From the NCBI GenBank assembly GCA_001029775.1, contig CP011215.1, forward strand, positions 426,303 to 490,302: a stretch of 64,000 bases of DNA, written 5' to 3'. A program made the position numbers and the translations under genes. This document shows, piece after piece, positions 1 to 64,000 of the stretch. The DNA comes from Candidatus Campbellbacteria bacterium GW2011_OD1_34_28. Its GTDB lineage: Bacteria; Patescibacteriota; Minisyncoccia; Phycocordibacterales; UBA12079. Under the pieces are notes generated by a model. It was given only the letters and a program-made list of their open reading frames with translations. It was not told where the DNA came from and did no database searches. Every line of letters starts with the position of its first letter. Within the stretch, counting starts at the first letter, position 1.

Positions 1-1
1 T

Positions 2-1456
2 CACGATATGTGGAAATCAGGAGCGAGAGGTTCTCTTGGAAACTTGACTCAGATGGTTGGAATGAAAGGTCTTATTCAAAATACTTTGGGAGAGACAATT
101 GAATTTCCAATTATTTCTTCTTCAAAAGAAGGATTAACTCCGATTGAATATTTCATTACGACTCACGGATCTAGAAAAGGTTTGGCCGACACCGCTTTGA
201 ATACCGCGAAAGCAGGATATCTTACGAGAAGATTGTTTGATGTGGCACAGGATATTGTTATCAACATGGAAGACTGTGGCACAAAAGATGCTATTTTAAT
301 CAAAAAAGCCAACTCGGTTGGATTTGATGTTCCTCTTGAAAAGAGTGTTAAGGGTAGATATTTGGCAAAGGAAGCAAAAGACAAAGACGGAAATGTTTTG
401 TTTAAGAAAGATCATTTTGTTACTAGAGACGATGCAAGAGCAATGGAAAATGCAGGAGTACAAGAAGTGATAGTACGCTCTCCGATGTCTTGTCAGTCTG
501 CAAGAGGTATTTGTCAAAAATGTTACGGATTGGATTTGGGAAGCAACGAATTGGTAAATCTTGGAGAAGCAGTGGGAACAATCGCTGCCCAAGCTATTGG
601 TGAACCAGGAACTCAGTTGACGATGAGAACCTTCCACGCCGGAGGTACAGCGTCTGTTGGTGGAGATATTACTCAGGGTCTTCCCCGTATTGAGGAAATT
701 TTTGAAAGAAGAATTCCAAAGATACCTGCTGTTATCAGCAAAGTAGAAGGTACTGTTATCGAGATTATTGACACTGGTACTGAAAGAGAAATTGTTATTT
801 TGCCAGATGAAGAAGACAAGACAAAAGTAAAGAAAGATAAAAACAATTTGCACCAAGTTCCTTTCAAGAGAATGATTATCGTCAAGGTTGGCGATCATGT
901 TAAGAAAGGAGATTTGCTAACAGACGGTTCTGCTGATATTGCCGAGATGTTTAAATATGCAGGCAAGACAAAAACTCAAGATTATATTATTGATGAGGCT
1001 ACAAAAATCTACGAATTGCAAGGAGCTTCTATTTCAAGAAAACATATTGAAGTTATTATTAAACAAATGTTTTCAAGAAGAAGAGTAAAGAGTTCGGGCG
1101 ATACAAGTTTGACCGAAGGTACTGTTGTCGAAGATTATATGTTGGAAAATGAAAACAAGAGAGTGTCAGCAAAAGGAAAAGAAGAAGCAAAAGCAATACC
1201 TTTGATCTTTGGAATTACAGAAGTAGCGTTGACCAGAGAGAGTTTCCTTTCAGCAGTATCTTTCCAAAATACAACAAAAATGCTTATCAATGCATCATTG
1301 AGAGGTGCAGAAGATAATTTGTTGGGATTGAAAGAAAATATTATTGTTGGAAACTTGATTCCAGCAGGAACAGGGTATGAAGGCAGTCCAAAGAAAGCAA
1401 TGATAGATGAACTACAAGCTGGATTGGCAGATAAAACTGAGAGTTGGGAGGAATAA
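2..1456 (+). CDS. rpoC: DNA-directed RNA polymerase subunit beta' (C-terminal part, 5' end outside window)
   Basis: ORF 8..1456 continues in frame to window start; translation shows characteristic beta' C-terminal motifs (GLIQNTLGETIEF, AQAIGEPGTQLTMRTFH, IPAGTGY). Confidence 0.93.
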   Translation, partial: HDMWKSGARGSLGNLTQMVGMKGLIQNTLGETIEFPIISSSKEGLTPIEYFITTHGSRKGLADTALNTAKAGYLTRRLFDVAQDIVINMEDCGTKDAILIKKANSVGFDVPLEKSVKGRYLAKEAKDKDGNVLFKKDHFVTRDDARAMENAGVQEVIVRSPMSCQSARGICQKCYGLDLGSNELVNLGEAVGTIAAQAIGEPGTQLTMRTFHAGGTASVGGDITQGLPRIEEIFERRIPKIPAVISKVEGTVIEIIDTGTEREIVILPDEEDKTKVKKDKNNLHQVPFKRMIIVKVGDHVKKGDLLTDGSADIAEMFKYAGKTKTQDYIIDEATKIYELQGASISRKHIEVIIKQMFSRRRVKSSGDTSLTEGTVVEDYMLENENKRVSAKGKEEAKAIPLIFGITEVALTRESFLSAVSFQNTTKMLINASLRGAEDNLLGLKENIIVGNLIPAGTGYEGSPKKAMIDELQAGLADKTESWEE

Positions 1457-1570
1457 TAAAAAAGAATTTTCAATTTTCAATTTAAAATTTTTTGAATTTA
1501 AAAATTAATTTATTAAAAATTGTTTAAAAATTAAAAATTTATAAATTAAAAATTTGCAATAATTCTTATT

Positions 1571-3262
1571 ATGTCAAACAATGTTGAAAAAATTAAAGAT
1601 CGTTTGAATATTGTTGACGTTGTTGGTAGTTATTTAAAGTTGGAAAGGGCGGGAGCAAATTTGAAAGCTCCTTGTCCGTTCCACAATGAAAAAACACCGT
1701 CGTTCTTTGTTTCTCCAGATAGAGGAACATACAAATGTTTTGGTTGTGGAGAAGGCGGAGACATCTTTAGCTTTGTAGAAAAATTTGAGGGAGTAGATTT
1801 TCCTCAAGCAATGAGAATACTGGCAGATAAAGCTGGAGTTGTTCTAGAAAAAGAAGATCCAAAATTAAAAAGTGACAGAGACCGACTGTACAAGGTAATG
1901 GAAGAAGCAACACTTTTTTTTGGGGAAAATTTAAAATCACACAAAGGACCGAGAGATTATCTAGAAAAGAGAGGATTAACACAAGAAACGGTTGATAAAT
2001 TCAGAATCGGTTTTGTAAAAGACGAGTGGAGAAATTTGTATGATTTTTTGAAAACAAAAAATTACAGTGATGAAGAAATTGAGAAAGTTGGACTGATTAA
2101 AAAAACAGATAGCGGTTTTTATGACAGGTTTAGAAATAGAATAATTTTTCCAATTTTTGATAGTTCGGATAGGGTAGTAGCCTTTTCAGGAAGACTCTAC
2201 GAAGATGATGGAAAATCGGCAAAGTATTTAAATAGTCCTGAAACAGTTCTTTTTAATAAATCAAAAATATTGTATGGATACAATTTTGCCAAAAAAGATA
2301 TTCGCGTACGAGGATTTTCAATTTTGGTTGAAGGTCAAATGGACCTTGTGATGTCGCATCAAGCAGGTTTCAGTAATACTGTTGCTACATCGGGAACAGC
2401 CCTAACAGGCGAGCATTTGTCTCTTTTGAAAAGATTGTCAGACAAATTGGTTCTGGCATTTGACGGTGACGAGGCTGGTTTGTCCGCTGCCAACAAAGGA
2501 GCAAAGCTTGCTTTGGGATTAGGAATGGAAGTCAAGCTTGTGGAAATATCGGATAACTTGGATCCTGCAGATGTTATACTGAAAGACAAAAGTGTTTGGA
2601 GCAAGTCTTTGCAGAATACGGTACATATAATAGATTTCAATTTAAATTCTTTATTAAAAAAAGGTTTTGATAAAAGAAGATTGGGATTGGAAATAAAAAG
2701 CAAAGTGCTTTTGTTGGTAAATGAATTGAAAAGTAATATTGAACAAGATTATTTTATAAATTCAATTTCTGGTTCGTCAGGAATCCCGCAAGACATTCTT
2801 TGGAAAGATTTAAAAAATATTGATAGTGGTGAAACGGCAAGAGAGTCCAAAGAAATTATTTATGATGAGAAAAAAACTACCGCAACAGCTAGAAAAGAAA
2901 CACTTCGTGAAATATCAGGAATCCTACATTGGCAAAAAGGTTTGAGTGAACCTATGATAAATATTCAAAAATGGGAAGAAAAATTGTTGGATGTTGTCGG
3001 GGAAGAGCTGTTCAACAAGATTCAAAATTTATCAGAAAATGTAAAGAATGAAATTGTTTTTGAGGCAGAAAATAAACATATAGATGAAAATAATTTAAAA
3101 AATAGAATGGAAGGAGCGTTTGAAAAATTGGAGAAAGATATTTTGTTGGATAGAAGAAAGCAAATTCAAGAAGAAATTTCAAAAGAAACAGACGAAAACG
3201 AGAAAATAAAATTGTTCAATGAGATGCTTGAATTATCAAAAAAAATAGATTCAAAAAAATAA
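1571..3262 (+). CDS. dnaG: DNA primase DnaG (CHC2 zinc finger [13 protein letters not shown]...CFGCG, TOPRIM core)
   Basis: N-terminal CHC2 zinc-binding motif and TOPRIM signature ([20 protein letters not shown]); lies 5 bp upstream of rpoD as in the classic macromolecular-synthesis operon. Confidence 0.92.
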
Positions 3263-3267
3263 TAAAA

Positions 3268-4554
3268 ATGTTTATGGTAAAAAAAACCAAAACAAAAAAG
3301 AATAAGGTGAGAGCTGTCGTTAAAAAGACTTCAGTAAAAAAGACACCAGCCAAGAAAAAAGCGATAAAAAAAATCGTGAAAAAAACGCCTGTCAAAAAGA
3401 GTGTCGTTAAAAAAAGTGCCAAAAAAGTTGTTGCGAAAAAGCCAGTGAAAAAGGTTGTAAAAGCTGTTGTAAAAACAAGGCCCAAAAAAGTCCCTAAAAG
3501 TGATAAGGATAAAAAGCTAGAAAAACTTGTTGCACTGGGTAGAGAAAGAGGTTTTATTACTCACGATGGTATCTTGAAAGAATTTCCTAACATTGAGACC
3601 GATGTAGATTTTTTGGAAGACCTTTACACAAAATTTGAAGAAGCCAATATTGATGTCGTGGATAGCGGTGGTATTTTGGGGCTGGATGATCACGACGATT
3701 TGATTAAAAAATCAACAGGAAAATATGACTCAATTCAGATTTATTTGAAAGAAATCGGAAAATACAAATTGTTGTCCGCTGCCGAAGAAAGAGATCTTGC
3801 TCAGAGAATTGAAGCAGGAGAAGAAGAAGCAAAATCTTTGTTGGCGAGAGCAAATTTGAGATTGGTTGTTTCTATTGCTAAAAAATATATTGGTAGAAGT
3901 CCAAACCTCACCCTTCTAGATCTTATTCAAGAGGGAAATCTGGGATTGTTCAAAGCGGTAGACAAATTTGATTGGAATAAGGGATTCAAGTTTTCTACTT
4001 ATGCTACTTGGTGGATTAGACAAGCAATCACCAGAGCGCTAGCTGATCAATCTAGAACAATCAGAATCCCTGTCCACATGGTGGAAACAATTGCAAAATA
4101 TAAACAAATTATGAGAAAACTTTCTCAAGATTTGGGCAGAATGCCTTCTCCAGAAGAAATGGCAGAAGAGATGGATTTGGAGTTGGAAAAAATTTATAAC
4201 ATTCAACAAATAGACCAAGCGACAATTTCTTTGGAAAATCCAGTAGGAGATGATTCTGACAGTAGCAAATCTACACTGGGCGATTTTATTCCAGATGACA
4301 AAATTTTGATGCCTGATCAAAATTCTTCTCGTAGAATTTTGTCAGATCAAGTAAAAGAGATTTTGGAAGAGCTTTCTCCAAAAGAAAGAAAAATTCTTGA
4401 AATGCGACATGGGCTTCTTGACGGTATTACACATACATTAGAAGAAGTGGGAAAAGAATTTGGAGTAACCAGAGAGAGAATTAGACAGATTGAGGCGAAA
4501 GCACATGAAAAGATTAGACAGAGTGACAAGGTAGACAGACTACGAAACTATTAA
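3268..4554 (+). CDS. rpoD: RNA polymerase sigma-70 factor RpoD with lysine-rich histone-H1-like N-terminal tail replacing region 1.1
   Basis: Regions 1.2-4 recognisable ([55 protein letters not shown]); N-terminal 75 aa are AKKxVKK repeats. Confidence 0.93.
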
Positions 4555-4559
4555 AAAAA

Positions 4560-4586
4560 TAGAGCCTAACGGCTCTATTTTTTTAA
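4560..4586 (+). terminator. Rho-independent terminator after rpoD
   Basis: ATAGAGCC TAAC GGCTCTAT followed by TTTTTTT. Confidence 0.75.
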
Positions 4587-4721
4587 TAGTTTATGGTGAT
4601 AAGTAGTAAGTAATAAGGACGAAGCTATCAGCTATAAGCTTCAATTTCTTTATCAACACTTACGCACCCTTTTTTGTTTAAATTAGCCTTAATTATTGGT
4701 ATAATTTGAACAAAGATAAAT

Positions 4722-7700
4722 ATGCAAAGTGAGATATTTTTAAATGGCAAAAGGTATCTTTCAACAAAAAAAGCGACAAAAATCACAGAATTGGATGAAG
4801 AACATATTAAAGACCTATGCCGTGAAGAAAAGATAGATTTTACAAAGGTAGAAGGGGAATATTTTGTTGAATTAGAAAAACTTTTTGAATATAAAAACAA
4901 AACAAACAAGCCGATGATTTTGCCTATAAGAGCATTATCAACGGCTGTTTTGGCAATTCTCTTGATCGGAGCAGGTTACTTTTCAGGAGACATATTAAAC
5001 CAACTCAACAAAACAGGGGAGGCTGTTTTTTCTGCGGTAAAAAACACAAAAGAAATAACATACAAAGTTGGTGCAGAAAAAAGAGATTTGTTCAAAACAC
5101 AAATTCTTGATAGCAATGACAATTCTCCCATCAAAGAAATAAAAGACAGTAAAAATGTAAAAACAGTAGATACATACACACAAGACTTTTTAGATTATTT
5201 AGATGGATTAAAAAACAGAATTGTTTCCGTAACAGCTGATAGCTTACAGCTGATAGCTGATAGCACAAACGAAGATGAAGTTGAAAAAACAGTCGATAGT
5301 CGTCAGTCTATAGTCGATAGCACGGACGGCGTAAACATACTTGCAGGACAAGTAGATCACCTCACTTCGTTCGCGAAGACGGGTGTAAACAATTTAGCAT
5401 TGGTAGTCTACGAAACAGCAAGTCCTGTGGAACAGTTTGCAGTAGGTTGGTATAAGTTTGTTAATAATTTGTTTAGTAACGAAGCTGATAGCTTACAGCC
5501 AACAGCTGATAGCGTTGACGAAGCTGACAGCGGACAGCTAACAACCAACAGCGCGAACGAAGACGACTCGTCCGTCTTTGCGAGCGATAGCGAAGCGGAC
5601 AGAGATGAGATCTCGGAAAATGTTCCTTCAGTTCCCGCAACCCCAAAGACCACCACCATCGTTACAAACCCAATCAGAGAAATAATAAAAGAAACCGTTG
5701 TAGAAAGAGTAATCCAAACATCAGGCGTCACACTGGAAGATTTTCAAAAACTAAACAATGAATTAAGAAGTGAAATCTACAAATTATCTTCTGCTACTAA
5801 TTCTCAAATCACCAATACATATCAAGTAATCTCTGCCACCAACAACATCGACAATCTGGGTAGTGTCACAATCACCGACTCAAACATCAGTTCCTCAAAT
5901 GTCTCAGGAACAGAACTAAGCTTTACCAACGGAACAATTCAAAACCTAACTGTCACAGGCACAGCTACCTCTACATACGGTGGCCCTATTTCTGCAACCA
6001 GTGGAACATACTCTGGCAATCTAACTGTCACAGGCAACACCACCCTAAACACTCTTACCGTATCAGGAGACACAATCTTTGACACAGACACTCTTTACAT
6101 CGATTCAATCAACAACCGTGTAGGCATCGGATCAACAACACCTTCAGATACTCTTTCAGTAAACGGAGCAACATACCTTGCACCAATATCAGCTCCATCA
6201 ATTACCACAGACAGACTTTACAATATCTCCAATGATTTATACTGGGGTGGTAATCTTTTAGCAGGTTCAGCCGTTGGTAATTGGACATCCAACGGAACAG
6301 ATGTTTGGAGAGCAAGTGGAAATGTTGGGATTGGGACGACTTCACCTAGTTACAAATTATCCGTTGATGGTTTTGTTGATGCAAGCGGAACAACCGGAGG
6401 TTACAAAATAGATGGTAACACTATTTTGCAGGCAAGCTCAACAAATTATACTACTTTAGTTGGCCAAGGTGCTGGAAGTTCTTTAACAAGTGCTATTAGA
6501 ACTACAGCTATTGGATATGGGGCTTTGGCTAGCACAACTTCTGGTAATAATAATACCGCGGTTGGATATAACGCATTAAATCTTAATTCGACAGGAATAC
6601 TTAACACTGCCATCGGCTCTTTAGCTTTGTCCGTTAATACTACAGGTGACAGAAATACAGCCACAGGTGCCTTGGCTTTGTATTCAAACACAACAGGTTC
6701 ATATAACACAGGAACCGGCGCTTATTCTCTTAATCTAAATACCACAGGAGCAAATAATTCCGCTCACGGACGATCAGCTATGTATTCAAATACAACAGGA
6801 ACATATAACACAGCAGATGGTATGCAGGCACTTTTTAGCAATACTACGGGAAATAATAATACTGCTAGCGGTTACAGCTCTGCTTACTCAAATTCTACAG
6901 GTGGAAGCAATGTGACTATTGGATACGGTGCCTCTTATCGCAACTCAACAGGAAGTTACAACACGGCGATTGGTCAGGACGCAGGTTTTGGTGTTGCGGG
7001 AAATTCTTATTCAAACAATTCATTTTTTGGATACCGATCTGGTTATGGAATAACAGTAGGAAGTAATAATTTATTATTGGGATATCAGGCTGGTGACAAC
7101 GTTACAACAGGATCAAATAATCTTGTAATTGGTTATGATATCGACGCCCCTTCAGCCACCGCTTCAAATCAACTAAATATAGGAAACTTAATTTACGGAA
7201 CAAATATAAACGGAACAGGGACAACTTTGTCGTCAGGAAACATCGGCATCGGCACCACTTCACCTTTTGCAAAACTTTCCGTCAAAGGAGCAGGAACAAC
7301 AACAGGCATAAACTTCCAAACAACCAATTCAGCTGACACTCCGTTGGTGACTGTTTTGGATAGTGGAAATGTGGGCATTGGGACAAGTAATCCATCGACA
7401 GATTTACATGTCGGCAATAGTAACATTAACAATAGTGTAGATTCTGTAATCCTTGTTTCTAGGTTGGTAGATAATAGTGGTGTTGGTTCTGGAGTTAATG
7501 GGCACGCTTTTTCTGATAGCTCGACGATAACCAGAAGTGGCTCTATAGGATATAATTCTTTTGATGGCAGGACAATCTTTTCAGGATCAAATGATTATAA
7601 TCATTACGCTGTTTTTCAAAACGGAACAACCTATAGTTCGTCTGGAACAATGGGAATTATGTACGGATTTGTTAATGTGCCAACGGTTACAGCAGGAACA

Positions 7701-10700
7701 GTAACCAGTATGTATGGTGTTTATACCGCTGATCCAGTAGGAGCAGGCACAGTAACTAATAATTATGGTTTGTTTGTCCCTCAATTAAGCAAAGGAGCAA
7801 CAAAAAATTATGCTATATATACAGCAGGGACCACACGATCTTATTTTGGTGGAATAATAAATAATAGTGCAGGAATCTTGATAGCACCAAACGATGCTAC
7901 AACAAATCCAGCAAAATTATTTGAAATTCAAACAACATCTGGGACAGAAGCGTCTTTAAGAATAAGACAGCTTTCACAAAATTATTGGGATCTTAAATCT
8001 CCAGCAGGGTCAACTCGTTTTGACATATCAGATGTTTCTGGCACATATTTTTCTATATTGAATGGGGGAAACACCGGTTTGGGAATAACAACACCAACAG
8101 GAAAGTTAGAGATTGCTCAAGCTGGGTCAGATACTATAGCAAGTAGAAACCATTTAATATTCGGAGGATCGGAGGGTACGGATTATTTTGGCATGGGTTT
8201 AGATGCTACTGGTGATTTGATGATTGATAATTTAAATGGAACCGATACTAATGTAATGTCGTTATTGAGTTCTGGCAACGTCGGGATTGGGACGGTTAGT
8301 CCGGGGGCGAAGTTGGATGTTGCAACTGCAATAAATACTGGCAGTTTAACATTAGGAGTTGTCCCCTATACCGGTACTGACAGATATGTTGTTTTGAATA
8401 GTAATGGAATTGCTCTAAAGAACAGTATTACATATGGATGGGGGTCTGGATCAACAGATGCTGGAGGAACAAAGGATACTCAATTTTCACGTCTTTCAGC
8501 TGGAAAGATAAGTGTTGATACTGGCACAGTTGGCAATTCTTTAGGTACTCTTATCGCTGGCAACGTCGGCATCGGAACGACGAGTCCGGCTGCGGCTTTG
8601 GAAGTTCAGGGTAATGTTATCTTTAACGACCGCCTGACAATGAATGGTGATTCGGTTGGTTTATCTGCTAATAACTCAAACTACAATACTATTAAAAGTT
8701 TGTTCAGACCTACTTCAAATGGATTAAATTTAACAGGGGCTTTGGTAGATGCAAATTTTGATAACAACTCAGCAAACCTTACAAATGCCTATGGGTTAAG
8801 GATAACAAACGCCATTTCAGGAACTTATACAACAACAAACGCATATGGGCTTTATGTTGAGCAGCCGACAGGGGCAACGAATAATTATGGGGCATATATA
8901 AACGGCAATGTCGGCATTGGTACCACAACACCTTTCAGAAAGTTGAGTGTAGAAGGTAGTGTGTGGATCAGTGGTGATTTAACCGCTAACTCAATTACTG
9001 CCACAAGTTCAATTTCTGCTCCTTACTTTACAGCGACAGACACCACAGCAACTTCTACTTTTGCTGGTGGTTTAACCGTGGGAACAAATAAATTGGTGGT
9101 GGATAGGAGTACGGGAAATGTCGGCATCGGGACGACAGCATCGGACAGGGCGTTACATATTTCTACTAACTCTACAAACTATCAATTAAGACTTGAACGA
9201 ACTGGGACAACAGCTGGTGCTTCTACCTTATATGCAAACTCATCTTTTGCGCTTGGAATTACGGCAGGTAGCGGAACTGGTACAGGAGTATTTACTCTTG
9301 GACAAACGGGCGGTCTTTCTTTGGGAACATATTATGGAACAAACCCCGGAGCGGGAAGCCTAATACTTCCCGGCAACGTCGGGATTGGAACAACCACACC
9401 ATTTAGAAAGTTGAGTGTAGAAGGTGGTGCGTGGATATCTGGTGATTTAACCGTATCAAATATAACAGCCACATCATCTGTCTATTTATCAAACACCACA
9501 TATGCCGACCAGTCAGGTATTATCTACAAAGGAGCCAATTCTTTTATCCACAATTTCAATTATGGGAACAATGGAACAGTGACGACATTGGGACAAAATA
9601 CTTTTGTCGGAGAATTGGCCGGAAACTTTACAATGGGAAGCACGGCAACAGAGACTTACCATGCAAGTAGAAATACAGCAATAGGTTATCAATCCTTACT
9701 CGCCAACACAACAGGATATTATAACACTGCTAATGGTTATCAAACTTTGCGATTAAACACCACAGGAGGCTACAATACCGCTAATGGTTTGCAATCTTTA
9801 TATTCCAACACCACGGGCAATTACAATACTACTAATGGTGCAAATTCTCTCTATCTTAACACCACAGGCTCTTCTAATGTTGCCGACGGCCATTCTGCTG
9901 GTACTTACATCACCGACGGCGTAACAGCCAACACCACGGGAGACTACAATATCTTTATCGGACGAGACACTAAAGCCCTTGCCGACAACGACCAAAATGA
10001 AATCGTTATCGGCTACAACGCCACAGGGGTAGGAAGCAACTCGGTTGTTTTGGGGAATGATAGTATCACAAAAACGATTTTGAAGGGGAATGTCGGCATC
10101 GGCACCACCTCACCTTTTGCAAAACTTTCAGTAACAGGAGCTGGAACAGGCACTGGCTTGGCTTTTCAAGTTGCAAACTCTGCCAATTCTCCAAAATTTA
10201 CTGTTTTGGATAGTGGAAATGTGGGCATTGGGACGATGGGTCCGGAAGGATTATTGCATATCCATTCTACTAGCGCAGGGGATGTTGTTGCACACGCTTC
10301 TTATAATGATTTTGTGATTGAGGGAGGATCAACTGTAGGTATGAATATTCTTTCCGCGGACGTGGGCCTTTCAGGTCTTGGATTTGGCACGCCGTCAGAT
10401 AATTTAGGTAGCTATCTTCAGTGGGATTTTACGAATAATTTAATGTCCGTTGGAACCGCAAGAACAGGCGGAAATCTTAGATTAGTTACTGGAAATAATG
10501 TGGAGCAGATACGAATACAATCAAACGGCAACGTCGGCATCGGAACAACCACACCTTCCGCAAATTTGGATATTTACTCTAACGTAGACTCTAATTCTCG
10601 ACTGAACATTGATTTGGGGGCTGCTTCTTCGAACATTGGTATTAATCTTATATCGTCATCTATCTCCAGCGGTTCATATTGGATAAAAACAACAGGAAAC

Positions 10701-13700
10701 GATAATGAAGATAGTTTTGTTGTTAGAGGAGATGGGGCTGTCGGAATCGGAACAACAACTCCTTCTGCAAAACTCGATATCTATCAAGGTAATTTGAATT
10801 TGGACAACACCACTTTCGCCAACCAATTTGGAGTGATTTCCAAGGGCGGAACAAGGTTTATCCATAATTTCAACTACGGAAACAACGGAACGGTGACGAC
10901 AGTAGGATACAATACTTTCATTGGAGAAAACGCGGGAAACTTGACGATGGGAAGTACGGCGACTTCGGCTAGTCATGCAAGCTACAATACAGGAGTGGGC
11001 TATCAGTCCTTGCAGGCAAACACCACAGGCTATTTCAACACCGCTATTGGTAATCAATCTTTATTATTAAATACCACAGGTTATCACAACACCGCTATTG
11101 GTAATCAATCTTTGCGTGGTAATACCACAGGTAGTTCTAATACCGCTAATGGTTATCAGTCTTTATATTCCAATACAACAGGAGGATTTAATGCTGCCAT
11201 TGGTTATCAATCTTTACGTTCCAACACAACAGGTGGCTATAATATCGCTTTTGGTTATAACGCTGGTCGCTATATTACAGACGGCGTAACAGAAAACACC
11301 ACAGGAGACTACAATATCTTTATCGGACAAGATACCAAAGCCCTTGCCGACGACGACCAAAACGAAATCGTCATCGGCTACAATGCCACAGGGGTAGGAA
11401 GCAACTCGGTTGTTTTGGGTGCCGATACAATCACAAAAACAATTTTGAAGGGGAATGTTGGCATCGGCACCACCTCACCTTTTGCAAAATTATCAGTAAC
11501 AGGAACCGGAACAGGAACTGGCTTGGCTTTTCAAGTTGCCGATTCTGCCAACTCACCAAAATTCACTGTTTTGGATAATGGAAATGTCGGCATTGGGACG
11601 ACGGCGCCAAGCCAGATTTTACATACTTTCAGAAATGATTCAAATACTACAAATAGTATTGAAATTGAGCAAGATGGCTCGGGAGATTCTTCATTAAGAT
11701 TTTTATTAACAGGAGTTACTGGATGGACAATGGGTGTAGATAATTCTGATTCAGATAAATTTAAGATAGGAAATGCACAGTCATTTTCTACAAGTTTTTT
11801 AAACATAGATGGCGCTGGCAACGTCGGTATAGGAACGGCAAATCCAGGGGCGGAACTTGAGATACAAGCAGACGCAAATACAGGCGGAGCTCCTCAATAT
11901 TCACAATTTTGGATTTCTGGAAAGACAGTTAATACAAAACGATTTTATATTGGTATGGATACGAGCACAAATAAAGGTATTCTTTCCGCAGAAACTGGTG
12001 CTGGGGTTTATGCACCTATTGTTATAAATCCATATGGTGGCAATGTTGGCATCGGCACCACAACACCAGGGGCGAAGTTAGATATTAATGGAAATATGAG
12101 AACCTCCATTGGTTCAGGTGGATTTTTGACATTACATGAGACTGATGCTACAAGACAAAATCAGTTGAGTCTGGGAGCTGACGCAAGCGGTGCGTATTTA
12201 GCTTCAACTTATGCGACTGGAGGAGTTGCAGATATTCGTTTTAGTTTAGCAGGTACAGAAAGGGTGCGCATTCAACAGGGTGGTAACGTCGGCATCGGCA
12301 CCACCTCACCTTTTGCAAAATTATCCGTCAAAGGAGCAGGAACAACCACAGGTGTAAACTTCCAAACAACCAATTCGGCTGACACTCCGTTGGTGACTGT
12401 TTTGGATAGTGGGAAGGTGGGTATTGGGACGACGAATCCTGGTACATTATTACAATTAAATATTGATGGTATAGCTAATACACCAAAGGAAGTATTAAGA
12501 GTGTTTAATGGGCTTGCTTATGGTGTTGGTAATGGTTATGGTGAGGCCCAAATAGGCATCGGACACGCTGTATCGGGTGGATATGTCGGTGGTGGAGCTA
12601 CTTCTGAAACTTCAAGTACTAATGGATATCTATCTTTAGGAAATAGGGTATCTAATGTAATGACAGAAGTAGTTAGAATTACTGATGGCAACGTCGGCAT
12701 CGGGACGACGAGTCCGGGAGCAAAGTTAGTTGTAGTGGGAAATGGTACCGCAAGCGTGGCTATAGGGGGTGGAGCATATACAGACTATTCATCTATATCC
12801 TTGAATGGGAGCCTTGCTTCTGGTCAATACAATCTTTTAAGTGGTTATGCTGACAAGACGCTCTATATTAATCGTCCAGCCGGTGCAGATATTTTATTTA
12901 GGGAAAATAATGGTACTGCACAGATGGTCATAAAACAGACAACCGGCAATATCGGCATCGGCACCACATCACCTTTTGCAAAACTATCCATCAAAGGAGC
13001 AGGAACAACCACAGGTGTAAACTTCCAAACAACCAATTCGGCTGATACTCCGCTGGTGACTGTTTTGGATAGTGGGAATGTCGGTATTGGGACGGTGAGT
13101 CCAGGGGCAATGTTGACTATTGTAGGCACTCCTGCTGGAGGTTCCACGAATGTTGGGTTAAATATATATGACAACACGGGGAATGGTGTCGGAATATGGA
13201 CATCAAACGCAGTTGGAAAAATTGGAACACCGAATGCTGTTGATGTTGCATTTATGGCAAACAATAGTGAGAAAATGAGGATATTACAATCGAACGGCAA
13301 CGTCGGCATCGGGACGACGAGTCCAGGAAGTTTGTTGCATTTATATCAAAATACAGTAGGAGTTGGGACTGGTAATGGATTAATGATTGAACAGGATGGA
13401 GCAGGCGACGCTTTAATGCAGTTTTTATTAACGGGGACAGCTAGATGGCAAATGGGCGTTGATAATAGCGATTCTAGAACATTCAAAATTGGAGTTGGTA
13501 GCGATTGGGCAACAAATATTGGCTTGGCAATTACAACTACAGGCAACGTCGGCATCGGCTCAACCGCTCCAAACTACAAACTAACCGTAAACGGAACAGT
13601 AGCTTTCCAAAGTCTTGCTAACAACGGCACTGGCTATTATGTCTGTGCCAACGCTGGAACAGGAGAACTAGCCACATCAACAACAGCCTGCGGAGCATCA

Positions 13701-14624
13701 TCAGAAAGATTTAAAACAAATATAAACGATCTAACATACGGTCTAGACACAGTCCTTCAACTACGCCCTGTATCTTTCAATTGGAAATCAGACTTTATCA
13801 ATTCTTCTTCAACTCAAATCGGATTCATCGCAGAAGAAGTAAACTCTCTTATACCAGAAGTAATCGGACACGATGACAAAGGTACTATCATGAACCTTGA
13901 TTATCCAAAGTTGACTTCGGTTTTGGTAAATGCAGTTAAGGAACTTAATCTAAAAATAGAAAGTATTGCAAGTACAACAAGCCAGTTGATAGCCGACAGC
14001 TCACAACCAACATCTGTTATTGATTCTGTTCTTTCTCATTTAGAAAGTTTGGGTGCTAAGTTTGTTGATGGAATCGCTTATTTAAAAACAGTTTTCGTTG
14101 AAAATCTAACTATTGGTAGTGCGGACAAGCCGACTGGTATGACTTTGTACGACAAAGCAACAGGGGAGCCTTATTGTTTGGAAATTGTTAATGGAGCGAT
14201 GGTAAATACTTCTGGAATTTGTGATACAGCTAATAGCCAGCAGCCAACAGCTGACAGCACGAACTACACCGCACCAGTTATAACAATCACAGGCAACAAC
14301 CCAGCCGTAGTAGAAATAAACAGCAACTATATTGATCTAGGCGCTACAGCAGTAGATAACCAAGGAAACTCTCTAATCGTAGATATAATAGACGCAGATA
14401 CAGTAGACACAACAACAGCCGGAGAATACACAGTTACTTACACAGCATTTGATGGAACACTAACTTCAACAAGTACGAGAACAGTACTTGTTGAAGATCC
14501 GACCCCGTTAGAGACCACGACTGTCTCTGACAGTCTGCCTCTAACGGGGCAAGTAGCTGACAGTCAACAGACAGCGACAACAACAGAGCCGACAACAACG
14601 GAGACGATAGTCGATAGTTTATAG
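4722..14624 (+). CDS. Giant (3300 aa) membrane-anchored repetitive fibre protein: N-terminal cytoplasmic segment + single TM, ~24 GNVGIGTTSPxxKLSV modules, Hep_Hag-like NTAxGxxSL repeats, S74-type intramolecular chaperone domain (SERFKTNI...), C-terminal Ig-like domain
   Basis: Single uninterrupted ORF; TM helix ALSTAVLAILLIGAGYF near residue 75; periodic motif counted in translation; SERFK autoproteolysis motif at nt ~13690-13960; extended -10 TGGTATAAT at ~4699-4707 upstream. Confidence 0.85.
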   Translation: MQSEIFLNGKRYLSTKKATKITELDEEHIKDLCREEKIDFTKVEGEYFVELEKLFEYKNKTNKPMILPIRALSTAVLAILLIGAGYFSGDILNQLNKTGEAVFSAVKNTKEITYKVGAEKRDLFKTQILDSNDNSPIKEIKDSKNVKTVDTYTQDFLDYLDGLKNRIVSVTADSLQLIADSTNEDEVEKTVDSRQSIVDSTDGVNILAGQVDHLTSFAKTGVNNLALVVYETASPVEQFAVGWYKFVNNLFSNEADSLQPTADSVDEADSGQLTTNSANEDDSSVFASDSEADRDEISENVPSVPATPKTTTIVTNPIREIIKETVVERVIQTSGVTLEDFQKLNNELRSEIYKLSSATNSQITNTYQVISATNNIDNLGSVTITDSNISSSNVSGTELSFTNGTIQNLTVTGTATSTYGGPISATSGTYSGNLTVTGNTTLNTLTVSGDTIFDTDTLYIDSINNRVGIGSTTPSDTLSVNGATYLAPISAPSITTDRLYNISNDLYWGGNLLAGSAVGNWTSNGTDVWRASGNVGIGTTSPSYKLSVDGFVDASGTTGGYKIDGNTILQASSTNYTTLVGQGAGSSLTSAIRTTAIGYGALASTTSGNNNTAVGYNALNLNSTGILNTAIGSLALSVNTTGDRNTATGALALYSNTTGSYNTGTGAYSLNLNTTGANNSAHGRSAMYSNTTGTYNTADGMQALFSNTTGNNNTASGYSSAYSNSTGGSNVTIGYGASYRNSTGSYNTAIGQDAGFGVAGNSYSNNSFFGYRSGYGITVGSNNLLLGYQAGDNVTTGSNNLVIGYDIDAPSATASNQLNIGNLIYGTNINGTGTTLSSGNIGIGTTSPFAKLSVKGAGTTTGINFQTTNSADTPLVTVLDSGNVGIGTSNPSTDLHVGNSNINNSVDSVILVSRLVDNSGVGSGVNGHAFSDSSTITRSGSIGYNSFDGRTIFSGSNDYNHYAVFQNGTTYSSSGTMGIMYGFVNVPTVTAGTVTSMYGVYTADPVGAGTVTNNYGLFVPQLSKGATKNYAIYTAGTTRSYFGGIINNSAGILIAPNDATTNPAKLFEIQTTSGTEASLRIRQLSQNYWDLKSPAGSTRFDISDVSGTYFSILNGGNTGLGITTPTGKLEIAQAGSDTIASRNHLIFGGSEGTDYFGMGLDATGDLMIDNLNGTDTNVMSLLSSGNVGIGTVSPGAKLDVATAINTGSLTLGVVPYTGTDRYVVLNSNGIALKNSITYGWGSGSTDAGGTKDTQFSRLSAGKISVDTGTVGNSLGTLIAGNVGIGTTSPAAALEVQGNVIFNDRLTMNGDSVGLSANNSNYNTIKSLFRPTSNGLNLTGALVDANFDNNSANLTNAYGLRITNAISGTYTTTNAYGLYVEQPTGATNNYGAYINGNVGIGTTTPFRKLSVEGSVWISGDLTANSITATSSISAPYFTATDTTATSTFAGGLTVGTNKLVVDRSTGNVGIGTTASDRALHISTNSTNYQLRLERTGTTAGASTLYANSSFALGITAGSGTGTGVFTLGQTGGLSLGTYYGTNPGAGSLILPGNVGIGTTTPFRKLSVEGGAWISGDLTVSNITATSSVYLSNTTYADQSGIIYKGANSFIHNFNYGNNGTVTTLGQNTFVGELAGNFTMGSTATETYHASRNTAIGYQSLLANTTGYYNTANGYQTLRLNTTGGYNTANGLQSLYSNTTGNYNTTNGANSLYLNTTGSSNVADGHSAGTYITDGVTANTTGDYNIFIGRDTKALADNDQNEIVIGYNATGVGSNSVVLGNDSITKTILKGNVGIGTTSPFAKLSVTGAGTGTGLAFQVANSANSPKFTVLDSGNVGIGTMGPEGLLHIHSTSAGDVVAHASYNDFVIEGGSTVGMNILSADVGLSGLGFGTPSDNLGSYLQWDFTNNLMSVGTARTGGNLRLVTGNNVEQIRIQSNGNVGIGTTTPSANLDIYSNVDSNSRLNIDLGAASSNIGINLISSSISSGSYWIKTTGNDNEDSFVVRGDGAVGIGTTTPSAKLDIYQGNLNLDNTTFANQFGVISKGGTRFIHNFNYGNNGTVTTVGYNTFIGENAGNLTMGSTATSASHASYNTGVGYQSLQANTTGYFNTAIGNQSLLLNTTGYHNTAIGNQSLRGNTTGSSNTANGYQSLYSNTTGGFNAAIGYQSLRSNTTGGYNIAFGYNAGRYITDGVTENTTGDYNIFIGQDTKALADDDQNEIVIGYNATGVGSNSVVLGADTITKTILKGNVGIGTTSPFAKLSVTGTGTGTGLAFQVADSANSPKFTVLDNGNVGIGTTAPSQILHTFRNDSNTTNSIEIEQDGSGDSSLRFLLTGVTGWTMGVDNSDSDKFKIGNAQSFSTSFLNIDGAGNVGIGTANPGAELEIQADANTGGAPQYSQFWISGKTVNTKRFYIGMDTSTNKGILSAETGAGVYAPIVINPYGGNVGIGTTTPGAKLDINGNMRTSIGSGGFLTLHETDATRQNQLSLGADASGAYLASTYATGGVADIRFSLAGTERVRIQQGGNVGIGTTSPFAKLSVKGAGTTTGVNFQTTNSADTPLVTVLDSGKVGIGTTNPGTLLQLNIDGIANTPKEVLRVFNGLAYGVGNGYGEAQIGIGHAVSGGYVGGGATSETSSTNGYLSLGNRVSNVMTEVVRITDGNVGIGTTSPGAKLVVVGNGTASVAIGGGAYTDYSSISLNGSLASGQYNLLSGYADKTLYINRPAGADILFRENNGTAQMVIKQTTGNIGIGTTSPFAKLSIKGAGTTTGVNFQTTNSADTPLVTVLDSGNVGIGTVSPGAMLTIVGTPAGGSTNVGLNIYDNTGNGVGIWTSNAVGKIGTPNAVDVAFMANNSEKMRILQSNGNVGIGTTSPGSLLHLYQNTVGVGTGNGLMIEQDGAGDALMQFLLTGTARWQMGVDNSDSRTFKIGVGSDWATNIGLAITTTGNVGIGSTAPNYKLTVNGTVAFQSLANNGTGYYVCANAGTGELATSTTACGASSERFKTNINDLTYGLDTVLQLRPVSFNWKSDFINSSSTQIGFIAEEVNSLIPEVIGHDDKGTIMNLDYPKLTSVLVNAVKELNLKIESIASTTSQLIADSSQPTSVIDSVLSHLESLGAKFVDGIAYLKTVFVENLTIGSADKPTGMTLYDKATGEPYCLEIVNGAMVNTSGICDTANSQQPTADSTNYTAPVITITGNNPAVVEINSNYIDLGATAVDNQGNSLIVDIIDADTVDTTTAGEYTVTYTAFDGTLTSTSTRTVLVEDPTPLETTTVSDSLPLTGQVADSQQTATTTEPTTTETIVDSL
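7241..7384 (+). repeat. ~145 bp intragenic DNA repeat (copy 1 of 3; copies at 12291..12434 and 12951..13094) encoding GIGTTSPFAKLSVKGAGTTTG(I/V)NFQTTNSADTPLVTVLDSG
   Basis: Near-identical nucleotide stretches read directly in sequence. Confidence 0.8.
9500..10215 (+). repeat. ~700 bp intragenic duplication (second copy ~10820..11595) encoding FIHNFNYGNNGTVTT...Hep_Hag repeats...GNVGIGTTSPFAKLSVTG
   Basis: Long collinear nucleotide similarity between the two segments inside the giant gene. Confidence 0.75.
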
Positions 14625-14765
14625 TCAATAGTAACGAAGACAAATGAACGACGTGGATTCCTGCCTGCCGTGTCGTTGCTTTTCTTTCAGAAAAGAGGCA
14701 GGTTTGGATATAATTTGTATTACCTGTCTGTCGGCAGGCAGGTTCGGATTATCTTTATAAAGAAA

Positions 14766-14800
14766 ATAAAAAAAGCGGAGACGAGAGTCTCCACTTTTTG
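14766..14800. terminator. Bidirectional intrinsic terminator (GGAGAC GAGA GTCTCC flanked by A-run and T-run)
   Basis: Perfect 6-bp stem with A9 upstream and T5 downstream; sits 3' of the minus-strand small gene 14820..15030 and 140 nt 3' of the giant gene. Confidence 0.7.
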
Positions 14801-14819
14801 CTGCCCGATGTGGCAGATG

Positions 14820-15030
14820 TTATTTTTTGGCCTTTTCGTTCATCATGGCAATGAATCTGGTCAGATCGAAACGGCTACAGTCGAGCTTTTCGCCGTTCTC
14901 GGAATTCATGATGGTCAATCCGCCATCAGGATTTTCTGCGATGCCAAGACAACAGTCTTTGCTACCGCAGGCGAACTCAAACTTCTTTCCGCCGATTACT
15001 TCTTTTCGTGTTTTCATGTTTTCGGGCATA
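14820..15030 (-). CDS. Small (70 aa) cysteine-containing hypothetical protein in a GC-elevated cassette with strong SD (GGAGGTGTGTT-ATG) and TTGACA-N17-TATACT promoter
   Basis: ATG at 15030..15028 preceded by GGAGGTG at optimal spacing; promoter gggaTTGACAat...TTATACT at ~15063-15095 on minus strand; terminator downstream; the ORF track's TTG-extended version 14820..15071 is probably too long. Confidence 0.6.
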
Positions 15031-15127
15031 ACACACCTCCACTGGTTGAATTGGGCTGAAATGATGTACAAAACTTCCGCCAGTATAATACAACAAACAT
15101 AGAATTGTCAATCCCACTCACAAAAAA

Positions 15128-15170
15128 ACAAAAACCCCAGTAGCCTTGCTACTGGGGTTTTTGTTTTTTT
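15128..15170. terminator. Bidirectional intrinsic terminator (CCCCAGTAGC CTTG CTACTGGGG + T-run) 3' of sortase gene
   Basis: 10-bp stem, A-run before and T-run after. Confidence 0.75.
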
Positions 15171-15173
15171 GGA

Positions 15174-16571
15174 TTATCCGTTTTTAATGATAGTTATAAA
15201 TTTCTTTATAATATTATTATCTCTTGTTTTTTCGTTGATGCTTCCTGCGGGATTAACATTTACGATTATTGCCATATCTGTTCCTGCTTTTGCTCTATCA
15301 AAGCCGAGCATATATTCTATTCTTTCTCCGGGTCTGATCATTCCTTGAGTGTTTGAGTGATAAATATATATAGGATCGGTAGGGAGAACGATATTAAATG
15401 TCCATCCGTCAGCTGTCTTTGTTCCAATGTTTGAAATAATAAATCTAAACGCAACTTTGCTAGATGTATTTGGAGTAGATGAAGCCACAAATTTGTTTGT
15501 GTTCGGATCAATTATTCCTACTTCAATTATTTCTGCTGTTAAGTCTGCCTGACCATATGGGTTTGAAACACCAATTGTTGAACCACCGCTAATAGGAATT
15601 ATTTGAGTTGTTGTTTGTCCTGGATTAAGAATTGTTGTTGTGTTTCCTGTGTTTGTATTACTGTTTGTATTATTTGTGTTTGTTGTGTTGCCTGAGATAG
15701 TATCACTGTCAGAATTGTCTACTATTCCTGATATTGGATAGCTTGTTACAAAGTCAGCCTCTACTATATGTCTGTCTTCTTTTGCTCCCAATGTATTACA
15801 TGTTGAGATTGTAAGAGTTCTTTTTCCTGTATTAAATTTAACCACAGCGTCGCTATCTCTTTCTGTTCTTACAGAAGTTACCTTGTAAAGGTGTTCCTTG
15901 TTTTCAGAACGAACTTTAATAGTATCTCCGACTTCAAGTTTTTCAAGATTGTTCAATGCTTTATAGGCTTGATTTCTCACTACTTGATAGCTGGTGCTAT
16001 GTCCAAAAAGATAAATGTTGTCTTCTTGCCCCAAAAGTCCTGATTTTGGATATCTAACAACTCCGTATTTCAAAGCCTCATCTAGTGCTGACAAATCGGA
16101 TGAAGTAGGATTAAGCACAGCTGAATCAACATTTATTTTATCGATAACAATTCTAATAGGATTAGCTACTTCTTCTGTAACATCTACAATTCCTCCTTCA
16201 GGAATTCTTTTGCTATAGAAAAGTTCTGCTACAGCCGATAGGTTTTCTGAAATAAAGTTTGCACTGCTACTAATTACTGAACCAAAAAATGTTCCAACCT
16301 TTGATAGAGAAGGGAAGTAAGTAGGAAATTTTTCTGCTCCTTCTCCTGCAACTTCAGTTGTGTTTTTTACATTGTTTACAATCCTTGGTGCAGCAACAAC
16401 TAAAATAATTAACACGATCAATACTTTCAATGCAGTCTTAAAACCTTTTTTAGGCACTTTGAAAGAGACATCGTAGTTGTCATCTCGTCTTCTCAACTCA
16501 CCTTCGTAAGGCAAATTGTCAGGTGCTCCTGAATCGTTATCGTTTATTCTTTTGTTTAGTGGATTCATCAT
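15174..16571 (-). CDS. Sortase-family transpeptidase (class uncertain) with N-terminal TM anchor and C-terminal CARDB-like beta domain
   Basis: Catalytic triad context LFGHSTS (His), LTISTCNTLG (TLxTC Cys), downstream Arg; N-terminal hydrophobic helix ALKVLIVLIILVVAAP. Confidence 0.8.
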   Translation of the reverse strand: MMNPLNKRINDNDSGAPDNLPYEGELRRRDDNYDVSFKVPKKGFKTALKVLIVLIILVVAAPRIVNNVKNTTEVAGEGAEKFPTYFPSLSKVGTFFGSVISSSANFISENLSAVAELFYSKRIPEGGIVDVTEEVANPIRIVIDKINVDSAVLNPTSSDLSALDEALKYGVVRYPKSGLLGQEDNIYLFGHSTSYQVVRNQAYKALNNLEKLEVGDTIKVRSENKEHLYKVTSVRTERDSDAVVKFNTGKRTLTISTCNTLGAKEDRHIVEADFVTSYPISGIVDNSDSDTISGNTTNTNNTNSNTNTGNTTTILNPGQTTTQIIPISGGSTIGVSNPYGQADLTAEIIEVGIIDPNTNKFVASSTPNTSSKVAFRFIISNIGTKTADGWTFNIVLPTDPIYIYHSNTQGMIRPGERIEYMLGFDRAKAGTDMAIIVNVNPAGSINEKTRDNNIIKKFITIIKNG

Positions 16572-16732
16572 AATAATTTTGACAATTTAATAATTTTTGA
16601 CAACTTTGATAAATAATTGTTTATTAATGTATCCTACCATCGGTAAAAATTCTTGTCAAGACTTTTAAAACAGACATAAAATATTTTCATAAACCCCTTG
16701 ACACATCTTTTTCTTTGTACTAGTATGGGTTT

Positions 16733-19024
16733 ATGACAAAGAATATAACAAAAAGCTTAATAATATTTCTGGCAATTTTTTCCGCGTTTTCTTTTGGTTT
16801 GATTCCAGTAGATATTCAAGCTGCTACTACTCAAATAAATTTTAATGATGAGATTATGTTTGCTCCGAACTGTTTTTGCGGAGCTGATGTAACAGCATAC
16901 AATCTTTACCCCTGTGAAGATCGTAATTGGTGTAACGGTGATACCTCAATAAAGACAGCCAATGTTTCTAATGGAAAATACAAAGTAAAAGTAAATATAG
17001 CTAAATTAACTGATGGACAAAGATTTGAATCGGTGATTTTTACATTTAATGGAGTAAATTATACTATTCCCGATCTTGGAGGAAATGCAGACTCGACTGG
17101 TACGGGGGTATATGAAGTTGGAACATTTAATTTGTCAGGACCAGTTAGTTTTAAAGGAACTCACAAATATGCCAATACTTTTACAGGTCTTTGGTACTCA
17201 GATCCTTATTCAAAAGTAGGTTCTGGTCACGCAATGGAAAGTGTTTCTATTGCCTCTGTTGTTCTTGAAGAAATTGTTACCCCACCTACTTGTACAATGA
17301 GTGCGGTTCCTTCAACAATAACTGCTGGAAATACATCAAATTTGAGATGGACTTCTACAAACGCAACTAGCGCTGTTATCAATCAAGGAATTGGAAATGT
17401 AGCCGTTAATGGAAATAGAAATGTTTCTCCATTCCAAACAACGACTTACACAGGAACATTTACGGGCCCTGGTGGAACAGTAAATTGTCAAACAACCGTG
17501 ACTGTTACAATACCCCAAATGCCTACTTGTACAATGACAGTTAATCCTGCAAATATTACAACTGGACAAAGTGCAACTTTGAGTTGGACTTCTGTAAACG
17601 CAACTAGCGCTGTTATCAATCAAGGAATTGGAAATGTAGCCGTTAATGGAAGCAGATCTGTTTCACCAACTCAAACAACAACTTATACGGGAACATTTAC
17701 TGGTGCTGGTGGAGTAGTAACTTGTCAAAAAACTTTGACTGTTAACAATGTTCCACCACCTCAATTGCCGACTTGTGCAATGAGTGCTGTTCCTCAAACA
17801 ATCTCTGTTGGAGACACATCAAATTTGAGATGGACATCTACAGGCGCAACCAGTGCTGTTATAAACCAAGGAATTGGCACAGTAGCAGTTGATGGAAATA
17901 GAAATGTTTCACCTACTCAAACCACAACATATACAGGAACCTTTACAGGTTCTGGAGGAAGCGTAGTTTGCCAGACAACAATTATTGTTACATCTACACA
18001 CCCTGCGCCAACTTGTACAATGACAGTTACACCAGACAGTATTGTTAACGGAGGAAATGCTACTCTAGCTTGGAATTCTACAAATGCTACATCTGCTTCT
18101 ATAAATCAAGGTATCGGAACTGTGGCTGTTGATGGAAGTCGTGTTGTTTCTCCAAATCAGACCACAACATATACAGGAACATTTACAGGTTCTGGAGGTG
18201 TTGTTACTTGTAGTGCTATGTTGACTGTTTCTGGAACAGGAGGTCCTTCTATAAATATAACAAAAAATGACAATGACAATGGTGATGATACTCAGGCCGT
18301 TGTGTCTGGGGGGACAGCAACCTTTACAGTCGTTGTGACAAATAATGGAACAAGAGATCTTATTGACGTTGTTGTAACAGATGCTTTGGCACCAAATTGT
18401 AACAGAACAGAAAGTCAAACAGCAGGTCTTTATCCGGGGTTAGTATTTGATCCAGGAGAAAGTTTTACTTATACATGTACTGACACAGATATTACATCAG
18501 CTTATACAAATACAATTAGAGTTGATGCTGATGAAATTGGAACATTTTCTATTGTTAATGACACAGATACCAGCAATGTTACCATAACTGGTTCAGGAAA
18601 TACTCCTACATGTTCTATGAGTTTTACACCAAGTAGCATAAATGTTGGAGACAGATCAACTCTTGCTTGGAATTCAACAAATGTTACTACGGCTGTTATT
18701 GATAACGGTGTAGGTAACGTCAATCCAAATGGTTCAACAGATATATTTAGAACATCGTCTGCAACATATACAGGAACATTTACAGGCCCAGGTGGAGTAG
18801 TGACTTGTCAGGCAAACATAACTGTTGGTGGTGGGGGAGGTGGAGGAACAAATACTCCGCGTATCACGCTATCTTCTGGTTCTGGAGTAACTGAACCCGG
18901 ATTCATTTATTTGAGCCAGATTCCTTATACAGGTATTCCTCAGTTCTTGATGACAATGATGGGATTTGTATTTAGATTCGCGTTCTTTGGAGGATTACTG
19001 TTTGCCTTATACAAAATTAAATAA
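16733..19024 (+). CDS. Secreted surface protein with six tandem Ig-like repeats (PTCTM...TYTGTFTG.GG.V.CQ) and C-terminal cell-wall sorting signal (IPYTG + hydrophobic segment + KIK)
   Basis: Signal peptide MTKNITKSLIIFLAIFSAFSF; repeats evident in translation; C-terminus LSQIPYTGIPQFLMTMMGFVFRFAFFGGLLFALYKIK has LPXTG-like architecture; TTGACA-N17-TAGTAT promoter at ~16699-16727. Confidence 0.8.
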   Translation: MTKNITKSLIIFLAIFSAFSFGLIPVDIQAATTQINFNDEIMFAPNCFCGADVTAYNLYPCEDRNWCNGDTSIKTANVSNGKYKVKVNIAKLTDGQRFESVIFTFNGVNYTIPDLGGNADSTGTGVYEVGTFNLSGPVSFKGTHKYANTFTGLWYSDPYSKVGSGHAMESVSIASVVLEEIVTPPTCTMSAVPSTITAGNTSNLRWTSTNATSAVINQGIGNVAVNGNRNVSPFQTTTYTGTFTGPGGTVNCQTTVTVTIPQMPTCTMTVNPANITTGQSATLSWTSVNATSAVINQGIGNVAVNGSRSVSPTQTTTYTGTFTGAGGVVTCQKTLTVNNVPPPQLPTCAMSAVPQTISVGDTSNLRWTSTGATSAVINQGIGTVAVDGNRNVSPTQTTTYTGTFTGSGGSVVCQTTIIVTSTHPAPTCTMTVTPDSIVNGGNATLAWNSTNATSASINQGIGTVAVDGSRVVSPNQTTTYTGTFTGSGGVVTCSAMLTVSGTGGPSINITKNDNDNGDDTQAVVSGGTATFTVVVTNNGTRDLIDVVVTDALAPNCNRTESQTAGLYPGLVFDPGESFTYTCTDTDITSAYTNTIRVDADEIGTFSIVNDTDTSNVTITGSGNTPTCSMSFTPSSINVGDRSTLAWNSTNVTTAVIDNGVGNVNPNGSTDIFRTSSATYTGTFTGPGGVVTCQANITVGGGGGGGTNTPRITLSSGSGVTEPGFIYLSQIPYTGIPQFLMTMMGFVFRFAFFGGLLFALYKIK
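17285..18240 (+). repeat. Four-five tandem ~240 bp coding repeats (Ig-like domains) inside surface protein gene; a further copy at ~18598..18840
   Basis: Repeated PTCTM(S/T)xxP...RWTSTNATSAVINQGIG...TTTYTGTFTG units. Confidence 0.75.
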
Positions 19025-19026
19025 AA

Positions 19027-19185
19027 TTTAAACAACCTTAAATTTGACGAATTTCTTCGTCAGCCTCAAGAAAAAGTCCTTCGTCGTATGTGACATACGC
19101 CTCAGGGCTTTTTCTTTTGCTTCCTCGAACCTGCCTGCCGGCAGGCAGGCTTCATTCAAATTTTAGGTTGTTTTGAAATTTTCGA
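19027..19185. mobile_element. MITE-like palindromic intergenic element, copy A (contains central CCTGCCTGCCGGCAGGCAGG palindrome)
   Basis: Terminal inverted repeats AAACAACCTTAAATTTGA / TCAAATTTTAGGTTGTTT; shares internal ATTTCTTCGTC...CTCGAAC blocks with copies at 25996, 33299, 35907, 56820. Confidence 0.65.
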
Positions 19186-19225
19186 GCTTTAATTTTGAAG
19201 ATTAAAAAAAGATATTTTTGAAATA

Positions 19226-19258
19226 AGAAAAGCCCCAACCGAAGTTGGGGCTTTTTCG
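19226..19258. terminator. Bidirectional intrinsic terminator GCCCCAAC CGAA GTTGGGGC + T5
   Basis: 8-bp GC-rich stem, T-run; 3' of minus-strand gene 19281..19625. Confidence 0.75.
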
Positions 19259-19280
19259 GATTGACCGCGGAGTCGTGCGG

Positions 19281-19625
19281 TTATCCGAGGACCGTGTAGG
19301 CGTCGATGTCGACGTTATTGGTCGAGAGAAAGTCCATGTAGTTCTGCGACAGAACGCCGGCTGCGAGGACGATGCTATCGGCCGAGCTCAGGCCGGCCGC
19401 ACACTTGTCCGGGTTGGCCGAGTTGAACGGGACCTGCTTGATCTTTCCATTGACGTTGATCAGGGCGATACCGGGCGATTTGACGTCGAGCTTGTCGCTG
19501 TGGAACACGATGGCTTTGGCCTTCGGGTTGTCCATGATACTGACCGTCTCCAGGGTTGCCGTGATTCCGAGCGCCACGATTGCCGTCATCACATTCAGGG
19601 GTTTGATCGTTTTCTTGCTGTCCAT
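19281..19625 (-). CDS. Small secreted hypothetical protein (114 aa, signal peptide) in ~58% GC cassette with SD GGAGG and gggaTTGACAat promoter
   Basis: ATG at 19625 preceded by ACGGAGGAAACGCC; hydrophobic N-terminus KPLNVMTAIVALGITATL; promoter TTGACA-N16-TAATAT at ~19690-19725 (minus); strong GC shift relative to flanks. Confidence 0.65.
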   Translation of the reverse strand: MDSKKTIKPLNVMTAIVALGITATLETVSIMDNPKAKAIVFHSDKLDVKSPGIALINVNGKIKQVPFNSANPDKCAAGLSSADSIVLAAGVLSQNYMDFLSTNNVDIDAYTVLG

Positions 19626-19735
19626 TGGCGTTTCCTCCGTAAAAAAAAGGGCTGTTTGCACTGAGAATCAAGATGACTCAAAGCACGTTGACTGACAAAC
19701 ATATTAACAGACTAAAAAATATTGTCAATCCCAAC

Positions 19736-19772
19736 ACTAAAAAAATACAGGGACTCGGTCCCTGTATTTTTG
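19736..19772. terminator. Bidirectional intrinsic terminator ACAGGGAC TCG GTCCCTGT 3' of thrS
   Basis: A-run/T-run flanked 8-bp stem. Confidence 0.7.
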
Positions 19773-19775
19773 GTT

Positions 19776-21521
19776 CTATTTATTTTCTTCAGATAATTTT
19801 TTGATCAAGTCTTCCAAACTTAATGCTCCAATATTTCCAACATCTCTGCTTTCAACAGTCACTGTTTTTTCTTGTATTTCTTTTTCTCCAATAACCAACA
19901 GATAGGGGATTTTTTCCATTTTGGCTTTTCTTATTTTCTTGCCCAAACTTTCGTTGTCGTCGTCCAATTCTGCTCTAAAATTTGAGTTCTTTAATTCTTT
20001 ATAGATTTCGGTTGCATATTCTTTGTGAGCGTCAGTAATTGGTAAAACTTTTATTTGAACAGGTGACAACCAAAAGGGAAATGCTCCTGCGAAGTGTTCA
20101 ATCATAACCGCCATAAATCTCTCTAGAGAACCGGCTATTGCTCTGTGAATCATAACAGGTGTTTTCTTTAGGCCATCTTTGTCTGTGTATTCAAGTTTAA
20201 ATCTCTCGGGCATTATAAAATCTAGTTGCGCTGTTGCCAGCTGTCTTTCTCTTCCAAGGGCATCTTTGAACATAAAGTCCAATTTAGGTCCGTAAAAAGC
20301 GGCTTCGCCTTCTACTCTTTTGTAAGGAAGATTTTCTTTCTTGGCGATGTCTTCGAGTATTTTTTCCGCTTTGTCCCAAAGTTTTTCATCTCCCAAATAT
20401 TTACTCAAATCTTTTGAGTCTCTTACAGATAATGATACCCAATAGTCTCCAACATTAAACATATTTAGGGATTGATAAAATTCTTTTATTATTGAGACAA
20501 TATTTGCCACTTCTTGTTCTATTTGATCTGGCGCGCAAAAGATGTGTCCGTCGTCTTGGGTGATACTTCTAACACGAGAAAGTCCGATAAGTTCTCCTGC
20601 TTGTTCATCACGATAGACCTTTGTTGATTCTGTGTATCTGATAGGCAAGTCTTTGTAGCTTGTTTGTTTGCTAGCAAAAATCTGCGTGTGGTGAGGACAG
20701 TTCATTGGCTTCATTACAAATTCTGCGTCACCTTGTCCTTTTACTTTAAACAATTCATCACCAAATTTTTCCCAGTGACCCGATGTTTTGTACAAATCAC
20801 TTTTTGTAATATGAGGAATATCTACTTTTTGATAGCCAAAATTTTTCTGAATATTATGAATTTTTTCAATAATCAAATCTCTGACCAAAGTTCCTTTTGG
20901 TGTAAAGAGAGGTAAACCTGCACCAATTAAATCTGAAAATGCAAAAAGATCTAATTCTTTTCCCAATTTTCTGTGATCTCTTTTTTCTGCTTCCGCCAAC
21001 ATTTTTTCATATGCAGCCAATTCCTCTTTCGTCTCAAAGGCGACACCATAAATACGAGTAAGCATTTTGTTTTTTTCATCACCTCTCCAATATGCTCCAG
21101 CAATTTTTGTTAGTTTGAAAGCGTCTATATTTATCTCTTTTGTGTTTTGGATATGAGGACCTGCACACAAATCTACGAAACCGTCTGATATATAAATAGA
21201 TACTGTTTTGATACCTTCATTTTTTTCTAAATCTTCAATCAGCTCAATTTTATAAGGTTGATCTTTGAACATTTTTTTTGCGTCTATGGTCGAGATTTCT
21301 TCTCTTTCAAAATCAATATTTTTTTGAATTAATTTATTCATCTCCTTTTGGATTTTCTGCAAGTCTGCATCCTTTATTTCCACATCATCAAAATCATAAT
21401 AGAAACCATTTTCTATTGTTGGTCCGACTCCAAATTTCATATTTGGAAATTTTGCTCTCACCGCTCCCGCCATAATATGGGAAAGAGAGTGTCTAATTTT
21501 TTCTATATTTGTATGTTCCAT
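19776..21521 (-). CDS. thrS: Threonyl-tRNA synthetase (lacks N-terminal TGS domain)
   Basis: Class II aaRS motifs and ThrRS editing-domain HSLSHIMAGAV signature; full-length ORF. Confidence 0.92.
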   Translation of the reverse strand: MEHTNIEKIRHSLSHIMAGAVRAKFPNMKFGVGPTIENGFYYDFDDVEIKDADLQKIQKEMNKLIQKNIDFEREEISTIDAKKMFKDQPYKIELIEDLEKNEGIKTVSIYISDGFVDLCAGPHIQNTKEINIDAFKLTKIAGAYWRGDEKNKMLTRIYGVAFETKEELAAYEKMLAEAEKRDHRKLGKELDLFAFSDLIGAGLPLFTPKGTLVRDLIIEKIHNIQKNFGYQKVDIPHITKSDLYKTSGHWEKFGDELFKVKGQGDAEFVMKPMNCPHHTQIFASKQTSYKDLPIRYTESTKVYRDEQAGELIGLSRVRSITQDDGHIFCAPDQIEQEVANIVSIIKEFYQSLNMFNVGDYWVSLSVRDSKDLSKYLGDEKLWDKAEKILEDIAKKENLPYKRVEGEAAFYGPKLDFMFKDALGRERQLATAQLDFIMPERFKLEYTDKDGLKKTPVMIHRAIAGSLERFMAVMIEHFAGAFPFWLSPVQIKVLPITDAHKEYATEIYKELKNSNFRAELDDDNESLGKKIRKAKMEKIPYLLVIGEKEIQEKTVTVESRDVGNIGALSLEDLIKKLSEENK

Positions 21522-21660
21522 AAGTTTGTTTTTTAAATTATTAAAATAAAAAAATCCGTCCCAATATTAAAAACACAACTGCTTTTAATATTGGGACGGA
21601 TTTCTCCGCGGTTCCACCCAATTTGTCCAAAGTATTCCTCGGACCACTTGATTACATATT
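21522..21660 (-). promoter_or_regulatory. T-box riboswitch leader of thrS (short stem I with ACU in the loop, T-box sequence AAAUUGGGUGGAACCGCGG, overlapping terminator) plus its promoter
   Basis: Minus-strand reading gives AATTGGGTGGAACCGCGGAG, matching the T-box consensus AANNNGGGTGGNACCGCGG; 21-bp terminator hairpin at 21553..21601 followed by T7; candidate specifier hairpin GUCC-GAGGAAUACUUU-GGAC at 21626..21650; promoter TTGACA-N17-TACTAT at ~21661-21693. Confidence 0.65.
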
Positions 21661-21810
21661 ATAGTATCCTATTTTGTATTCAATTGTCAAAACATATGTA
21701 AGGTGTCCGATACCTTACATTTGGTTTGATTGACTTTGGATTAAATAAAAGTATTATTTTTTTAGAACAGTCTTCGTTGTTATCTTATAAAAATATGAAA
21801 AGGAGTGTGT

Positions 21811-22212
21811 ATGTCGGGAATACAGTTAGTACTTGGCATTTCAAAAGAAAATATACTTTTTGCACATTCATCATTTACTGCTCTTCAAATTACGGTTTAT
21901 GCAAGTTCCTTTATTGATTTTTCAGGCGGTGGTGGAAAAAACAAACTTCGCCTGTTGGCGAGAAGACACGCAGATGCTTTAGCAGAGCAGTCTGAAAATC
22001 CTCGTCCGGCGATTTGTGTTTTTTTGTATGAAAAAACATCCATTGTCGTTTGGAATGGTTTCAGCGTGATTGCTTCTTTGCCAGCTGAAAGTTTTGGGCA
22101 TTTGTGGGTACCACCAGCAAAGCATGTCATTACCAGTATTGGCGATAATATGCCTTTAAACGGAGACGATCTTGATTCTTTTCTACATTTTTTTCGCAAA
22201 TATCTTGTATAA
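21811..22212 (+). CDS. Hypothetical protein (133 aa) with own promoter (TTGACT-N16-TATTAT), strong SD (AAGGAGTGTGT-ATG) and hairpin terminator; weak HIT-like GHLWVPP motif
   Basis: SD at 21801..21806; terminator CTGTCACACAG...CTGTGTGGCAG T5 at ~22223..22255; moderately GC-elevated. Confidence 0.55.
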   Translation: MSGIQLVLGISKENILFAHSSFTALQITVYASSFIDFSGGGGKNKLRLLARRHADALAEQSENPRPAICVFLYEKTSIVVWNGFSVIASLPAESFGHLWVPPAKHVITSIGDNMPLNGDDLDSFLHFFRKYLV

Positions 22213-22272
22213 AGCAACTGTCACACAGGCTCAATCTGTGTGGCAGTTTTTAATTGTGGTATTATCATAAAT

Positions 22273-23184
22273 ATGAAAAAGGGAAAGATAATTGTTGTTT
22301 TGGGACCTACCTCTTCGGGTAAAAGTGATCTGGCTGTGGAATTAGCAAAAAAATTCAATGGGGAAATTATCTCGGCAGACTCAAGACAAGTATATAAAGG
22401 ATTAGATATTGGAAGTGGAAAAATAACCAAAAAAGAAATGCAGAAAATTCCGCACTATCTTTTGGATGTTGTTAGTCCAAAATCTGTTTTTACAATTGCA
22501 CAATTTAAAAAAAATACAGACAAAATAATCAGAGATATTCTGAAGAAAGGGAAGACGCCGATTATTGCTGGCGGAACTGGTTTTTATATTCAATCAATTG
22601 TAGACAATATTGTATTGCCCGAAGTAAAACCAAATTTGAAATTGAGAAAAGAATTGGCAAAAAAATCAGTTGATGAATTGGCAAATATTTTAAAAAAAAT
22701 GGACAAGAATAGGGCGGGGGAAATAGACCTGAAAAACCCTCGTCGTTTGATACGGGCGATAGAAATCGCTACTGAACTCGGCAAAGTTCCCAAGCTCTCC
22801 ACCAACAGCAACCCGGTTGCTGTTGGTGGAGAGTATGATGTATTGCAGATCGGGATTAAGACGGATGATGATATTTTGAAAGAAAGGATAGCAAAAAGAT
22901 TTGAAAAGCGTGTTAAAGCAGGAATTGTAAAAGAGGCAGAAGATTTACATAAAAATGGTTTGAGTTGGAAGAGGATGAAAGAAATCGGTTTGGCTCATAA
23001 ATATATATCTTTGCATTTGCAGGGAAAAATGACCAAAGATGAAATGATAGAAAATTCTATCAGAGAAGAATGGCAATATGCCAAAAGACAAAAAACATGG
23101 TTTAAGAGAGATAAGAGAATTGAGTGGTTTGGTTTGGAAGAAAAAAATAAAATTTTTGCAAAGACGAAAAAATTTTTAAAATAA
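22273..23184 (+). CDS. miaA: tRNA dimethylallyltransferase MiaA
   Basis: P-loop GPTSSGKS, SADSRQVYKGLDIGSGK; start chosen at MKKGKIIVVLGP (ORF-track start 22240 probably too far upstream); preceded by extended -10 TGGTATTAT, likely leaderless. Confidence 0.9.
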   Translation: MKKGKIIVVLGPTSSGKSDLAVELAKKFNGEIISADSRQVYKGLDIGSGKITKKEMQKIPHYLLDVVSPKSVFTIAQFKKNTDKIIRDILKKGKTPIIAGGTGFYIQSIVDNIVLPEVKPNLKLRKELAKKSVDELANILKKMDKNRAGEIDLKNPRRLIRAIEIATELGKVPKLSTNSNPVAVGGEYDVLQIGIKTDDDILKERIAKRFEKRVKAGIVKEAEDLHKNGLSWKRMKEIGLAHKYISLHLQGKMTKDEMIENSIREEWQYAKRQKTWFKRDKRIEWFGLEEKNKIFAKTKKFLK

Positions 23185-23189
23185 TAAAA

Positions 23190-23222
23190 CCCGAACCGTG
23201 TATAACCAGTTCGGGTTTTTGT
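23190..23222. terminator. Bidirectional intrinsic terminator AACCCGAAC...GTTCGGGTT + T5 between miaA and converging gene
   Basis: Inverted repeat with T-run. Confidence 0.7.
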
Positions 23223-23564
23223 TTAAGGATGTGAGACTTCCATTCGAAAACCGTGCCCTTCTTTAATATTTACAATTTTCATATGGTGACAAAGGCAAAG
23301 CATCTTGCGCAAGCTATTTCCCTCATCTTTGCAAATTTTAAAAGTGAATTCTTTTGATGAAATTTGAAAAGCAATTTCTTCATCTCTGATTCTTATTTCC
23401 GCATCTTTTTTGTAATAAAGGACAGGAAATGAATCACAAAAATTTTCGACATCGGGTCCTTTTCCGATTACAACCAGTCCATATATTTCGTGACTGTCTG
23501 ATCGGAGAATTTCAAACAAAATTTGCTCTTGGGACATATTTTCTACAACTGTTGTTTTGTTCAT
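23223..23564 (-). CDS. Hypothetical protein (113 aa) with SD GGAGGAG
   Basis: ATG at 23564 preceded by GTGGGAGGAGAA; ORF track gives longer 23223..23624. Confidence 0.5.
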   Translation of the reverse strand: MNKTTVVENMSQEQILFEILRSDSHEIYGLVVIGKGPDVENFCDSFPVLYYKKDAEIRIRDEEIAFQISSKEFTFKICKDEGNSLRKMLCLCHHMKIVNIKEGHGFRMEVSHP

Positions 23565-23694
23565 TTCTCCTCCCACAAAGAAAGAATGAAAGATAAAGAC
23601 AATTTCTGATGTTATTCTATACATTTTTTTGTTTATAGCAAGTCCTTTTTAAAAGTGTTAGAATTTAATAAATTAAAAGATAAGATTTTATAAA

Positions 23695-25239
23695 ATGTAT
23701 AATAAATTTCTAACTAAAAAATATATAATTTCAGCCGTTGTTATATTGATTGTTGCCGTCTCGGTAGGAGGTTTTTTCTTATTTCGTGATAATTCTGGAG
23801 AATATGAGTATTCTATAGTAGAAAAAGGCGATTTGGCTCAAGAGGTTAATGTGACTGGAAAGGTAAAACCTTCTAGCAAAGTTGATTTGGCCTTTGAGTC
23901 GTCAGGAAGAGTCGTTGGGGTCTATACTGATGTCGGTAACAGGGTTTATGTTGGTCAGACATTGGCTGTTTTGAATAGCTCTCAATATCAAGCTCAGCAT
24001 CTTCAAGCACAAGCAAGCTTGGACGCAGAAAAAGCCAAATTGGATGAATTACAAAAAGGTACTCGTATTGAAGAGGTTGAAATTCAAAAAACAAAAATTG
24101 TAAATGCCGAAGAAGCCATTGCTGATGCAAAAAGTAATTTAAAGAATTATATAAGAGATTCTTATTCTAGAGCGGATGATTCAATTAGAAGTAAAGTTGA
24201 TCAATTTTTTACGAACCCAAGAAGTTTTACTCCTCAATTAAATTTTGAGAGCAATTACAAACTTGAAATGGAGACTCAAAGATTTTTTACAGAAAGTATT
24301 TTGGTTAAATGGTTTGAAGGCATGTCTGTTTCAGATATATCAGACTCTGAAATGGATAATCAATTTAATTTGGCAAAAGATAATCTGGGCAAGGTCAGTT
24401 CTTTTTTGGATCTGACTGCTTTAACTGTAAATAGCTTAAATACAACATCTTCGCTGACGCAAGCTCAAATAGACGGTTATAGATCGGACATAAATACTGC
24501 TAGAACCAATATAAATACTGCAATAAATAATTTATTAACCGCAAGAGAAAAACTTAGGACAGCAGAATCAGCCTTGATACTTGCTAAACAAGAGCTTGAT
24601 TTAAAACTTGCTGGAGCAACAAATGAACAAATTTTAGCTCAAGAGGCAAGAGTAAAATCAGCGGAAGCTAATGTAAAAAATTATTCTGCTTTGATTGCAA
24701 AAAATGTTATTTCTTCTCCAATAAATGGAGTGGTAACAAAAAAGAATATTGAAGTTGGTGAAATAGTTCAATCAAATGTTTCCGTTTTTTCTGTTATAAG
24801 TACTTCAAAATATGAAATTGAAACCAATGTTCCAGAAGCAGATATTTCAAAAATAAAGATTGGAAACAAAGCAAAAATAACATTGGACGCGTACGAGGAC
24901 GACGAAATTTTTTATGCACATATCATTTCTATCGAGCCTGCCGAGACTATCATCGAGGGTGTGTCAGCATACAAGACGGTTCTTCAGTTTGATAAAGAAG
25001 ACGAAAAAATAAAATCAGGCATGACAGCTAATATGGATATTCTAACCGATAGTCGCGAAGGCGTTTTGTCGATTCCTTTCCGCGCTTTGATTACCGAAGA
25101 TGGAAAATTTGTTGAAGTCTTGAATGAAGATGGAACATTAGAAAAGAAAACTGTTGAAACAGGAATGAGAAGTTCTGACGGAAGAATAGAAATTGTTTCG
25201 GGGTTAAAAGAAGGCGAGAAAGTTGTTACTAGTAAGTAG
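23695..25239 (+). CDS. HlyD-family periplasmic adaptor / membrane fusion protein (biotin-lipoyl-like, coiled-coil, beta-barrel)
   Basis: N-terminal TM, long coiled-coil, YSIVEKGDLAQEVNVTGKV and C-terminal beta-barrel pattern typical of MacA/HlyD adaptors; adjacent to ABC ATPase+permease. Confidence 0.8.
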   Translation: MYNKFLTKKYIISAVVILIVAVSVGGFFLFRDNSGEYEYSIVEKGDLAQEVNVTGKVKPSSKVDLAFESSGRVVGVYTDVGNRVYVGQTLAVLNSSQYQAQHLQAQASLDAEKAKLDELQKGTRIEEVEIQKTKIVNAEEAIADAKSNLKNYIRDSYSRADDSIRSKVDQFFTNPRSFTPQLNFESNYKLEMETQRFFTESILVKWFEGMSVSDISDSEMDNQFNLAKDNLGKVSSFLDLTALTVNSLNTTSSLTQAQIDGYRSDINTARTNINTAINNLLTAREKLRTAESALILAKQELDLKLAGATNEQILAQEARVKSAEANVKNYSALIAKNVISSPINGVVTKKNIEVGEIVQSNVSVFSVISTSKYEIETNVPEADISKIKIGNKAKITLDAYEDDEIFYAHIISIEPAETIIEGVSAYKTVLQFDKEDEKIKSGMTANMDILTDSREGVLSIPFRALITEDGKFVEVLNEDGTLEKKTVETGMRSSDGRIEIVSGLKEGEKVVTSK

Positions 25240-25263
25240 TGAATAGTTTGTAGTGAGTAGAAA

Positions 25264-25995
25264 ATGATTAACAAAGAAAAAAAATCAATAATATCTGTTA
25301 AGAATCTTGAAAAGACTTATAATGATGAGGGTGGAGAGACCCACGCTCTGAGAGGAGTAACTTTTGATATTGCTTCTGGTGAATTCGTTGCAATCATGGG
25401 GCCATCGGGATCGGGGAAATCAACTCTTTTGCATATGTTGGGTCTCTTGGATAAATTCACAGGAGGGGAATATTATTTTGATCAAGACAAGGTAGAAACT
25501 TTTTCGGAAGAAGAAATCGCTCATTTGAGGAATAAAAAAATGGGTTTTATTTTTCAAGCGTTTAATCTTTTGCCTAAGGCAACTGTTTTGGACAATGTAA
25601 AATTGCCGTTAGCTTATTCTGATGTTCCTGAAAGTGAATGGAATAATATGGCAGTAAAAGCAATAGAAGCCGTTGGTATGTCACACAGAATTCATCATTT
25701 TGCGAGCCAGCTTTCTGTGGGAGAAAAGCAGAGAACATCAATTGCTAGGGCTCTTGTTAATGAACCCGATATTATTTTTGCCGATGAACCAACAGGAAAT
25801 TTGGATTCTCGTTCAGGAGGTGTTGTTATGGATATAATAAAAAGATTGAATTACAAAGGCAAAACTGTCGTTTTGATTACTCACGAAACATACACTGCCG
25901 AATATGCGGAAAGAATAATAATGATTAAAGATGGGAAAATGGAATTTGATAAACCAGTTGAGCACATGAGACAGGCAGGAGAGTTTAAAAAATAA
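25264..25995 (+). CDS. ABC transporter ATP-binding protein (MacB/LolD/FtsE-like)
   Basis: Walker A GPSGSGKST, signature LSVGEKQR, Walker B IIFADEPT. Confidence 0.92.
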   Translation: MINKEKKSIISVKNLEKTYNDEGGETHALRGVTFDIASGEFVAIMGPSGSGKSTLLHMLGLLDKFTGGEYYFDQDKVETFSEEEIAHLRNKKMGFIFQAFNLLPKATVLDNVKLPLAYSDVPESEWNNMAVKAIEAVGMSHRIHHFASQLSVGEKQRTSIARALVNEPDIIFADEPTGNLDSRSGGVVMDIIKRLNYKGKTVVLITHETYTAEYAERIIMIKDGKMEFDKPVEHMRQAGEFKK

Positions 25996-26130
25996 TTCCA
26001 AAATTAGCACATAACTTCGTCGGTTTTGGAAAAATTTTTTTCACCGTATGTTAAATACGGCCCTGCCTGCCGGCCGGCAGGTCAAAAATTTTTTCCTCAC
26101 CTCCTCGTTCTGTATCTAATTTTGAAATCA
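25996..26130. mobile_element. MITE-like palindromic intergenic element, copy B (central CCTGCCTGCCGGCCGGCAGG palindrome)
   Basis: TIR TTCCAAAATTAG / CTAATTTTGAAA; internal ATAACTTCGTCG...CTCGTTCTGTAT blocks shared with other copies; starts 1 nt after ABC ATPase stop. Confidence 0.7.
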
Positions 26131-26152
26131 TTTAGACAAAATTTAAAAATTT

Positions 26153-27400
26153 ATGCAATTAAAACACTTATACAAAACATCATTCACAGGACTTCGGACT
26201 AACAAAGTTAGGTCTCTTTTGACTATTCTAGGAATTGTTATTGGAATATCGTCTATTATTTTGATTTTTTCTTTGGGCAAAGGTGTAGAAGGTTTGATTA
26301 CGGGTGAGTTAAGCGGTATGGGAGCAGACACTATTGTCATCAGGCCAGGACAACAACCAACAGGATTGAACGATTTTAGTGAAACTCTTTTTTCTGATTC
26401 TTTGAAAAGCAGAGATGTAGAGGCTTTGAAAAAAAAATCTAATGTACCTCATTTGGCAAAGATTGCTCCCGCAATAATCGTTCCAGGGAGAGTCTCTTAT
26501 AGAGGAGAAACATTTAAGCCGATGATTTTTGGTTGGACAGCAGAATTGATGACAGAAATGTTTGGTGTTGAAATTGATTCAGGCGATCTTTTTTATGAAA
26601 GCGATATTAGATCAAAAGCGAGTGTGGCAATTATTGGTTCAAAAGTAAAAGAAGAATTGTTTGGTAATGAAGAAAATGTTGTTGGAAAAAATATAAAAAT
26701 AAAAGATAGAAATTTTAGAGTAGTGGGTGTTCTAAAACCACAAGGACAGGTATCCAGTTTCAATGTTGATGAATTGGTTGTTTTGCCATATTCAACAGCA
26801 CAAATTTATTTGATGGGGATTGACCATTATCACGAAATTATTTTAAAAGCCGATTCTCCAGAAAATGTTTCTCAGACAGTAGAAGATGTGAAAGACACAT
26901 TGAGAGAGATGCACGATATTACAGATCCATCCAAAGACGATTTTTTTGTGGTTACTCCCGAGGGGATGCTTGAACAAATAGGAAATATTTTGGATGCACT
27001 GACACTTTTCTTGTCAGCTGTTGTGGGAATTGCTTTGGTTGTAGGAGGAGTGGGTGTCATGAACATTATGCTTGTGTCAGTAACAGAGAGAACAAAAGAA
27101 ATTGGTTTGAGAAAAGCAATCGGAGCAACGAACAAAGATATTATGATTCAATTTCTTTTTGAATCCATGATGCTCACAATCACGGGTGGTGTAATCGGTA
27201 TTATAATAGGAATGTCGCTTTCTTTGATCACAACCATCGCCATTTTAAGTTTTACAACTTACGCATGGAGTTTTTCTTTCCCTGTTGGAGCATCTATTCT
27301 AGGAATTGTTGTCTCTGGCTTAATCGGAGTTATTTTTGGAATTTATCCAGCAAAAAAAGCTTCTCAAAAGAGCCCTATCGAAGCTTTGCGATACGAATAA
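26153..27400 (+). CDS. ABC transporter permease, FtsX/MacB-type (4 TM, large periplasmic loop)
   Basis: N-terminal TM, ~220 aa extracytoplasmic domain, C-terminal three-TM bundle with conserved RTKEIGLRKAIGA motif. Confidence 0.9.
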   Translation: MQLKHLYKTSFTGLRTNKVRSLLTILGIVIGISSIILIFSLGKGVEGLITGELSGMGADTIVIRPGQQPTGLNDFSETLFSDSLKSRDVEALKKKSNVPHLAKIAPAIIVPGRVSYRGETFKPMIFGWTAELMTEMFGVEIDSGDLFYESDIRSKASVAIIGSKVKEELFGNEENVVGKNIKIKDRNFRVVGVLKPQGQVSSFNVDELVVLPYSTAQIYLMGIDHYHEIILKADSPENVSQTVEDVKDTLREMHDITDPSKDDFFVVTPEGMLEQIGNILDALTLFLSAVVGIALVVGGVGVMNIMLVSVTERTKEIGLRKAIGATNKDIMIQFLFESMMLTITGGVIGIIIGMSLSLITTIAILSFTTYAWSFSFPVGASILGIVVSGLIGVIFGIYPAKKASQKSPIEALRYE

Positions 27401-27459
27401 ATTTAGAAAATTTCTCAAAGGTAGGTAGCAGGAATTTTTCCCTGTGTTATACTAAAATA

Positions 27460-27580
27460 GTTCTGTTGTCGGGGATTGGCGTCCCTCGGAATAAAAGGGT
27501 TACCTTGTTTGGAAAGCATCCTGCCAATTTTTGGTTCAAGGATGCAACGCCCAACCCGCGGTTTTCCGCGGGTTTTTTAT
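27460..27580 (+). ncRNA. Candidate structured small RNA, copy 1 (own extended -10 TGTTATACT, conserved 5' GGGGAUUGGCGUCCCUCG, variable hairpin, conserved 3' domain, intrinsic terminator CCCGCGG-UUUU-CCGCGGG-U6)
   Basis: Promoter at 27445..27453; 5' and 3' ends pair (UUGGCGU / ACGCCCAA); terminator 27555..27578; no plausible CDS. Confidence 0.6.
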
Positions 27581-27628
27581 TTATTGACATTTTCAGATTT
27601 TAATTTATATTATTGTTATACCTCCTAT

Positions 27629-27760
27629 GTGACTTGCTTGCATGGAGAAAAGGGGATTGGCGTCCCTCGAAATGTTTGGGTCCGCACATTTAGAAAGTAT
27701 CCTGCCTTAATTGGTTCAAGGATGCAACGCCCAACCCGCGGTTTTCCGCGGGTTTTTTTA
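27629..27760 (+). ncRNA. Candidate structured small RNA, copy 2 (tandem paralogue; variable hairpin AAAUGU...ACAUUU replaces AAGG-GUUA-CCUU of copy 1)
   Basis: Promoter TGTTATACC at 27614..27622; identical 5' 18 nt and 3' ~50 nt plus identical terminator at 27735..27759; compensatory base changes in the variable hairpin. Confidence 0.6.
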
Positions 27761-27813
27761 TTGTCTTTGTTCTCTACTTGATACTTACTACTTACTACTT
27801 TATACTTATTTTT

Positions 27814-29571
27814 ATGCAATCAAACGAAATACGACAAAGGTTTTTAAAATTTTTTGAAAAGAGAGGACATTCTATTATTCCTTCTGCTTCTTTAGTTCCC
27901 GAAAATGATCCTTCTGTACTTTTTAATACTGCTGGTATGCAACCGCTAGTACCGTATTTGTTAGGCGAAGAGCACCCTGCGGGAAAAATGATTGTTGATG
28001 CACAAAAATGTGTTAGAACAACAGACATTGAAGAAGTGGGTGACAATACTCACCTTACATTTTTTGAAATGCTAGGCAACTGGTCTTTAGGAGATTATTT
28101 CAAAAAAGATGCAATCAGTTGGTCTTATGAATTTTTGACTGATAAAAACGATGGGCTAGGACTTGATCCAAAAAAACTTTATGTAACTGTTTTTGAGGGG
28201 AACGATGATGCTCCGAGAGACGAAGAAGCATATTCAATTTGGAAAAATATTTTTGTTAATGCGGGACTAAATCCGGACGGACATATTTTCTTTATGTCTG
28301 CAGAATCAAATTGGTGGAGTCCAGGGGACAATGGACCATGTGGCCCTGATACCGAAATGTTTTATAGCACAGCGGGTGATTTGGGTGACTTAACAAAAGA
28401 AGAATTTATCAAAGCAGATGATGAACAAAAAATCGTTGAAATTTGGAACGATGTGTTTATGGAATATGAAAAAAAAGATGGGAAAGTAATTGGAAAATTG
28501 AAACAACACAATGTTGATACGGGAGCGGGATTGGAGAGGCTGGCAACCATGTTGCAGGGTAAGACAAATGTTTACGAGACAGATGGATTCAAAAGTATAA
28601 TGAACCAGACTAAACAGGTCTCCTCAGACAAAAAATCTCAAAGAATTATTGCCGATCATTTGAGAACTTCTGTTTTTATTATTGCTGACGGTGTATTACC
28701 AGATAATCATGATCAAGGTTATGTCTTGAGAAGAATTTTGAGAAGAGCTATCTTAAAGACTGATAATAAAGAAATAAATGCAGGAAATGTTTCAACCCTT
28801 GTAGATTCAGTCGTTGATTATTATGGAGGTTTTTATAAAAATTTATCTGATAAGAGAGCGGAAATAAAACAAATAATCGAAAAAGAAAATGAAAAATTTT
28901 CAAAAACTTTGTCTCAAGGTTTAAAACAGTTGGAAAAAATTTCAGGGGATATCTCAGGAAAAGATGCTTTTGTTTTATCTGCTACTTATGGTTTTCCTAT
29001 TGAAATAACAGAAGAAATTGCAAAAGAAAAAGGTGTGTTTATTGATATAAAAGGATACGAAGAAGAAATGAAAAAACATCAAGAACTTTCAAAGACAGCT
29101 TCGGCGGGTAAATTTAAAGGAGGTCTTGCAGGTGACGATGAAAATTCTACAAAATTACATACTGCTACTCATATGTTGCATCAAGCATTGCGACAAGTTC
29201 TGGGCGATCATGTCGTTCAAAAAGGAAGTAACATTACACCAGACAGACTAAGGTTTGATTTTTCTCATTCTGATAAAATGACTGACGAAGAAAAACAGAA
29301 AGTAGAAAATATTGTAAACGAACAAATTCAAAAACATTTGGATGTAAAAATGCAAGAAATGTCTGTGAGTGAAGCAAAAGAAAAAGGAGCGCTAGGTGTA
29401 TTTGATGAAAAATACGGAGAGAAAGTAAAAGTTTACTCTGTTGGTTCATTTAGCAAAGAAATTTGTGGAGGACCTCACATAAAAAATACAAGCGAGTTGG
29501 GAGTTTTCAAAATCAAAAAAGAAGAAGCTAGCTCGGCTGGCGTGCGTCGTATAAAAGCGATATTAGAGTAG
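27814..29571 (+). CDS. alaS: Alanyl-tRNA synthetase, compact form (catalytic + tRNA-recognition + editing domains, no C-Ala extension)
   Basis: MQSNEIRQRFLKFFEKRGH start; WNDVFMEY, editing HTATHMLHQALRQVLGDH and C-terminal CGGPH motifs; own TTGATA-N17-TATACT promoter at ~27771-27806, near-leaderless; ORF-track start 27778 is too far upstream. Confidence 0.9.
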   Translation: MQSNEIRQRFLKFFEKRGHSIIPSASLVPENDPSVLFNTAGMQPLVPYLLGEEHPAGKMIVDAQKCVRTTDIEEVGDNTHLTFFEMLGNWSLGDYFKKDAISWSYEFLTDKNDGLGLDPKKLYVTVFEGNDDAPRDEEAYSIWKNIFVNAGLNPDGHIFFMSAESNWWSPGDNGPCGPDTEMFYSTAGDLGDLTKEEFIKADDEQKIVEIWNDVFMEYEKKDGKVIGKLKQHNVDTGAGLERLATMLQGKTNVYETDGFKSIMNQTKQVSSDKKSQRIIADHLRTSVFIIADGVLPDNHDQGYVLRRILRRAILKTDNKEINAGNVSTLVDSVVDYYGGFYKNLSDKRAEIKQIIEKENEKFSKTLSQGLKQLEKISGDISGKDAFVLSATYGFPIEITEEIAKEKGVFIDIKGYEEEMKKHQELSKTASAGKFKGGLAGDDENSTKLHTATHMLHQALRQVLGDHVVQKGSNITPDRLRFDFSHSDKMTDEEKQKVENIVNEQIQKHLDVKMQEMSVSEAKEKGALGVFDEKYGEKVKVYSVGSFSKEICGGPHIKNTSELGVFKIKKEEASSAGVRRIKAILE

Positions 29572-29660
29572 AAAGGGGTAAGGTATAAGGTGTAAGTATA
29601 AAAAATTTCCACAAAATTCTACTTTCTACTTTCTACTTTCTCCTTTATACTATTATATGT

Positions 29661-30875
29661 ATGTCGCTATTTTCGTTTTCAAAAAATAAAACAGAAGAAG
29701 AAGGGGTTGTTTTGGTTTTTGATATTGGGAGTGCCAGTGTTGGTGGCGCTCTTGTTTCTCTTCGTAAAAATAAAAAACCAAAAATTCTCTACAATGTACG
29801 AAAATCAATGGCCTTTAAAGAGGATTTAGATATAAACAAATTTACCGCTTCTATGATCAGAACTCTTAGTTCTGTTGTCGCTGATGTTGAAAGAAAAGGA
29901 ATATCGCATCTCAATTTTAGGAGTTTAAAAAACAAAGAAATAAGAGACGCTTTTTGTTTCTTTTCTTCTCCTTGGTATATTTCACAAACTCAAGTTGTTA
30001 AGTTGGAAGAAAAAGAAAAATTTTTTATTACCAATGAGATGATAAAAGATATTTTAGAGAAAGAAAAATCTGATTTTATAAAAAATAATGAGAAATTCTT
30101 TGGTGACGGTAGTGATGTTGAATTTATGGACAGTAAAGTCATTCAGGTCAGATTGAATGGTTACAGAGTAGAAGATCCTTTCAAGAAAAAAACGAATCAT
30201 GCAGAGGTAGTAGTATATCTAAGTTTAATTTCGTCTGATGTAGAAGAAAAAGTAAAACAAGTTATCGCAAAACCTTTTCACCTGGATAATATTTATTCTC
30301 ACTCGTTTACCTTAGCAGGATTTTTGTCACTGAGGGATATTTTTGAATTTGAAGACGATTTTGTTTTTTTGGATATAAGTGGAGAGGTAACCGATGTTTC
30401 TTTTGTTAAAAACGATTCTTTACGAGAAACCGAAACTTTTCCAGTCGGGCGAAATGCATTTATTCGCGAAATATTGAAAGATTTTAAAACAAATTATAGC
30501 AGTGCTGTTTCCATGATCAATGTTTATAAAGCGGGAAATATTGACTCGGACAATTCAAAAAAGATAGAAGCATCTTTGAACAAGGTCAGAAAGAGTTGGG
30601 TTAAGTATCTGGAAAATTCTATGTTTGAACTTTCTCATGGAGCAATTTTACCAAGAACTATTTTTGTAATTGCAGATGAGGATCTTGGAGAGATTTTGAT
30701 AAATATAATTCAAGAAGAAAAATTTACTAAATTGGTTTTTCCTGATTACAACAAATCAACAAATCCAATTTTGATAAAACCAGATATAATGGGGAAAATT
30801 TGTGATATTGAAAATGATGTAGAAAAAGACATATTTATCATTATGGAAGCTGTTTTCATCAATAGATTGATTTAA
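29661..30875 (+). CDS. Actin-like ATPase of the FtsA/PilM family (hypothetical)
   Basis: N-terminal VLVFDIGSASVGGALV phosphate-1-like motif and later FLDISGEVTDVSF (GGxTD-like) motif; no database check possible. Confidence 0.45.
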   Translation: MSLFSFSKNKTEEEGVVLVFDIGSASVGGALVSLRKNKKPKILYNVRKSMAFKEDLDINKFTASMIRTLSSVVADVERKGISHLNFRSLKNKEIRDAFCFFSSPWYISQTQVVKLEEKEKFFITNEMIKDILEKEKSDFIKNNEKFFGDGSDVEFMDSKVIQVRLNGYRVEDPFKKKTNHAEVVVYLSLISSDVEEKVKQVIAKPFHLDNIYSHSFTLAGFLSLRDIFEFEDDFVFLDISGEVTDVSFVKNDSLRETETFPVGRNAFIREILKDFKTNYSSAVSMINVYKAGNIDSDNSKKIEASLNKVRKSWVKYLENSMFELSHGAILPRTIFVIADEDLGEILINIIQEEKFTKLVFPDYNKSTNPILIKPDIMGKICDIENDVEKDIFIIMEAVFINRLI

Positions 30876-30951
30876 TCAGAAAAAGTTAGAGTTATGTTGT
30901 TGTTTGTGATATATTATTAACATTAAAGAGTAATTAATTTCTATTTTTATT

Positions 30952-32355
30952 ATGAAAAAAAATGTCTTGCAAGATGTGATGCCCCCAAGAAAAAGATCAA
31001 TCAGGGATATTCCAATAGGCCACAAAAGAAGAGGGTCTTTGGAATATAAATCTGACGATATGATCGAAAGTAAACCTGTTGAGCAGGTTTACAAATTGAA
31101 TAATTCTCTTGACATCCGTCCTAGAAAAATAGAAATTCCAGAAGAAGAAGATCACAATAATGATGTTTTTGACAATGATAAAAAGAATAATGTTTCGAGA
31201 GGTTTAAAAGCAAAGTGGTGGCTAATTGTTCTGGCTTTTGTTGCCATTTTAGCGTTTTTATTTTCGGCAATTTTCTCTGGAGCAGAAATAGTTATTTATC
31301 CAAAACAGGAAAAAGTTAATTTCCAACTAGATTTAACTGCGATAAAAGAAGGGGTTCAAACAGAAATTCCAGGTGTTTTGTTTAAAACGGTTACTATCAC
31401 ATCGGAAGGATCAAAGACAACTAAAAATTTCACAGAAAAAGAGGTTGCGAAAAAAGCATCAGGAGAGATCGTTATTTTCAATGAATATGATTCGGCTCCA
31501 CAAAGATTGGTCATCAATACAAGATTTGAGTCTTCTGACGGACTAATTTATAGAATACCAAAATCAATTACCGTTCCAGGAAAAAAAATCGGATCTGATG
31601 GAAAAGTTACCCCTGGAAGTATCCAAGTTACCGTTTATGCCGATGCTGTTGGAGAAGAATACAATATTGGATTGTCAGATTTTACAGTTCCTGGTTTCAA
31701 AGGGACTGACAGATTTAGCAAGTTTTATGCAAGATCAAAGACCTCAATGTCAGGAGGATTTTCAGGTATGATGAAAGTTGTGGCTGATACAGAGCTAGAA
31801 GGTATGACTACAGAAATAAAAACAAATTTGGAAAAAGATTTGAAGACTCAGATTTATTCTCAAATTCCAGAAGGCTTTGTTTTGTATGATGAGGGAATAT
31901 TCTTTGATTTTGAACCTCAAAATAATGTTGAAGAAGGAGATTCTGTAAAGGTTGTTCAAAAAGGAACATTGACCGCTGTTATTTTCGATAAAAACGTTTT
32001 AAGTAATTTTATTGCTCAAAATGTTATCGATAATTTGGGTGGGGGAACAGTAGAAATTGTTAATATAGAAGATTTAAAATTTACTCTTCCTGAAAAAGAT
32101 TATATAAATATTTCTGGCGGAGATACATTTGATTTTGATTTGGAAGGAGATGCTCATTTTGCATGGGTGTTTGATGAAAATAAATTAAAAACAGATCTCG
32201 CTGGAAAACCGAAAAAGCAAATAGAATCTATTTTGTCTCAGTACGATGGTATAGATAATATTGCCGTTATTCTAAGACCTTTCTGGAAAAGAAGTTTGCC
32301 AAGCAGTGTTGAAAGAATAAAAATTACTAGAAATTTGGAAGAGAAAGTTAATTAA
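30952..32355 (+). CDS. Hypothetical bitopic membrane protein (cytoplasmic N-terminus, one TM, ~350 aa extracytoplasmic domain)
   Basis: TM WWLIVLAFVAILAFLFSAIFSG; no recognisable catalytic motifs. Confidence 0.5.
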   Translation: MKKNVLQDVMPPRKRSIRDIPIGHKRRGSLEYKSDDMIESKPVEQVYKLNNSLDIRPRKIEIPEEEDHNNDVFDNDKKNNVSRGLKAKWWLIVLAFVAILAFLFSAIFSGAEIVIYPKQEKVNFQLDLTAIKEGVQTEIPGVLFKTVTITSEGSKTTKNFTEKEVAKKASGEIVIFNEYDSAPQRLVINTRFESSDGLIYRIPKSITVPGKKIGSDGKVTPGSIQVTVYADAVGEEYNIGLSDFTVPGFKGTDRFSKFYARSKTSMSGGFSGMMKVVADTELEGMTTEIKTNLEKDLKTQIYSQIPEGFVLYDEGIFFDFEPQNNVEEGDSVKVVQKGTLTAVIFDKNVLSNFIAQNVIDNLGGGTVEIVNIEDLKFTLPEKDYINISGGDTFDFDLEGDAHFAWVFDENKLKTDLAGKPKKQIESILSQYDGIDNIAVILRPFWKRSLPSSVERIKITRNLEEKVN

Positions 32356-32445
32356 AAGCTTATAAAATTGAATAAAAACGGATTTACCGATTTTTCTTGC
32401 TAAATACAAGATATTTTGGTAGTATTGTTCCGTATTGATTTGCAG

Positions 32446-32667
32446 ATGAATAATAATAACGAAAAAGAATTAATTGTAACCGGTGTTGTCGTAGAGGCTC
32501 TGCCAAACGCGATGTTTCGCGTTGATTTAGATAACGACGGTGGAGAAATGTTGTCATTTTTGTCTGGAAAGATGAGAATGCACAGAATCAGAGTCTTGGT
32601 GGGTGATAAAGTGTCCATCAAAACAGATCCTTACGGCGGTAAAGGTAGAATCATAAAAAGAATGTAA
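32446..32667 (+). CDS. infA: Translation initiation factor IF-1
   Basis: S1-like OB fold sequence [64 protein letters not shown]; start at MNNNNEKE (ORF-track start 32416 probably too early). Confidence 0.9.
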
Positions 32668-32760
32668 TTGTGGTTTATATATGGTTTCAGTAAAAACCAA
32701 TATCATCATTGGTGTTGGGGTTTACATTTTTAATATAAATTGATATATTAGTTGAGCAAA

Positions 32761-32874
32761 ATGAAAATCAAGTCTTCAGTAAAAAAAATATGTATAAAAT
32801 GTAAAAGCGTCCGCAGAAAGGGACGTTTGCATATTATCTGTGAGAATCCAAAGCATAAGCAAAGACAAGGCTAA
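32761..32874 (+). CDS. rpmJ: 50S ribosomal protein L36
   Basis: 38-codon [40 protein letters not shown] with zinc-ribbon CxxC...CxxxxH pattern, in canonical infA-rpmJ-rpsM position; absent from ORF track because short. Confidence 0.85.
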
Positions 32875-32917
32875 TTAAAAATTTAAATATTTAAACATTT
32901 AAATATAAACAAATACT

Positions 32918-33298
32918 ATGAGAATTTTAGGAATAACAATACCAGACGAAAAGAGATTAGAGATAGGGTTAACAGCCCTTTTTGGTGTTGGTAGATCTCG
33001 TGCTCAAAAAGTTTTGGATAAAGCAAAGATTGATCACGGAAAAAAAGCAAAAGATCTTTCAGTAGATGAAGAAAACAAAATCAGAGAGATCCTAGAATCA
33101 TACAAAATAGAAGGTGATTTAAAAAGAGAAGTTTCAGGAAATGTTAAAAGACTGAAAGATATCATGTCATACAGAGGTTCAAGACACGCAAAGAAATTAC
33201 CTGTTCACGGACAATCTACAAAAACAAATTCAAGAACAGTTAGAGGAAATGTTAGAAAGACTATGGGATCGGGTAGAACAAAAGTAGACAAAAAATAA
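32918..33298 (+). CDS. rpsM: 30S ribosomal protein S13
   Basis: MRILGITIPDEKRLEIGLTALFGVGRSRA signature. Confidence 0.95.
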   Translation: MRILGITIPDEKRLEIGLTALFGVGRSRAQKVLDKAKIDHGKKAKDLSVDEENKIREILESYKIEGDLKREVSGNVKRLKDIMSYRGSRHAKKLPVHGQSTKTNSRTVRGNVRKTMGSGRTKVDKK

Positions 33299-33375
33299 TA
33301 ATTCCAAAATTGACGACCTTTGCTTTCATTTTTAAAAAAAAATGAAAGCGAATCTCATTCAATTTTGAAATTATT
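33299..33375. mobile_element. MITE-like element, short copy C (ATTCCAAAATTGACG...TTCAATTTTGAAAT)
   Basis: ~75 bp near-perfect hairpin with the same termini as the longer copies, immediately after rpsM stop. Confidence 0.6.
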
Positions 33376-33402
33376 TGAATTTTAATAAAATTAAAATCAA
33401 TT

Positions 33403-33837
33403 ATGGGAAAAAAGAGAGTAGTTAAAAAAACAGGTGGTGAGAAAGCGTCTGGAACAAAGACGGCTTCTAAAGTTTCAAAGAAGAGATTTGCTTCGGGTAC
33501 TTTGCATATCCAATCAACATACAACAACACAAGAGTTTCTTTGACTGACAAAGACGGAAACTTGCTAGCATCTTCTTCTTGTGGAGCATTGGGATTTAAA
33601 GGAGCAAAGAAAGGAACACCATTTGCTGCAGCAAAGGCTGGAGAATTGATTGGTGATAAGGCATTAAATGTTGGAATCAAAGAGGTAAATGTTATCGTAA
33701 AGGGAGTAGGTGCTGGAAGAGAATCAGCTATCAGAGGTTTTTTGTCTACAAGCGGAAATGCAGAATTATCAGCTATTAAAGATGTTACTCCGGTTCCTCA
33801 CAATGGTCCAAAGCCAAAGAAACCAAGAAGAGTCTAA
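33403..33837 (+). CDS. rpsK: 30S ribosomal protein S11
   Basis: GTLHIQSTYNNTRVSLTDKDGN...GFKGAKKGTPFAA signature. Confidence 0.95.
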   Translation: MGKKRVVKKTGGEKASGTKTASKVSKKRFASGTLHIQSTYNNTRVSLTDKDGNLLASSSCGALGFKGAKKGTPFAAAKAGELIGDKALNVGIKEVNVIVKGVGAGRESAIRGFLSTSGNAELSAIKDVTPVPHNGPKPKKPRRV

Positions 33838-33859
33838 AAACTAATAACTACTAACTAAT

Positions 33860-34468
33860 ATGAGCAGAATCAAAAAATATAAAATAGGAAGAAGATTAGG
33901 CGCTGGGGTTTATGAACAATGTCAAACCCAGAAGTTTGCTTTGTCTGAACAAAAAAGAGGCGGAGGAAAAAGAATGACAAAAAGAAAACAAGTTTCAGAT
34001 TATGGAGCTCAGTTGATTGAAAAACAAAAAGTTAGATTTTCATACGGAATAAGAGAAAAGCAGTTGCAAAAATATGTTAAAGATGCGATGTCCAGAAAAG
34101 GAAGTCACGCGGATCACTTGTTTGAAGTTGTTGAAATGAGACTTGATAATACTGTGTACAGATTGGGCTTGGCAGAAACAAGAGCAAAGGCAAGACAAAT
34201 GGTTTCTCATGGTCATATTACAGTAAACGGAAAAAGATTAAATATCCCTTCATACAAAGTTTCTGCAGGAGAAATTGTTGGTATCAGAGCACAAAGTCAA
34301 AACAAAGGTTTGTTTGAGAATTTGGAAGAAAAGATAAAAGATACAAAAACTCCAAATTGGTTATCATTTGACATTAAAAAGAAGGAAGGAAAAGTTGTTG
34401 GAGTTCCAAAAATTGGAACAGCCGAATTCTTTGATTTAGCAGCCGTTTTTGAATACTATAGCCGATAG
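33860..34468 (+). CDS. rpsD: 30S ribosomal protein S4
   Basis: S4 domain RLDNTVYRLGLAETRAKARQMVSHGHITVNGKRLNIPSY. Confidence 0.95.
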   Translation: MSRIKKYKIGRRLGAGVYEQCQTQKFALSEQKRGGGKRMTKRKQVSDYGAQLIEKQKVRFSYGIREKQLQKYVKDAMSRKGSHADHLFEVVEMRLDNTVYRLGLAETRAKARQMVSHGHITVNGKRLNIPSYKVSAGEIVGIRAQSQNKGLFENLEEKIKDTKTPNWLSFDIKKKEGKVVGVPKIGTAEFFDLAAVFEYYSR

Positions 34469-34546
34469 TAGTGGATAGACTATTGCAAACTTGCAAAAAA
34501 TGTAGTATATTTTTATCAATTTTATTAAGTTTTTATTTTTTTCTCT

Positions 34547-35512
34547 ATGTCTGACTACAATATTTTAGTGCCTTCAAAGCCAAGGGTAGTTGAAGATGGC
34601 CAATTTAAAGGCGTATACGAAATAGACGGTCTTTATCCTGGATATGGATATACGCTAGGTAATTCTTTGAGAAGAATTATTTTGTCGTCTCTGCCTGGTG
34701 CTGCAATAACATCGGTTAAAATTGCTGGTGTTGATCACGAGTTTTCTACTATTAGTGGTGTAAAAGAAGATGTTATTAACATCATTTTAAATTTAAAGAA
34801 AGTAAGAATCAAATTGCTTACAGACGAACCTCAAGAAATTAGATTGAAGGTTAAGGGTGTTAAAGATGTAACAGCAAAAGATATAGAAATTCCAGGACAA
34901 GCAGAAATTCTTAATCCTGATCAGCATATTGCTTCTGTCACAGACAAAAATACAACACTTGAAATCAGTATGATCGTTGTAAAAGGTTTGGGATATATTC
35001 CAAAAGAAGAATTGCAAAAAGATAAAGTTGAAATTGGTTCAATCGCTTTGGACGCATACTTTACTCCTATCAGAAGAGTAAGTTATGAAGTTGAAAATAT
35101 GCGTGTTGGAGACAGAACAGACTTTAACAGATTGAGAATCTTTATTGAAACAGACGGAATGATAACAGCAAAAGAAGCTTTGGAAAATTCTATTGATATA
35201 ATGATAAGACAACTAAAAGCAATCGTTGGATTCAAAGAAGAAGAGGTTGTTGAAGAAAAACAAGAAGATAGCTCAGAAGATAAAGAAGATTCAAAAGACT
35301 CAGAAGATACAGAATTTTTGAAGACAAGAGTTGAAACTTTGGATCTATCAGCAAGAACAATGAATGCACTTGATTCAGCAAACATCAGAACAGTCGGAGG
35401 GTTGGCAAGAAAGAAAGAAGAAGATTTGTTAGCAATTGACGGATTGGGAGGAAAAGGTTTGCAAGAAATCAAAAGAGCATTAAGCAATTTTGGAATCACA
35501 CTAAAGAGTTAA
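34547..35512 (+). CDS. rpoA: DNA-directed RNA polymerase subunit alpha
   Basis: N-terminal dimerisation domain and C-terminal domain LDLSARTMNALDSANIRTVGGL. Confidence 0.95.
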   Translation: MSDYNILVPSKPRVVEDGQFKGVYEIDGLYPGYGYTLGNSLRRIILSSLPGAAITSVKIAGVDHEFSTISGVKEDVINIILNLKKVRIKLLTDEPQEIRLKVKGVKDVTAKDIEIPGQAEILNPDQHIASVTDKNTTLEISMIVVKGLGYIPKEELQKDKVEIGSIALDAYFTPIRRVSYEVENMRVGDRTDFNRLRIFIETDGMITAKEALENSIDIMIRQLKAIVGFKEEEVVEEKQEDSSEDKEDSKDSEDTEFLKTRVETLDLSARTMNALDSANIRTVGGLARKKEEDLLAIDGLGGKGLQEIKRALSNFGITLKS

Positions 35513-35549
35513 AAAGTTTGTAAAGTTAAAAGTTTGTAAAGACAGAAAC

Positions 35550-35906
35550 ATGAAACATCATAATTCAACAAGAAAATTAGGAAGAGTAAGTAAGCAAAGA
35601 ACAGCTTTGTTAAGGTCTTTGGCTATCTCATTTATTATTCACGGAAAGATAAAAACAACTACCGCAAAGGCTAAAGAATTGAGACCTTTCGTTGAAAAAA
35701 TAATTACAAAAGGAAAAACAGATTCTGTTGCTTCAAAAAGATTGGTTCTATCAAAATTGGGTAGTGGGGGGGATGAAGCAATGAAAGAGGTTTTTGAAAA
35801 AATTTCACCAAAATATAAAGAAAGAGAAGGCGGTTATACAAGAATCGTAAAAGTAGCAAGCAGAGTGGGGGATGGGAGTCAGATGTCAATTATTGAGTTT
35901 GTATAA
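35550..35906 (+). CDS. rplQ: 50S ribosomal protein L17
   Basis: MKHHNSTRKLGRVSKQRTALLRSLAISFIIHGKIKTT signature. Confidence 0.93.
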   Translation: MKHHNSTRKLGRVSKQRTALLRSLAISFIIHGKIKTTTAKAKELRPFVEKIITKGKTDSVASKRLVLSKLGSGGDEAMKEVFEKISPKYKEREGGYTRIVKVASRVGDGSQMSIIEFV

Positions 35907-36035
35907 AAAATTCCAAAATTGACGCATAACATCGTCGTCTTCACAAAAATTTTCTTCGCCTTATGTTGAATAAGGCTCAAAAAATTTTTGTTTGACTCCT
36001 TGTTCTGCATTCAATTTTGAAATTTTTTGTTGTTG
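35907..36035. mobile_element. MITE-like element, copy D
   Basis: TIR TTCCAAAATTGACGCA / TGCATTCAATTTTGAAA; internal ATAACATCGTCG...CTCCTTGTTCTG; starts at first base after rplQ stop. Confidence 0.7.
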
Positions 36036-36122
36036 CAATTAGTTAAAAAAGAGTTATAATTCAGGAGTCAAAAAAAGTTTAAAAATACTAAAAACTAATG
36101 ACTAAAAACTAAAAACTTATTT

Positions 36123-36467
36123 ATGGAGTACACAATCGATGCAAAAGGAAAAAAATTGGGAAGAATCGCAACTGAAGCGGCAACTTTGCTTATGGGAAAA
36201 AATTCACCCGATTTCAGTAGAAACACAGTAGCCGATGTAAAAGTAAATATCACCAACGCATCAAAATTGGATGCTGATGCAAAAAAAATGGATACAAAAC
36301 TTTACAATAGATACACAGGTTTTCCAGGAGGTTTGAGAACAGACAAAATGTCAAAAATCGTTGAGAAAAAAGGAATGGGAGAAATAATTAAAAAGGCTGT
36401 TCATGGAATGTTGCCTTCAAACAAGTTAAGAGCAATTATGATGAAAAATCTGATAATCAACGAATAA
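36123..36467 (+). CDS. rplM: 50S ribosomal protein L13
   Basis: Position before rpsI and characteristic KLGRIATEAATLLMGK N-terminus. Confidence 0.88.
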   Translation: MEYTIDAKGKKLGRIATEAATLLMGKNSPDFSRNTVADVKVNITNASKLDADAKKMDTKLYNRYTGFPGGLRTDKMSKIVEKKGMGEIIKKAVHGMLPSNKLRAIMMKNLIINE

Positions 36468-36473
36468 TAAATT

Positions 36474-36887
36474 ATGGTAAAAGACACAAACAAAAATAAA
36501 TATTACGAAGCTGTAGGAAGAAGAAAAACTGCTACTGCAAGAGTAAGACTAACAGAAGCCAAAGCAAATTCTTTTGTTATTAACAAAGACAAAGATTGCG
36601 ATTCTTATTTTGATACAAAAGAGTTGAGAGATATCGCACATGACGCTTTGATAAAATCAGAAGTTGCTACAAAATTTTCAGTTTCAGCCTTGATAAATGG
36701 AGGCGGAATCAATGGACAGGCAGAAGCCCTAAGACACGGAATTTCAAGAGCGCTTGTAAAATTTGATGAAAGTTCAAGAGGTAAATTGAAAAAAGAAGGT
36801 TTTCTAAAAAGAGATTCAAGAATGAAAGAAAGAAAGAAGCCGGGATTGAAGAAGGCTAGAAAAGCTCCTCAATGGTCAAAAAGATAA
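36474..36887 (+). CDS. rpsI: 30S ribosomal protein S9
   Basis: YYEAVGRRKTATARVRL...GGGINGQAEALRHGISRAL...KKARKAPQWSKR. Confidence 0.95.
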   Translation: MVKDTNKNKYYEAVGRRKTATARVRLTEAKANSFVINKDKDCDSYFDTKELRDIAHDALIKSEVATKFSVSALINGGGINGQAEALRHGISRALVKFDESSRGKLKKEGFLKRDSRMKERKKPGLKKARKAPQWSKR

Positions 36888-36894
36888 AAACAAA

Positions 36895-36925
36895 AAAACA
36901 CCCATCGGGTGTTTTTTTGTTTTTA
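36895..36925 (+). terminator. Intrinsic terminator after rpsI (AACACCC ATCG GGTGTT + T7)
   Basis: Stem-loop followed by T-run. Confidence 0.75.
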
Positions 36926-37026
36926 TCTTTTTGACCACAAGTAGTAAGGTATAAGGTATAAGGTGTAAGTAGACGAGAAATTTGAAACAAAAAAACCGCG
37001 CCTTGGGGGGCGCGGTTTGAAATGAG

Positions 37027-37237
37027 TTAATCAGGGATTTTGATAAACTCAGGGGTATTTTTTACCCCAAGCTCTGCCAGTTTGGCGAGAGCCTGCGGTA
37101 TTGAGATATTTTCCTTTTGAGCCAGCCTCAGCATTACTTGACTGGTGTGTTTGGGGAAGTGAATTATTTCTCCACAAATGGGAATGCTCACCTTTCGCAC
37201 ATCGTCTAATGGCAAATCTATCTTGTCTTCCGCCATC
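37027..37237 (-). CDS. Small hypothetical protein (70 aa) with SD GGAGG, TTGACA-N17-TAAAGT promoter and bidirectional terminator CCGCGCC...GGCGCGG
   Basis: ATG at 37237 preceded by TTGGAGGAAAATACG; terminator at ~36993..37018; GC-elevated relative to flanks. Confidence 0.55.
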
Positions 37238-37391
37238 GTATTTTCCTCCAAAATTTTTATAAGAGATAGAACATTTTGTCTTTGTAAACTTTATAAGTTT
37301 TTATACTATCTGTCAAGTTTTTTTAAACCCGAAATTTTGGTATGATTGGTGTGTTCGTTTACAAATTTTGTAAAAAAATCTATTTAAAAAT

Positions 37392-37982
37392 ATGACAGAA
37401 AACAATAAAGAAAATCAAAACAATAATGAAGAGAAAGATGAAATTATTGAAGACGATATCTCTATTGAAATGGACGAAGAAAATAATAAAATAAATTCTT
37501 TGTCTGACGAAGGCTTGAAAAAAATCAGGGAAAAACTGAAAAAATGCACGGAAGAAAAACAGGAATATTTGGAGGGGTGGCAAAGAGCAAAAGCTGATTT
37601 GATAAATGCAAAAAGAGATTTTGAGGACCAAAGAAAAGATTTTGTTAAATTTGCCAAAGGCGATTTGATTCTTCAAATAATTCCGGTTCTTGATTCCTTT
37701 GATATGGCTTTTTCAAACACAAACGGAGTTCCCGAATCGTGGCTTAAGGGTATTGAATATATTTACAATCAATTTGTCGCGGTTTTGAGAGACAATGGGG
37801 TAGAACAGATTGTTCCAAAAAAGGGAGATGATTTTGATATAAATTTACATACATCAGTTGAGGGGATTTTGGTTGAAAATGAAAACGAGAGTGGTAAAAT
37901 AATTTCGGTTATGCAAAAAGGTTATCTCTTAAATGGCAAAGTTATAAGAGAAGCGAAAGTCCGTGTTGGTGAATATAAATAA
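37392..37982 (+). CDS. grpE: Nucleotide exchange factor GrpE
   Basis: Acidic N-terminus, coiled-coil and C-terminal GrpE core (ADLINAKRDFEDQRKDF...FDMAFSN). Confidence 0.88.
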   Translation: MTENNKENQNNNEEKDEIIEDDISIEMDEENNKINSLSDEGLKKIREKLKKCTEEKQEYLEGWQRAKADLINAKRDFEDQRKDFVKFAKGDLILQIIPVLDSFDMAFSNTNGVPESWLKGIEYIYNQFVAVLRDNGVEQIVPKKGDDFDINLHTSVEGILVENENESGKIISVMQKGYLLNGKVIREAKVRVGEYK

Positions 37983-38106
37983 ATTTATATTCACCAAATT
38001 ATAAAATATAAAATTTATAATTTAATTTTTGACAATTAGTTTATAGATTTTAGATTTTGAGGTAACTCGAAAATTAAAACTTATAAGTTAATTTAGATAA
38101 AAAATT

Positions 38107-40014
38107 ATGTCAAAGATATTAGGTATAGATTTAGGTACAACCAATTCAGCAATGGCTGTTATTGAAGGAGGCGAATCAAAGATAATTGAAAATGCCGAAG
38201 GAAACAGAACTACGCCTTCTATCGTTGCCATTTCAAAGACAGGAGAGAGGTTGGCAGGGTTGTTGGCAAAGAGACAGGCGGTAACCAATCCTACAAATAC
38301 TATTTTTGGTATAAAAAGATTTATTGGGCACAATTTTGATGATCCTGCTGTTCAAAAAGACAGAGAGACAGTGCCTTATGAAATAAGAAAGGCAGACAAC
38401 GGCGGAGTAGAAGTAAAGATGGGAGACAAATGGTATAAACCAGAAGAGATCTCTGCAATGTTTTTGCAAAAAATGAAAGCAGATGCCGAGGCAAAATTGG
38501 GAGAAAAAATTACAGAAGCGATTATTACCGTACCTGCTTATTTCAACGACGCACAAAGAAAGGCAACCAAAGACGCTGGAAAGATTGCAGGATTGGATGT
38601 AAAAAGAATTATCAACGAACCAACAGCTGCTGCTTTGGCTTATGGGTTTAATAAAAAGAAAGACCAGCAAATTGTTGTTTTTGACTTTGGTGGTGGTACT
38701 TTTGATGTTTCTGTTTTGGAAGTAGGAGATGATGTCGTAGAAGTAAAATCAACAGACGGAGATTCTCATATGGGAGGAAAGGATATTGACCAAAAGATTA
38801 TCAAATGGATTTTGGAGGAATTTAAAAAAGAAACAGGCATCAATATTTCTACTGATCCTTTGGCTTTACAAAGATTGGATGAATCTGCAGAAAAAGCAAA
38901 GATAGAACTTTCTTCTGCTCAAGAAACAGAAATAAATATTCCTTTTATTACATCTGACGCTAATGGTCCAAAACATTTGTTGTTAAAATTTACTCGTGCA
39001 AAATTGAACGAATTGTCGGATGAATACATCAAGAGATCTATTGAAATAACAAAAAGAGCGATGGAAGCTTCACCTTTTAAAATAGAAGATATTGACGAAA
39101 TTGTTATGGTGGGAGGACAAACAAGAATGCCCGCTATCAAAGATGCAGTAAAAGCATATTTTGGAAAAGAACCAAATCAATCCATTAACCCAGACGAAGT
39201 AGTTGCCGATGGTGCAGCTATTCAGGCTGGTATCTTGCAGGGAGATGTAAAGGATGTACTTTTGTTGGATGTTATTCCTCTTTCTCTGGGGATTGAAACA
39301 ATGGGAGGTGTTGCAACAAAGTTGATCCAAAGAAATACAACTATCCCGACATCAAAATCTCAAGTATTTTCTACCGCAGTAGACAATCAGACATCAACAG
39401 AAATTCACATCGTTCAAGGAGAAAGACCGATGGCAGGTGATAACAAAAGTTTGGGTAGATTTATTTTAGACGGTATTCCACCCGCACCAAGAGGTATTCC
39501 TCAGGTAGAGGTGACTTTTGATATCGATGCCAACGGTATTTTAAATGTAAAAGCAAAAGATAAATCATCTGGAAAAGAGCAGTCTATCAGAATAGAAGCA
39601 ACATCTAGTTTATCAGATGCAGATATTGAAAAAATGCAAAAAGATGCCGAGATGAACGCTGATGAAGATAAAAAGAAAAAAGATTTGGTTGATGCAAAAA
39701 ATTTGGCAGAGCAAATGATTTACACAGCGGAAAAAGCATTGAAAGATGCGGAAGGAAAAATAGGAGAGGACATCAAGACAGGTGTAAATGCAAAAATTGA
39801 AGAATTGAAAAAACAAAAAGACACTAGCGATTTTGATTTAATCAAAAAAGCGACTGACGAACTTTCAACAGAAATGCAAAAAATAGGGACAGCAATGGCT
39901 TCGTCTGCCGGATCAGCAAACACTGGAAATCAGACCGATAATCAAGGAGAAGGAAATGTCCGTGATGCAGAATTTGAAGAAGGAAAGAAAGATGACGAAA
40001 ATAAGACTCAGTAA
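38107..40014 (+). CDS. dnaK: Molecular chaperone DnaK (Hsp70)
   Basis: [40 protein letters not shown] motifs. Confidence 0.97.
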
Positions 40015-40082
40015 TATGTTTTTAAAATACACAAATTTTAACCTTTGTTTTTTGATGTTTTAATAGTAATATTATATCCAAT

Positions 40083-41153
40083 ATGCAAGAAGATTATTAC
40101 AAAATACTGGGAGTAGAAAAAAATTCATCAAAAACTGAAATCAAAAAAGCTTTTCACAAATTGGCTCACAAATATCACCCTGATAAAAAAGGGGGTGACG
40201 AGGCAATGTTTAAGAGAATAAGCGAAGCCTACAGTGTTTTGTCGGATGATAATAAACGATCAGAATACGATGCTTATGGTAGGGTTTTTAGTGGTGGCGG
40301 AAATGGTTCAGGAGCGCAAGGATTTAATGGATTTGAAGGTTTTGATTTTTCTCAATTTCAGCAAGGCGGTATGGAATTTGATCTGGGCGATATTTTTGGT
40401 GATTTTTTTGGTGGGGCAAGAAAGAGATCCAGAAGAGGAAATGATATTTCTATTGATTTAGAATTGGATTTTAAAGATGCTATTTTTGGAACGCAAAGAA
40501 AAGTTTATGTAACAAAAAATTCTATTTGTGATGTCTGTGATGGGTCGGGTGCAAGAGAAAAAAGTGAAAACATGACATGCCCTGTATGTAATGGAAATGG
40601 ACAAATTCATGAAACAAAGAGATCAATGCTCGGAACATTCTCTAGTGTAAAAAGTTGTGAGAATTGTAGTGGAACAGGAAAAGTTCCAAAAGAAAAATGT
40701 CACAGCTGTCATGGAGCAAAAGTAAAAAGAGGACAATCCGAGATAAAGATAAATATTCCGTCTGGAATTGATAATGGTGAAATGATCAGACTGAGTGGCG
40801 CAGGAGAGGCAATTGCAGGAGGACAGCCAGGGGATCTATACATAAAAATTCATGTCGCAAAACACAAGTTTTTGAGAAAAGAGGGAAGTAATTTGGCAAT
40901 GAATTTGAATATAAAACTTTCTGACGCTTTGATGGGAGGAGAATATAATATCGAGGTATTGGATGATAAAATAAAATTGAAAATTCCAGCGGGAATCAAT
41001 TTTGGTGAGGTGCTTCGAATTAAAGAAAAAGGTGTGCCAATGGGCGGAACACGAAGAGGGGATTTGCTTGTGAAAATAAATATTCAAATTCCTACAAAAT
41101 TGAATAAAAGGATGAAAAAATTAATAGAAGAATTAAAGGCGGAAGGCATTTAA
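40083..41153 (+). CDS. dnaJ: Molecular chaperone DnaJ (J domain HPD, G/F region, four CxxCxGxG zinc motifs)
   Basis: YYKILGVEKNSSKTEIKKAFHKLAHKYHPDKK; CDVCDGSG, CPVCNGNG, CENCSGTG, CHSCHGAK. Confidence 0.95.
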   Translation: MQEDYYKILGVEKNSSKTEIKKAFHKLAHKYHPDKKGGDEAMFKRISEAYSVLSDDNKRSEYDAYGRVFSGGGNGSGAQGFNGFEGFDFSQFQQGGMEFDLGDIFGDFFGGARKRSRRGNDISIDLELDFKDAIFGTQRKVYVTKNSICDVCDGSGAREKSENMTCPVCNGNGQIHETKRSMLGTFSSVKSCENCSGTGKVPKEKCHSCHGAKVKRGQSEIKINIPSGIDNGEMIRLSGAGEAIAGGQPGDLYIKIHVAKHKFLRKEGSNLAMNLNIKLSDALMGGEYNIEVLDDKIKLKIPAGINFGEVLRIKEKGVPMGGTRRGDLLVKINIQIPTKLNKRMKKLIEELKAEGI

Positions 41154-41160
41154 TACTGAT

Positions 41161-41865
41161 ATGAATTATTCCAGCAAAATGAAAATATTTCATTATGTTT
41201 CTCCTTGGGTGTTACAAACTCTTATTTGGGTTCCAACACGAATTTTGCTGAGAGTATTTTTTGTTTACAAAGTGAAAGGTTTAAAAAACTTGGCTGTTTT
41301 AAAAAACGACGGAACTGGTGTCATTTTTGCTGTTAATCATTCAAGCGAACTTGATCCTATTTTGATTCCCGCGTCTCTTCCTTTTTTGTCTCGTTTTATG
41401 CCAATGTTTTATGTAGCAAGAGAAAAATCTTTTTATAAAAATAGTGGTTGGAGACAAAATTTTTATGGCGGATTATTTTTTCGTATGTGGGGTGCGCACA
41501 CTGCTTATGCAGGTATGAATGATTATGATATTGCCTTGAGGTACCATATCAAAATTTTGAACGCTGGCAGAAGTTTGTGCATTTTCCCAGAAGGGAAGAA
41601 GACCACAGACGGAAATGTAGGAGACGGAAAACCAGGGATAGGGTTTTTGATTCACAGAACAAATGCATCTATTGTTCCTGTTAGGGTTGTTGGGTTATAC
41701 AAAGATCATAAACGAAAAGATTTTCTCGGTCGCACAAGATTAAAAGTTGTCTTCGGAAAACCAATGTTGGCAAAAGATTTTTATAATGGTAAAAAGGATA
41801 TAGGAATAGAAGATTATAGGGAAGCTACGAAGATTATAATGGATGAAATAAGAAGCCTTGATTAA
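41161..41865 (+). CDS. Lysophospholipid (1-acyl-sn-glycerol-3-phosphate) acyltransferase family protein
   Basis: HxxxxD motif NHSSELD and PEGKKT block. Confidence 0.65.
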   Translation: MNYSSKMKIFHYVSPWVLQTLIWVPTRILLRVFFVYKVKGLKNLAVLKNDGTGVIFAVNHSSELDPILIPASLPFLSRFMPMFYVAREKSFYKNSGWRQNFYGGLFFRMWGAHTAYAGMNDYDIALRYHIKILNAGRSLCIFPEGKKTTDGNVGDGKPGIGFLIHRTNASIVPVRVVGLYKDHKRKDFLGRTRLKVVFGKPMLAKDFYNGKKDIGIEDYREATKIIMDEIRSLD

Positions 41866-41949
41866 ATCAAATAGAGGGCTTTAAAAGTCAATTTTGGGCT
41901 TAATTTAATGGTTTTAAAAGGTATATTAATAGGTTTATTGTAAGAAAAT

Positions 41950-42927
41950 ATGAGTAAAATAATGTTATCAGGCGTAAAGCCGACCGGTCGCCCACATATC
42001 GGAAATTATTTTGGAGCGATGAAACAATTCGTTGATTTGCAGAGTGATTTTGACGAGGTGTTTGTTTTTATTGCCGATTATCATGCAATGACATCGGATA
42101 CCAAAAAACTTTTGATTGGACAAAACAGTATTGAATTGGCTTTGGATTATCTCGCTATTGGTTTAGATCCTGAAAAAGTAATTTTGTTTAGACAATCAAG
42201 CGTCCCACAAGTGACAGAATTGAGCTGGATTTTTTCTTGCCTCGTAACCATGCCTTATTTGATGAGAGCACATGCTTTTAAAGATGCCGAGGCAAAAAAG
42301 AAAGAAGTGAATGTTGGAACATTTAATTATCCTGTTTTGATGTCGGCGGATATTTTAATTCAAGACGCAGATATTGTGCCTGTTGGAAATGATCAAAAGC
42401 AACATTTGGAAATTGCGAGAGAGATTGCCAGAAAATTTAATACTCAGTACGGAATGATTTTTAAAGAACCACAAGAAAAAATTTTAGAGGAAACAGAAAC
42501 GGTGATCGGAATAGATGGACAGAAAATGTCAAAATCTTATGGAAACACGATCCCTCTTTTTGCGACCGATGAAGAAACAGAAAAAATAATTATGTCTGTA
42601 CCAATGGATTCAAAAGGAATTGATGAAAAGAAAAATCCAGATGATTATAATTTGTATAAAATAGCAAAACTTTTCACAAATGAAAATCAAGACAAAGAAA
42701 TCAGAAGTATGTTTGAGAATGGGGGAGTCGGATATGCAGAAATCAAAAAATATGTTGCGAATGTAATAAATAATTATTTGAAAGAGATGAGGGAAAGACG
42801 AAAAGAATTGGAAAATAACAGAGACTATGTTTTGGAGATTTTGGAAAAGGGGGGAAAGATTGCTCGCGAAAGAGCAGAAAAAAAGATGGAGGAGGTGAGA
42901 GTTAAATGCGGACTAAACGCAGAATAA
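41950..42927 (+). CDS. trpS: Tryptophanyl-tRNA synthetase
   Basis: Class I HIGH-like PTGRPHIGNYFG and KMSKS (QKMSKSYGN) motifs, TrpRS length. Confidence 0.92.
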   Translation: MSKIMLSGVKPTGRPHIGNYFGAMKQFVDLQSDFDEVFVFIADYHAMTSDTKKLLIGQNSIELALDYLAIGLDPEKVILFRQSSVPQVTELSWIFSCLVTMPYLMRAHAFKDAEAKKKEVNVGTFNYPVLMSADILIQDADIVPVGNDQKQHLEIAREIARKFNTQYGMIFKEPQEKILEETETVIGIDGQKMSKSYGNTIPLFATDEETEKIIMSVPMDSKGIDEKKNPDDYNLYKIAKLFTNENQDKEIRSMFENGGVGYAEIKKYVANVINNYLKEMRERRKELENNRDYVLEILEKGGKIARERAEKKMEEVRVKCGLNAE

Positions 42928-42948
42928 ACGCGGAAATTAACAAAATCA

Positions 42949-43614
42949 ATGATTTTTGAATTAAAACAAAAGAAGGATAAATTTCTTGATAAAGCATACA
43001 AAGATTCAATGAAAGAATTGAATGATTTTTATGGTATTAATTGGACTCGTAATACTCCCAAGATTTTTGTCGTTAATAGTAGAGAAGATAAAGCTTTTCT
43101 TAAAGGAGATATGGGAAATGGAAGTGCTGGCTGGATTGTTGGTTGGACACCAACTACTGATACTGTTTTTGTGATGAATCGTTTGAAAATCAAAACTGAA
43201 ACTTCTCACAAGAAAGGATACACAAAAGAACAATATAAGTATTTAATAAAACACGAGTTAAGCCATTTGTTTTTTAAAATTCTAATAAAGGGAGGTTTTC
43301 GTCCTGTATGGTTGTGGGAAGGGGTTGCTATTTATACTTCTGAACAAGATAAGTTTAAAAAAAGACTAGAAGAATTTAAACAATTTTTGAGTTTTTATGA
43401 TTCACATATGAGTGAAGATGGAAAAACTAGTGTTTACTATGAATCAGGATTTTTTGTAGAAATGTTGGTAGAAAAGTTCGGGAAAGAAAAATTTTTGAAT
43501 TTTTTAAAATCTCTGCAAAAAGTAAAAAACAGAAAAGAATTTGATAAATTATTTTTCAAAACCTATAAATTTAAATTAAATTATAAAGAAATAAACAAAT
43601 TCTATAAAAATTAA
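42949..43614 (+). CDS. Hypothetical protein with HExxH (IKHELSHLFF...E) zincin-like motif, possible metallopeptidase
   Basis: Motif read from translation only. Confidence 0.4.
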   Translation: MIFELKQKKDKFLDKAYKDSMKELNDFYGINWTRNTPKIFVVNSREDKAFLKGDMGNGSAGWIVGWTPTTDTVFVMNRLKIKTETSHKKGYTKEQYKYLIKHELSHLFFKILIKGGFRPVWLWEGVAIYTSEQDKFKKRLEEFKQFLSFYDSHMSEDGKTSVYYESGFFVEMLVEKFGKEKFLNFLKSLQKVKNRKEFDKLFFKTYKFKLNYKEINKFYKN

Positions 43615-43657
43615 TTAAAAGGTTTGAATAAGGCTCTTGCTCGTGTTGATTTTTAAA

Positions 43658-43715
43658 TAAAAACTATTCTAGTATTCTCAAGAATACCAGAATAGTTTTT
43701 ATTTTGTTTACATTT
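43658..43715 (+). terminator. Long hairpin terminator (CTATTCTAGTATTC..GAATACCAGAATAG + T5ATTTT)
   Basis: 14-bp stem after gene 42949..43614. Confidence 0.65.
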
Positions 43716-43790
43716 GCTTGCACCCTCGTTGTTTTTTTTGCTAAATTCTATTTGGAAATAACAATTAAAATTCATTTCGGAGGAGTTTTA

Positions 43791-44096
43791 ATGAAGAAAG
43801 ATCTTAAAAGGATTGCGGGAGCGTTTTTTCAAGGTGTTTTCTGGTGGTTTTTGTTTTTGAAAAAATTTCGATCAATAGATTATAGAGATGAACATTACAG
43901 AGATTATGTTCGCGCGTCTTTATTAAAAGGAATCTTGTTTCCTTTAATTATGGCGATTGTAATGAATTTTGCATACCAATTAAATATTTGGAATTGCGTT
44001 TTAACTCTTCTGTATTTTCATTTGGTTATTGGTCTTGCTGAAATAATTCATCTTCGACTCGAATGGAACGGTTTCCGTGAATTGCCTATTGGATAA
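43791..44096 (+). CDS. Small membrane protein (101 aa, 3 TM) with SD GGAGGAG
   Basis: ATG at 43791 preceded by TTCGGAGGAGTTTTA; hydrophobic helices; terminator AAAAAACGACC TTTG GGTCGTTTTTTT at ~44100..44128. Confidence 0.55.
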   Translation: MKKDLKRIAGAFFQGVFWWFLFLKKFRSIDYRDEHYRDYVRASLLKGILFPLIMAIVMNFAYQLNIWNCVLTLLYFHLVIGLAEIIHLRLEWNGFRELPIG

Positions 44097-44251
44097 TACA
44101 AAAAACGACCTTTGGGTCGTTTTTTTAAAAAGTTGTTTGTTTGGGTAACCAACTTTTATTAGATTAGACTTTTTGATTGTTTTTTGCTTTAATGGTTTTT
44201 AGAAATAGCTTTAATTTAGTTTTTTTAGACTATTGAAAACAAGGAGGTTCG

Positions 44252-44412
44252 GTGAAAACAATCAAAGGTGGTATCGCTGATTTGAAAGGAATTAAATATA
44301 TTTTAAATCCAGAAACATCTTTTGTTTCATTTTCGGCAGACAACAAAGACCTTGTATCAATTTCTAATAAAAAAATTTTACGAAGGAGAAAATTGGGAAG
44401 GAGAGTACGATG
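44252..44412 (+). CDS. Small basic peptide (52 aa, GTG start, C-terminal RRRKLGRRVR) with SD AAGGAGG, stop overlapping next gene start (ATGA)
   Basis: SD at 44241..44247; translational coupling geometry with 44410..44727. Confidence 0.4.
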
Positions 44413-44727
44413 AAAGAAAAAATTACTTTAAAAAGAATTGTGGCATCTTTTGTTGCAGGATTGTTGTGGGGAGTCTTTCTTTTTCAGGATATCTCCAAAG
44501 GAGATTCTGGTTATGAGTATGAAGGGACAGGAATTCTTTTTGTTTCAATTGGTTTTTGCTGTTTGTTTTTTGTACCGATAATTATTTCATCTTCTTTTCA
44601 GATTGAAATTTACAAATTGATTTTGGCAGGCGTTGCTGCGTATCTCATTATTGGACTTGTCGCTATTTCAGAAATGCGACACCGATGGGGAGGTAGTGAC
44701 AGAATAACTTTTATGCCTAATGTGTAA
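44410..44727 (+). CDS. Small membrane protein (105 aa, 3 TM) with SD GGAAGGAG
   Basis: ATG at 44410; hydrophobic helices; terminator follows. Confidence 0.6.
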   Translation: MKEKITLKRIVASFVAGLLWGVFLFQDISKGDSGYEYEGTGILFVSIGFCCLFFVPIIISSSFQIEIYKLILAGVAAYLIIGLVAISEMRHRWGGSDRITFMPNV

Positions 44728-44737
44728 ATCAAAAGCC

Positions 44738-44775
44738 CAGTTTGGATGTCCGACATCCAAACTGGGCTTTTTGCT
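44738..44775. terminator. Bidirectional terminator GCCCAGTTTGGATGTC CGA CATCCAAACTGGGC flanked by A4/T5
   Basis: 16-bp perfect stem between converging genes. Confidence 0.8.
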
Positions 44776-44777
44776 TT

Positions 44778-45941
44778 TTATTTTGTGTCTTCCAGTGTCA
44801 TTTCACGGGCGATTCCTCCTATTGTTACAAATACTCCCAAAATCACGAATAAATAATTGATTTCAATAAACATCAAAAGAATACTAGCAGTTAATGGTCC
44901 AAGAATATATGCAGAAGGTCCGGTCATTCTAAATACATTTAAAATATTTGTGTCATTCCCATCTATTTTTTTAAAGAAATAACTCTCTGATGCAATCTCA
45001 ATCATACTTGCTCCTACTCGGGTCATAAACAATAAAAGTCCCCAAAGAATTATACTGTTTGATGTTATGAAAGTAAGCATTGCGGTAGTTATTCCAGTAA
45101 TTAAAAAACCAAAATTTAATATTTCTTTTTCTCCAATTTTTTCATCCGCCAATTTTCCGAGTGGAATTTCTAGTATAACAAATGGTAGTAGCATCATAGT
45201 AAATACTATTCCTATGGTGCTCCAATCAAAACCAATATATTCGTGAAGATATATCGGCATATAAATGATCATCCAAGAATAGAAAAATCTCAACAAAAAA
45301 TGTGCCCAAAATATTTTGGAAACATTTGGCTTGTTAAAAATTATTTTTAAAGTATCCCAGATATTTGTTTTTACATATTTAGGGTCTTCAAAATTTTTTA
45401 AATTTCTGATAATGAGATAAAGAATGGGGATAGTCAGTATTCCTGAAAATAAATATATTTTCCAATATTCATTGTTGATCAAGATAAACCCAGAAATCAT
45501 CGGCGAGATAAGCCAAGCCAAATTGTTGAATGACAGGTATGTCCCACGGGTTTTTCCAGTACTTGAGTCCTCTGAGAAAGCTTCAAGAAAGACATCAATA
45601 TTGAAGGCAATCAAAGCAACAATAACAAGATGCACTGTTAATGCAGTGATTACAACAAAAAAATTATCCCAAACTACAAGAGATATAAGAGAAATTATAT
45701 TAATGAGAAGAGCGTAGATCATGGTTTTATAATTTCCAATCTTTTGTAGAATTTTTCCTGCCGACATCATCAGCAATAAAGTAAATATTGATGAAAGTAT
45801 ATAGAAAACACCAACAAAACCCTCTGAAACATAATTGTTTAAGAAGGTTGAGTTTACATAAGTGGGAATTGCCAAGCTAAAAGAAAAAATAAATCCAAGT
45901 AAAAATATAGAAGTTATTTTTTGTTTTTTAGGTATCATCAT
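44778..45941 (-). CDS. MFS-family transporter (12 TM)
   Basis: Hydrophobicity pattern and MFS-like loop motifs (GKLADEKIGEKE). Confidence 0.75.
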   Translation of the reverse strand: MMIPKKQKITSIFLLGFIFSFSLAIPTYVNSTFLNNYVSEGFVGVFYILSSIFTLLLMMSAGKILQKIGNYKTMIYALLINIISLISLVVWDNFFVVITALTVHLVIVALIAFNIDVFLEAFSEDSSTGKTRGTYLSFNNLAWLISPMISGFILINNEYWKIYLFSGILTIPILYLIIRNLKNFEDPKYVKTNIWDTLKIIFNKPNVSKIFWAHFLLRFFYSWMIIYMPIYLHEYIGFDWSTIGIVFTMMLLPFVILEIPLGKLADEKIGEKEILNFGFLITGITTAMLTFITSNSIILWGLLLFMTRVGASMIEIASESYFFKKIDGNDTNILNVFRMTGPSAYILGPLTASILLMFIEINYLFVILGVFVTIGGIAREMTLEDTK

Positions 45942-45964
45942 AAAAAATATTATATATTATTTAT

Positions 45965-47821
45965 TTACACTCCCAAAACTACAGGAATAATAATTGGTCT
46001 TTTGTTTGTTTTCTTTAACAAGAATCTTCCGATTCCATCGCTTAATTCTTTTTTAATCAATTCAAAATTGATTGGTTTCATTCCGACAGCATTGTCTTCT
46101 GCTGTTTTCTTTACGATTTTTCTGGCTTGTGAAAGAAGATCTTGTGATTCTCTTAAATACACAAATCCTCTAGAAATTATATCTGGTGACTTTCGAAGTT
46201 TCCCTGTGCCTAAATCAATCGTAGCAATTACCACAAAGATTCCGTCTTGCGCCAAAGTTTGTCTGTCTCTGATAACCACTTCCTGAATATCTCCAACGGA
46301 AAAACCATCTACCATAACAATGTTTGAAGGGGCTTTTTGTTTTAGAACTTCTATTTTTGTTCCTTTGTCTCGTATCTCAATAACAGAACCATTATCAGGC
46401 ACAACAATATTTTCGTCCTTCATTCCGATTGATCTTGCCAATTCAGCATGAACTTTTAACATCGAGTGATGTCCATATCCAGGTACAAAAAATCTTGCGT
46501 TAACCATTGTATTTATCCAAGCCAATTCTCCTGCATTTCCGTGACCTGTCGCGTGAACGTCGGATACTTGATAACTGATGATTTTTACATCGTGTCTATA
46601 AAGATTATCTTTCAATTTTCGTACACTTAATTCATTTCCCGGAACAACAGATGAAGAAAGAATAATTGTATCTCTTTTATTTAGTTGGATAAATTTATTT
46701 TTCTTTTGTGCCATTCTCATAAGAGCGGCAAATTCTTCGCCTTGTGCTCCTGTCGCCAAAACCAATATTCTGTCAGGAGGGTAATTGCCAATATCTTTTG
46801 GTTGAACAAGAGTATCTTGTTTTGGATTAAGTAGACCTGCTAATTTTGCAATCTCAATGTTTGTTTTGATGCTTCTTCCCTCCGTAATAACTTTTTTATT
46901 GTATTTTTCTGCAATTTGAATAATTTGAATCATTCTTTCAAACTGAGAGGCAAAAGTACCAATAATAATTCTTCCGTTAACATTTTTTATAATGTTTTCC
47001 AAATTGTCCATTATTTGTTTTTCTGGAATAGAGAATCCTGGTTTTTCAACATTGGTTGAATCAGCGATAAGAAGAATATTGTTGTCCTTTCCAATCTCTC
47101 CCCAATTTCTTTCTTCTTTTTCAGAAGGAATTCCGTTCTCGTGCTCAAGTTTTAAGTCTCCTGTGATCACCACATTTCCAAAAGGTGTCTCAACAGACAC
47201 TCCCATCGAGTCGGGAATAGAGTGAGTCACTTCAATAAATTTAACATGAAGATTGCCGAATTTTAATTTTTCTTTTGGATTAACAATTCTTAAATCTGGT
47301 TTTGGTAAATTGGGAAATTCTTCCGCTCTTTTTTGTACCATTATTGCTGTAAGATTTCTGGCGTAGATTGGAGGGTTTCCAATTTTGTCTATGATATAAG
47401 GGATGGCAGCAATGTGATCCAAGTGTCCGTGTGTCAAAATCAAAGCTCGGATCTTGTGTTTGTTTGCCTCCAAATATTTTGTGTTTGGAATGATATAATC
47501 AATTCCGGGATTTTCTTCGGACACAAATTGAAAACCACAATCAAAAATCAAAATATCATCCTCGTATTCAACGATGATCATATTTTGTCCTACTTCTTCG
47601 GCTCCTCCCAAAGGTATTACTCTAATAGTCTCTTTTCCAATAGGAGGAACTTTTACCTCTGATGTTTTAGGAGAATGGTTTTCAGAATTTCTTTGAGAAT
47701 TTCTTCCAAAGTTTTTTCTGTTGCCTGTACCGGTATTGGCGGTTTTTTTTCTTTCAGTATTTCCATCTGTTGGATTTTTTTTGACAGGACTTGTTCTTAC
47801 TGTTTTGTTTTCTTTAATCAT
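45965..47821 (-). CDS. rnj: Ribonuclease J (metallo-beta-lactamase/beta-CASP) with ~60 aa basic low-complexity N-terminal extension
   Basis: LTHGHLDHIAAIPY motif, beta-CASP and C-terminal domain. Confidence 0.88.
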   Translation of the reverse strand: MIKENKTVRTSPVKKNPTDGNTERKKTANTGTGNRKNFGRNSQRNSENHSPKTSEVKVPPIGKETIRVIPLGGAEEVGQNMIIVEYEDDILIFDCGFQFVSEENPGIDYIIPNTKYLEANKHKIRALILTHGHLDHIAAIPYIIDKIGNPPIYARNLTAIMVQKRAEEFPNLPKPDLRIVNPKEKLKFGNLHVKFIEVTHSIPDSMGVSVETPFGNVVITGDLKLEHENGIPSEKEERNWGEIGKDNNILLIADSTNVEKPGFSIPEKQIMDNLENIIKNVNGRIIIGTFASQFERMIQIIQIAEKYNKKVITEGRSIKTNIEIAKLAGLLNPKQDTLVQPKDIGNYPPDRILVLATGAQGEEFAALMRMAQKKNKFIQLNKRDTIILSSSVVPGNELSVRKLKDNLYRHDVKIISYQVSDVHATGHGNAGELAWINTMVNARFFVPGYGHHSMLKVHAELARSIGMKDENIVVPDNGSVIEIRDKGTKIEVLKQKAPSNIVMVDGFSVGDIQEVVIRDRQTLAQDGIFVVIATIDLGTGKLRKSPDIISRGFVYLRESQDLLSQARKIVKKTAEDNAVGMKPINFELIKKELSDGIGRFLLKKTNKRPIIIPVVLGV

Positions 47822-47900
47822 AAATTAATAACAATCAATTGACCCTTGATTACGGGTTTTAAAATTTTTAATAATAATTTTTTATAAAATGTTTAGATTT

Positions 47901-49643
47901 TTATCTAGAAAAGATTTTCCAAATATTTTCTGTCTCTATAAACCAACTGTGAACTCCAAAAAATCTTTCTGACGGCAAGGTGATTTGTCCCAAGTTTATA
48001 CCTTTTATTTTATTACTTGTTATGTAAATAAAATCTGGGGAATAAATAAAGATGGCAGGCATATCAGATTCAATATTTTCTTGGAATTTGAAGAATTTTT
48101 CAATTCTATCTTCTTCGTCTCTTGATGATCTTACTTGTTCAAGCAGTTTGTCACTATTGGCATTTGCGTATGATGCAATGTTTAATCCTGGGTCGTTTCT
48201 TTGTGAAGAATGCCAGAAAGCAAACAGATCCATATCTCTACCAATTATTTCTCCAAACAACAAAGCGTCGTATTCTCTGGGTCTTATAATATTTTGATTA
48301 AGATCTCCTATTTCAAATATTTTTACTGTTACCTTTGCACCCACACTTTCCCAATTTTCTTTTACTATATTGGCAGCCGCTTTTAATTCGGGAGCATCAG
48401 ATGTTGCAAGTTCAAATTCTAAGACTGTGTTTACTTTTTTGATTGTCTTTTCCCGTATTTTTGTTTCCTCATTTATTTCCCAGCCGTTACTTTCCAAAAG
48501 CTCAATTGCTTTTTGAGGGTTGAATTCTCCCTCTATGTCTTTATTAAAATATTGAGATGTTGTTGGCACTGGCCCATATATTGGCGTTCCAAAACCACTC
48601 AAAACTTCTCTCACAATTCTTTCTCTGTCTACCGCTTTGTTCAAAGCTTTTCTTACTTCGGAATTGGTAAAGACGGCATTTTGATTTTGATTAAAGAAGA
48701 TACCGAAAATTCTAGGCAATGGAACATTTTCAATTCTGCTACCGTTTTTTTCAAGTTCGAGGGCTTGTTCGGGTGATATTGTATTTATGTCCTCCACATA
48801 ACCTTTTTTGTATGCATTAATCAATGTTTCTTCGTTTGGATAAAATCTAATTATTATTTTTGATATGTACGGTTCTCCCAAGGCATATTTTGTAAAAGGT
48901 TTTAATTCGTATTTCTCCATTATTCCGGAAGAATTCATTTTTGTTGAAATTATTCTATATGGTCCTGAACCAATCGGCTCTATATTTAATTGACTGAAAG
49001 CAAATTGCTCCGGCTCAACTTTTTCCCAAATGTGTTTCGGAAGGATACCGAGAGTTAGGTTTTCTGTAAAAGGTGAGTAAGGTGTTTTTAAAATAAATTG
49101 AATTTGTTTTTGGTCAATTATTTTTACTCCTACACCTTCCCAGTTTGGTCTTTTGGGACTTTTGACTATGTTGTCCAAAGACATTCTAACTGTGTACGCG
49201 ATGTCTTCTGTTGTAACAGCAACTCCATCGTGAAAAGAAGCATCTTCTTTTAAGGTAACTGTATATATTAATCCATCTTCTGATATCTCATAATTTTCAG
49301 CCAAGTCAGGAACAACCTTTCCGTCTGGGGTTGCTTTTAAAAGTCCTGAATAGACGAGTGCTGTTAGGTCTCTGTCGGTATTTGATATCGCGAGTAGGGG
49401 ATTGATAAATCTTGGAGAACCGATAAGTCCTTCTATTATTTCACCACCACTTTTTGGAACTTCAGCAAAAAAGTTTTTGTTAATTTCTTTTAACATTAAA
49501 AATGTACTGCCGAATAAAACAAAAGCAAAAAACCAGAAGATAACTTTTTCTGTTAAACTGAATGTTCCAAGTAGATTACCTATTTTTTCCAATTTCGGTA
49601 AATAGAACTTACGAAATATAAACTTAGCGTTTTTTGAGTCCAC
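47901..49643 (-). CDS. ABC transporter substrate-binding protein, family 5 (peptide/nickel, OppA/DppA-like), membrane anchored
   Basis: N-terminal TM/signal anchor, size and SBP family-5 sequence pattern. Confidence 0.7.
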   Translation of the reverse strand: MDSKNAKFIFRKFYLPKLEKIGNLLGTFSLTEKVIFWFFAFVLFGSTFLMLKEINKNFFAEVPKSGGEIIEGLIGSPRFINPLLAISNTDRDLTALVYSGLLKATPDGKVVPDLAENYEISEDGLIYTVTLKEDASFHDGVAVTTEDIAYTVRMSLDNIVKSPKRPNWEGVGVKIIDQKQIQFILKTPYSPFTENLTLGILPKHIWEKVEPEQFAFSQLNIEPIGSGPYRIISTKMNSSGIMEKYELKPFTKYALGEPYISKIIIRFYPNEETLINAYKKGYVEDINTISPEQALELEKNGSRIENVPLPRIFGIFFNQNQNAVFTNSEVRKALNKAVDRERIVREVLSGFGTPIYGPVPTTSQYFNKDIEGEFNPQKAIELLESNGWEINEETKIREKTIKKVNTVLEFELATSDAPELKAAANIVKENWESVGAKVTVKIFEIGDLNQNIIRPREYDALLFGEIIGRDMDLFAFWHSSQRNDPGLNIASYANANSDKLLEQVRSSRDEEDRIEKFFKFQENIESDMPAIFIYSPDFIYITSNKIKGINLGQITLPSERFFGVHSWFIETENIWKIFSR

Positions 49644-49706
49644 AATATAAATATTTTAACCTGTCTTAATGGTTAAGACAATGTGAGAAAAAAACTAAAA
49701 TGTTTC

Positions 49707-49937
49707 TTATATGATCAAAGCTATAAAAGCTGAAGCTACAAAAAGAATAGCAAGAGTAACTGTGATATAAAAGAAAATCTTTTCTGCGCCTCTTCTTGTG
49801 TGTCTTGCAGAAAAATTGTCTCCACCACCAAAAGCACCTCCCAAGTCATTACCAGTTTGTTGAATCAAAATGGCTGCTACAAGGAGAACAGCTAGTGTTA
49901 TCTGTATAAAAGGAAGTATATTAGTTAAATTTTCCAT
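49707..49937 (-). CDS. secG: Preprotein translocase subunit SecG
   Basis: Two TM helices separated by glycine-rich GNDLGGAFGGGDNF loop; leaderless-type TATAAT 8 nt before ATG. Confidence 0.8.
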   Translation of the reverse strand: MENLTNILPFIQITLAVLLVAAILIQQTGNDLGGAFGGGDNFSARHTRRGAEKIFFYITVTLAILFVASAFIALII

Positions 49938-50183
49938 CCCCAGAATTATAGCAAGAAGACTTAAAAAAGCAATAGAAGTCCTAAAAGTTTATAAAGTTTG
50001 TAAAGTTCATAAAGTCCGTAAAGTTATGTATGTAATCAGAGTCGAGCCTCGAGAAATAGGGAATTAAACTTTTAAAATAAAGGATTTTTTAGCATTGACA
50101 AAGATGTTGTATTATACTATAATAATAAAAGAATAAGGGTTGGCTATGGGAGGCTGGCTCAAAAAAGAAAGAGGGTAAAAAAA

Positions 50184-50300
50184 ATGATGTACACAACGAA
50201 GATGTTGGAGATTATCTCCACCTTGACTGAAGTAGATGAGGCTGCTGCCGTAGCGATGTTGCTCGGAGACCTCGAAGAGTCTGAGATCAGTTTCGACTGA
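50184..50300 (+). CDS. Micro-ORF (38 codons, acidic peptide MMYTTKMLEIISTLTEVDEAAAVAMLLGDLEESEISFD) with promoter TTGACA-N17-TATAAT and GAGGG SD, followed by terminator
   Basis: Promoter at ~50096..50125; GC-elevated codons; terminator ATCCCCCGAG CTTCGG CTCTGGGGGAT T4ATTT at 50313..50346; speculative. Confidence 0.3.
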   Translation: MMYTTKMLEIISTLTEVDEAAAVAMLLGDLEESEISFD

Positions 50301-50378
50301 TCTCGCAATTTAATCCCCCGAGCTTCGGCTCTGGGGGATTTTTATTTACCCGAGGTCGGACCTCGGGTAAATAAAAAG

Positions 50379-50420
50379 AGGGATTTTGCTAAAGCAAAAT
50401 CCCTCTTTATTTATTTCGTA
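50379..50420 (-). terminator. Intrinsic terminator of topA (GAGGGATTTTGC...GCAAAATCCCTC + T-run on minus strand); part of a cluster of four hairpins 50283..50420
   Basis: 12-bp stem with A-run upstream on plus strand (T-run on minus). Confidence 0.7.
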
Positions 50421-50469
50421 TTACTTATTCCTCACCCCTTACTCCTTAACCCTTAACCCTTAACCCTTA

Positions 50470-52689
50470 CTACTTGCTACTCAACTTATCCGGCCTATGG
50501 TTCGGGCAATTTTTATCACTACATCTGTCAGGGATTGTTTTGGTACCTTTCATCATCAGCTTGCCACACATTGGGCAAAGATTTCCTGTTGGCTCTGCTT
50601 TGATAGCCAACTTACAATCGGGATAATTTGAACAAGAATAAAATTCTCCAAATCTCCCTCTTCTTTTTACCATATATCCGTTCTTACATTCGGTACACTT
50701 AACACCAGTAGAATTTTTTCTTTCCAATTCTTCATCTTTTTTTACAAACTTACATTTTGGATAATTTGAACAAGCAATAAATCTTCCAAATTTTCCGTCT
50801 CTCTCTACCAAAGGATTTCCACAATCAGGACATGGCTCGCCAGTTTCTTTCGGACCTTCCAATTCTTTTCCTTCTATTGTTCGAGCACCATTACAATCTG
50901 GAAATTTTGCACAGCTCATAAATTTGCCATTTTTTGCAAGTTTAATAACCATTGCGCCCCCACACTCTGGACATTTAAATTCTTTTGGTGCATCACCCAG
51001 ATTGGTTATTTTTTCTATTCCTTCTTTTGCTTTAATATCTTTTGTAAAAGGTGTGTAAAATTCTGTTAGAGTTTTTACATAATCTCTTTCTCCATTTGCT
51101 ATTTCGTCCAATTTATCTTCCATCTCGGCAGTAAACAAATCGCTGATGTAGTTTTCAAAATGATTTTCCAAAAAAGTACTCACTACTTCGCCTGTGTCTG
51201 TTGGTCGCAAAGCAGTTCCTTCTTTGTCGGCATAAGCGCGGTCTTTTAATGTTTTTATAATTGTCGCATAGGTGCTGGGACGACCAATTCCTCTTTTCTC
51301 CAATTCTTTAATCAGACCAGCTTCGGAGTATCTTTGAGGTGGTTGAGTCTGCTTGTCTTCTACATTCATTTTTAATAAATCTAAATCCTCGCCAATTTTT
51401 ATTGCAGGCAATTCTGTGTCTTCTCCTCGAGCAGAAGGATCGGCCAAAAGCCATCCATCAAAAAGAACTCGAGATCCGTTTATATTAAATTCTGGTATTC
51501 TTGCCTCGCCGGCAGGCAGGTTTTCTTTTCCCTCAACATCAACGACGATTTTTGATCTTAATATTTTTGCATCGGACATTTGAGAGGCAATTGTTCTTTG
51601 CCAAATCAATCTATACAATTTTTTCTGTTCATCGGTTGATCCAACATTTTCTTTTGTTATGCTTGTTGGACGAATTGCTTCGTGAGCTTCTTGTGCATTT
51701 TTTGACTTTGTTTTGTATACTCTCGCCTCAACATATTTCTTGCCGTATTTTTTTTCTATCTCGCTTAAAATTTGTTTTTGAGCAGTTTGGCTAATTGTCG
51801 TGCTGTCAGTTCTCATATAAGTAATGTATCCTGCTTCGTACAATTTTTGGGCGACACCCATTGTCTTGCTTGGAGCAAATCCCATTCTAGAGCTGGCTGT
51901 TTGTTGTAGTGTAGATGTAGTAAAAGGAGCACGAGGAGATCTCTTTGCCTCGGTTTCTTTTAGATCGGCTACTTTCCAAGTGCCGTTATTTCCGACTTCA
52001 AGAATTTTTTCTACTTGATTTTTGTCGCGGGGTTCTTCTGAACAATTCAAGGTAAAAGTAGTTGCAGATTTTGTTTTTACATCTGCGGTGATTACGAAGT
52101 AGTCTTCTGGAATGAAAGCTTTTATTTCTCTTTCTTTTTCAACCAAAATACGCAAAGCAGGGGACTGAACCCTTCCTGCAGAAAGACCATAACGAACTTT
52201 TTTCCAAATCAAACCGCTAAGATCGTATCCAAAAAGTCTATCTAAAACACGACGAGCTTCTTGAGCTCGTCTTAAATTATCATCTATATCACGCGGGTGT
52301 TTCAGCGCTTCTTTGATTGCACTTTCGGTAATTTCGTTAAAGGTCACTCTCTTGATACTTGATACTTGTAACTTATTACTCTTCAAATCCTCTTTTAGGA
52401 TTTGAAGCAGGTGCCACGCAATAGCTTCTCCTTCACGGTCAGGATCGGGGGCGAGAATAATCTCGTCTGCATCCTTTGCAAGAGTCTTTAATTCTTTTAT
52501 CACCTTTTCTTTTCCCTTGATTGTTTCATAGTTGGGAATGAACCCTCCTTCTATATCTATGGCTGTTTTATTGCTTTTAGGCAAATCACGAATATGTCCC
52601 ACAGATGATGTGACAACGTAATCTTTGCCAAGATATTTATTAATAGTCTTTGCTTTCGCAGGAGACTCTACTATCAAAAGTTTTGACAT
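50470..52689 (-). CDS. topA: DNA topoisomerase I with C-terminal zinc-ribbon repeats
   Basis: TOPRIM MSKLLIVESPAKAKTI, catalytic region, multiple CPxCG zinc fingers. Confidence 0.95.
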   Translation of the reverse strand: MSKLLIVESPAKAKTINKYLGKDYVVTSSVGHIRDLPKSNKTAIDIEGGFIPNYETIKGKEKVIKELKTLAKDADEIILAPDPDREGEAIAWHLLQILKEDLKSNKLQVSSIKRVTFNEITESAIKEALKHPRDIDDNLRRAQEARRVLDRLFGYDLSGLIWKKVRYGLSAGRVQSPALRILVEKEREIKAFIPEDYFVITADVKTKSATTFTLNCSEEPRDKNQVEKILEVGNNGTWKVADLKETEAKRSPRAPFTTSTLQQTASSRMGFAPSKTMGVAQKLYEAGYITYMRTDSTTISQTAQKQILSEIEKKYGKKYVEARVYKTKSKNAQEAHEAIRPTSITKENVGSTDEQKKLYRLIWQRTIASQMSDAKILRSKIVVDVEGKENLPAGEARIPEFNINGSRVLFDGWLLADPSARGEDTELPAIKIGEDLDLLKMNVEDKQTQPPQRYSEAGLIKELEKRGIGRPSTYATIIKTLKDRAYADKEGTALRPTDTGEVVSTFLENHFENYISDLFTAEMEDKLDEIANGERDYVKTLTEFYTPFTKDIKAKEGIEKITNLGDAPKEFKCPECGGAMVIKLAKNGKFMSCAKFPDCNGARTIEGKELEGPKETGEPCPDCGNPLVERDGKFGRFIACSNYPKCKFVKKDEELERKNSTGVKCTECKNGYMVKRRGRFGEFYSCSNYPDCKLAIKAEPTGNLCPMCGKLMMKGTKTIPDRCSDKNCPNHRPDKLSSK

Positions 52690-52831
52690 AGTTAGACAAA
52701 GTATAACAGATGTAGAAAAAAAGCAAGCGCAGGTATTGACAAATATTTATTTTATTATAGTATATTGGCAGGATTCAACGGCGTTTGTGCTGTTGAGAAA
52801 TTAAAATTTTTAGGTTTTAGGAGGTGTTCGT

Positions 52832-53992
52832 ATGGCAAAGTCACTGGTAGGAATTCAGACATTGGAGTCTCTCGCTGGCTGGAAAATGATCGCCGAGAGG
52901 ACTAACGAGACCGAGGAGACTGTCCAGACCGGTCAGACCAAACCCGCAGAGTTCCGGATTTATCGGAACGATGACTTGGGGGTCGAGATTCATGTCCGGC
53001 GTTCGCTGGTCAAGGAAGGACTCGATTTCCTGCCTGGGATGGTAAAGGATGTCGAGACAGGAAAAGACCTGTGGAGTTTTTTTCAGGAGCAGTCCAAAGG
53101 ACTCGGACACCTGCTCGCCATTAACGGCGAGGTGGTCATCGGCCTGGAGGAGTGGGGCGATCTGAAGAAGGTCATCCCCGTCGCCGATCTGCGCAAGCAG
53201 AAGACCGTCGTCGTTGATGGCGTGTCCAAAATTGTCGGTGGTCGTGGCGTTCTCGCTACGGTCGATCTCAAACACTCGGTTGCCGAGGCGCTTTCTACCG
53301 ATCAGGGCAGGAGCATCAAGGCCAACATCACCGACGCCGAGCGCGCGGTGATGAGAAAACTTTCTGATGCCCGCAAGGCCAGTGAGGAGCGTGAGCGATT
53401 GGCACGGGAAACCGCGCGTCGCGAGCGGATCGCCAAGATCAAGAGCCGGCAACAGATTTCCGGCATGGTCGTGGAGAACGGCAGGGGTTCGCGTTGGGCG
53501 ATTCCTGTCACAGAAGACGAATGGATGTCTTTTGGGACCGACGACGGCATGGTTGCCATCGTTGCCGGTTTCGGTGAAGACGGCAAGCCCATCGTTCCCG
53601 AAGACGGAGTGGTGGAGGCATTTTTCATTCAGTATCGCAAGGGCGGTGGTGGACGGCCGGAGAAGAAGGCACAGGTGAAAATCCGTCTTCGTGGCTACGA
53701 ACAGGCCGAGCCCGTGAAGGAAGCATCCGTCTCCGCACCGACGCTCGTCAAACTGGAAACCGTCTTTATCGAGGTTTCCAAGGATCAGGCGAAATCCCTC
53801 GGCATCGATTCCGGATTTCAGGAAGTCAGTCTTACGGATGCAGAGGGGATTTCCACTCTGCGGAAGGCAGGTCTCAACAGCGGTGCGCTCGTCGCGATCT
53901 CCGCCACCGACGGATCCGATCGGATTCAGGTGGAGAAGTTCGTTGACGGCCAGACGCAGACCTTGGGCCTCTTTAATCCGATCACGATGTGA
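52832..53992 (+). CDS. Hypothetical protein (386 aa) in ~58% GC cassette with TTGACA promoter, AGGAGGTG SD and hairpin terminator; two globular halves joined by basic coiled-coil (ERERLARETARRERIAKIKSRQQ)
   Basis: SD 52817..52824; promoter gtaTTGACAaat...TAGTAT at ~52762..52795; terminator CCCGTCGTTGC...GCAACGACGGG T6 at 54013..54062. Confidence 0.7.
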   Translation: MAKSLVGIQTLESLAGWKMIAERTNETEETVQTGQTKPAEFRIYRNDDLGVEIHVRRSLVKEGLDFLPGMVKDVETGKDLWSFFQEQSKGLGHLLAINGEVVIGLEEWGDLKKVIPVADLRKQKTVVVDGVSKIVGGRGVLATVDLKHSVAEALSTDQGRSIKANITDAERAVMRKLSDARKASEERERLARETARRERIAKIKSRQQISGMVVENGRGSRWAIPVTEDEWMSFGTDDGMVAIVAGFGEDGKPIVPEDGVVEAFFIQYRKGGGGRPEKKAQVKIRLRGYEQAEPVKEASVSAPTLVKLETVFIEVSKDQAKSLGIDSGFQEVSLTDAEGISTLRKAGLNSGALVAISATDGSDRIQVEKFVDGQTQTLGLFNPITM

Positions 53993-54146
53993 TCTGGACT
54001 AACGGCCCAAACCCGTCGTTGCATGTTGGATCCCTCCAATATTCGCAACGACGGGTTTTTTAATTGTATTGACATCTTTGTTATTTTAAATAGTATTTAG
54101 GTAGGATTTTATAGATTCTTTACTTTAATTTAAGAGGAGGTGTTAT

Positions 54147-54362
54147 ATGCCAGCAACAGAAAAAGATTGGAGAAATTGGCAAGATATCAATGGTAATTCG
54201 GAAGGACTAAGTCCAACCGAATTAATGAACATTCGTTATCGTCACGGCAGAGCCGAGGCTGTAAGGGCAATCACCTGTCCACCGGGGAGAGACCCTCAGA
54301 CATGGGAAGATCAGATTCAAAATTTTTTGGTGTCCAAGGAATTCGGACATCGCGTTCATTAA
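54147..54362 (+). CDS. Small hypothetical protein (71 aa) with GAGGAGGTG SD, own TTGACA-N16-TAGTAT promoter and terminator GGCGGAGTGTC ACAA GACACTCCGCC T7
   Basis: SD at 54133..54141; promoter at ~54071..54099; terminator 54376..54408. Confidence 0.6.
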   Translation: MPATEKDWRNWQDINGNSEGLSPTELMNIRYRHGRAEAVRAITCPPGRDPQTWEDQIQNFLVSKEFGHRVH

Positions 54363-54494
54363 GGGGGGATAGGCGGAGTGTCACAAGACACTCCGCCTAT
54401 TTTTTTGTGTATATTTCAATAATTCAGTATGTTATTATTTAAACTATATTTTAGTTTGTAGTGGGTAGTTTTTAGTGAGTAGTAATTATTTTTT

Positions 54495-56738
54495 ATGTAT
54501 CTAAAATCGTTAGAAATTTCTGGATTTAAATCGTTTGCAAAAAAAGATTCTTTGGATTTTACATCGCCAATTTCTGCGATTGTTGGTCCAAATGGGTCAG
54601 GCAAATCAAATGTCGCCGAAGCTTTTCGGTTTGTTTTGGGTGAACAATCTTTAAAATCTTTGCGAGGGAAAAGAGGAGAAGATTTAATATTTTCTGGATC
54701 AAAAAATGAAAGATCTCTGAACAGAGCCGGTGTAAAAGTGATCTTTGATAATATCACAAGATTTTTGAATATTGATTTTGATGAAGTCTCAATTGAGAGA
54801 GTGGTATTCAAAGACGGTGTAAACCAATATTTTATAAATGGAACACAAGTTCGTTTGAAAGATATTATTGAACTGTTGGCAGGGGCAAATATTGGTTCTT
54901 CCGGACATCATATTATTTCACAAGGAGAAGCAGACAGAATTTTGAGTGTAAATATAAAAGAAAGAAGAGAGATGATAGAAGATGCTCTGGGACTTAAAAT
55001 CTACCAATACAAAATAAGTGAGAGTGAAAAGAAATTGGATAAGGTAGAAGAAAATCTTCAGTCGGTAGAGTCTTTGCGAAGAGAAATAAAACCACATTTG
55101 AGATTTTTAGAAAAACAGGTAAAGAAAATAGAACAATCGGTAGAATTGCGAGACAAGTTAAGAGATTTATATAAAGAATATTTTAAAAGAGAGGATGTAT
55201 ATTTGAAATATCAAAAAAACTATATCAGAGAACACAAAAATCCCCTTGAAGAAAAGATGCGCGTTTTAAACGAGGATCTGGCAGATGCAAAAGAAATTTT
55301 GAGAAAAGAATCAAACAGTTCTCCAAAAGATAATCAGGAATTGATAGAGATTGAAGAGAGATTGAGTGAAAAAAGAAAAGAAAGAAGTAACTTAACGAGA
55401 GAAATCGGACAGTTAGAGGGTATGATTGTTTTTGAAGAAAGAAGAATTGTAAGGGAAGAATCTAGACAAAAAGAAGAAGACGACAGAGTGATAAAGTTTA
55501 AAGATGTAAAAAATTTCCTGTTTGATTTGCAAGACAGTTTTGAAGAATACAAAAATATTTCTATAACAGATGCACTGGATAAAATAAAACACTCAATCTC
55601 TTTTTTCTTGAGTCAAAATTCAAAAACAGCAGAAAATGTTCAGATTGATAAAAGCGAAATAGATAAATTAAAAAGAGAAAAGAACGAAATGGAGAGAAAA
55701 TTGGAAGTAGTTGTTCGCGAAGAGAAAGAATTGGCAGAGACCTTCGAGAATATAAAAAAACAATTTGAAAAAGATAAAGATTCTAGTCGTATTGCGGAAT
55801 TAAAAATATTTGAGATCAATGCTAAAAAGGCGGAAGCAGAAGCAAGACTTAATTCTATAAAAGAGCTTGAATATAAGGTGGGTATGGAGGATGAAAATTT
55901 CAAGAGGGAATTGAACGAGGCATTTGTTTTAGCAGGTAGAGAATCTACTCAATTTTTTGGTTTTCAGATCACCGAAGAAGAAGTGATGAGAGAAGAAAGA
56001 AAATTACAAATGGAGAGAGGCAGGGAAATTGAAAAGATTAAAATTAAATTGGAAGATATGGGAGCAGGATCCAGTGAAGAAGTTTTGAAAGAATATGAGG
56101 ATGTAAAAAATAGGGAAGAATTTTTGACAAGAGAAATAGAGGATTTGGAAAAATCTGCGATTTCTTTGAAAGATTTGATTATGGAATTGAAAGAAAAATT
56201 GAATGTGGAATTTAGAGATGGAACGGAAAAAATAAACAAACAATTTAGTGAATTTTTCAGTTTGATGTTTGGTGGAGGAAGGGCCGAGCTGCTTATTGTT
56301 AAAAATAAAAAGAGAAGGAGAAATGATTTTGGTTTAGACTTGGAAGGAGAAACTGCTGATATGGAAGACGAAGAAGAAACAGAAGAGGGAATTGATATCA
56401 ATGTTTCTTTGCCGAATAAAAAGACCAAAGGTTTGCAGATGCTCTCAGGTGGAGAAAGATCTCTTACATCTATTGCACTTTTATTTGCGATGTCACAAAT
56501 TAAACCACCTCCTTTTATCATTTTGGACGAAACAGATGCAGCATTGGATGAAGCAAATTCTCGTCGTTACGGAGATATGATAGAAAGTCTCTCAAAATAT
56601 TCTCAGTTGATTCTGATTACTCACAATAGAGAAACAATGTCTCGCGCAGGAATATTGTATGGGATTACAATGGGTATGGATGGGGTGTCACGATTACTGT
56701 CAGTTAAATTAGAAGAGGCGGTGAAAGTAGCAAAATAA
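54495..56738 (+). CDS. smc: SMC-family chromosome-associated ATPase (short, 747 aa; Walker A GPNGSGKSN, signature LSGGERSLTSIALLFAM, D-loop ILDETDAALDE)
   Basis: N- and C-terminal ABC-ATPase halves separated by long coiled-coil; shorter than canonical SMC so could be an SbcC/RecN-like paralogue. Confidence 0.75.
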   Translation: MYLKSLEISGFKSFAKKDSLDFTSPISAIVGPNGSGKSNVAEAFRFVLGEQSLKSLRGKRGEDLIFSGSKNERSLNRAGVKVIFDNITRFLNIDFDEVSIERVVFKDGVNQYFINGTQVRLKDIIELLAGANIGSSGHHIISQGEADRILSVNIKERREMIEDALGLKIYQYKISESEKKLDKVEENLQSVESLRREIKPHLRFLEKQVKKIEQSVELRDKLRDLYKEYFKREDVYLKYQKNYIREHKNPLEEKMRVLNEDLADAKEILRKESNSSPKDNQELIEIEERLSEKRKERSNLTREIGQLEGMIVFEERRIVREESRQKEEDDRVIKFKDVKNFLFDLQDSFEEYKNISITDALDKIKHSISFFLSQNSKTAENVQIDKSEIDKLKREKNEMERKLEVVVREEKELAETFENIKKQFEKDKDSSRIAELKIFEINAKKAEAEARLNSIKELEYKVGMEDENFKRELNEAFVLAGRESTQFFGFQITEEEVMREERKLQMERGREIEKIKIKLEDMGAGSSEEVLKEYEDVKNREEFLTREIEDLEKSAISLKDLIMELKEKLNVEFRDGTEKINKQFSEFFSLMFGGGRAELLIVKNKKRRRNDFGLDLEGETADMEDEEETEEGIDINVSLPNKKTKGLQMLSGGERSLTSIALLFAMSQIKPPPFIILDETDAALDEANSRRYGDMIESLSKYSQLILITHNRETMSRAGILYGITMGMDGVSRLLSVKLEEAVKVAK

Positions 56739-56819
56739 GAGCACTTTGTCTCGTATAAACTCCTCAGCTCAGCAGACCTAAAAGATTTATCTTTTAGGTC
56801 TGCTTTCACTTTACGTCGT

Positions 56820-56948
56820 TTATAATTCCAAAATTAAAGAATTTCTTCGTCGACTAAGAAAAAAACTTCCTCATCGTAATCGTATTTAAAATACGACTCG
56901 GAAGTTTTTTTCTTGTCTTCTCGAACTTCATTTAATTTTGGAATTATT
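56820..56948. mobile_element. MITE-like element, copy E (near-perfect 130 bp hairpin, centre CGTATTTAAAATACG)
   Basis: TIR ATTCCAAAATTAAAGAATTTCTTCGTCG / CTCGAACTTCATTTAATTTTGGAAT; arms complementary over ~45 bp. Confidence 0.7.
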
Positions 56949-56962
56949 TTTTTGTTCGTGAG

Positions 56963-58975
56963 TTAGTTTACGATTTCAAAATCAATCGTCCTTTTTTCCA
57001 AATCAACACCTATCAATTTTATTTTTACTTTGTCGCCCAATGTGTATTTTTTTCCACTGCGTTCTCCAACAATACGATAATTTTTTGGATCAATATTATA
57101 GTGATCATCTTTCAATGTTCTAACACTTACCAATCCTTCGGCTTTTGTTTTTTGATCTTGAACATATACACCCCAATCAACAACGCTGGTTATCATACCT
57201 TCAAACTCTTCTCCAACCAGCTTTGACATATATTCAGCATATTTGTATTTTACAGAATCTCTTTCTGCTTCCATTGCAGAAATTTCTTGTGTGGTAGAAA
57301 TGGCCGACAATTCTTCAAATCGTCCAATTTCTTTTTCGGAAACTTCTTCACCCGCCAAATATCTTTTTAACAAACGATGTACCATTACATCTGGGTATCT
57401 TCGGATAGGGGAAGTAAAGTGTGTATAAAATTTGAAAGCCAAACCATAGTGTCCAATATTTTTTGTGCTGTAAATTGCTTTTGCCATTGATCGAACAACT
57501 ACTTTGGCGATCAGATCTTCTTCATCGGTTCCTCTTATTTCATCCAACAAATCGTTTAAATCTTGTGAATCAACATTTCCGTTTCCGTCTGTCTTCAAAG
57601 AGTATCCAATTTTTTTTAAATACTCTGTAAGCTCTTTTATTGCATCCGGTTTTGGTTTGTCGTGAATTCTATAAACAAAAGGCTTGTTTTTTCCTAGTCT
57701 GTTCACATATTCGGTAACCTCTCTGTTTGCAAGAAGCATAAAATCTTCAATCAATTCGTTTGTTTCCAATGTCTCTTTTTCGTAAATCTCTATAGGAAAA
57801 CCTTTTTCGTCCAATTTAAATTTTACTTCGCTTCCTCCAAAAGATATTGCTCCGTTTTTTGTTCTTCTCTTTCTTTTTATCAAAGCCATTTTGTTCAGGG
57901 TATTCAATTCATTATAAAAAAGACCTTCTCCTTTGTTTAAAATTTCTTGTGCTTCAATATAATTAAATCTTTTATCCGAATTTATGATTGTTTCTCCAAA
58001 CCACCTGTTTAGTACTTCACATTTATCATTCAATATAAAGATAGCCGAAAAAGCCAGCTTGTCTTCGTTTGGATTAAGAGAACACAAATCATTTGAGAGA
58101 ACCTCGGGAAGCATTGGAATTGTTCTGTCCACCAAATAAATAGAAGTGGCTCTTTTTACAGCTTCTTGATCAATTGGACTACCTTCTCTCACATAGTGAG
58201 AAACATCGGCGATGTGTATTCCGACTTCGTATGTTCCGTCTCCCAGATCTTTGAAAGACAATGCATCATCAAAATCTTTGGCGTCAAAAGGGTCAATTGT
58301 AAAAGTTGTTGTGTTCCTAAAATCCCAACTAGAAATTGGTCCATCAGGGCGAGAGATTCTTCTTTTCATTTCTTCTTCAAAATCTGCTTTTGCATTTTTT
58401 TTGATTATTTCTGCTTCTTTCTCAACTTCAGGAGGGAAAGAAGGGACAAATCCTTTTTCATAAATAATAGATTCCATTTCTGTGTTGTGATCTCCTTTTT
58501 CTCCAAGAACTTTTGTTACTTCTCCTTGCAGGTTGATCCAATCTTTTATTTTGACAAGAACTTTTTGATTTGATTTTATATTTTTTGTTTCTTCGTTTGG
58601 AAGAATAAAAATAGCTTTGTATATTTTTCTATCGTCTGGTTGGAAAGAGATTATTCCATTGTCATTTAAAATAGTACCAACAAATTGCTCGCGGTTTCTT
58701 CTGATGATTGATTTTACTGATCCCTTTATACGGCCTTCGCTTTTTTTGTTACTAATAGAAAATTGGACGATATCTCTGTTTAATGCAGTGTTTAAATCGC
58801 TTGTTGGTATTTTGATATCCTCGGCGAACTTTTCTGTTCTAATATATCCGTCCCCCTTGGCACTAATCAAAATTTGACCCTCAAATATTTCTGACGAGAA
58901 TTTTTCTTTTATGTTAGATTTTTTTCTAGGGCGAAAATTTGAATCTTTGTTTCTTTTGTGTTTTTTATTTTTCAT
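56963..58975 (-). CDS. rnr: Ribonuclease R (RNB family 3'-5' exoribonuclease) with basic N-terminus and C-terminal S1 domain
   Basis: RNB domain motifs (DPFDAKDFDDALS, HFTSPIRRYPD) and S1 domain; start placed at MKNKKHK (ORF-track start 58993). Confidence 0.88.
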   Translation of the reverse strand: MKNKKHKRNKDSNFRPRKKSNIKEKFSSEIFEGQILISAKGDGYIRTEKFAEDIKIPTSDLNTALNRDIVQFSISNKKSEGRIKGSVKSIIRRNREQFVGTILNDNGIISFQPDDRKIYKAIFILPNEETKNIKSNQKVLVKIKDWINLQGEVTKVLGEKGDHNTEMESIIYEKGFVPSFPPEVEKEAEIIKKNAKADFEEEMKRRISRPDGPISSWDFRNTTTFTIDPFDAKDFDDALSFKDLGDGTYEVGIHIADVSHYVREGSPIDQEAVKRATSIYLVDRTIPMLPEVLSNDLCSLNPNEDKLAFSAIFILNDKCEVLNRWFGETIINSDKRFNYIEAQEILNKGEGLFYNELNTLNKMALIKRKRRTKNGAISFGGSEVKFKLDEKGFPIEIYEKETLETNELIEDFMLLANREVTEYVNRLGKNKPFVYRIHDKPKPDAIKELTEYLKKIGYSLKTDGNGNVDSQDLNDLLDEIRGTDEEDLIAKVVVRSMAKAIYSTKNIGHYGLAFKFYTHFTSPIRRYPDVMVHRLLKRYLAGEEVSEKEIGRFEELSAISTTQEISAMEAERDSVKYKYAEYMSKLVGEEFEGMITSVVDWGVYVQDQKTKAEGLVSVRTLKDDHYNIDPKNYRIVGERSGKKYTLGDKVKIKLIGVDLEKRTIDFEIVN

Positions 58976-59132
58976 TTTTATAAATAGTAACATTTTTTAT
59001 TATTTTAGGATATTTTAGAAACTTGATAATTTCAATAGGGCAGTATTCTAAGGGCTTGACAAGTAGGTCTATTTTTTGATATGGTTTTTATAGGAAATTC
59101 TTTTCATTTTCAATAACAAAGGAGGTAACGAG

Positions 59133-60197
59133 ATGAAAAAGAGAATTATTCTCTTAGTTTTGTTGGGTCTTTTTTCGGTTTCTACAGCAATGGCGAGTAC
59201 ATTGGTGGTGGAGCAGATTACTCAGCCGTTGAGTGGTCTCGCACCGGAAGGAGCGACGAGGATCCCTTTCTCAAAAGTGCGTTTTCGTGCACAGGACGGC
59301 AAGGTCGCCCTTTATGGCGTCTATGTTGAGAAAACGGGAATGGCCGGACAGGTCTTCTCTGGAGTTGCATTACTTCGTAATGGGGTTCAAATGGGAACGA
59401 CCGTCACCAGTTTTGGTGCGGACAATCGGGCAATGTTAATGGCAGATTCACCGTTTGAAATCGCCGACGGTTCCTCTTACGACTTAACTGTCGTGGGGAA
59501 TATGCGCGACGATTTGTCGGGAGATGATGGTAAAACCATCGGTATTGCCATCGTCGGTGTCTGGACGACAGCGACTGTGCAGGGTTTTGTTCTAATCGAA
59601 GGAACTCACCGGACGGCGAGTTCCGACTATGTCATTGGCGCTGTCAACGCAACAGCTGGTGAGGACAATCCGTCAGCTGGATCAACTGCTTACCCCGGAG
59701 AGACAAAAATTTTCTCTTCGGTAAGTTTGATCGCTTCGTCCGTTGAGGACGAGGTTCTCAAATCAGTGATGGTGAAGGCGTCGGGGAACGCAACCAAAAG
59801 TGATTACAACAGTGTGGTGCTTTTGGTCGGTGGGACAAACTATCCGATGACTGTTTTGCCGGACGGCAGGTACTACGCAGGCGGGATCAATAAAACCATC
59901 ACGAACACCGCTAAAACGAAAGTATCGATTTCTGCAAATGTGGTCGGAGGCGTTGGTAAAACAATCGCCTTTGATATCGTAGAATCAACTGATGTTGAAT
60001 TGGCCGGTGCAATTACCGGATTCGGTACAACGCCGATCGGATCAGGACCTTCGTTCGGTTCGTTCCCTTGGTTCAAGGGAACGACGACGAGCATCGTTCA
60101 GGCACCAACACCGCCTCCTCCTTTACCACCACCGACTGCGAAACAACGCAAGGCGGCAGCAATGACGGCCATTCGGTCGCTGTTGCAGGACAAGTAG
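59133..60197 (+). CDS. Secreted hypothetical protein (354 aa; signal peptide, two related beta-rich domains, PTPPPPLPPPT C-terminal linker) in ~55% GC cassette with AAGGAGGT SD and 20-bp hairpin terminator
   Basis: SD 59119..59126; signal peptide MKKRIILLVLLGLFSVSTAMAS; terminator AAGAGCAGATTTTGTGCG..CGCACAAAATCTGCTCTT at 60201..60246. Confidence 0.65.
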   Translation: MKKRIILLVLLGLFSVSTAMASTLVVEQITQPLSGLAPEGATRIPFSKVRFRAQDGKVALYGVYVEKTGMAGQVFSGVALLRNGVQMGTTVTSFGADNRAMLMADSPFEIADGSSYDLTVVGNMRDDLSGDDGKTIGIAIVGVWTTATVQGFVLIEGTHRTASSDYVIGAVNATAGEDNPSAGSTAYPGETKIFSSVSLIASSVEDEVLKSVMVKASGNATKSDYNSVVLLVGGTNYPMTVLPDGRYYAGGINKTITNTAKTKVSISANVVGGVGKTIAFDIVESTDVELAGAITGFGTTPIGSGPSFGSFPWFKGTTTSIVQAPTPPPPLPPPTAKQRKAAAMTAIRSLLQDK

Positions 60198-60310
60198 CAA
60201 AGAGCAGATTTTGTGCGTACGCGCACAAAATCTGCTCTTTTTTGTTTGTTAAAAATACTTTAAACAAAAAAAAGTAATGTGGATAACTTGTTTTGTAATG
60301 TGTCTTCTAG

Positions 60311-60346
60311 TGGTATATAATGTATGACAAGTGGGAAGTAGTGGGA
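60311..60346 (+). promoter_or_regulatory. mraZ promoter (extended -10 TGGTATATAAT) with downstream MraZ-box direct repeats GTGGGAAGTAGTGGGAC
   Basis: Two GTGGG repeats at 10-bp periodicity at 60331..60346 plus GTGG half-sites upstream, consistent with known MraZ operator architecture. Confidence 0.5.
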
Positions 60347-60373
60347 CAATTATAAAAATAACTTTATAAAACA

Positions 60374-60808
60374 ATGTTGATTGGCGAATACACACACTCA
60401 ATAGATCCAAAAAAAAGGGTGTCTTTGCCTGCAAAATTTCGTAAAGAAGTTGGAAAGAAAGTAATAATGACTCACGGCTTGGATAATTGTTTGTCCATTT
60501 ACACACTTAAAGAGTGGGAAAAAATTTCTGAAAAATTGTCTGGTTTATCTATGGGGCAAGCTGATCAAAGAAGTTTTAACCGTTTTATGTTGGCGGGTGC
60601 GGTAGAAACGGAGGTTGATTCTGTTGGTAGAATTTTGATCCCTGATTTTTTGAAAGATTACGCAAAGTTAAAAACAAAAGTTGTTTTGACTGGGGTTTAC
60701 AATCATATAGAAATTTGGGATGAGAAGATGTGGAGAATTTACAAACAGAAAATTGAAAATCAGGCTGACGCATTGGCTGAAAAATTGGGAGAGATAGGGG
60801 TCATTTAA
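60374..60808 (+). CDS. mraZ: Transcriptional regulator MraZ
   Basis: Duplicated DxxxR-type halves (SIDPKKRVSLPAKFR; VDSVGRILIPDFL). Confidence 0.92.
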   Translation: MLIGEYTHSIDPKKRVSLPAKFRKEVGKKVIMTHGLDNCLSIYTLKEWEKISEKLSGLSMGQADQRSFNRFMLAGAVETEVDSVGRILIPDFLKDYAKLKTKVVLTGVYNHIEIWDEKMWRIYKQKIENQADALAEKLGEIGVI

Positions 60809-60954
60809 AAACTAAAAGTTTTTAAATGACAATGTCAAATTCCCAATTTCTAATTTCCAATAAAAGTGAAAATAATCAAATTAAACAAAATGATATTTTA
60901 GAAATTAGAAATTAGAAATTAGGAATTAAAACTTTGTTAAACAAATAAACAGGA

Positions 60955-61896
60955 ATGACGAACAAAAATTCAGAAATAAAGAAAAAAGTTGAAACAAAGC
61001 ACATACCTGTTCTTTTAAATGAAGTTATAGAGGGTTTAAATCTTCACAAAGGAGATGCTGTTTTTGACGGGACTTTGGGCGGAGGAGGATATTTTGGAAA
61101 ACTTTGCGAAGTTGTTGGTCCAGAGGGAACAGCAATCGCTGTTGATCAAGATTTAGGGGCAATCAAAAGAGTGGAAGAAAAAAGCGATTTTAGATGTCAA
61201 ACACACTTGATAAATGAAAATTTTAGAAATTTGGACAAAGTTTTGATATCTCTAAACCAAAAGCAGGTACAAGGCGTCGTCTTTGATTTGGGATTAAGTT
61301 CGGATCAATTTGAAATATCGGGTAGAGGATTTTCTTTCAAAAAAAATGAACCATTACTGATGACTTTCAGTGAAAAACCAAACGAAGCGAGATTTACAGC
61401 AAGAGATATTGTAAATACTTGGGATGAAGAAAATATCGCCGATATCTTATACGGATATGGAGAAGAAATGTTTTCAAGAAGGGTAGCAAAAAAAATTGTT
61501 GAAGCGAGAGAAATTAAACCCATAAATACTACGGACGATTTGGTTTCGGTTATAGAATCTGCATTTCCGGTTTGGTATAGAAAGACCAGAAAGACACATT
61601 TCGCGACAAAAACTTTTCAAGCCTTGAGAATAACGGTAAATGATGAAATAGAATCTTTGAAAGATGGTTTACAAAAAGGTTTTCATTCTCTTTCAGAAGG
61701 CGGAAGAATGGCGGTCATTTCTTTTCATAGTTTGGAAGACAGAATCGTAAAAAATTTTATGAAAGAAAAACAACTTGCGAATGAAGGAGAGATCAAAACC
61801 AAAAAACCAATTACACCGACTGATGAAGAAATAAAAAATAACCCAAGATCAAGAAGTGCAAAATTGAGAATAATAGAAAAAATTAATAATCAATAA
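60955..61896 (+). CDS. rsmH: 16S rRNA (cytosine1402-N4)-methyltransferase RsmH
   Basis: HIPVLLNEVIEGL, DGTLGGGGY, QALRITVNDE motifs. Confidence 0.93.
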   Translation: MTNKNSEIKKKVETKHIPVLLNEVIEGLNLHKGDAVFDGTLGGGGYFGKLCEVVGPEGTAIAVDQDLGAIKRVEEKSDFRCQTHLINENFRNLDKVLISLNQKQVQGVVFDLGLSSDQFEISGRGFSFKKNEPLLMTFSEKPNEARFTARDIVNTWDEENIADILYGYGEEMFSRRVAKKIVEAREIKPINTTDDLVSVIESAFPVWYRKTRKTHFATKTFQALRITVNDEIESLKDGLQKGFHSLSEGGRMAVISFHSLEDRIVKNFMKEKQLANEGEIKTKKPITPTDEEIKNNPRSRSAKLRIIEKINNQ

Positions 61897-61932
61897 ATGT
61901 AAGACATCGGATGTCTTACATAAGAAATAAAA

Positions 61933-62256
61933 ATGAATAAAATAATAGGAAAAATTAATAGAGGATATTTTGAAAAGACCATTTTTTGGAGTTTGGTTGT
62001 TCCTACTGTTATTCTTTCTATTTTTTATGCTTACTTTGTAAAACAAACAATCATTAATATTGTTGAAAGAGAAAATTTTGAAGATGAAATTGTTGTTTTG
62101 AATTCGGAAATTGGTAAACTGGAATTTGATTATATTGCATTAAAGAATGAAGTAAATATTGACTATGCTCACTCAATTGGTTTTGTTAATGTTCGTGAAA
62201 TGAAATTTGCTTCAAGAGCCATCCCGACAAAAAACTTGTCTTTGGTAAGGGAATAA
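61933..62256 (+). CDS. ftsL: Cell division protein FtsL-like (single TM, coiled-coil)
   Basis: Position between rsmH and ftsI, TM FWSLVVPTVILSIFYAYFV. Confidence 0.6.
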   Translation: MNKIIGKINRGYFEKTIFWSLVVPTVILSIFYAYFVKQTIINIVERENFEDEIVVLNSEIGKLEFDYIALKNEVNIDYAHSIGFVNVREMKFASRAIPTKNLSLVRE

Positions 62257-62345
62257 GTCATCGAAGTCTGTAAGGTTTACAAAGCGTGCCCACACACCCA
62301 AGTTTTTATAAAAACTTGGGTGTGTGGGTCTATAAAATTTGATTT

Positions 62346-64000
62346 ATGAAATTTCCTAAAATATCAATATCAAGAATAAATTTATTGTCTGGGTTGGTTT
62401 CGTTGACAGCTTTTATTTTAGTTTGTCAGCTTTTTAATTTACAAATAGTAAAGGGAGAGTCTTATAGCGAGCAGGCAGATAGACAATACACCGCTCCTAA
62501 TCACTCTGTTTTTAGTAGGGGTACTATTTATTTCAAAGATAAAACAGGACAGCTTGTCTCAGCGGCTACTTTGCAAACAGGTTTCATCTTGGCTATAAAT
62601 CCTAAAAATATTGAAGATTCAAAAATGGTTTATGAAAAAATATCCGAGATTGTCGATATTGATGCTGTTACATTTTTTAACAAAGCCAACAAAAAAGATG
62701 ATCCGTATGAAGAAATAATTTTAAAATTGGATAAAGAGACCGCTGATAAAATATCAGCACTTGATTTAGAAGGTGTTGGTTTGTACAAACAGAGATGGAG
62801 ATTTTATCCAGGAAAAAATTTGTCAGCACATTCACTCGGGTTTATTGGGTTTAGCGGTGACGAAAATAGTGTAGAAGGGCTTTACGGTTTGGAAAAATAT
62901 TACAACGATTCTTTAAAAAGAAAAAACGAAGATTTGTATGTAAATTTTTTTGCCGAAGTTTTTTCTAGTGTAGGGGATTCTTTTTCAAAGATAAGAAAAG
63001 AAGGAGATATTATTTTAGGAATTGATCCATCCGCTCAGTTATTTCTTGAGTCTGAATTACAAAAAATATCCGATGAGTGGGGAATTGAATCAGGAGCTGG
63101 AATAATAATGGATCCAAAGACTGGAAAAATTTATTCTTTGGCTGTTTATCCGAATTTTGATTTAAATAATTTTAAAAATGAAGATATTACTACATTTAGT
63201 AATCCTTTTGTGGAAAATGTTTTTGAAATGGGTTCAATTATAAAACCATTAACTATGGCAATTGGTTTGGACACAGGGGCGGTTACTGCCGATACTACTT
63301 ATGATGACAAAGGTTTTTTGATTATGGATAAAGCAAGAATTTCAAATTATGACGGAAAAGCGAGGGGAGTTGTTCCTATGCAAGAAGTTTTGAATCAATC
63401 TTTAAATACTGGAGTGGCTTTTGTTGTAGACAAGGTAGGTCATAAAAAGTTTGCAGATTATATGTTCAAGTTGGGGTTGGGAGAAGAGACTGGAATTGAT
63501 TTGCCAAATGAAACATATGGTTTGGTAGACAATTTGAATAGTACTCGTGATATAGAATATGCCACGGCTTCTTTTGGTCAGGGGATTGCTTTAACTCCGA
63601 TCGAAACTGTTCGTGCGTTGGCCACTTTGGCAAACGGTGGGGTGTTGGTTACTCCTCATTTTGCGACAGACATAAAATATAGAACTGGTATCACCAGAGA
63701 ATTGATTTATGAACCGGGAGAGAGGATTTTTAAAGAAAATACATCGGATGAAATAACAAGAATGTTGGTAAAAGTAGTTGATGACGCGCTAGTTGGCGGA
63801 ACTTTAAAATTGGAAAATTATAGTATCGCTGCCAAGACAGGAACCGCTCAAATCGCAAAAGAAGATGGTAGAGGATACTATGATGATAGATATTTACACA
63901 GTTTTTTTGGGTACTTTCCAGCTTATGATCCAGAATTTATAGTTTTCTTCTATATTGTAAATCCTCGAGAAGTAAAGTATGCTTCTCAGACACTGACGGA
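62346..64000 (+). CDS. ftsI: Penicillin-binding protein (FtsI/PBP2-type transpeptidase), 3' end outside window
   Basis: N-terminal TM, dimerisation domain, SxxK-region context; ORF open to window end; not in ORF track because no stop. Confidence 0.85.
   Translation, partial: MKFPKISISRINLLSGLVSLTAFILVCQLFNLQIVKGESYSEQADRQYTAPNHSVFSRGTIYFKDKTGQLVSAATLQTGFILAINPKNIEDSKMVYEKISEIVDIDAVTFFNKANKKDDPYEEIILKLDKETADKISALDLEGVGLYKQRWRFYPGKNLSAHSLGFIGFSGDENSVEGLYGLEKYYNDSLKRKNEDLYVNFFAEVFSSVGDSFSKIRKEGDIILGIDPSAQLFLESELQKISDEWGIESGAGIIMDPKTGKIYSLAVYPNFDLNNFKNEDITTFSNPFVENVFEMGSIIKPLTMAIGLDTGAVTADTTYDDKGFLIMDKARISNYDGKARGVVPMQEVLNQSLNTGVAFVVDKVGHKKFADYMFKLGLGEETGIDLPNETYGLVDNLNSTRDIEYATASFGQGIALTPIETVRALATLANGGVLVTPHFATDIKYRTGITRELIYEPGERIFKENTSDEITRMLVKVVDDALVGGTLKLENYSIAAKTGTAQIAKEDGRGYYDDRYLHSFFGYFPAYDPEFIVFFYIVNPREVKYASQTLT

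Follow-up and report, generated by a model that had tools for sequence, protein, structure and literature searches.

Several described systems share part of their architecture with the locus reported here, which lies between two core genes of a CPR bacterium. Much of bacterial diversity belongs to the CPR/Patescibacteria, most of whose lineage-specific proteins are uncharacterized. Replacement-type flexible genomic islands (O-antigen, S-layer cassette, flagellin and pilin loci) likewise occupy a fixed site between core genes, here topA and smc. As in those islands, content varies among relatives, homology breakpoints are sharp, and alleles 28–46% identical occupy a single slot. However, our locus is very small (one to four monocistronic orphan cassettes), its product has neither a signal peptide nor a tie to a known surface structure, and strain-level replacement is not firm. 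A phage 'moron' is also a single gene of deviant composition that has its own sigma-70 promoter and intrinsic terminator and sits between unrelated genes. In contrast to morons, the genes described here are chromosomal and lie between housekeeping genes, with no prophage and no phage homologues, and conservation of the family extends over an entire bacterial class. S-layer genes such as Lactobacillus slpA offer a third parallel, combining a very strong promoter, a 5′ stem-loop leader, a strong Shine-Dalgarno (SD) sequence, a monocistronic layout and a strong terminator with allelic cassette diversity, but there is no sequence or fold similarity to S-layer proteins and no secretion signal in 121 family members. 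Finally, GeneMarkS-2 'group C' consists of genomes mixing leaderless and SD-led genes. The present genome resembles them in having SD-less core genes and a minority of leadered genes with strong SDs; it differs in that the SD-led class is GC-shifted and encodes orphan proteins only, and the leaderless reading of its core genes is suggestive.

The analyzed window is a stretch of 64,000 nt from Candidatus Campbellbacteria bacterium GW2011_OD1_34_28 (GCA_001029775.1, CP011215.1, positions 426,303–490,302, forward strand). Its divergent topA/smc intergenic region holds two self-contained genes, encoding proteins of 386 and 71 aa (Table 1). We lean towards the view that they are two independent, high-output monocistronic cassettes in a variable landing pad of Campbellbacteria (CPR/Parcubacteria), and that the large coding sequence is exchangeable.

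Table 1. Sequence features of the two cassettes between topA and smc, in window coordinates
Feature	Position	Strand	Evidence
Promoter of 386-aa gene, TTGACA-N16-TAGTAT	52736–52763	+	promoter scan
8-bp stem-loop near mRNA 5′ end, 386-aa gene	52775–52796	+	in minimum-free-energy fold
SD of 386-aa gene, AGGAGGTG, 5 nt before ATG	52819–52826	+	read from sequence
386-aa protein gene, GC 0.57, GC3 0.68	52832–53992	+	ORF list, dN/dS, homologues, AlphaFold
Intrinsic terminator of 386-aa gene, 22-bp interrupted stem + T-run	54009–54064	+	fold, inverted-repeat scan
Promoter of 71-aa gene, TTGACA-N16-TAGTAT	54069–54096	+	promoter scan
SD of 71-aa gene, GAGGAGGTG	54134–54142	+	read from sequence
71-aa protein gene, conserved AV..I.CPP...W...F.VSK.F motif	54147–54362	+	ORF list, dN/dS
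Intrinsic terminator of 71-aa gene, 20-bp stem + T-run	54363–54406	+	terminator scan

Both cassettes combine a sigma-70 promoter close to the consensus with a strong SD and a strong intrinsic terminator, to which the large gene adds a short leader. A preliminary description of this DNA had credited each gene with a TTGACA/TAGTAT promoter, an SD and a strong hairpin terminator, and all three signals were recovered: both promoter spacers are 16 nt long, a GGAGGTG SD could be read from the sequence for both genes, and the terminator hairpins have folding energies of −33.4 kcal/mol (z = −6.8, conserved in sister loci) for the 386-aa gene and −30.0 kcal/mol (z = −8.2) for the 71-aa gene. The two promoters are paralogous, that of the large gene being a 43-nt direct repeat of the orf71 promoter at 72% identity. 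The former is invariant in the window and three sister loci (L001, L003 and L004) and is kept in the more distant L006 and L016; the latter is conserved in the same three sister loci. Upstream of the −35 box of the 386-aa promoter, the L004 sequence cannot be aligned. From promoter through ATG, the large gene is almost invariant, even though dS at its synonymous sites is about 0.7. The AGGAGGT core of the small-gene SD is conserved in sister loci, and a GGAGG-type SD upstream of the family gene is also kept in the other loci examined. The 5′ stem-loop is paired in 40 of 40 cells over five distinct sequences, compared with only 32–60% in slid controls, and three of its eight pairs show compensatory double changes. 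We infer that this stem-loop stabilizes the transcript, whose start is predicted to lie about 7 nt past TAGTAT.

The flanking core genes had been described as lacking SDs, and indeed no core gene listed for the window carries one. The block is not unique: the window contains at least six TTGACA plus SD units of the same style, all of them orphans and five with raised GC3. About 11 of 36 core genes have a −10-like box 4–10 nt before the start codon (for example, TTGACA-17-TAGTAT-6-ATG at 16698), a pattern suggesting that core genes are probably leaderless. About half of Parcubacteria reportedly lack an anti-SD (PMC9297842). The 3′ end of 16S rRNA is absent from the window and from 96 related loci.

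GC content rises from about 0.35 to 0.56–0.60 over positions 52950–54000. The coding sequence of the large gene has a GC of 0.572 (z = 5.4 against 604 equal-sized windows elsewhere, with a mean of 0.358 and a maximum of 0.493) and a GC3 of 0.677 (z = 11.8 against 36 core genes, 0.260 ± 0.035). Its arginine codons are CGN rather than AGA and its leucine codons CTC/CTG rather than TTG; its codon usage runs opposite to that of the host ribosomal-protein genes. The marked departure from host genes noted at the outset is thus confirmed by both GC and codon statistics. The estimate of 55–58% GC for a 1.65-kb block was too high, as the GC of 52760–54410 overall is 0.525; the step itself is real. The 71-aa gene has a GC of just 0.45 and a GC3 of 0.38. 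High GC ends at the borders of the 386-aa coding sequence, and the promoter and leader are AT-rich and host-like.

Structured RNAs classically show up as GC-rich islands in AT-rich genomes, and the stretch might likewise be a non-coding RNA, with the long ORF a by-product of GC richness. Long spurious ORFs on the opposite strand and local folding stronger than in shuffled sequences fit this idea; the mean z is −1.5 for the 386-aa gene, −2.0 for orf354 (an ORF 5 kb away whose product has a signal peptide), −0.8 for topA and 0.0 for smc. Nevertheless, this is refuted as the main explanation. In the large gene, substitutions fall mostly at third codon positions, dN/dS is 0.08–0.14 and indels are in frame; dN/dS of the small gene is also about 0.1. 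In addition, the large gene has 132 homologous protein clusters reaching down to about 25% identity, and its product has a confident fold. Rfam gave no family match, even at E ≤ 1; the sole hit, to IS128 RNA, covered the first terminator plus the beginning of orf71 and was sub-threshold, scoring 21 bits (E = 0.15) where the gathering score is 80. Both genes encode real proteins.

The large gene is a member of an undescribed Parcubacteria protein family. Its 132 clusters comprise proteins of about 340 aa with a median pI of 8.5 and a median of two cysteines; named members come only from Campbellbacteria, Wolfebacteria and Paceibacterota, all of them CPR. Neither protein had been recognized initially, and no library has given a family match since. 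Pfam, NCBIfam and PHROG yielded nothing above threshold for the window proteins or for 121 family members scanned singly, and no weak Pfam family recurred at E ≤ 1 over all 121. PADLOC had no matches for the two window proteins and five homologues. Phage, plasmid and IMG/VR collections contained no match to the block, and the 71-aa protein matched no family in any library searched. Searching genome contigs with the family alignment as a profile returned only a Paceibacterota contig already known, and a word-indexed search with a 60-sequence profile returned six proteins only. Nothing about the 386-aa family was found in the literature on gene expression and codon usage in CPR bacteria or on abundant uncharacterized proteins.

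The structural model of the 386-aa protein depended on alignment depth, as pLDDT was 41 with six close homologues and 86.8 with a 121-sequence alignment. In the AlphaFold model, an N-terminal β domain (residues 17–135) is followed by a helical hairpin (140–158 and the Arg/Glu-rich 168–204), a five-strand β domain (209–286), a disordered linker (290–307) and a C-terminal α/β domain (310–381). The protein is thus modeled as three β-rich domains plus a basic helical hairpin; the architecture originally proposed, with an Arg/Glu-rich coiled coil linking two globular halves, is an approximation of this. The homology and structure searches that had been suggested as a check produced this confident model without any family or fold match, and no structure in PDB or among viral structures matched it significantly. 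The C-terminal domain carries a GLNSGxxVA pattern, which we took to be AbrB/SpoVT/MazE-like. A swapped-hairpin domain of this type was rejected, given an hhalign probability of 0.2% over 14 columns and no AbrB or MazE chain at E ≤ 10 in a PDB profile search. Among the conserved residues of the family, no His, Cys, Ser or Asp suggests a catalytic motif, and no conserved operon partner was found.

None of the 121 members has a signal peptide or a hydrophobic N-terminal run; the family protein is soluble. This bears on the possibility of export, with the large protein serving as a structural subunit of a surface or S-layer-like kind whose alleles are replaced under phage or host recognition. Such a role would suit the strong promoter, 5′ hairpin, strong SD, monocistronic layout and strong terminator, as well as whole-allele replacement at a fixed locus, and envelope genes (M23 peptidase, YkuD, PG-binding and secreted orphans) are often close by. 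Yet the absence of export signals in all 121 members, the presence of cysteines, and allele divergence that is even across domains instead of focused on an exposed part make it unlikely; orf354 fits a surface role better. Within the 386-aa protein, dN/dS is 0.08–0.29 everywhere and divergence between alleles is uniform over domains. A hypervariable domain or positive selection was rejected on these two observations.

We next consider how the junction varies among relatives. The 386-aa and 71-aa genes are syntenic in the window, L001, L003 and L004, where dS of the block genes is 0.69–0.86 compared with 0.45–0.53 in the flanks. Within this close clade, both genes appear to have been inherited vertically. 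Elsewhere, the junction is empty (145 nt in L055, 200 nt in L085 and L088), holds unrelated SD-led orphans (L050 and L078), or contains only one of the two genes. In L016, the large gene lacks a small-gene match, and in L096 it is followed directly by smc; in L018, a 153-aa version of the small protein stands alone. The topA–smc junction is a variable landing pad, and the search for relatives without the insert, proposed as a check, has found them.

The same comparison argues against the original idea of a two-gene system, for instance in defense, toxin–antitoxin or effector–chaperone function. The genes are adjacent in the window and its three sister loci, their promoters are paralogous, and in L006 two 71-aa paralogues lie on either side of a very different large allele. 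However, regional synteny would account for the adjacency anyway, each gene has its own promoter and terminator, and each occurs without the other, the large gene without a small-gene match in L016 and L096 and the small gene alone in L018. A tblastn scan covering L007–L010 placed no small gene beside these family genes of other lineages, and the 71-aa gene was seen here in Campbellbacteria-type loci only. The two genes can thus be separated and do not form an obligate pair. Together with the lack of PADLOC matches, this makes a functional pair very unlikely.

Could the block be a recent horizontal island, in which about 1.65 kb from a GC-rich donor arrived with donor composition and signals as an accessory system? 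Composition (GC3 0.68 against 0.26 in the core, CGN and CTC/CTG codons), empty junctions and a coding-sequence history incongruent with that of the core are all in keeping with this, and the window-type allele in L016 has a GC3 of only 0.50, as amelioration predicts. Nevertheless, the same locus, promoter and 5′-UTR occur in lineages with core dS above 1. Sister genomes hold the same genes in the same place, with dS at least equal to that of the flanks, and GC3 is held at 0.64–0.68 across four lineages at dS about 0.7. Enrichment is confined to the coding sequence, and named homologues are all from CPR bacteria, with no GC-rich donor among them. Collections of phages, plasmids and viruses are without a match, the block borders have no mobility genes (the neighbors being topA and smc), the 64 kb contain no tRNA, and no repeats bound the block, the promoter pair being the sole long direct repeat. 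The window holds no silent extra copies. A recent island is therefore improbable. What stands of the foreign-looking insert is its deviant composition, the empty junctions and the non-vertical history of the coding sequence; neither recent insertion nor foreign origin does. Sisters share both the genes and their GC, as had been named in advance as a reason to abandon that idea, although homologues of known function, the other part of that reasoning, were not found.

Instead, composition follows the family. GC3 of the family gene exceeds that of its neighbors by 0.11–0.41 in all ten tabulated loci. Three further loci have a family GC3 of 0.42–0.50 at a locus GC of 0.33–0.40, and all 13 hosts show a positive offset, even one whose neighbor GC3 is 0.68. 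The gene is monocistronic in all 13 loci, and every known true start is preceded by an SD; the TTGACA pattern occurs in eight of the ten tabulated loci and, by eye, also in L008 and at the corrected start in L006. High GC, chiefly GC3, with excess mRNA structure is a family property in every host examined. It does drift, as the L016 allele illustrates. Polarized synonymous changes in the 386-aa gene (54 GC>AT against 35 AT>GC, with the excess reversed in the flanks) allow no firm conclusion on GC decay, because parsimony bias yields the same pattern.

The large coding sequence itself has a different history from its surroundings. Between L006 and the window, topA is 82% and smc 79% identical, but the family protein only 28%. 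For L016, which is no closer to the window in its core genes, the corresponding values are 81%, 68% and 77%, with a family dS of 0.95 against 1.4–1.8 in the flanks. Genomes of similar core divergence thus carry family proteins that are either well conserved or almost unrelated. The promoter and covarying 5′ hairpin are conserved across the window, L006 and L016 despite the divergent coding sequences. By these comparisons, the large coding sequence appears to be an exchangeable allele set in a promoter and 5′-UTR frame that is itself conserved, with purifying selection indicated within an allele type. Highly divergent alleles at one locus seem clear at the genus level (window versus L006 and L016). 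A single strain-level pair, L016 and L095, shares 2.7 kb at 98.5% nucleotide identity, with family alleles just 32% identical; identity drops to 85% just downstream of smc, so that smc itself may be the exchanged piece, and whether the two belong to the same species is uncertain.

For the two-cassette reading that we favor, the following mechanism can be proposed. The leader, SD and structured GC-rich coding region would give a long-lived, efficiently initiated mRNA, and this mRNA would yield a very abundant large protein, as predicted from the signals alone. A leadered, GC-rich mRNA would be unable to use the AU-rich, probably leaderless, initiation of core genes and would need an SD. Selection on mRNA, GC-biased gene conversion at a recombination hot spot, or both, might keep the gene GC-rich. 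It is odd for a highly expressed gene to have codon usage opposite to that of ribosomal-protein genes, unless selection acts on the mRNA and not on decoding. Our best guess is that the large protein is abundant and cytoplasmic and, rather than being an enzyme, serves as a binding or structural component in conflict or recognition (phage, host or kin), a role that would explain the swapping of whole alleles. The 71-aa gene would be a neighboring cassette of the same style.

A bolder version, which we consider tentative and rather unlikely, is that Parcubacteria have two gene 'dialects': an AT-rich, SD-less, probably leaderless core, and GC-rich, SD-led, hairpin-stabilized orphan cassettes that dominate the proteome of ribosome-poor cells, with the 386-aa family as main member and its alleles swapped. 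The family would then supply a hyper-abundant protein with a new fold, for example a scaffold of the nucleoid, one associated with the envelope or one directed against phages. Recombination under phage or host pressure would swap whole alleles within the conserved regulatory frame, and GC would be kept by selection on mRNA structure or biased gene conversion, not by foreign origin.

For annotators, the locus is a caution against equating a strong GC and codon anomaly with recent horizontal transfer; such an anomaly can be a stable trait of a whole family, tied to mRNA expression or recombination. That SD-led cassettes coexist with SD-less core genes also matters for predicting start sites in CPR genomes. 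The 386-aa gene has the strongest expression signals of the region, and its family is a defined target, widespread in Parcubacteria and with a confident model that has no solved or viral counterpart. If population data bear out allele exchange, these episymbiotic ultra-small bacteria would have a small hypervariable locus of the replacement type, which would offer a handle on how they interact with phages or hosts.

The block between topA and smc is real and striking. Its large gene (386 aa) and small gene (71 aa) both occur at the same topA/smc position in three sister loci, with amino-acid identities of 97% in L001 and 86–88% in L003 and L004. In both genes, substitutions fall mostly on third codon positions, indels preserve the reading frame, and dN/dS lies at 0.08–0.14. 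These patterns, and the lack of any match in an Rfam scan at gathering thresholds, led us to reject a structured RNA; at E ≤ 1 the single match was a weak sub-threshold one to IS128 RNA (E = 0.15, 21 bits, gathering score 80). The long opposite-strand ORFs are by-products of GC richness.

The window, from Candidatus Campbellbacteria (CPR/Parcubacteria) and with GCA_001774425.1 as its nearest public record, is AT-rich overall (GC 0.36). Compared with equal-sized windows elsewhere, the large gene's GC stands at z = 5.4; its GC3 reaches z = 11.8 relative to 36 core genes. This confirms the compositional step reported in the preliminary description, with minor numerical corrections: a GC content of about 55–58% holds for the large gene, not for the whole block or the mildly shifted small gene.

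Features of the window, of related loci (marked by locus) and of the 386-aa protein
Feature	Position (strand)	Properties
Giant 3300-aa ORF	4722-14624 (+)	GC somewhat raised (0.41); fills the 5-15 kb region
69-aa orphan	14820-15029 (-)	TTGACA promoter; GGAGG(TG) SD; GC3 0.56
Core-gene start at 16698	16698-16735	TTGACA-17-TAGTAT-6-ATG
Most GC-shifted unit of the window	19225-19735 (-)
114-aa protein gene	19281-19625 (-)	GC 0.57, GC3 0.83; hydrophobic N-terminal segment; GGAGG SD; TTGACA promoter ~103 nt upstream; terminator hairpin near 19230-19258
69-aa orphan	37027-37236 (-)	TTGACA promoter; GGAGG(TG) SD; GC3 0.47
Other core-gene -10-like hexamers	49937-49960 (-), 52689-52715 (-), 58993-59015 (-)	no SD
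Unit between secG and topA 3' end	50095-50408 (+)	perfect consensus promoter TTGACA-17-TATAAT, then ~250 nt of GC-richer sequence
38-aa peptide ORF	50184-50300
Bidirectional terminator	50375-50408	closes the preceding unit
Tandem repeat CCCTTAA/TTAACCC	50440-50469	short, ~3 copies, directly 3' of topA stop codon
Block	52760-54410	GC 0.525
Leader stem-loop, large gene	52775-52796	8 bp, at start of leader
Large gene	52832-53992 (+)	GC 0.572; by codon position 0.63/0.41/0.68 (neighbours ~0.44/0.30/0.27)
GC-rich stretch	52950-54000	GC 0.56-0.60
Small gene	54147-54362 (+)	GC 0.45, GC3 0.38
orf354 cassette	59056-60240 (+)	TTGACA-N18-TATGGT promoter with TG; AAGGAGGT SD; 19-bp terminator
orf354	59133-60197	GC 0.51, GC3 0.51
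secE-nusG-rplK	L008 9154-11145	no rplA, rplJ or rplL following
Small gap-filling orphans	L050 6582-6857 (-); L078 6084-6524 (-), 6652-6849 (-)	SD-like motifs upstream; other Campbellbacteria
N-terminal beta domain	residues 17-135	AlphaFold model
Helical hairpin	residues 140-158, 168-204	AlphaFold model
Five-strand beta domain	residues 209-286	AlphaFold model
Disordered linker	residues 290-307	AlphaFold model
C-terminal alpha/beta domain	residues 310-381	AlphaFold model

As originally described, each gene has its own promoter, Shine–Dalgarno sequence (SD) and strong terminator, and no SD was found upstream of the window's core genes. In the promoter scan, both promoters read TTGACA-N16-TAGTAT, and they form a 43-nt direct repeat of each other (72% identity). 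The SDs are AGGAGGTG or GAGGAGGTG, and the terminator hairpins fold very stably, at −33.4 and −30.0 kcal/mol (z = −6.8 and −8.2). The two-gene system proposed earlier was not borne out: the genes are separate transcription units, and each is found without the other, the large gene in L016 and a relative of the small gene in L018. They are not an obligate pair. Members of the small-gene family turned up in Campbellbacteria-type loci only; in L006 the gene is duplicated, with one copy on either side of the large gene.

From the −35 box through the ATG, the large gene is nearly identical in the window and the three sister loci; by contrast, synonymous sites of the same genes have diverged to dS ~0.7. 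In L004, sequence 5′ of the −35 box is unalignable. All pairs of the leader stem-loop form in each of five distinct sequences, with compensatory changes in three pairs, whereas slid controls are only 32–60% paired. We tabulated the expression architecture of ten loci, drawn from the window's clade, from L006 and from six further Parcubacteria lineages; their contexts include xerC, secE-nusG-rplK and gyrA. Each of the ten has the family gene as a single-gene unit with a hairpin after it and a GC3 that exceeds that of its neighbours by 0.11 to 0.41. A GGAGG-type SD lies at the annotated start in nine loci and the TTGACA pattern in eight, as well as, by eye, in L008; the tenth locus, L006, has both SD and TTGACA at a corrected start. 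With three further loci (family GC3 0.42–0.50, locus GC 0.33–0.40), GC3 is raised in 13 of 13.

A word-indexed search returned only five close relatives of the large protein, but a profile search run exhaustively over 1.84 billion cluster representatives (E ≤ 0.001) returned 132 homologous clusters, mostly of 330–360 aa. Members with a named organism come from Campbellbacteria, Wolfebacteria or 'Pacebacteria/Paceibacterota'. No member matched Pfam, NCBIfam, PHROGs or PADLOC, and scanning 121 aligned members at E ≤ 1 revealed no recurrent weak family. AlphaFold, run on the 121-sequence alignment, gave a confident model (mean pLDDT 86.8, pTM 0.68). W81, K147, E170, R206, G217, G223, P225, E230, W231 and F264 are invariant or nearly so, and the alignment contains no catalytic-looking conserved motif. 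Overall, family members are mildly basic (median pI 8.5), with a basic hairpin (+4) and an acidic C-domain. A suspected AbrB-like pattern in the C-domain did not pass profile testing and was rejected. The larger gene is best regarded as a member of an undescribed Parcubacteria family with an unmatched fold.

Scanning metagenomes with the SMC N-terminus as query yielded 80 related loci. Among those with topA next to smc, the gap varies in content. It is empty in L055 (145 nt) and in L085 and L088 (200 nt), so that relatives without the block do exist. In L018 it holds nothing but a 153-aa small-gene relative, in L016 the large gene and two other orphans, and in L050 and L078 unrelated SD-led orphans, one of which has a weak DUF1937 match. 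L095 and L096 carry two more family alleles 5′ of smc (34% and 40% identity). Divergence of the family gene is out of proportion to that of the core: relative to the window, topA, smc and the family protein are 82%, 79% and 28% identical in L006, and 81%, 68% and 77% in L016, where family dS is 0.95 and that of the flanks 1.4–1.8. Despite this allele divergence, promoter and leader are common to all three. L016 (6544–9247) and L095 (2558–5252) share 2.7 kb at 98.5% nucleotide identity, comprising smc and 450 nt upstream; further upstream the alignment breaks down, and the two family alleles have 32% identity. Since identity falls to 85% just downstream of smc, we do not claim conspecificity. 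Upstream of the common stretch the two contigs carry different orphan genes, and one an M23 peptidase. Among alleles of the same type, all domains show purifying selection; between types, divergence is even along the protein. No homologue was found in phage, plasmid or IMG/VR collections, nor any mobility genes or bounding repeats. The best-supported reading is of a junction that serves as a variable landing pad and a large-gene CDS that behaves as an exchangeable allele in a conserved regulatory frame.

The GC anomaly is not simply a matter of foreign origin. GC3 is steady at 0.64–0.68 across four lineages ~0.7 dS apart, and the enrichment ends at the CDS borders, promoter and leader being AT-rich, which argues against recent insertion of DNA from a GC-rich source; what survives of the 'foreign' label is the variable junction and the non-vertical history of the CDS. 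The GC3 offset is positive even where the host's neighbouring genes reach 0.68. The gene's codon choices run counter to those of dnaK and the ribosomal-protein genes in the window (Arg CGN not AGA, Leu CTC/CTG not TTG, four-fold boxes C-ending not A-ending), making ordinary translational selection unlikely. Polarised substitution counts, compromised by parsimony bias, fit equilibrium or slow decay, and the window-type allele in L016 has a GC3 of only 0.50, indicating some drift. Compared with dinucleotide shuffles, the coding regions of the large gene and of orf354 (a unit of similar design) fold more stably, with mean z of −1.5 and −2.0; topA and smc gave −0.8 and 0.0. We infer that the composition is maintained by selection on mRNA structure or stability, by GC-biased conversion in a recombination hot spot, or by the two together; the data do not separate these.

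At least six window units encode an orphan protein behind a strong SD and a TTGACA promoter that lies 74–103 nt upstream: the large and small genes, orf354, the 114-aa gene and the two 69-aa orphans. Of these six, five have clearly raised GC3 and none has a Pfam match. The unit between secG and topA may be a small RNA or 38-aa peptide gene; it matches no Rfam family at threshold, and the whole 64 kb has neither a tRNA gene nor an Rfam match at gathering threshold. In about 11 of 36 core genes, a −10-like box precedes the start codon by 4–10 nt, which at most suggests leaderless mRNAs as the main mode for core genes; leaderless initiation, if real, would account for their missing SD. The anti-SD motif goes undetected in about half of Parcubacteria (PMC9297842). 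That GGAGG has been retained, correctly spaced, across many independent genes and lineages argues that the motif is in use. The ribosomal-gene arrangement of L008 fits the uL1-lacking Parcubacteria subgroup, which has been linked to anti-SD loss (PMC9297842); the family gene just upstream nonetheless carries an SD, GAGGAGGT.

Functionally, the main rival is that the 386-aa protein is an exported surface subunit, but signal peptides and hydrophobic N-termini are absent throughout the family. The better surface or S-layer candidate is the orf354 product (354 aa), with a signal peptide, abundant Thr/Ser/Gly/Ala/Val and a Pro-rich C-terminal linker before a basic tail; it is kept in L003 (83% amino-acid identity, dN/dS 0.13) and matches neither Pfam nor NCBIfam. 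The block is best interpreted as a pair of high-output monocistronic cassettes, with alleles of the larger one exchanged in a conserved regulatory frame. For its product we favour an abundant, non-enzymatic cytoplasmic protein, which would have a binding or structural role in a conflict or recognition process.

Follow-up and report, generated by a model that had tools for sequence, protein, structure and literature searches.

How did a GC-rich, self-contained gene come to lie between rnr and mraZ in an AT-rich, ultra-small bacterium (Parcubacteria/Paceibacterota), and what kind of protein does it encode? The gene, here called gene X, is found in a window of 64,000 nucleotides of contig CP011215.1 from Candidatus Campbellbacteria bacterium GW2011_OD1_34_28. 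Our preferred reading, to which we assign a probability of about 0.65, is that X is a self-contained monocistronic gene which the ancestor of a small clade acquired horizontally from a GC-richer donor, and that its product is a stand-alone tandem β-sandwich module. We judge it to be nothing more unusual than an uncharacterised surface module gained horizontally long ago, and not a recent mobile cassette. Horizontal gene transfer into Patescibacteria in general has been documented (PMC12455944).

X was confirmed to be a real, protein-coding feature. Its 354 codons stay open at 50% GC, comparison with its orthologues gives a dN/dS of 0.13–0.20, and 418 remote homologues were detected. Thus, a chance or non-coding origin is ruled out. 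Rfam at gathering thresholds and a tRNA search revealed no non-coding RNA and no tRNA in the X region. The original prediction had described a 354-aa open reading frame between rnr and mraZ with a Shine-Dalgarno (SD) sequence, a terminator, a signal peptide, a linker and a basic tail, and all of these parts are present (Table 1). The GC content of 55% given there is slightly too high, as the ORF has 50.7% and 200-bp windows peak at 0.53–0.575, but the contrast with the host is real.

Table 1. Features of the rnr–mraZ locus (positions in the window).
Feature	Position	Strand	Remarks
Gene X, CDS	59133..60197	+	354 aa plus stop; GC 0.507, GC3 0.51
Putative sigma-70-type promoter-like site of X	59056..59085	+	TTGACA-18-TATGGT, extended -10 TG, 48 nt upstream of ATG
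Shine-Dalgarno sequence of X, AAGGAGGT	59118..59125	+	7 nt before ATG
Putative Sec-type signal peptide, residues 1–21	59133..59195	+	MKKR, hydrophobic core, AMA/S
Ig-like β-sandwich domain 1, residues 22–168	59196..59636	+	AlphaFold2, hhalign, Foldseek
Ig-like β-sandwich domain 2 and conserved C-terminal extension, residues 169–322	59637..60098	+	AlphaFold2, hhalign
Proline-rich linker PTPPPPLPPPT, residues 325–335	60105..60137	+	Conserved in all orthologues
Basic C-terminal helix AKQRKAAAMTAIRSLLQDK, residues 336–354	60138..60194	+	Net charge +4
Intrinsic terminator of X	60199..60240	+	19-bp stem, 4-nt loop, T-run TTTTTTGTTTGTT
Native mraZ promoter/operator block	60278..60350	+	Downstream of insertion, intact; GTGG[GA] repeats
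mraZ promoter-like TTGTAA-17-TATAAT	60293-60321	+	Within the mraZ promoter/operator block

X is equipped with its own promoter-like site, SD sequence and hairpin terminator. The promoter-like site matches the consensus at 10 of 12 positions, and the block is kept in the 53%-identical orthologue locus L004 (TTGACA...TGATATAGT). The SD sequence is likewise kept in the orthologues (L004, AGGAGGGAGG; L010, GGGAGGT). Right after the stop codon, a perfect 19-bp palindrome with a T-run (20 bp in the original prediction) folds at -30.2 kcal/mol (z = -6.7), a stability that none of 200 shuffles equals, and this hairpin is retained with a changed sequence in L004 and L010. The claim that these signals differ from those of the host is correct for the SD sequence, which the native genes of the window lack, but not for the promoter-like site, which is of a host-like type. 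The sequence of the mraZ promoter block is conserved across lineages both with and without X, and we take its repeats to be MraZ boxes, after published MraZ operators.

Read by eye, the N-terminus of X is a putative Sec signal (MKKRIILLVLLGLFSVSTAMA/ST; MKKR-IILLVLLGLFSV-STAMA/S, the slash marking the predicted cleavage site). Its pattern is conserved in the X orthologues and would fit the secreted protein originally proposed; the putative signal forms a low-confidence N-terminal helix in the AlphaFold2 model. The mature protein would have 333 residues. With a 35-sequence family alignment as input, AlphaFold2 predicted two β-sandwiches and a C-terminal helix (residues 336–353) with a pLDDT of 90.1 and a pTM of 0.70, whereas five close sequences gave an unusable model with a pLDDT of only 49.5. 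The suspected relatedness of the two β-rich segments was borne out: domain 1 matches domain 2 in hhalign (95.5%, E = 1.5e-8, 101 columns), a 35-nt DNA repeat inside the gene (59520–59554 and 59946–59980, 426 nt apart) marks the duplication, and the AlphaFold2 model agrees. A BLASTP comparison of the two halves shows no similarity, and the duplication is seen by profile–profile comparison. In Foldseek searches of the PDB, only tandem Ig-like adhesins, pilins and integrin legs were matched (E about 1e-6); together with the viral BFVD library, the PDB gave generic tandem Ig-like matches only, at TM 0.1–0.3. The Foldseek check that had been suggested for this protein therefore finds a tandem Ig-like fold but does not allow a function to be transferred.

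The basic tail is conserved in four of five orthologues, while L010 has a different sequence in its place. We rejected an amphipathic membrane anchor of the PBP5 kind, as the hydrophobic moment of the tail (0.07–0.25) is no better than that of shuffles; its mean hydrophobicity is -0.27. The tail (..AIRSLLQ..) also does not belong to the AIxSLLQSFGAD motif of the large homologues described below, since an HMM of 29 instances scores it at -2.7 bits (E = 1.2). Given this lack of amphipathicity and the different sequence in L010, the role of the tail is uncertain. The X sequence contains neither an LPXTG motif nor a C-terminal hydrophobic segment that would indicate a sortase anchor.

Sequence searches of Pfam, PHROGs, NCBIfam and the PDB with X gave nothing significant (in Pfam, no match at E <= 1). 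The PDB search with the family profile gave nothing, and word-indexed profile searches with X gave no useful extra homologues or names. On the other hand, an exhaustive hmmsearch with the X family profile detected 418 homologues at E <= 1e-3, 60 of them at E <= 1e-30. The match covers residues 22–321 of X and residues ~180–480 of Parcubacterial proteins of 1150–1230 aa (profile E = 1e-30 to 1e-51; BLASTP identity 31–37%); short forms of 351–571 aa are also among the family matches. In the source databases, these proteins are named ‘peptidoglycan-binding protein’ in Vogelbacteria and Parcubacteria, and one in Terrybacteria is an unnamed hypothetical protein. A PG_binding_1 domain (PF01471) was found N-terminal to the module in P0007, P0008, P0011 and P0016, three of which pass the cutoff; P0008, with 21.6 against 23 bits, narrowly misses it. 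X has no PG_binding_1 domain, ends 19 residues past its Pro-rich linker and lacks the long C-terminal part of the large homologues. The shared module has no Pfam or NCBIfam model, and our literature search found nothing on the family. From these alignments, X is a stand-alone, cut-down relative of large Parcubacterial wall or surface proteins of about 1,170 aa, in which the module normally lies just after the PG-binding domain. A neighbour-joining tree indicated no donor: the X clade forms a long branch that stands at about the same distance from many large homologues. Outside the orthologues, the closest homologues are only 33–37% identical to X and about equidistant from it, and the neighbours of the X clade in the tree, P0139 and P0083, are only about 28% identical.

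The X orthologues (n = 4) are confined to one small clade, in every member of which they occupy the same rnr–mraZ site. Only two groups have X, the window group and the L004/L016 group, and each is the closest relative of the other. The original prediction had placed the insertion in the divergent rnr/mraZ promoter region, and the comparison of this spacer in relatives agrees: it is empty and 235–295 bp long in six more distant ones (L021, L059, L060, L071, L072 and L076). The flanking genes show a saturated dS of 1.3–2.3 to one X-bearing lineage. X occurs only in one clade, always at the same site and always GC-rich, which suggests that a single old insertion preceded this saturated-dS split. 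The promoter, SD sequence and terminator of X are orthologous in L004, which argues for a single origin.

The composition of X was claimed to be unlike that of the host, and this holds at silent sites. GC3 is 0.51 in X and ~0.26 in host genes (0.25–0.35 in the neighbours and 0.20–0.31 in ribosomal-protein genes), and G+C at 4-fold sites is 0.47 against 0.11–0.23 in the host. A homologue of host-like composition at the same site, which would have refuted the original prediction, was not found: the orthologues there are equally GC-rich, with a GC3 of 0.51–0.57. Expression-linked codon bias is excluded as the cause, because the ribosomal-protein genes are even more AT-rich at silent sites; dnaK is AT-rich there as well. 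Amino-acid composition was also rejected: the family is GARP-rich everywhere, which accounts for part of GC1 and GC2 but not for GC3. In four of five other genomes, family members exceed most neighbouring genes in GC3, which may reflect an effect intrinsic to the family, for example frequent exchange or biased gene conversion. X homologues are also found in the GC-rich genomes L092 (genome GC 0.62, gene GC3 0.80) and L098 (0.57 and 0.63).

At third positions of X, G/C-to-A/T (S>W) changes number 96 and the reverse (W>S) 51 (p = 2.6e-4), while the flanks show 46 and 61. Polarised by an outgroup, the S>W:W>S counts are 56:37 in X and 84:202 in the flanks (Fisher p = 1.5e-7), to be read as a relative comparison only because the L004 outgroup is saturated and biased to AT-to-GC in AT-rich genes. 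This third-position GC-to-AT excess, absent in the flanks, indicates that X is still ameliorating. X thus combines foreign silent sites, empty sites in relatives and a directional spectrum, which are the marks of an acquired gene under amelioration. The similar GC3 of the orthologues despite saturated dS implies either an ancestral GC3 of about 0.7–0.9 (a rough back-calculation) or a force that slows the decay. X evolves 3–5 times faster than its neighbours, under purifying selection. Compared with a near-identical strain, the flanks are 98–99% identical and X contains patches of about 20% divergence. The divergence of these patches from the other alleles matches the divergence among the other alleles themselves, a signature of homologous recombination; mosaic alleles are as expected for an exposed surface protein.

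We took the word ‘cassette’ in the original prediction to mean a discrete or recent mobile unit in the rnr–mraZ spacer, which could be integron-like, IS- or MITE-borne, or a phage moron. The compact layout with its own signals and the atypical composition of X would suit such a unit, as would three more GC-rich single-gene units of the same layout in the window. The spacer is also a recurrent insertion site, with other cargo in other lineages: a GIY-YIG-like ORF in L013 and a Nudix-like ORF in L025, both by motif, and two small hydrophobic ORFs in L017. However, X lies at the same junctions with the same signals throughout a clade with saturated flanking dS, and among 185,579 GTDB species representatives X is present in a single genome. 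Apart from AT-rich chance matches, no direct or inverted repeats that flank X were found in 58950–60400 or the whole window, the ORF listings of the window show no integrase or transposase near X, and tblastn of X matched none of 50,697 phage records or 72,556 plasmids. A viral-contig scan with the 386-aa gene, one of the GC-rich units, gave no match. An integron gene cassette is rejected by the promoter-like site of X, a 3′ hairpin that is a perfect palindrome with a T-run rather than an attC-like site, and the lack of an array and of a listed integrase-like ORF. Insertion by an IS, MITE or transposon is rejected because the repeat search gave no terminal inverted repeats or target-site duplication at X and no transposase ORF is listed nearby. 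A recent mobile cassette is therefore very improbable and largely refuted. Alternatively, X might be a vertically inherited Parcubacterial gene that was lost elsewhere, the empty spacers being deletions. The protein family is Parcubacteria-wide, and reduced genomes easily lose genes from intergenic spacers. On the other hand, every outgroup lineage would have had to lose X cleanly and independently, and in several of them the spacer contains different genes; a silent-site GC twice that of the host, with its ongoing decay, would be unexplained; and none of the 418 homologues is a close relative of X, which forms a long branch. We consider vertical inheritance quite improbable.

An unlikely alternative, though one that deserves weight, is that the high GC of X is actively maintained, by GC-biased gene conversion in a recombination hotspot or by selection for mRNA stability or structure in a special class of SD-led genes. 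The uniform GC3 of all X lineages despite saturated synonymous divergence, the recombination mosaic and the tendency of homologues elsewhere to exceed their neighbours in GC3 are consistent with it. So are an equilibrium GC3 of about 0.35 from the X substitution counts, somewhat above the host value of 0.27, and the co-occurrence of an SD sequence and high GC3 in three genomes. Yet X is off equilibrium, GC-to-AT changes exceeding the reverse by about 2:1 while the flanks are balanced. The genes of host surface proteins (763 aa and 3300 aa), like those of ribosomal proteins, are AT-rich at silent sites, and the G+C excess of X is spread across all codon classes instead of certain synonymous codons. 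Moreover, published effects of biased gene conversion in bacteria amount to a few GC3 points, not to 25. The divergent patches between strains with near-identical flanks might also suggest that X is diversified by a programmed mutator such as a diversity-generating retroelement, and CPR genomes are rich in such retroelements. This is hardly credible and is refuted for this window, in which no part of X recurs as a template repeat and the ORF listing, read by size, shows no candidate reverse-transcriptase ORF beside X. Of the codon differences between the strains, 49 are synonymous and 31 non-synonymous; they affect all four bases instead of adenine specifically, and the distances of the patches are those of homologous recombination.

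We then compared SD usage within the window. A strict scan at the chosen start codons found an SD core in none of about 35 host-composition genes and a strong SD sequence in all four GC-rich genes, namely X, the 386-aa and 71-aa genes between topA and smc, and a gene for a 115-aa secreted protein (19281–19628). A looser scan that allowed internal start codons was noisy and still gave p = 1e-5; we prefer the strict scan. In relatives, an SD-led LysM-DPBB protein belongs to the same GC-rich, self-contained class as X. Our literature search found nothing on SD usage in CPR. It is conceivable, if decidedly speculative, that the native genes of this clade dropped SD-led initiation and that a small set of acquired GC-rich, self-contained genes is entirely SD-led. 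Were the ribosomal anti-SD retained mainly for this set, its genes would make up a class of envelope and secreted proteins whose translation can be tuned separately. The SD sequence would then be an adaptation by which an SD-less host can express structured, GC-rich foreign mRNAs, and X would belong to a series of genes at different stages of amelioration that keep the SD sequence while GC decays. Confinement of SD sequences to such genes genome-wide would bear on foreign-gene expression in SD-poor bacteria.

Under the horizontal acquisition that we favour, X would have landed where an insertion was tolerated, in the spacer that separates the divergent promoters of rnr and mraZ. Transcription may start from its own host-type TTGACA promoter, and translation would rely on the strong SD sequence, unused by the native genes here. 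The five large homologues that we inspected have no SD sequence, so it was not obviously imported with X. The product is probably exported by Sec and cleaved after Ala21. Its two Ig-like domains, borne on a polyproline stalk, would then be displayed at the envelope or released from it, and the protein may serve adhesion or an envelope function. The basic C-terminal helix probably retains the protein electrostatically or docks a partner. The strong terminator would insulate the downstream mraZ/dcw promoter. X would be kept by purifying selection and recombine between strains like exposed surface proteins, and its high GC would be a fading trace of where it came from rather than a functional signal.

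The envelopes of CPR/Patescibacteria mediate host-cell attachment and are almost wholly uncharacterised. X offers a compact, high-confidence model of a Parcubacteria-wide surface module that is tractable for structural and binding studies. Its locus is a clean, datable gene gain in a streamlined genome, with an empty outgroup site, one gain, amelioration and allele mosaicism. It does not overturn current understanding.

As a genetic unit, X resembles phage morons and single-gene islets: an autonomous promoter–gene–terminator unit of atypical composition that leaves its neighbours undisturbed and is predicted to encode a surface-exposed accessory protein. Unlike morons, X lies outside a prophage, has no phage homologue, has a host-type promoter-like site, and is ancient and clade-fixed instead of strain-variable. 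As a putative exported protein, X shares two consecutive Ig-like β-sandwiches with tandem Ig-like adhesins and pilins (Cna/Cnm, 2f68 and 8jl8; CfaB, 3f84) and with integrin α legs. This resemblance is at the fold level only (TM 0.13–0.29, 8–14% identity), so a ligand-binding function cannot be transferred to X, which also lacks LPXTG. Isopeptide-bonded Cna domains need conserved Lys and Asn residues, whereas the X family has no Lys or Asn column at >=90%. The closest comparison is with the large Parcubacterial ‘peptidoglycan-binding proteins’, for example, MBI5138636.1 (Candidatus Vogelbacteria, 1224 aa), MBX4210665.1 (Candidatus Parcubacteria), P0008 and P0011, a family that is experimentally uncharacterised. 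The large proteins have an N-terminal helical motif (LTxxQIxAIxSLLQSFGAD), PG_binding_1 and ~700 aa of further C-terminal domains that X lacks, while in X a putative signal peptide leads straight into the module, a basic helix ends the protein and the mRNA is SD-led. Both share the tandem homologous β-sandwich pair and a putatively secreted nature, and in P0005 Pro-rich linkers similar to that of X bound the module copies.

The window is AT-rich (GC 36.2%). Its genes include rpoC-like, ribosomal-protein, dnaK, topA, smc and rnr, and the dcw cluster begins here with mraZ, rsmH, an ftsL-like gene and a gene for a PBP. The host belongs to the Parcubacteria of the Candidate Phyla Radiation, since contigs that are near-identical or closely related bear the names Candidatus Pacebacteria, Paceibacterota or Campbellbacteria. 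We confirmed that a GC-rich gene for a putatively secreted protein, here called X, lies between rnr and mraZ; the interpretation in the original prediction was partly right. X is best described as a self-contained gene with its own promoter-like site, Shine-Dalgarno (SD) sequence and terminator. The predicted hairpin is present with a perfect stem of 19 bp rather than 20 bp (-30.2 kcal/mol, z = -6.7). No Rfam family or tRNA was found in the X region. Downstream of X, the native mraZ block has GTGG[G/A/T] units repeated about 10 nt apart on either side of a TATAAT -10 element. This block is strongly conserved at equivalent positions in the metagenomic loci L001, L004, L010, L013, L017, L059, L060 and L076, in lineages with and without X and even where RNase R is only ~55% identical, and is probably the MraZ operator array. 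As the block is intact, X lies with an undamaged promoter on each side, the two being divergent, and the insertion is insulated from the dcw operon.

Positions of X, its signals and other features (window coordinates unless a locus is named)
Feature	Position	Strand	Remark
X ORF, 354 codons	59133-60197	+	SD-led, GC-rich
SD of X, AAGGAGGT	7 nt 5' of ATG	+
Promoter-like site of X	59056-59085	+	TTGACA-18-TG-TATGGT
Hairpin of X with T-run	60199-60240	+	directly 3' of ORF
Native mraZ promoter/operator block	60278-60350		3' of X terminator; ATGTGGATAAC...GTGGTATATAAT...AAGTGGGAAGTAGTGGGA
X signal helix	N-terminal		AlphaFold2 model
X beta-sandwich domain 1	residues ~22-168		AlphaFold2 model
X beta-sandwich domain 2	residues ~169-322		AlphaFold2 model
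X proline-rich linker	between domain 2 and C-terminal helix		AlphaFold2 model
X C-terminal helix	residues 336-353		AlphaFold2 model
X patches differing from L012	59300-59700; 60000-60100		63; 17 differences
386-aa gene	52832-53992	+	SD-led, GC-rich; between topA and smc
71-aa gene	54147-54362	+	SD-led, GC-rich; next after 386-aa gene
115-aa secreted-protein gene	19281-19628	-	SD-led, GC-rich; hairpin terminator ~19230-19258
Host-composition gene with SD and terminator	44410-44727
3300-aa surface-protein gene	4722-14624	+
763-aa surface-protein gene	16733-19024	+
Native promoter ending 7 nt before ATG	16698-16726		gene start 16733
~108-nt tandem repeats	27471-27578; 27652-27758		just 5' of gene at 27778
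smc-rnr spacer	56700-57000		181 differing columns, window vs L012
mraZ-rsmH spacer	60800-61000		56 differing columns, window vs L012
~55-70 nt repeats (families D7, D10, D11)	19030, 25990, 35905, 56822
LysM + DPBB_1 (RlpA-like) gene	L004 14582-15223; L010 14216-14833		3' of murE, past window end
GIY-YIG-like 95-aa ORF, by motif	L013 4626-4913	-	rnr-mraZ spacer
Two small hydrophobic ORFs	L017 2385-3218		rnr-mraZ spacer
Nudix-like 143-aa ORF, by motif	L025 4307-4738		rnr-mraZ spacer

We then investigated the composition of X. The GC profile is ~0.30 before X, 0.45-0.575 across the ORF and ~0.31 beyond the terminator. The ORF has a GC content of 50.7%, so the predicted 55% was a little high, while its GC-richness stands. 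GC3 is 0.51 in X, compared to 0.25-0.35 in rnr, mraZ, rsmH, smc and topA and 0.20-0.31 in ribosomal-protein genes, and G+C at 4-fold sites is 0.47, compared to 0.23 in housekeeping genes and 0.11 in ribosomal-protein genes. The excess is common to C and G and to all codon classes, and its presence at silent sites indicates that the anomaly reaches beyond amino-acid-determining positions, in line with the predicted difference from the host and with a foreign origin of X. Translational selection is excluded as the cause because ribosomal-protein genes go the opposite way, and the amino-acid make-up of X, which is usual for the family (GARP/FYMINK 1.27), accounts only for GC1 and GC2. Rather than having host-like composition, the same-site orthologues are equally GC-rich (GC 0.49-0.54, GC3 0.51-0.57) inside genomes of 35-38% GC, and this holds across a split with a flanking-gene dS of 1.3-2.1.

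Frequent lateral exchange or GC-biased gene conversion may contribute to this composition and is the main rival explanation, since homologues in four of the five other genomes inspected exceed most adjacent genes in GC3. Large members of the family tend to this pattern (0.80 vs ~0.66 in L092, 0.47 vs 0.22-0.44 in L095, 0.50 vs 0.34/0.50 in L096 and 0.45 vs 0.35-0.41 in L097). However, the composition of X is not at equilibrium. Third-position changes among the window, L001 and L010 are 96 GC-to-AT vs 51 AT-to-GC in X (p = 2.6e-4) and 46 vs 61 in the flanks. Polarisation with L004, a method that favours AT-to-GC calls in AT-rich genes, gives corresponding ratios of 56:37 for X and 84:202 for the flanks (Fisher p = 1.5e-7). 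X is thus best described as still ameliorating. The third-position counts give an estimated equilibrium GC3 of ~0.35, and the ancestral GC3 at gain may have been roughly 0.7-0.9. Donors resembling L092 (a Parcubacterium of 62% GC, homologue GC3 0.80) or L098 (homologue GC3 0.63) are compatible with this value. In the tree, X sits on a long branch, and its distance to many of the large homologues is about the same.

The signals of X were also predicted to differ from those of the host. This does not apply to the promoter: a perfect TTGACA -35 element is found before native genes too, so the X promoter is host-type. It does apply to the SD sequence. In the window, some 35 genes of host composition, including ribosomal-protein genes, dnaK, smc, rnr and mraZ, have no SD core within 25 nt 5' of the chosen start codons, the sole borderline case being AGGA at -4 before rsmH, whereas each of the four GC-rich genes has a strong one. 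A looser scan was noisier and still significant. The pairing of SD and high GC3 is seen again in L004 and L010, including in a LysM-DPBB gene. Another gene with an SD (44410-44727) is of host composition; it also carries a terminator and could represent an earlier acquisition that has since ameliorated fully. Five inspected large homologues of X lack an SD; P0139, a short homologue whose signal peptide leads straight into the module, has one and lies on a 50%-GC contig. Some native promoters stop just 7 nt before the ATG, suggesting that native transcripts may in part be leaderless. An SD-led class of acquired genes in an SD-less host is a possible reading, but seems improbable.

Other atypical genes were found in the window and in relatives. 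The LysM + DPBB_1 gene that closes the dcw segment in L004 and L010 (GC3 0.47-0.50, SD-led in both) is a further member of the same atypical envelope gene class as X. The 386-aa gene has a GC of 0.57 and a GC3 of 0.68, and its product has no signal peptide and a charged coiled-coil-like middle. This gene and the GC-richer 71-aa ORF each have their own TTGACA promoter, strong SD (AGGAGGT / GAGGAGGT) and hairpin terminator, and have syntenic counterparts of 390 aa and 70 aa in L010; no Pfam, PHROG, NCBIfam or viral-contig matches were obtained here. The 115-aa protein has an N-terminal hydrophobic or signal segment, and its gene (TTGACA-17-TAATAT promoter, GGAGGA SD) has the most extreme 4-fold G+C in the window (0.85) and looks like a later acquisition than X. 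The GC-rich ~108-nt tandem repeats are 76-100% identical, and both end in the same terminator hairpin (CCCGCGG TTTT CCGCGGG and a T-run). Rfam gave only sub-threshold, terminator-driven matches to the pair, which could be a duplicated small RNA or leader.

The rnr-mraZ site was compared across eighty metagenomic loci anchored on MraZ. The spacer is empty (235-295 bp) in six relatives (L021, L059, L060, L071, L072 and L076), whose RNase R is 40-55% identical to that of the window (a partial match only in L021), supporting the predicted insertion. In L013, L017 and L025, the spacer holds unrelated ORFs, all of host-like composition; genes have been gained here repeatedly. By pairwise identity, the window group and the L004/L016 group are mutual closest relatives: their RNase R and RsmH share 73-76%, whereas L013 and L017 reach 65-68% and the remaining loci 53-60%. 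X is confined to these two groups, and its presence therefore maps to a single gain. All orthologues have the order rnr (-), X (+), mraZ (+) at the same place, and the X promoter, SD and terminator are recognizably orthologous in L004, where the hairpin is kept with a changed sequence. We found no flanking repeats around X, no recombinase ORF among the ORFs listed and no phage or plasmid homologue. Together with the flanking divergence, this contradicts the mobility or recency implied by the word 'cassette', and X is best described as a probable ancient acquisition. Horizontal gene gain is documented in Patescibacteria in general (PMC12455944). Only one of 185,579 GTDB species-representative genomes carries X.

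X is a real, constrained protein gene. Only four close relatives exist among five billion clustered proteins (91, 84, 84 and 53% identity, each 354-359 aa), with dN/dS of 0.13-0.20. The protein evolves 3-5 times faster than its neighbours, with, for example, 84% identity against 94-100% in the neighbours, and 54% against 64-89%. Between the window and the L012 strain, the flanks are 99-100% identical in protein and ~98-99% in DNA, and X only 91% (49 synonymous and 31 non-synonymous codon changes). The differences concentrate in two patches, within which the two strains are as distant from each other as either is from L001 or L010. This mosaic pattern marks homologous recombination with diverged alleles. 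Programmed mutagenesis was rejected, as the patches are as divergent as other alleles are from each other and the window has no template repeat. The variation is consistent with diversifying pressure on an exposed surface protein. The smc-rnr and mraZ-rsmH spacers are also replaced or rearranged between these otherwise 98-99% identical strains (counting substitutions and gaps), and these spacers hold copies of a dispersed repeat.

No significant match to X came from Pfam, PHROGs, NCBIfam or the PDB sequences. A profile of the orthologues, run exhaustively with HMMER against 1.84 billion cluster representatives, detected 418 homologues at E <= 1e-3, 60 of them at E <= 1e-30. A fish tenascin-X-like match is a low-complexity artefact, and a Candidatus Terrybacteria match is labelled only 'hypothetical protein'. 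Most homologues have 1150-1230 aa, with X residues 22-321 aligning to their ~180-480, and consist of a signal peptide, a conserved helical motif (LTxxQIxAIxSLLQSFGAD), PG_binding_1, the X-like module and ~700 more residues. The AlphaFold2 model of X, built with a 35-sequence family alignment, is confident (pLDDT 90.1, pTM 0.70). Its two domains are homologous (hhalign 95.5% probability, E = 1.5e-8, 101 columns), as predicted for the two beta-rich segments, and a 35-nt DNA repeat with copies 426 nt apart encodes GKTIGIAIV and GKTIAFDIV; BLASTP alone did not detect the duplication. Four of the five orthologues share the basic tail (+4); L010 has an AT-rich, hydrophobic-basic tail instead. The tail of X is neither a copy of the family helical motif nor significantly amphipathic. 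X has no PG-binding domain or LPXTG, and no paralogue within the window. The host also has large surface proteins of its own, which, unlike X, are host-like at silent sites: the 3300-aa protein has 21 copies of a GNVGIGTT-type repeat, and the 763-aa secreted protein has five ~80-aa repeats and a hydrophobic C-terminal anchor.

A viral structure library gave only generic matches to the X model, as did Foldseek (TM-scores 0.13-0.29), in which the likeness to integrin alpha legs, Cna/Cnm collagen adhesins, CfaB pilin and Fabs is that of tandem Ig-like proteins only. Its architecture, export signal and evolutionary behaviour point to a putative role in surface adhesion or as an envelope component. 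We regard X as a stand-alone copy, with two Ig domains, of a Parcubacterial wall-protein module that is itself uncharacterised: it shares this module with the large proteins, named 'peptidoglycan-binding protein' of Candidatus Vogelbacteria or Candidatus Parcubacteria where a name is given, but lacks their PG_binding_1 domain.
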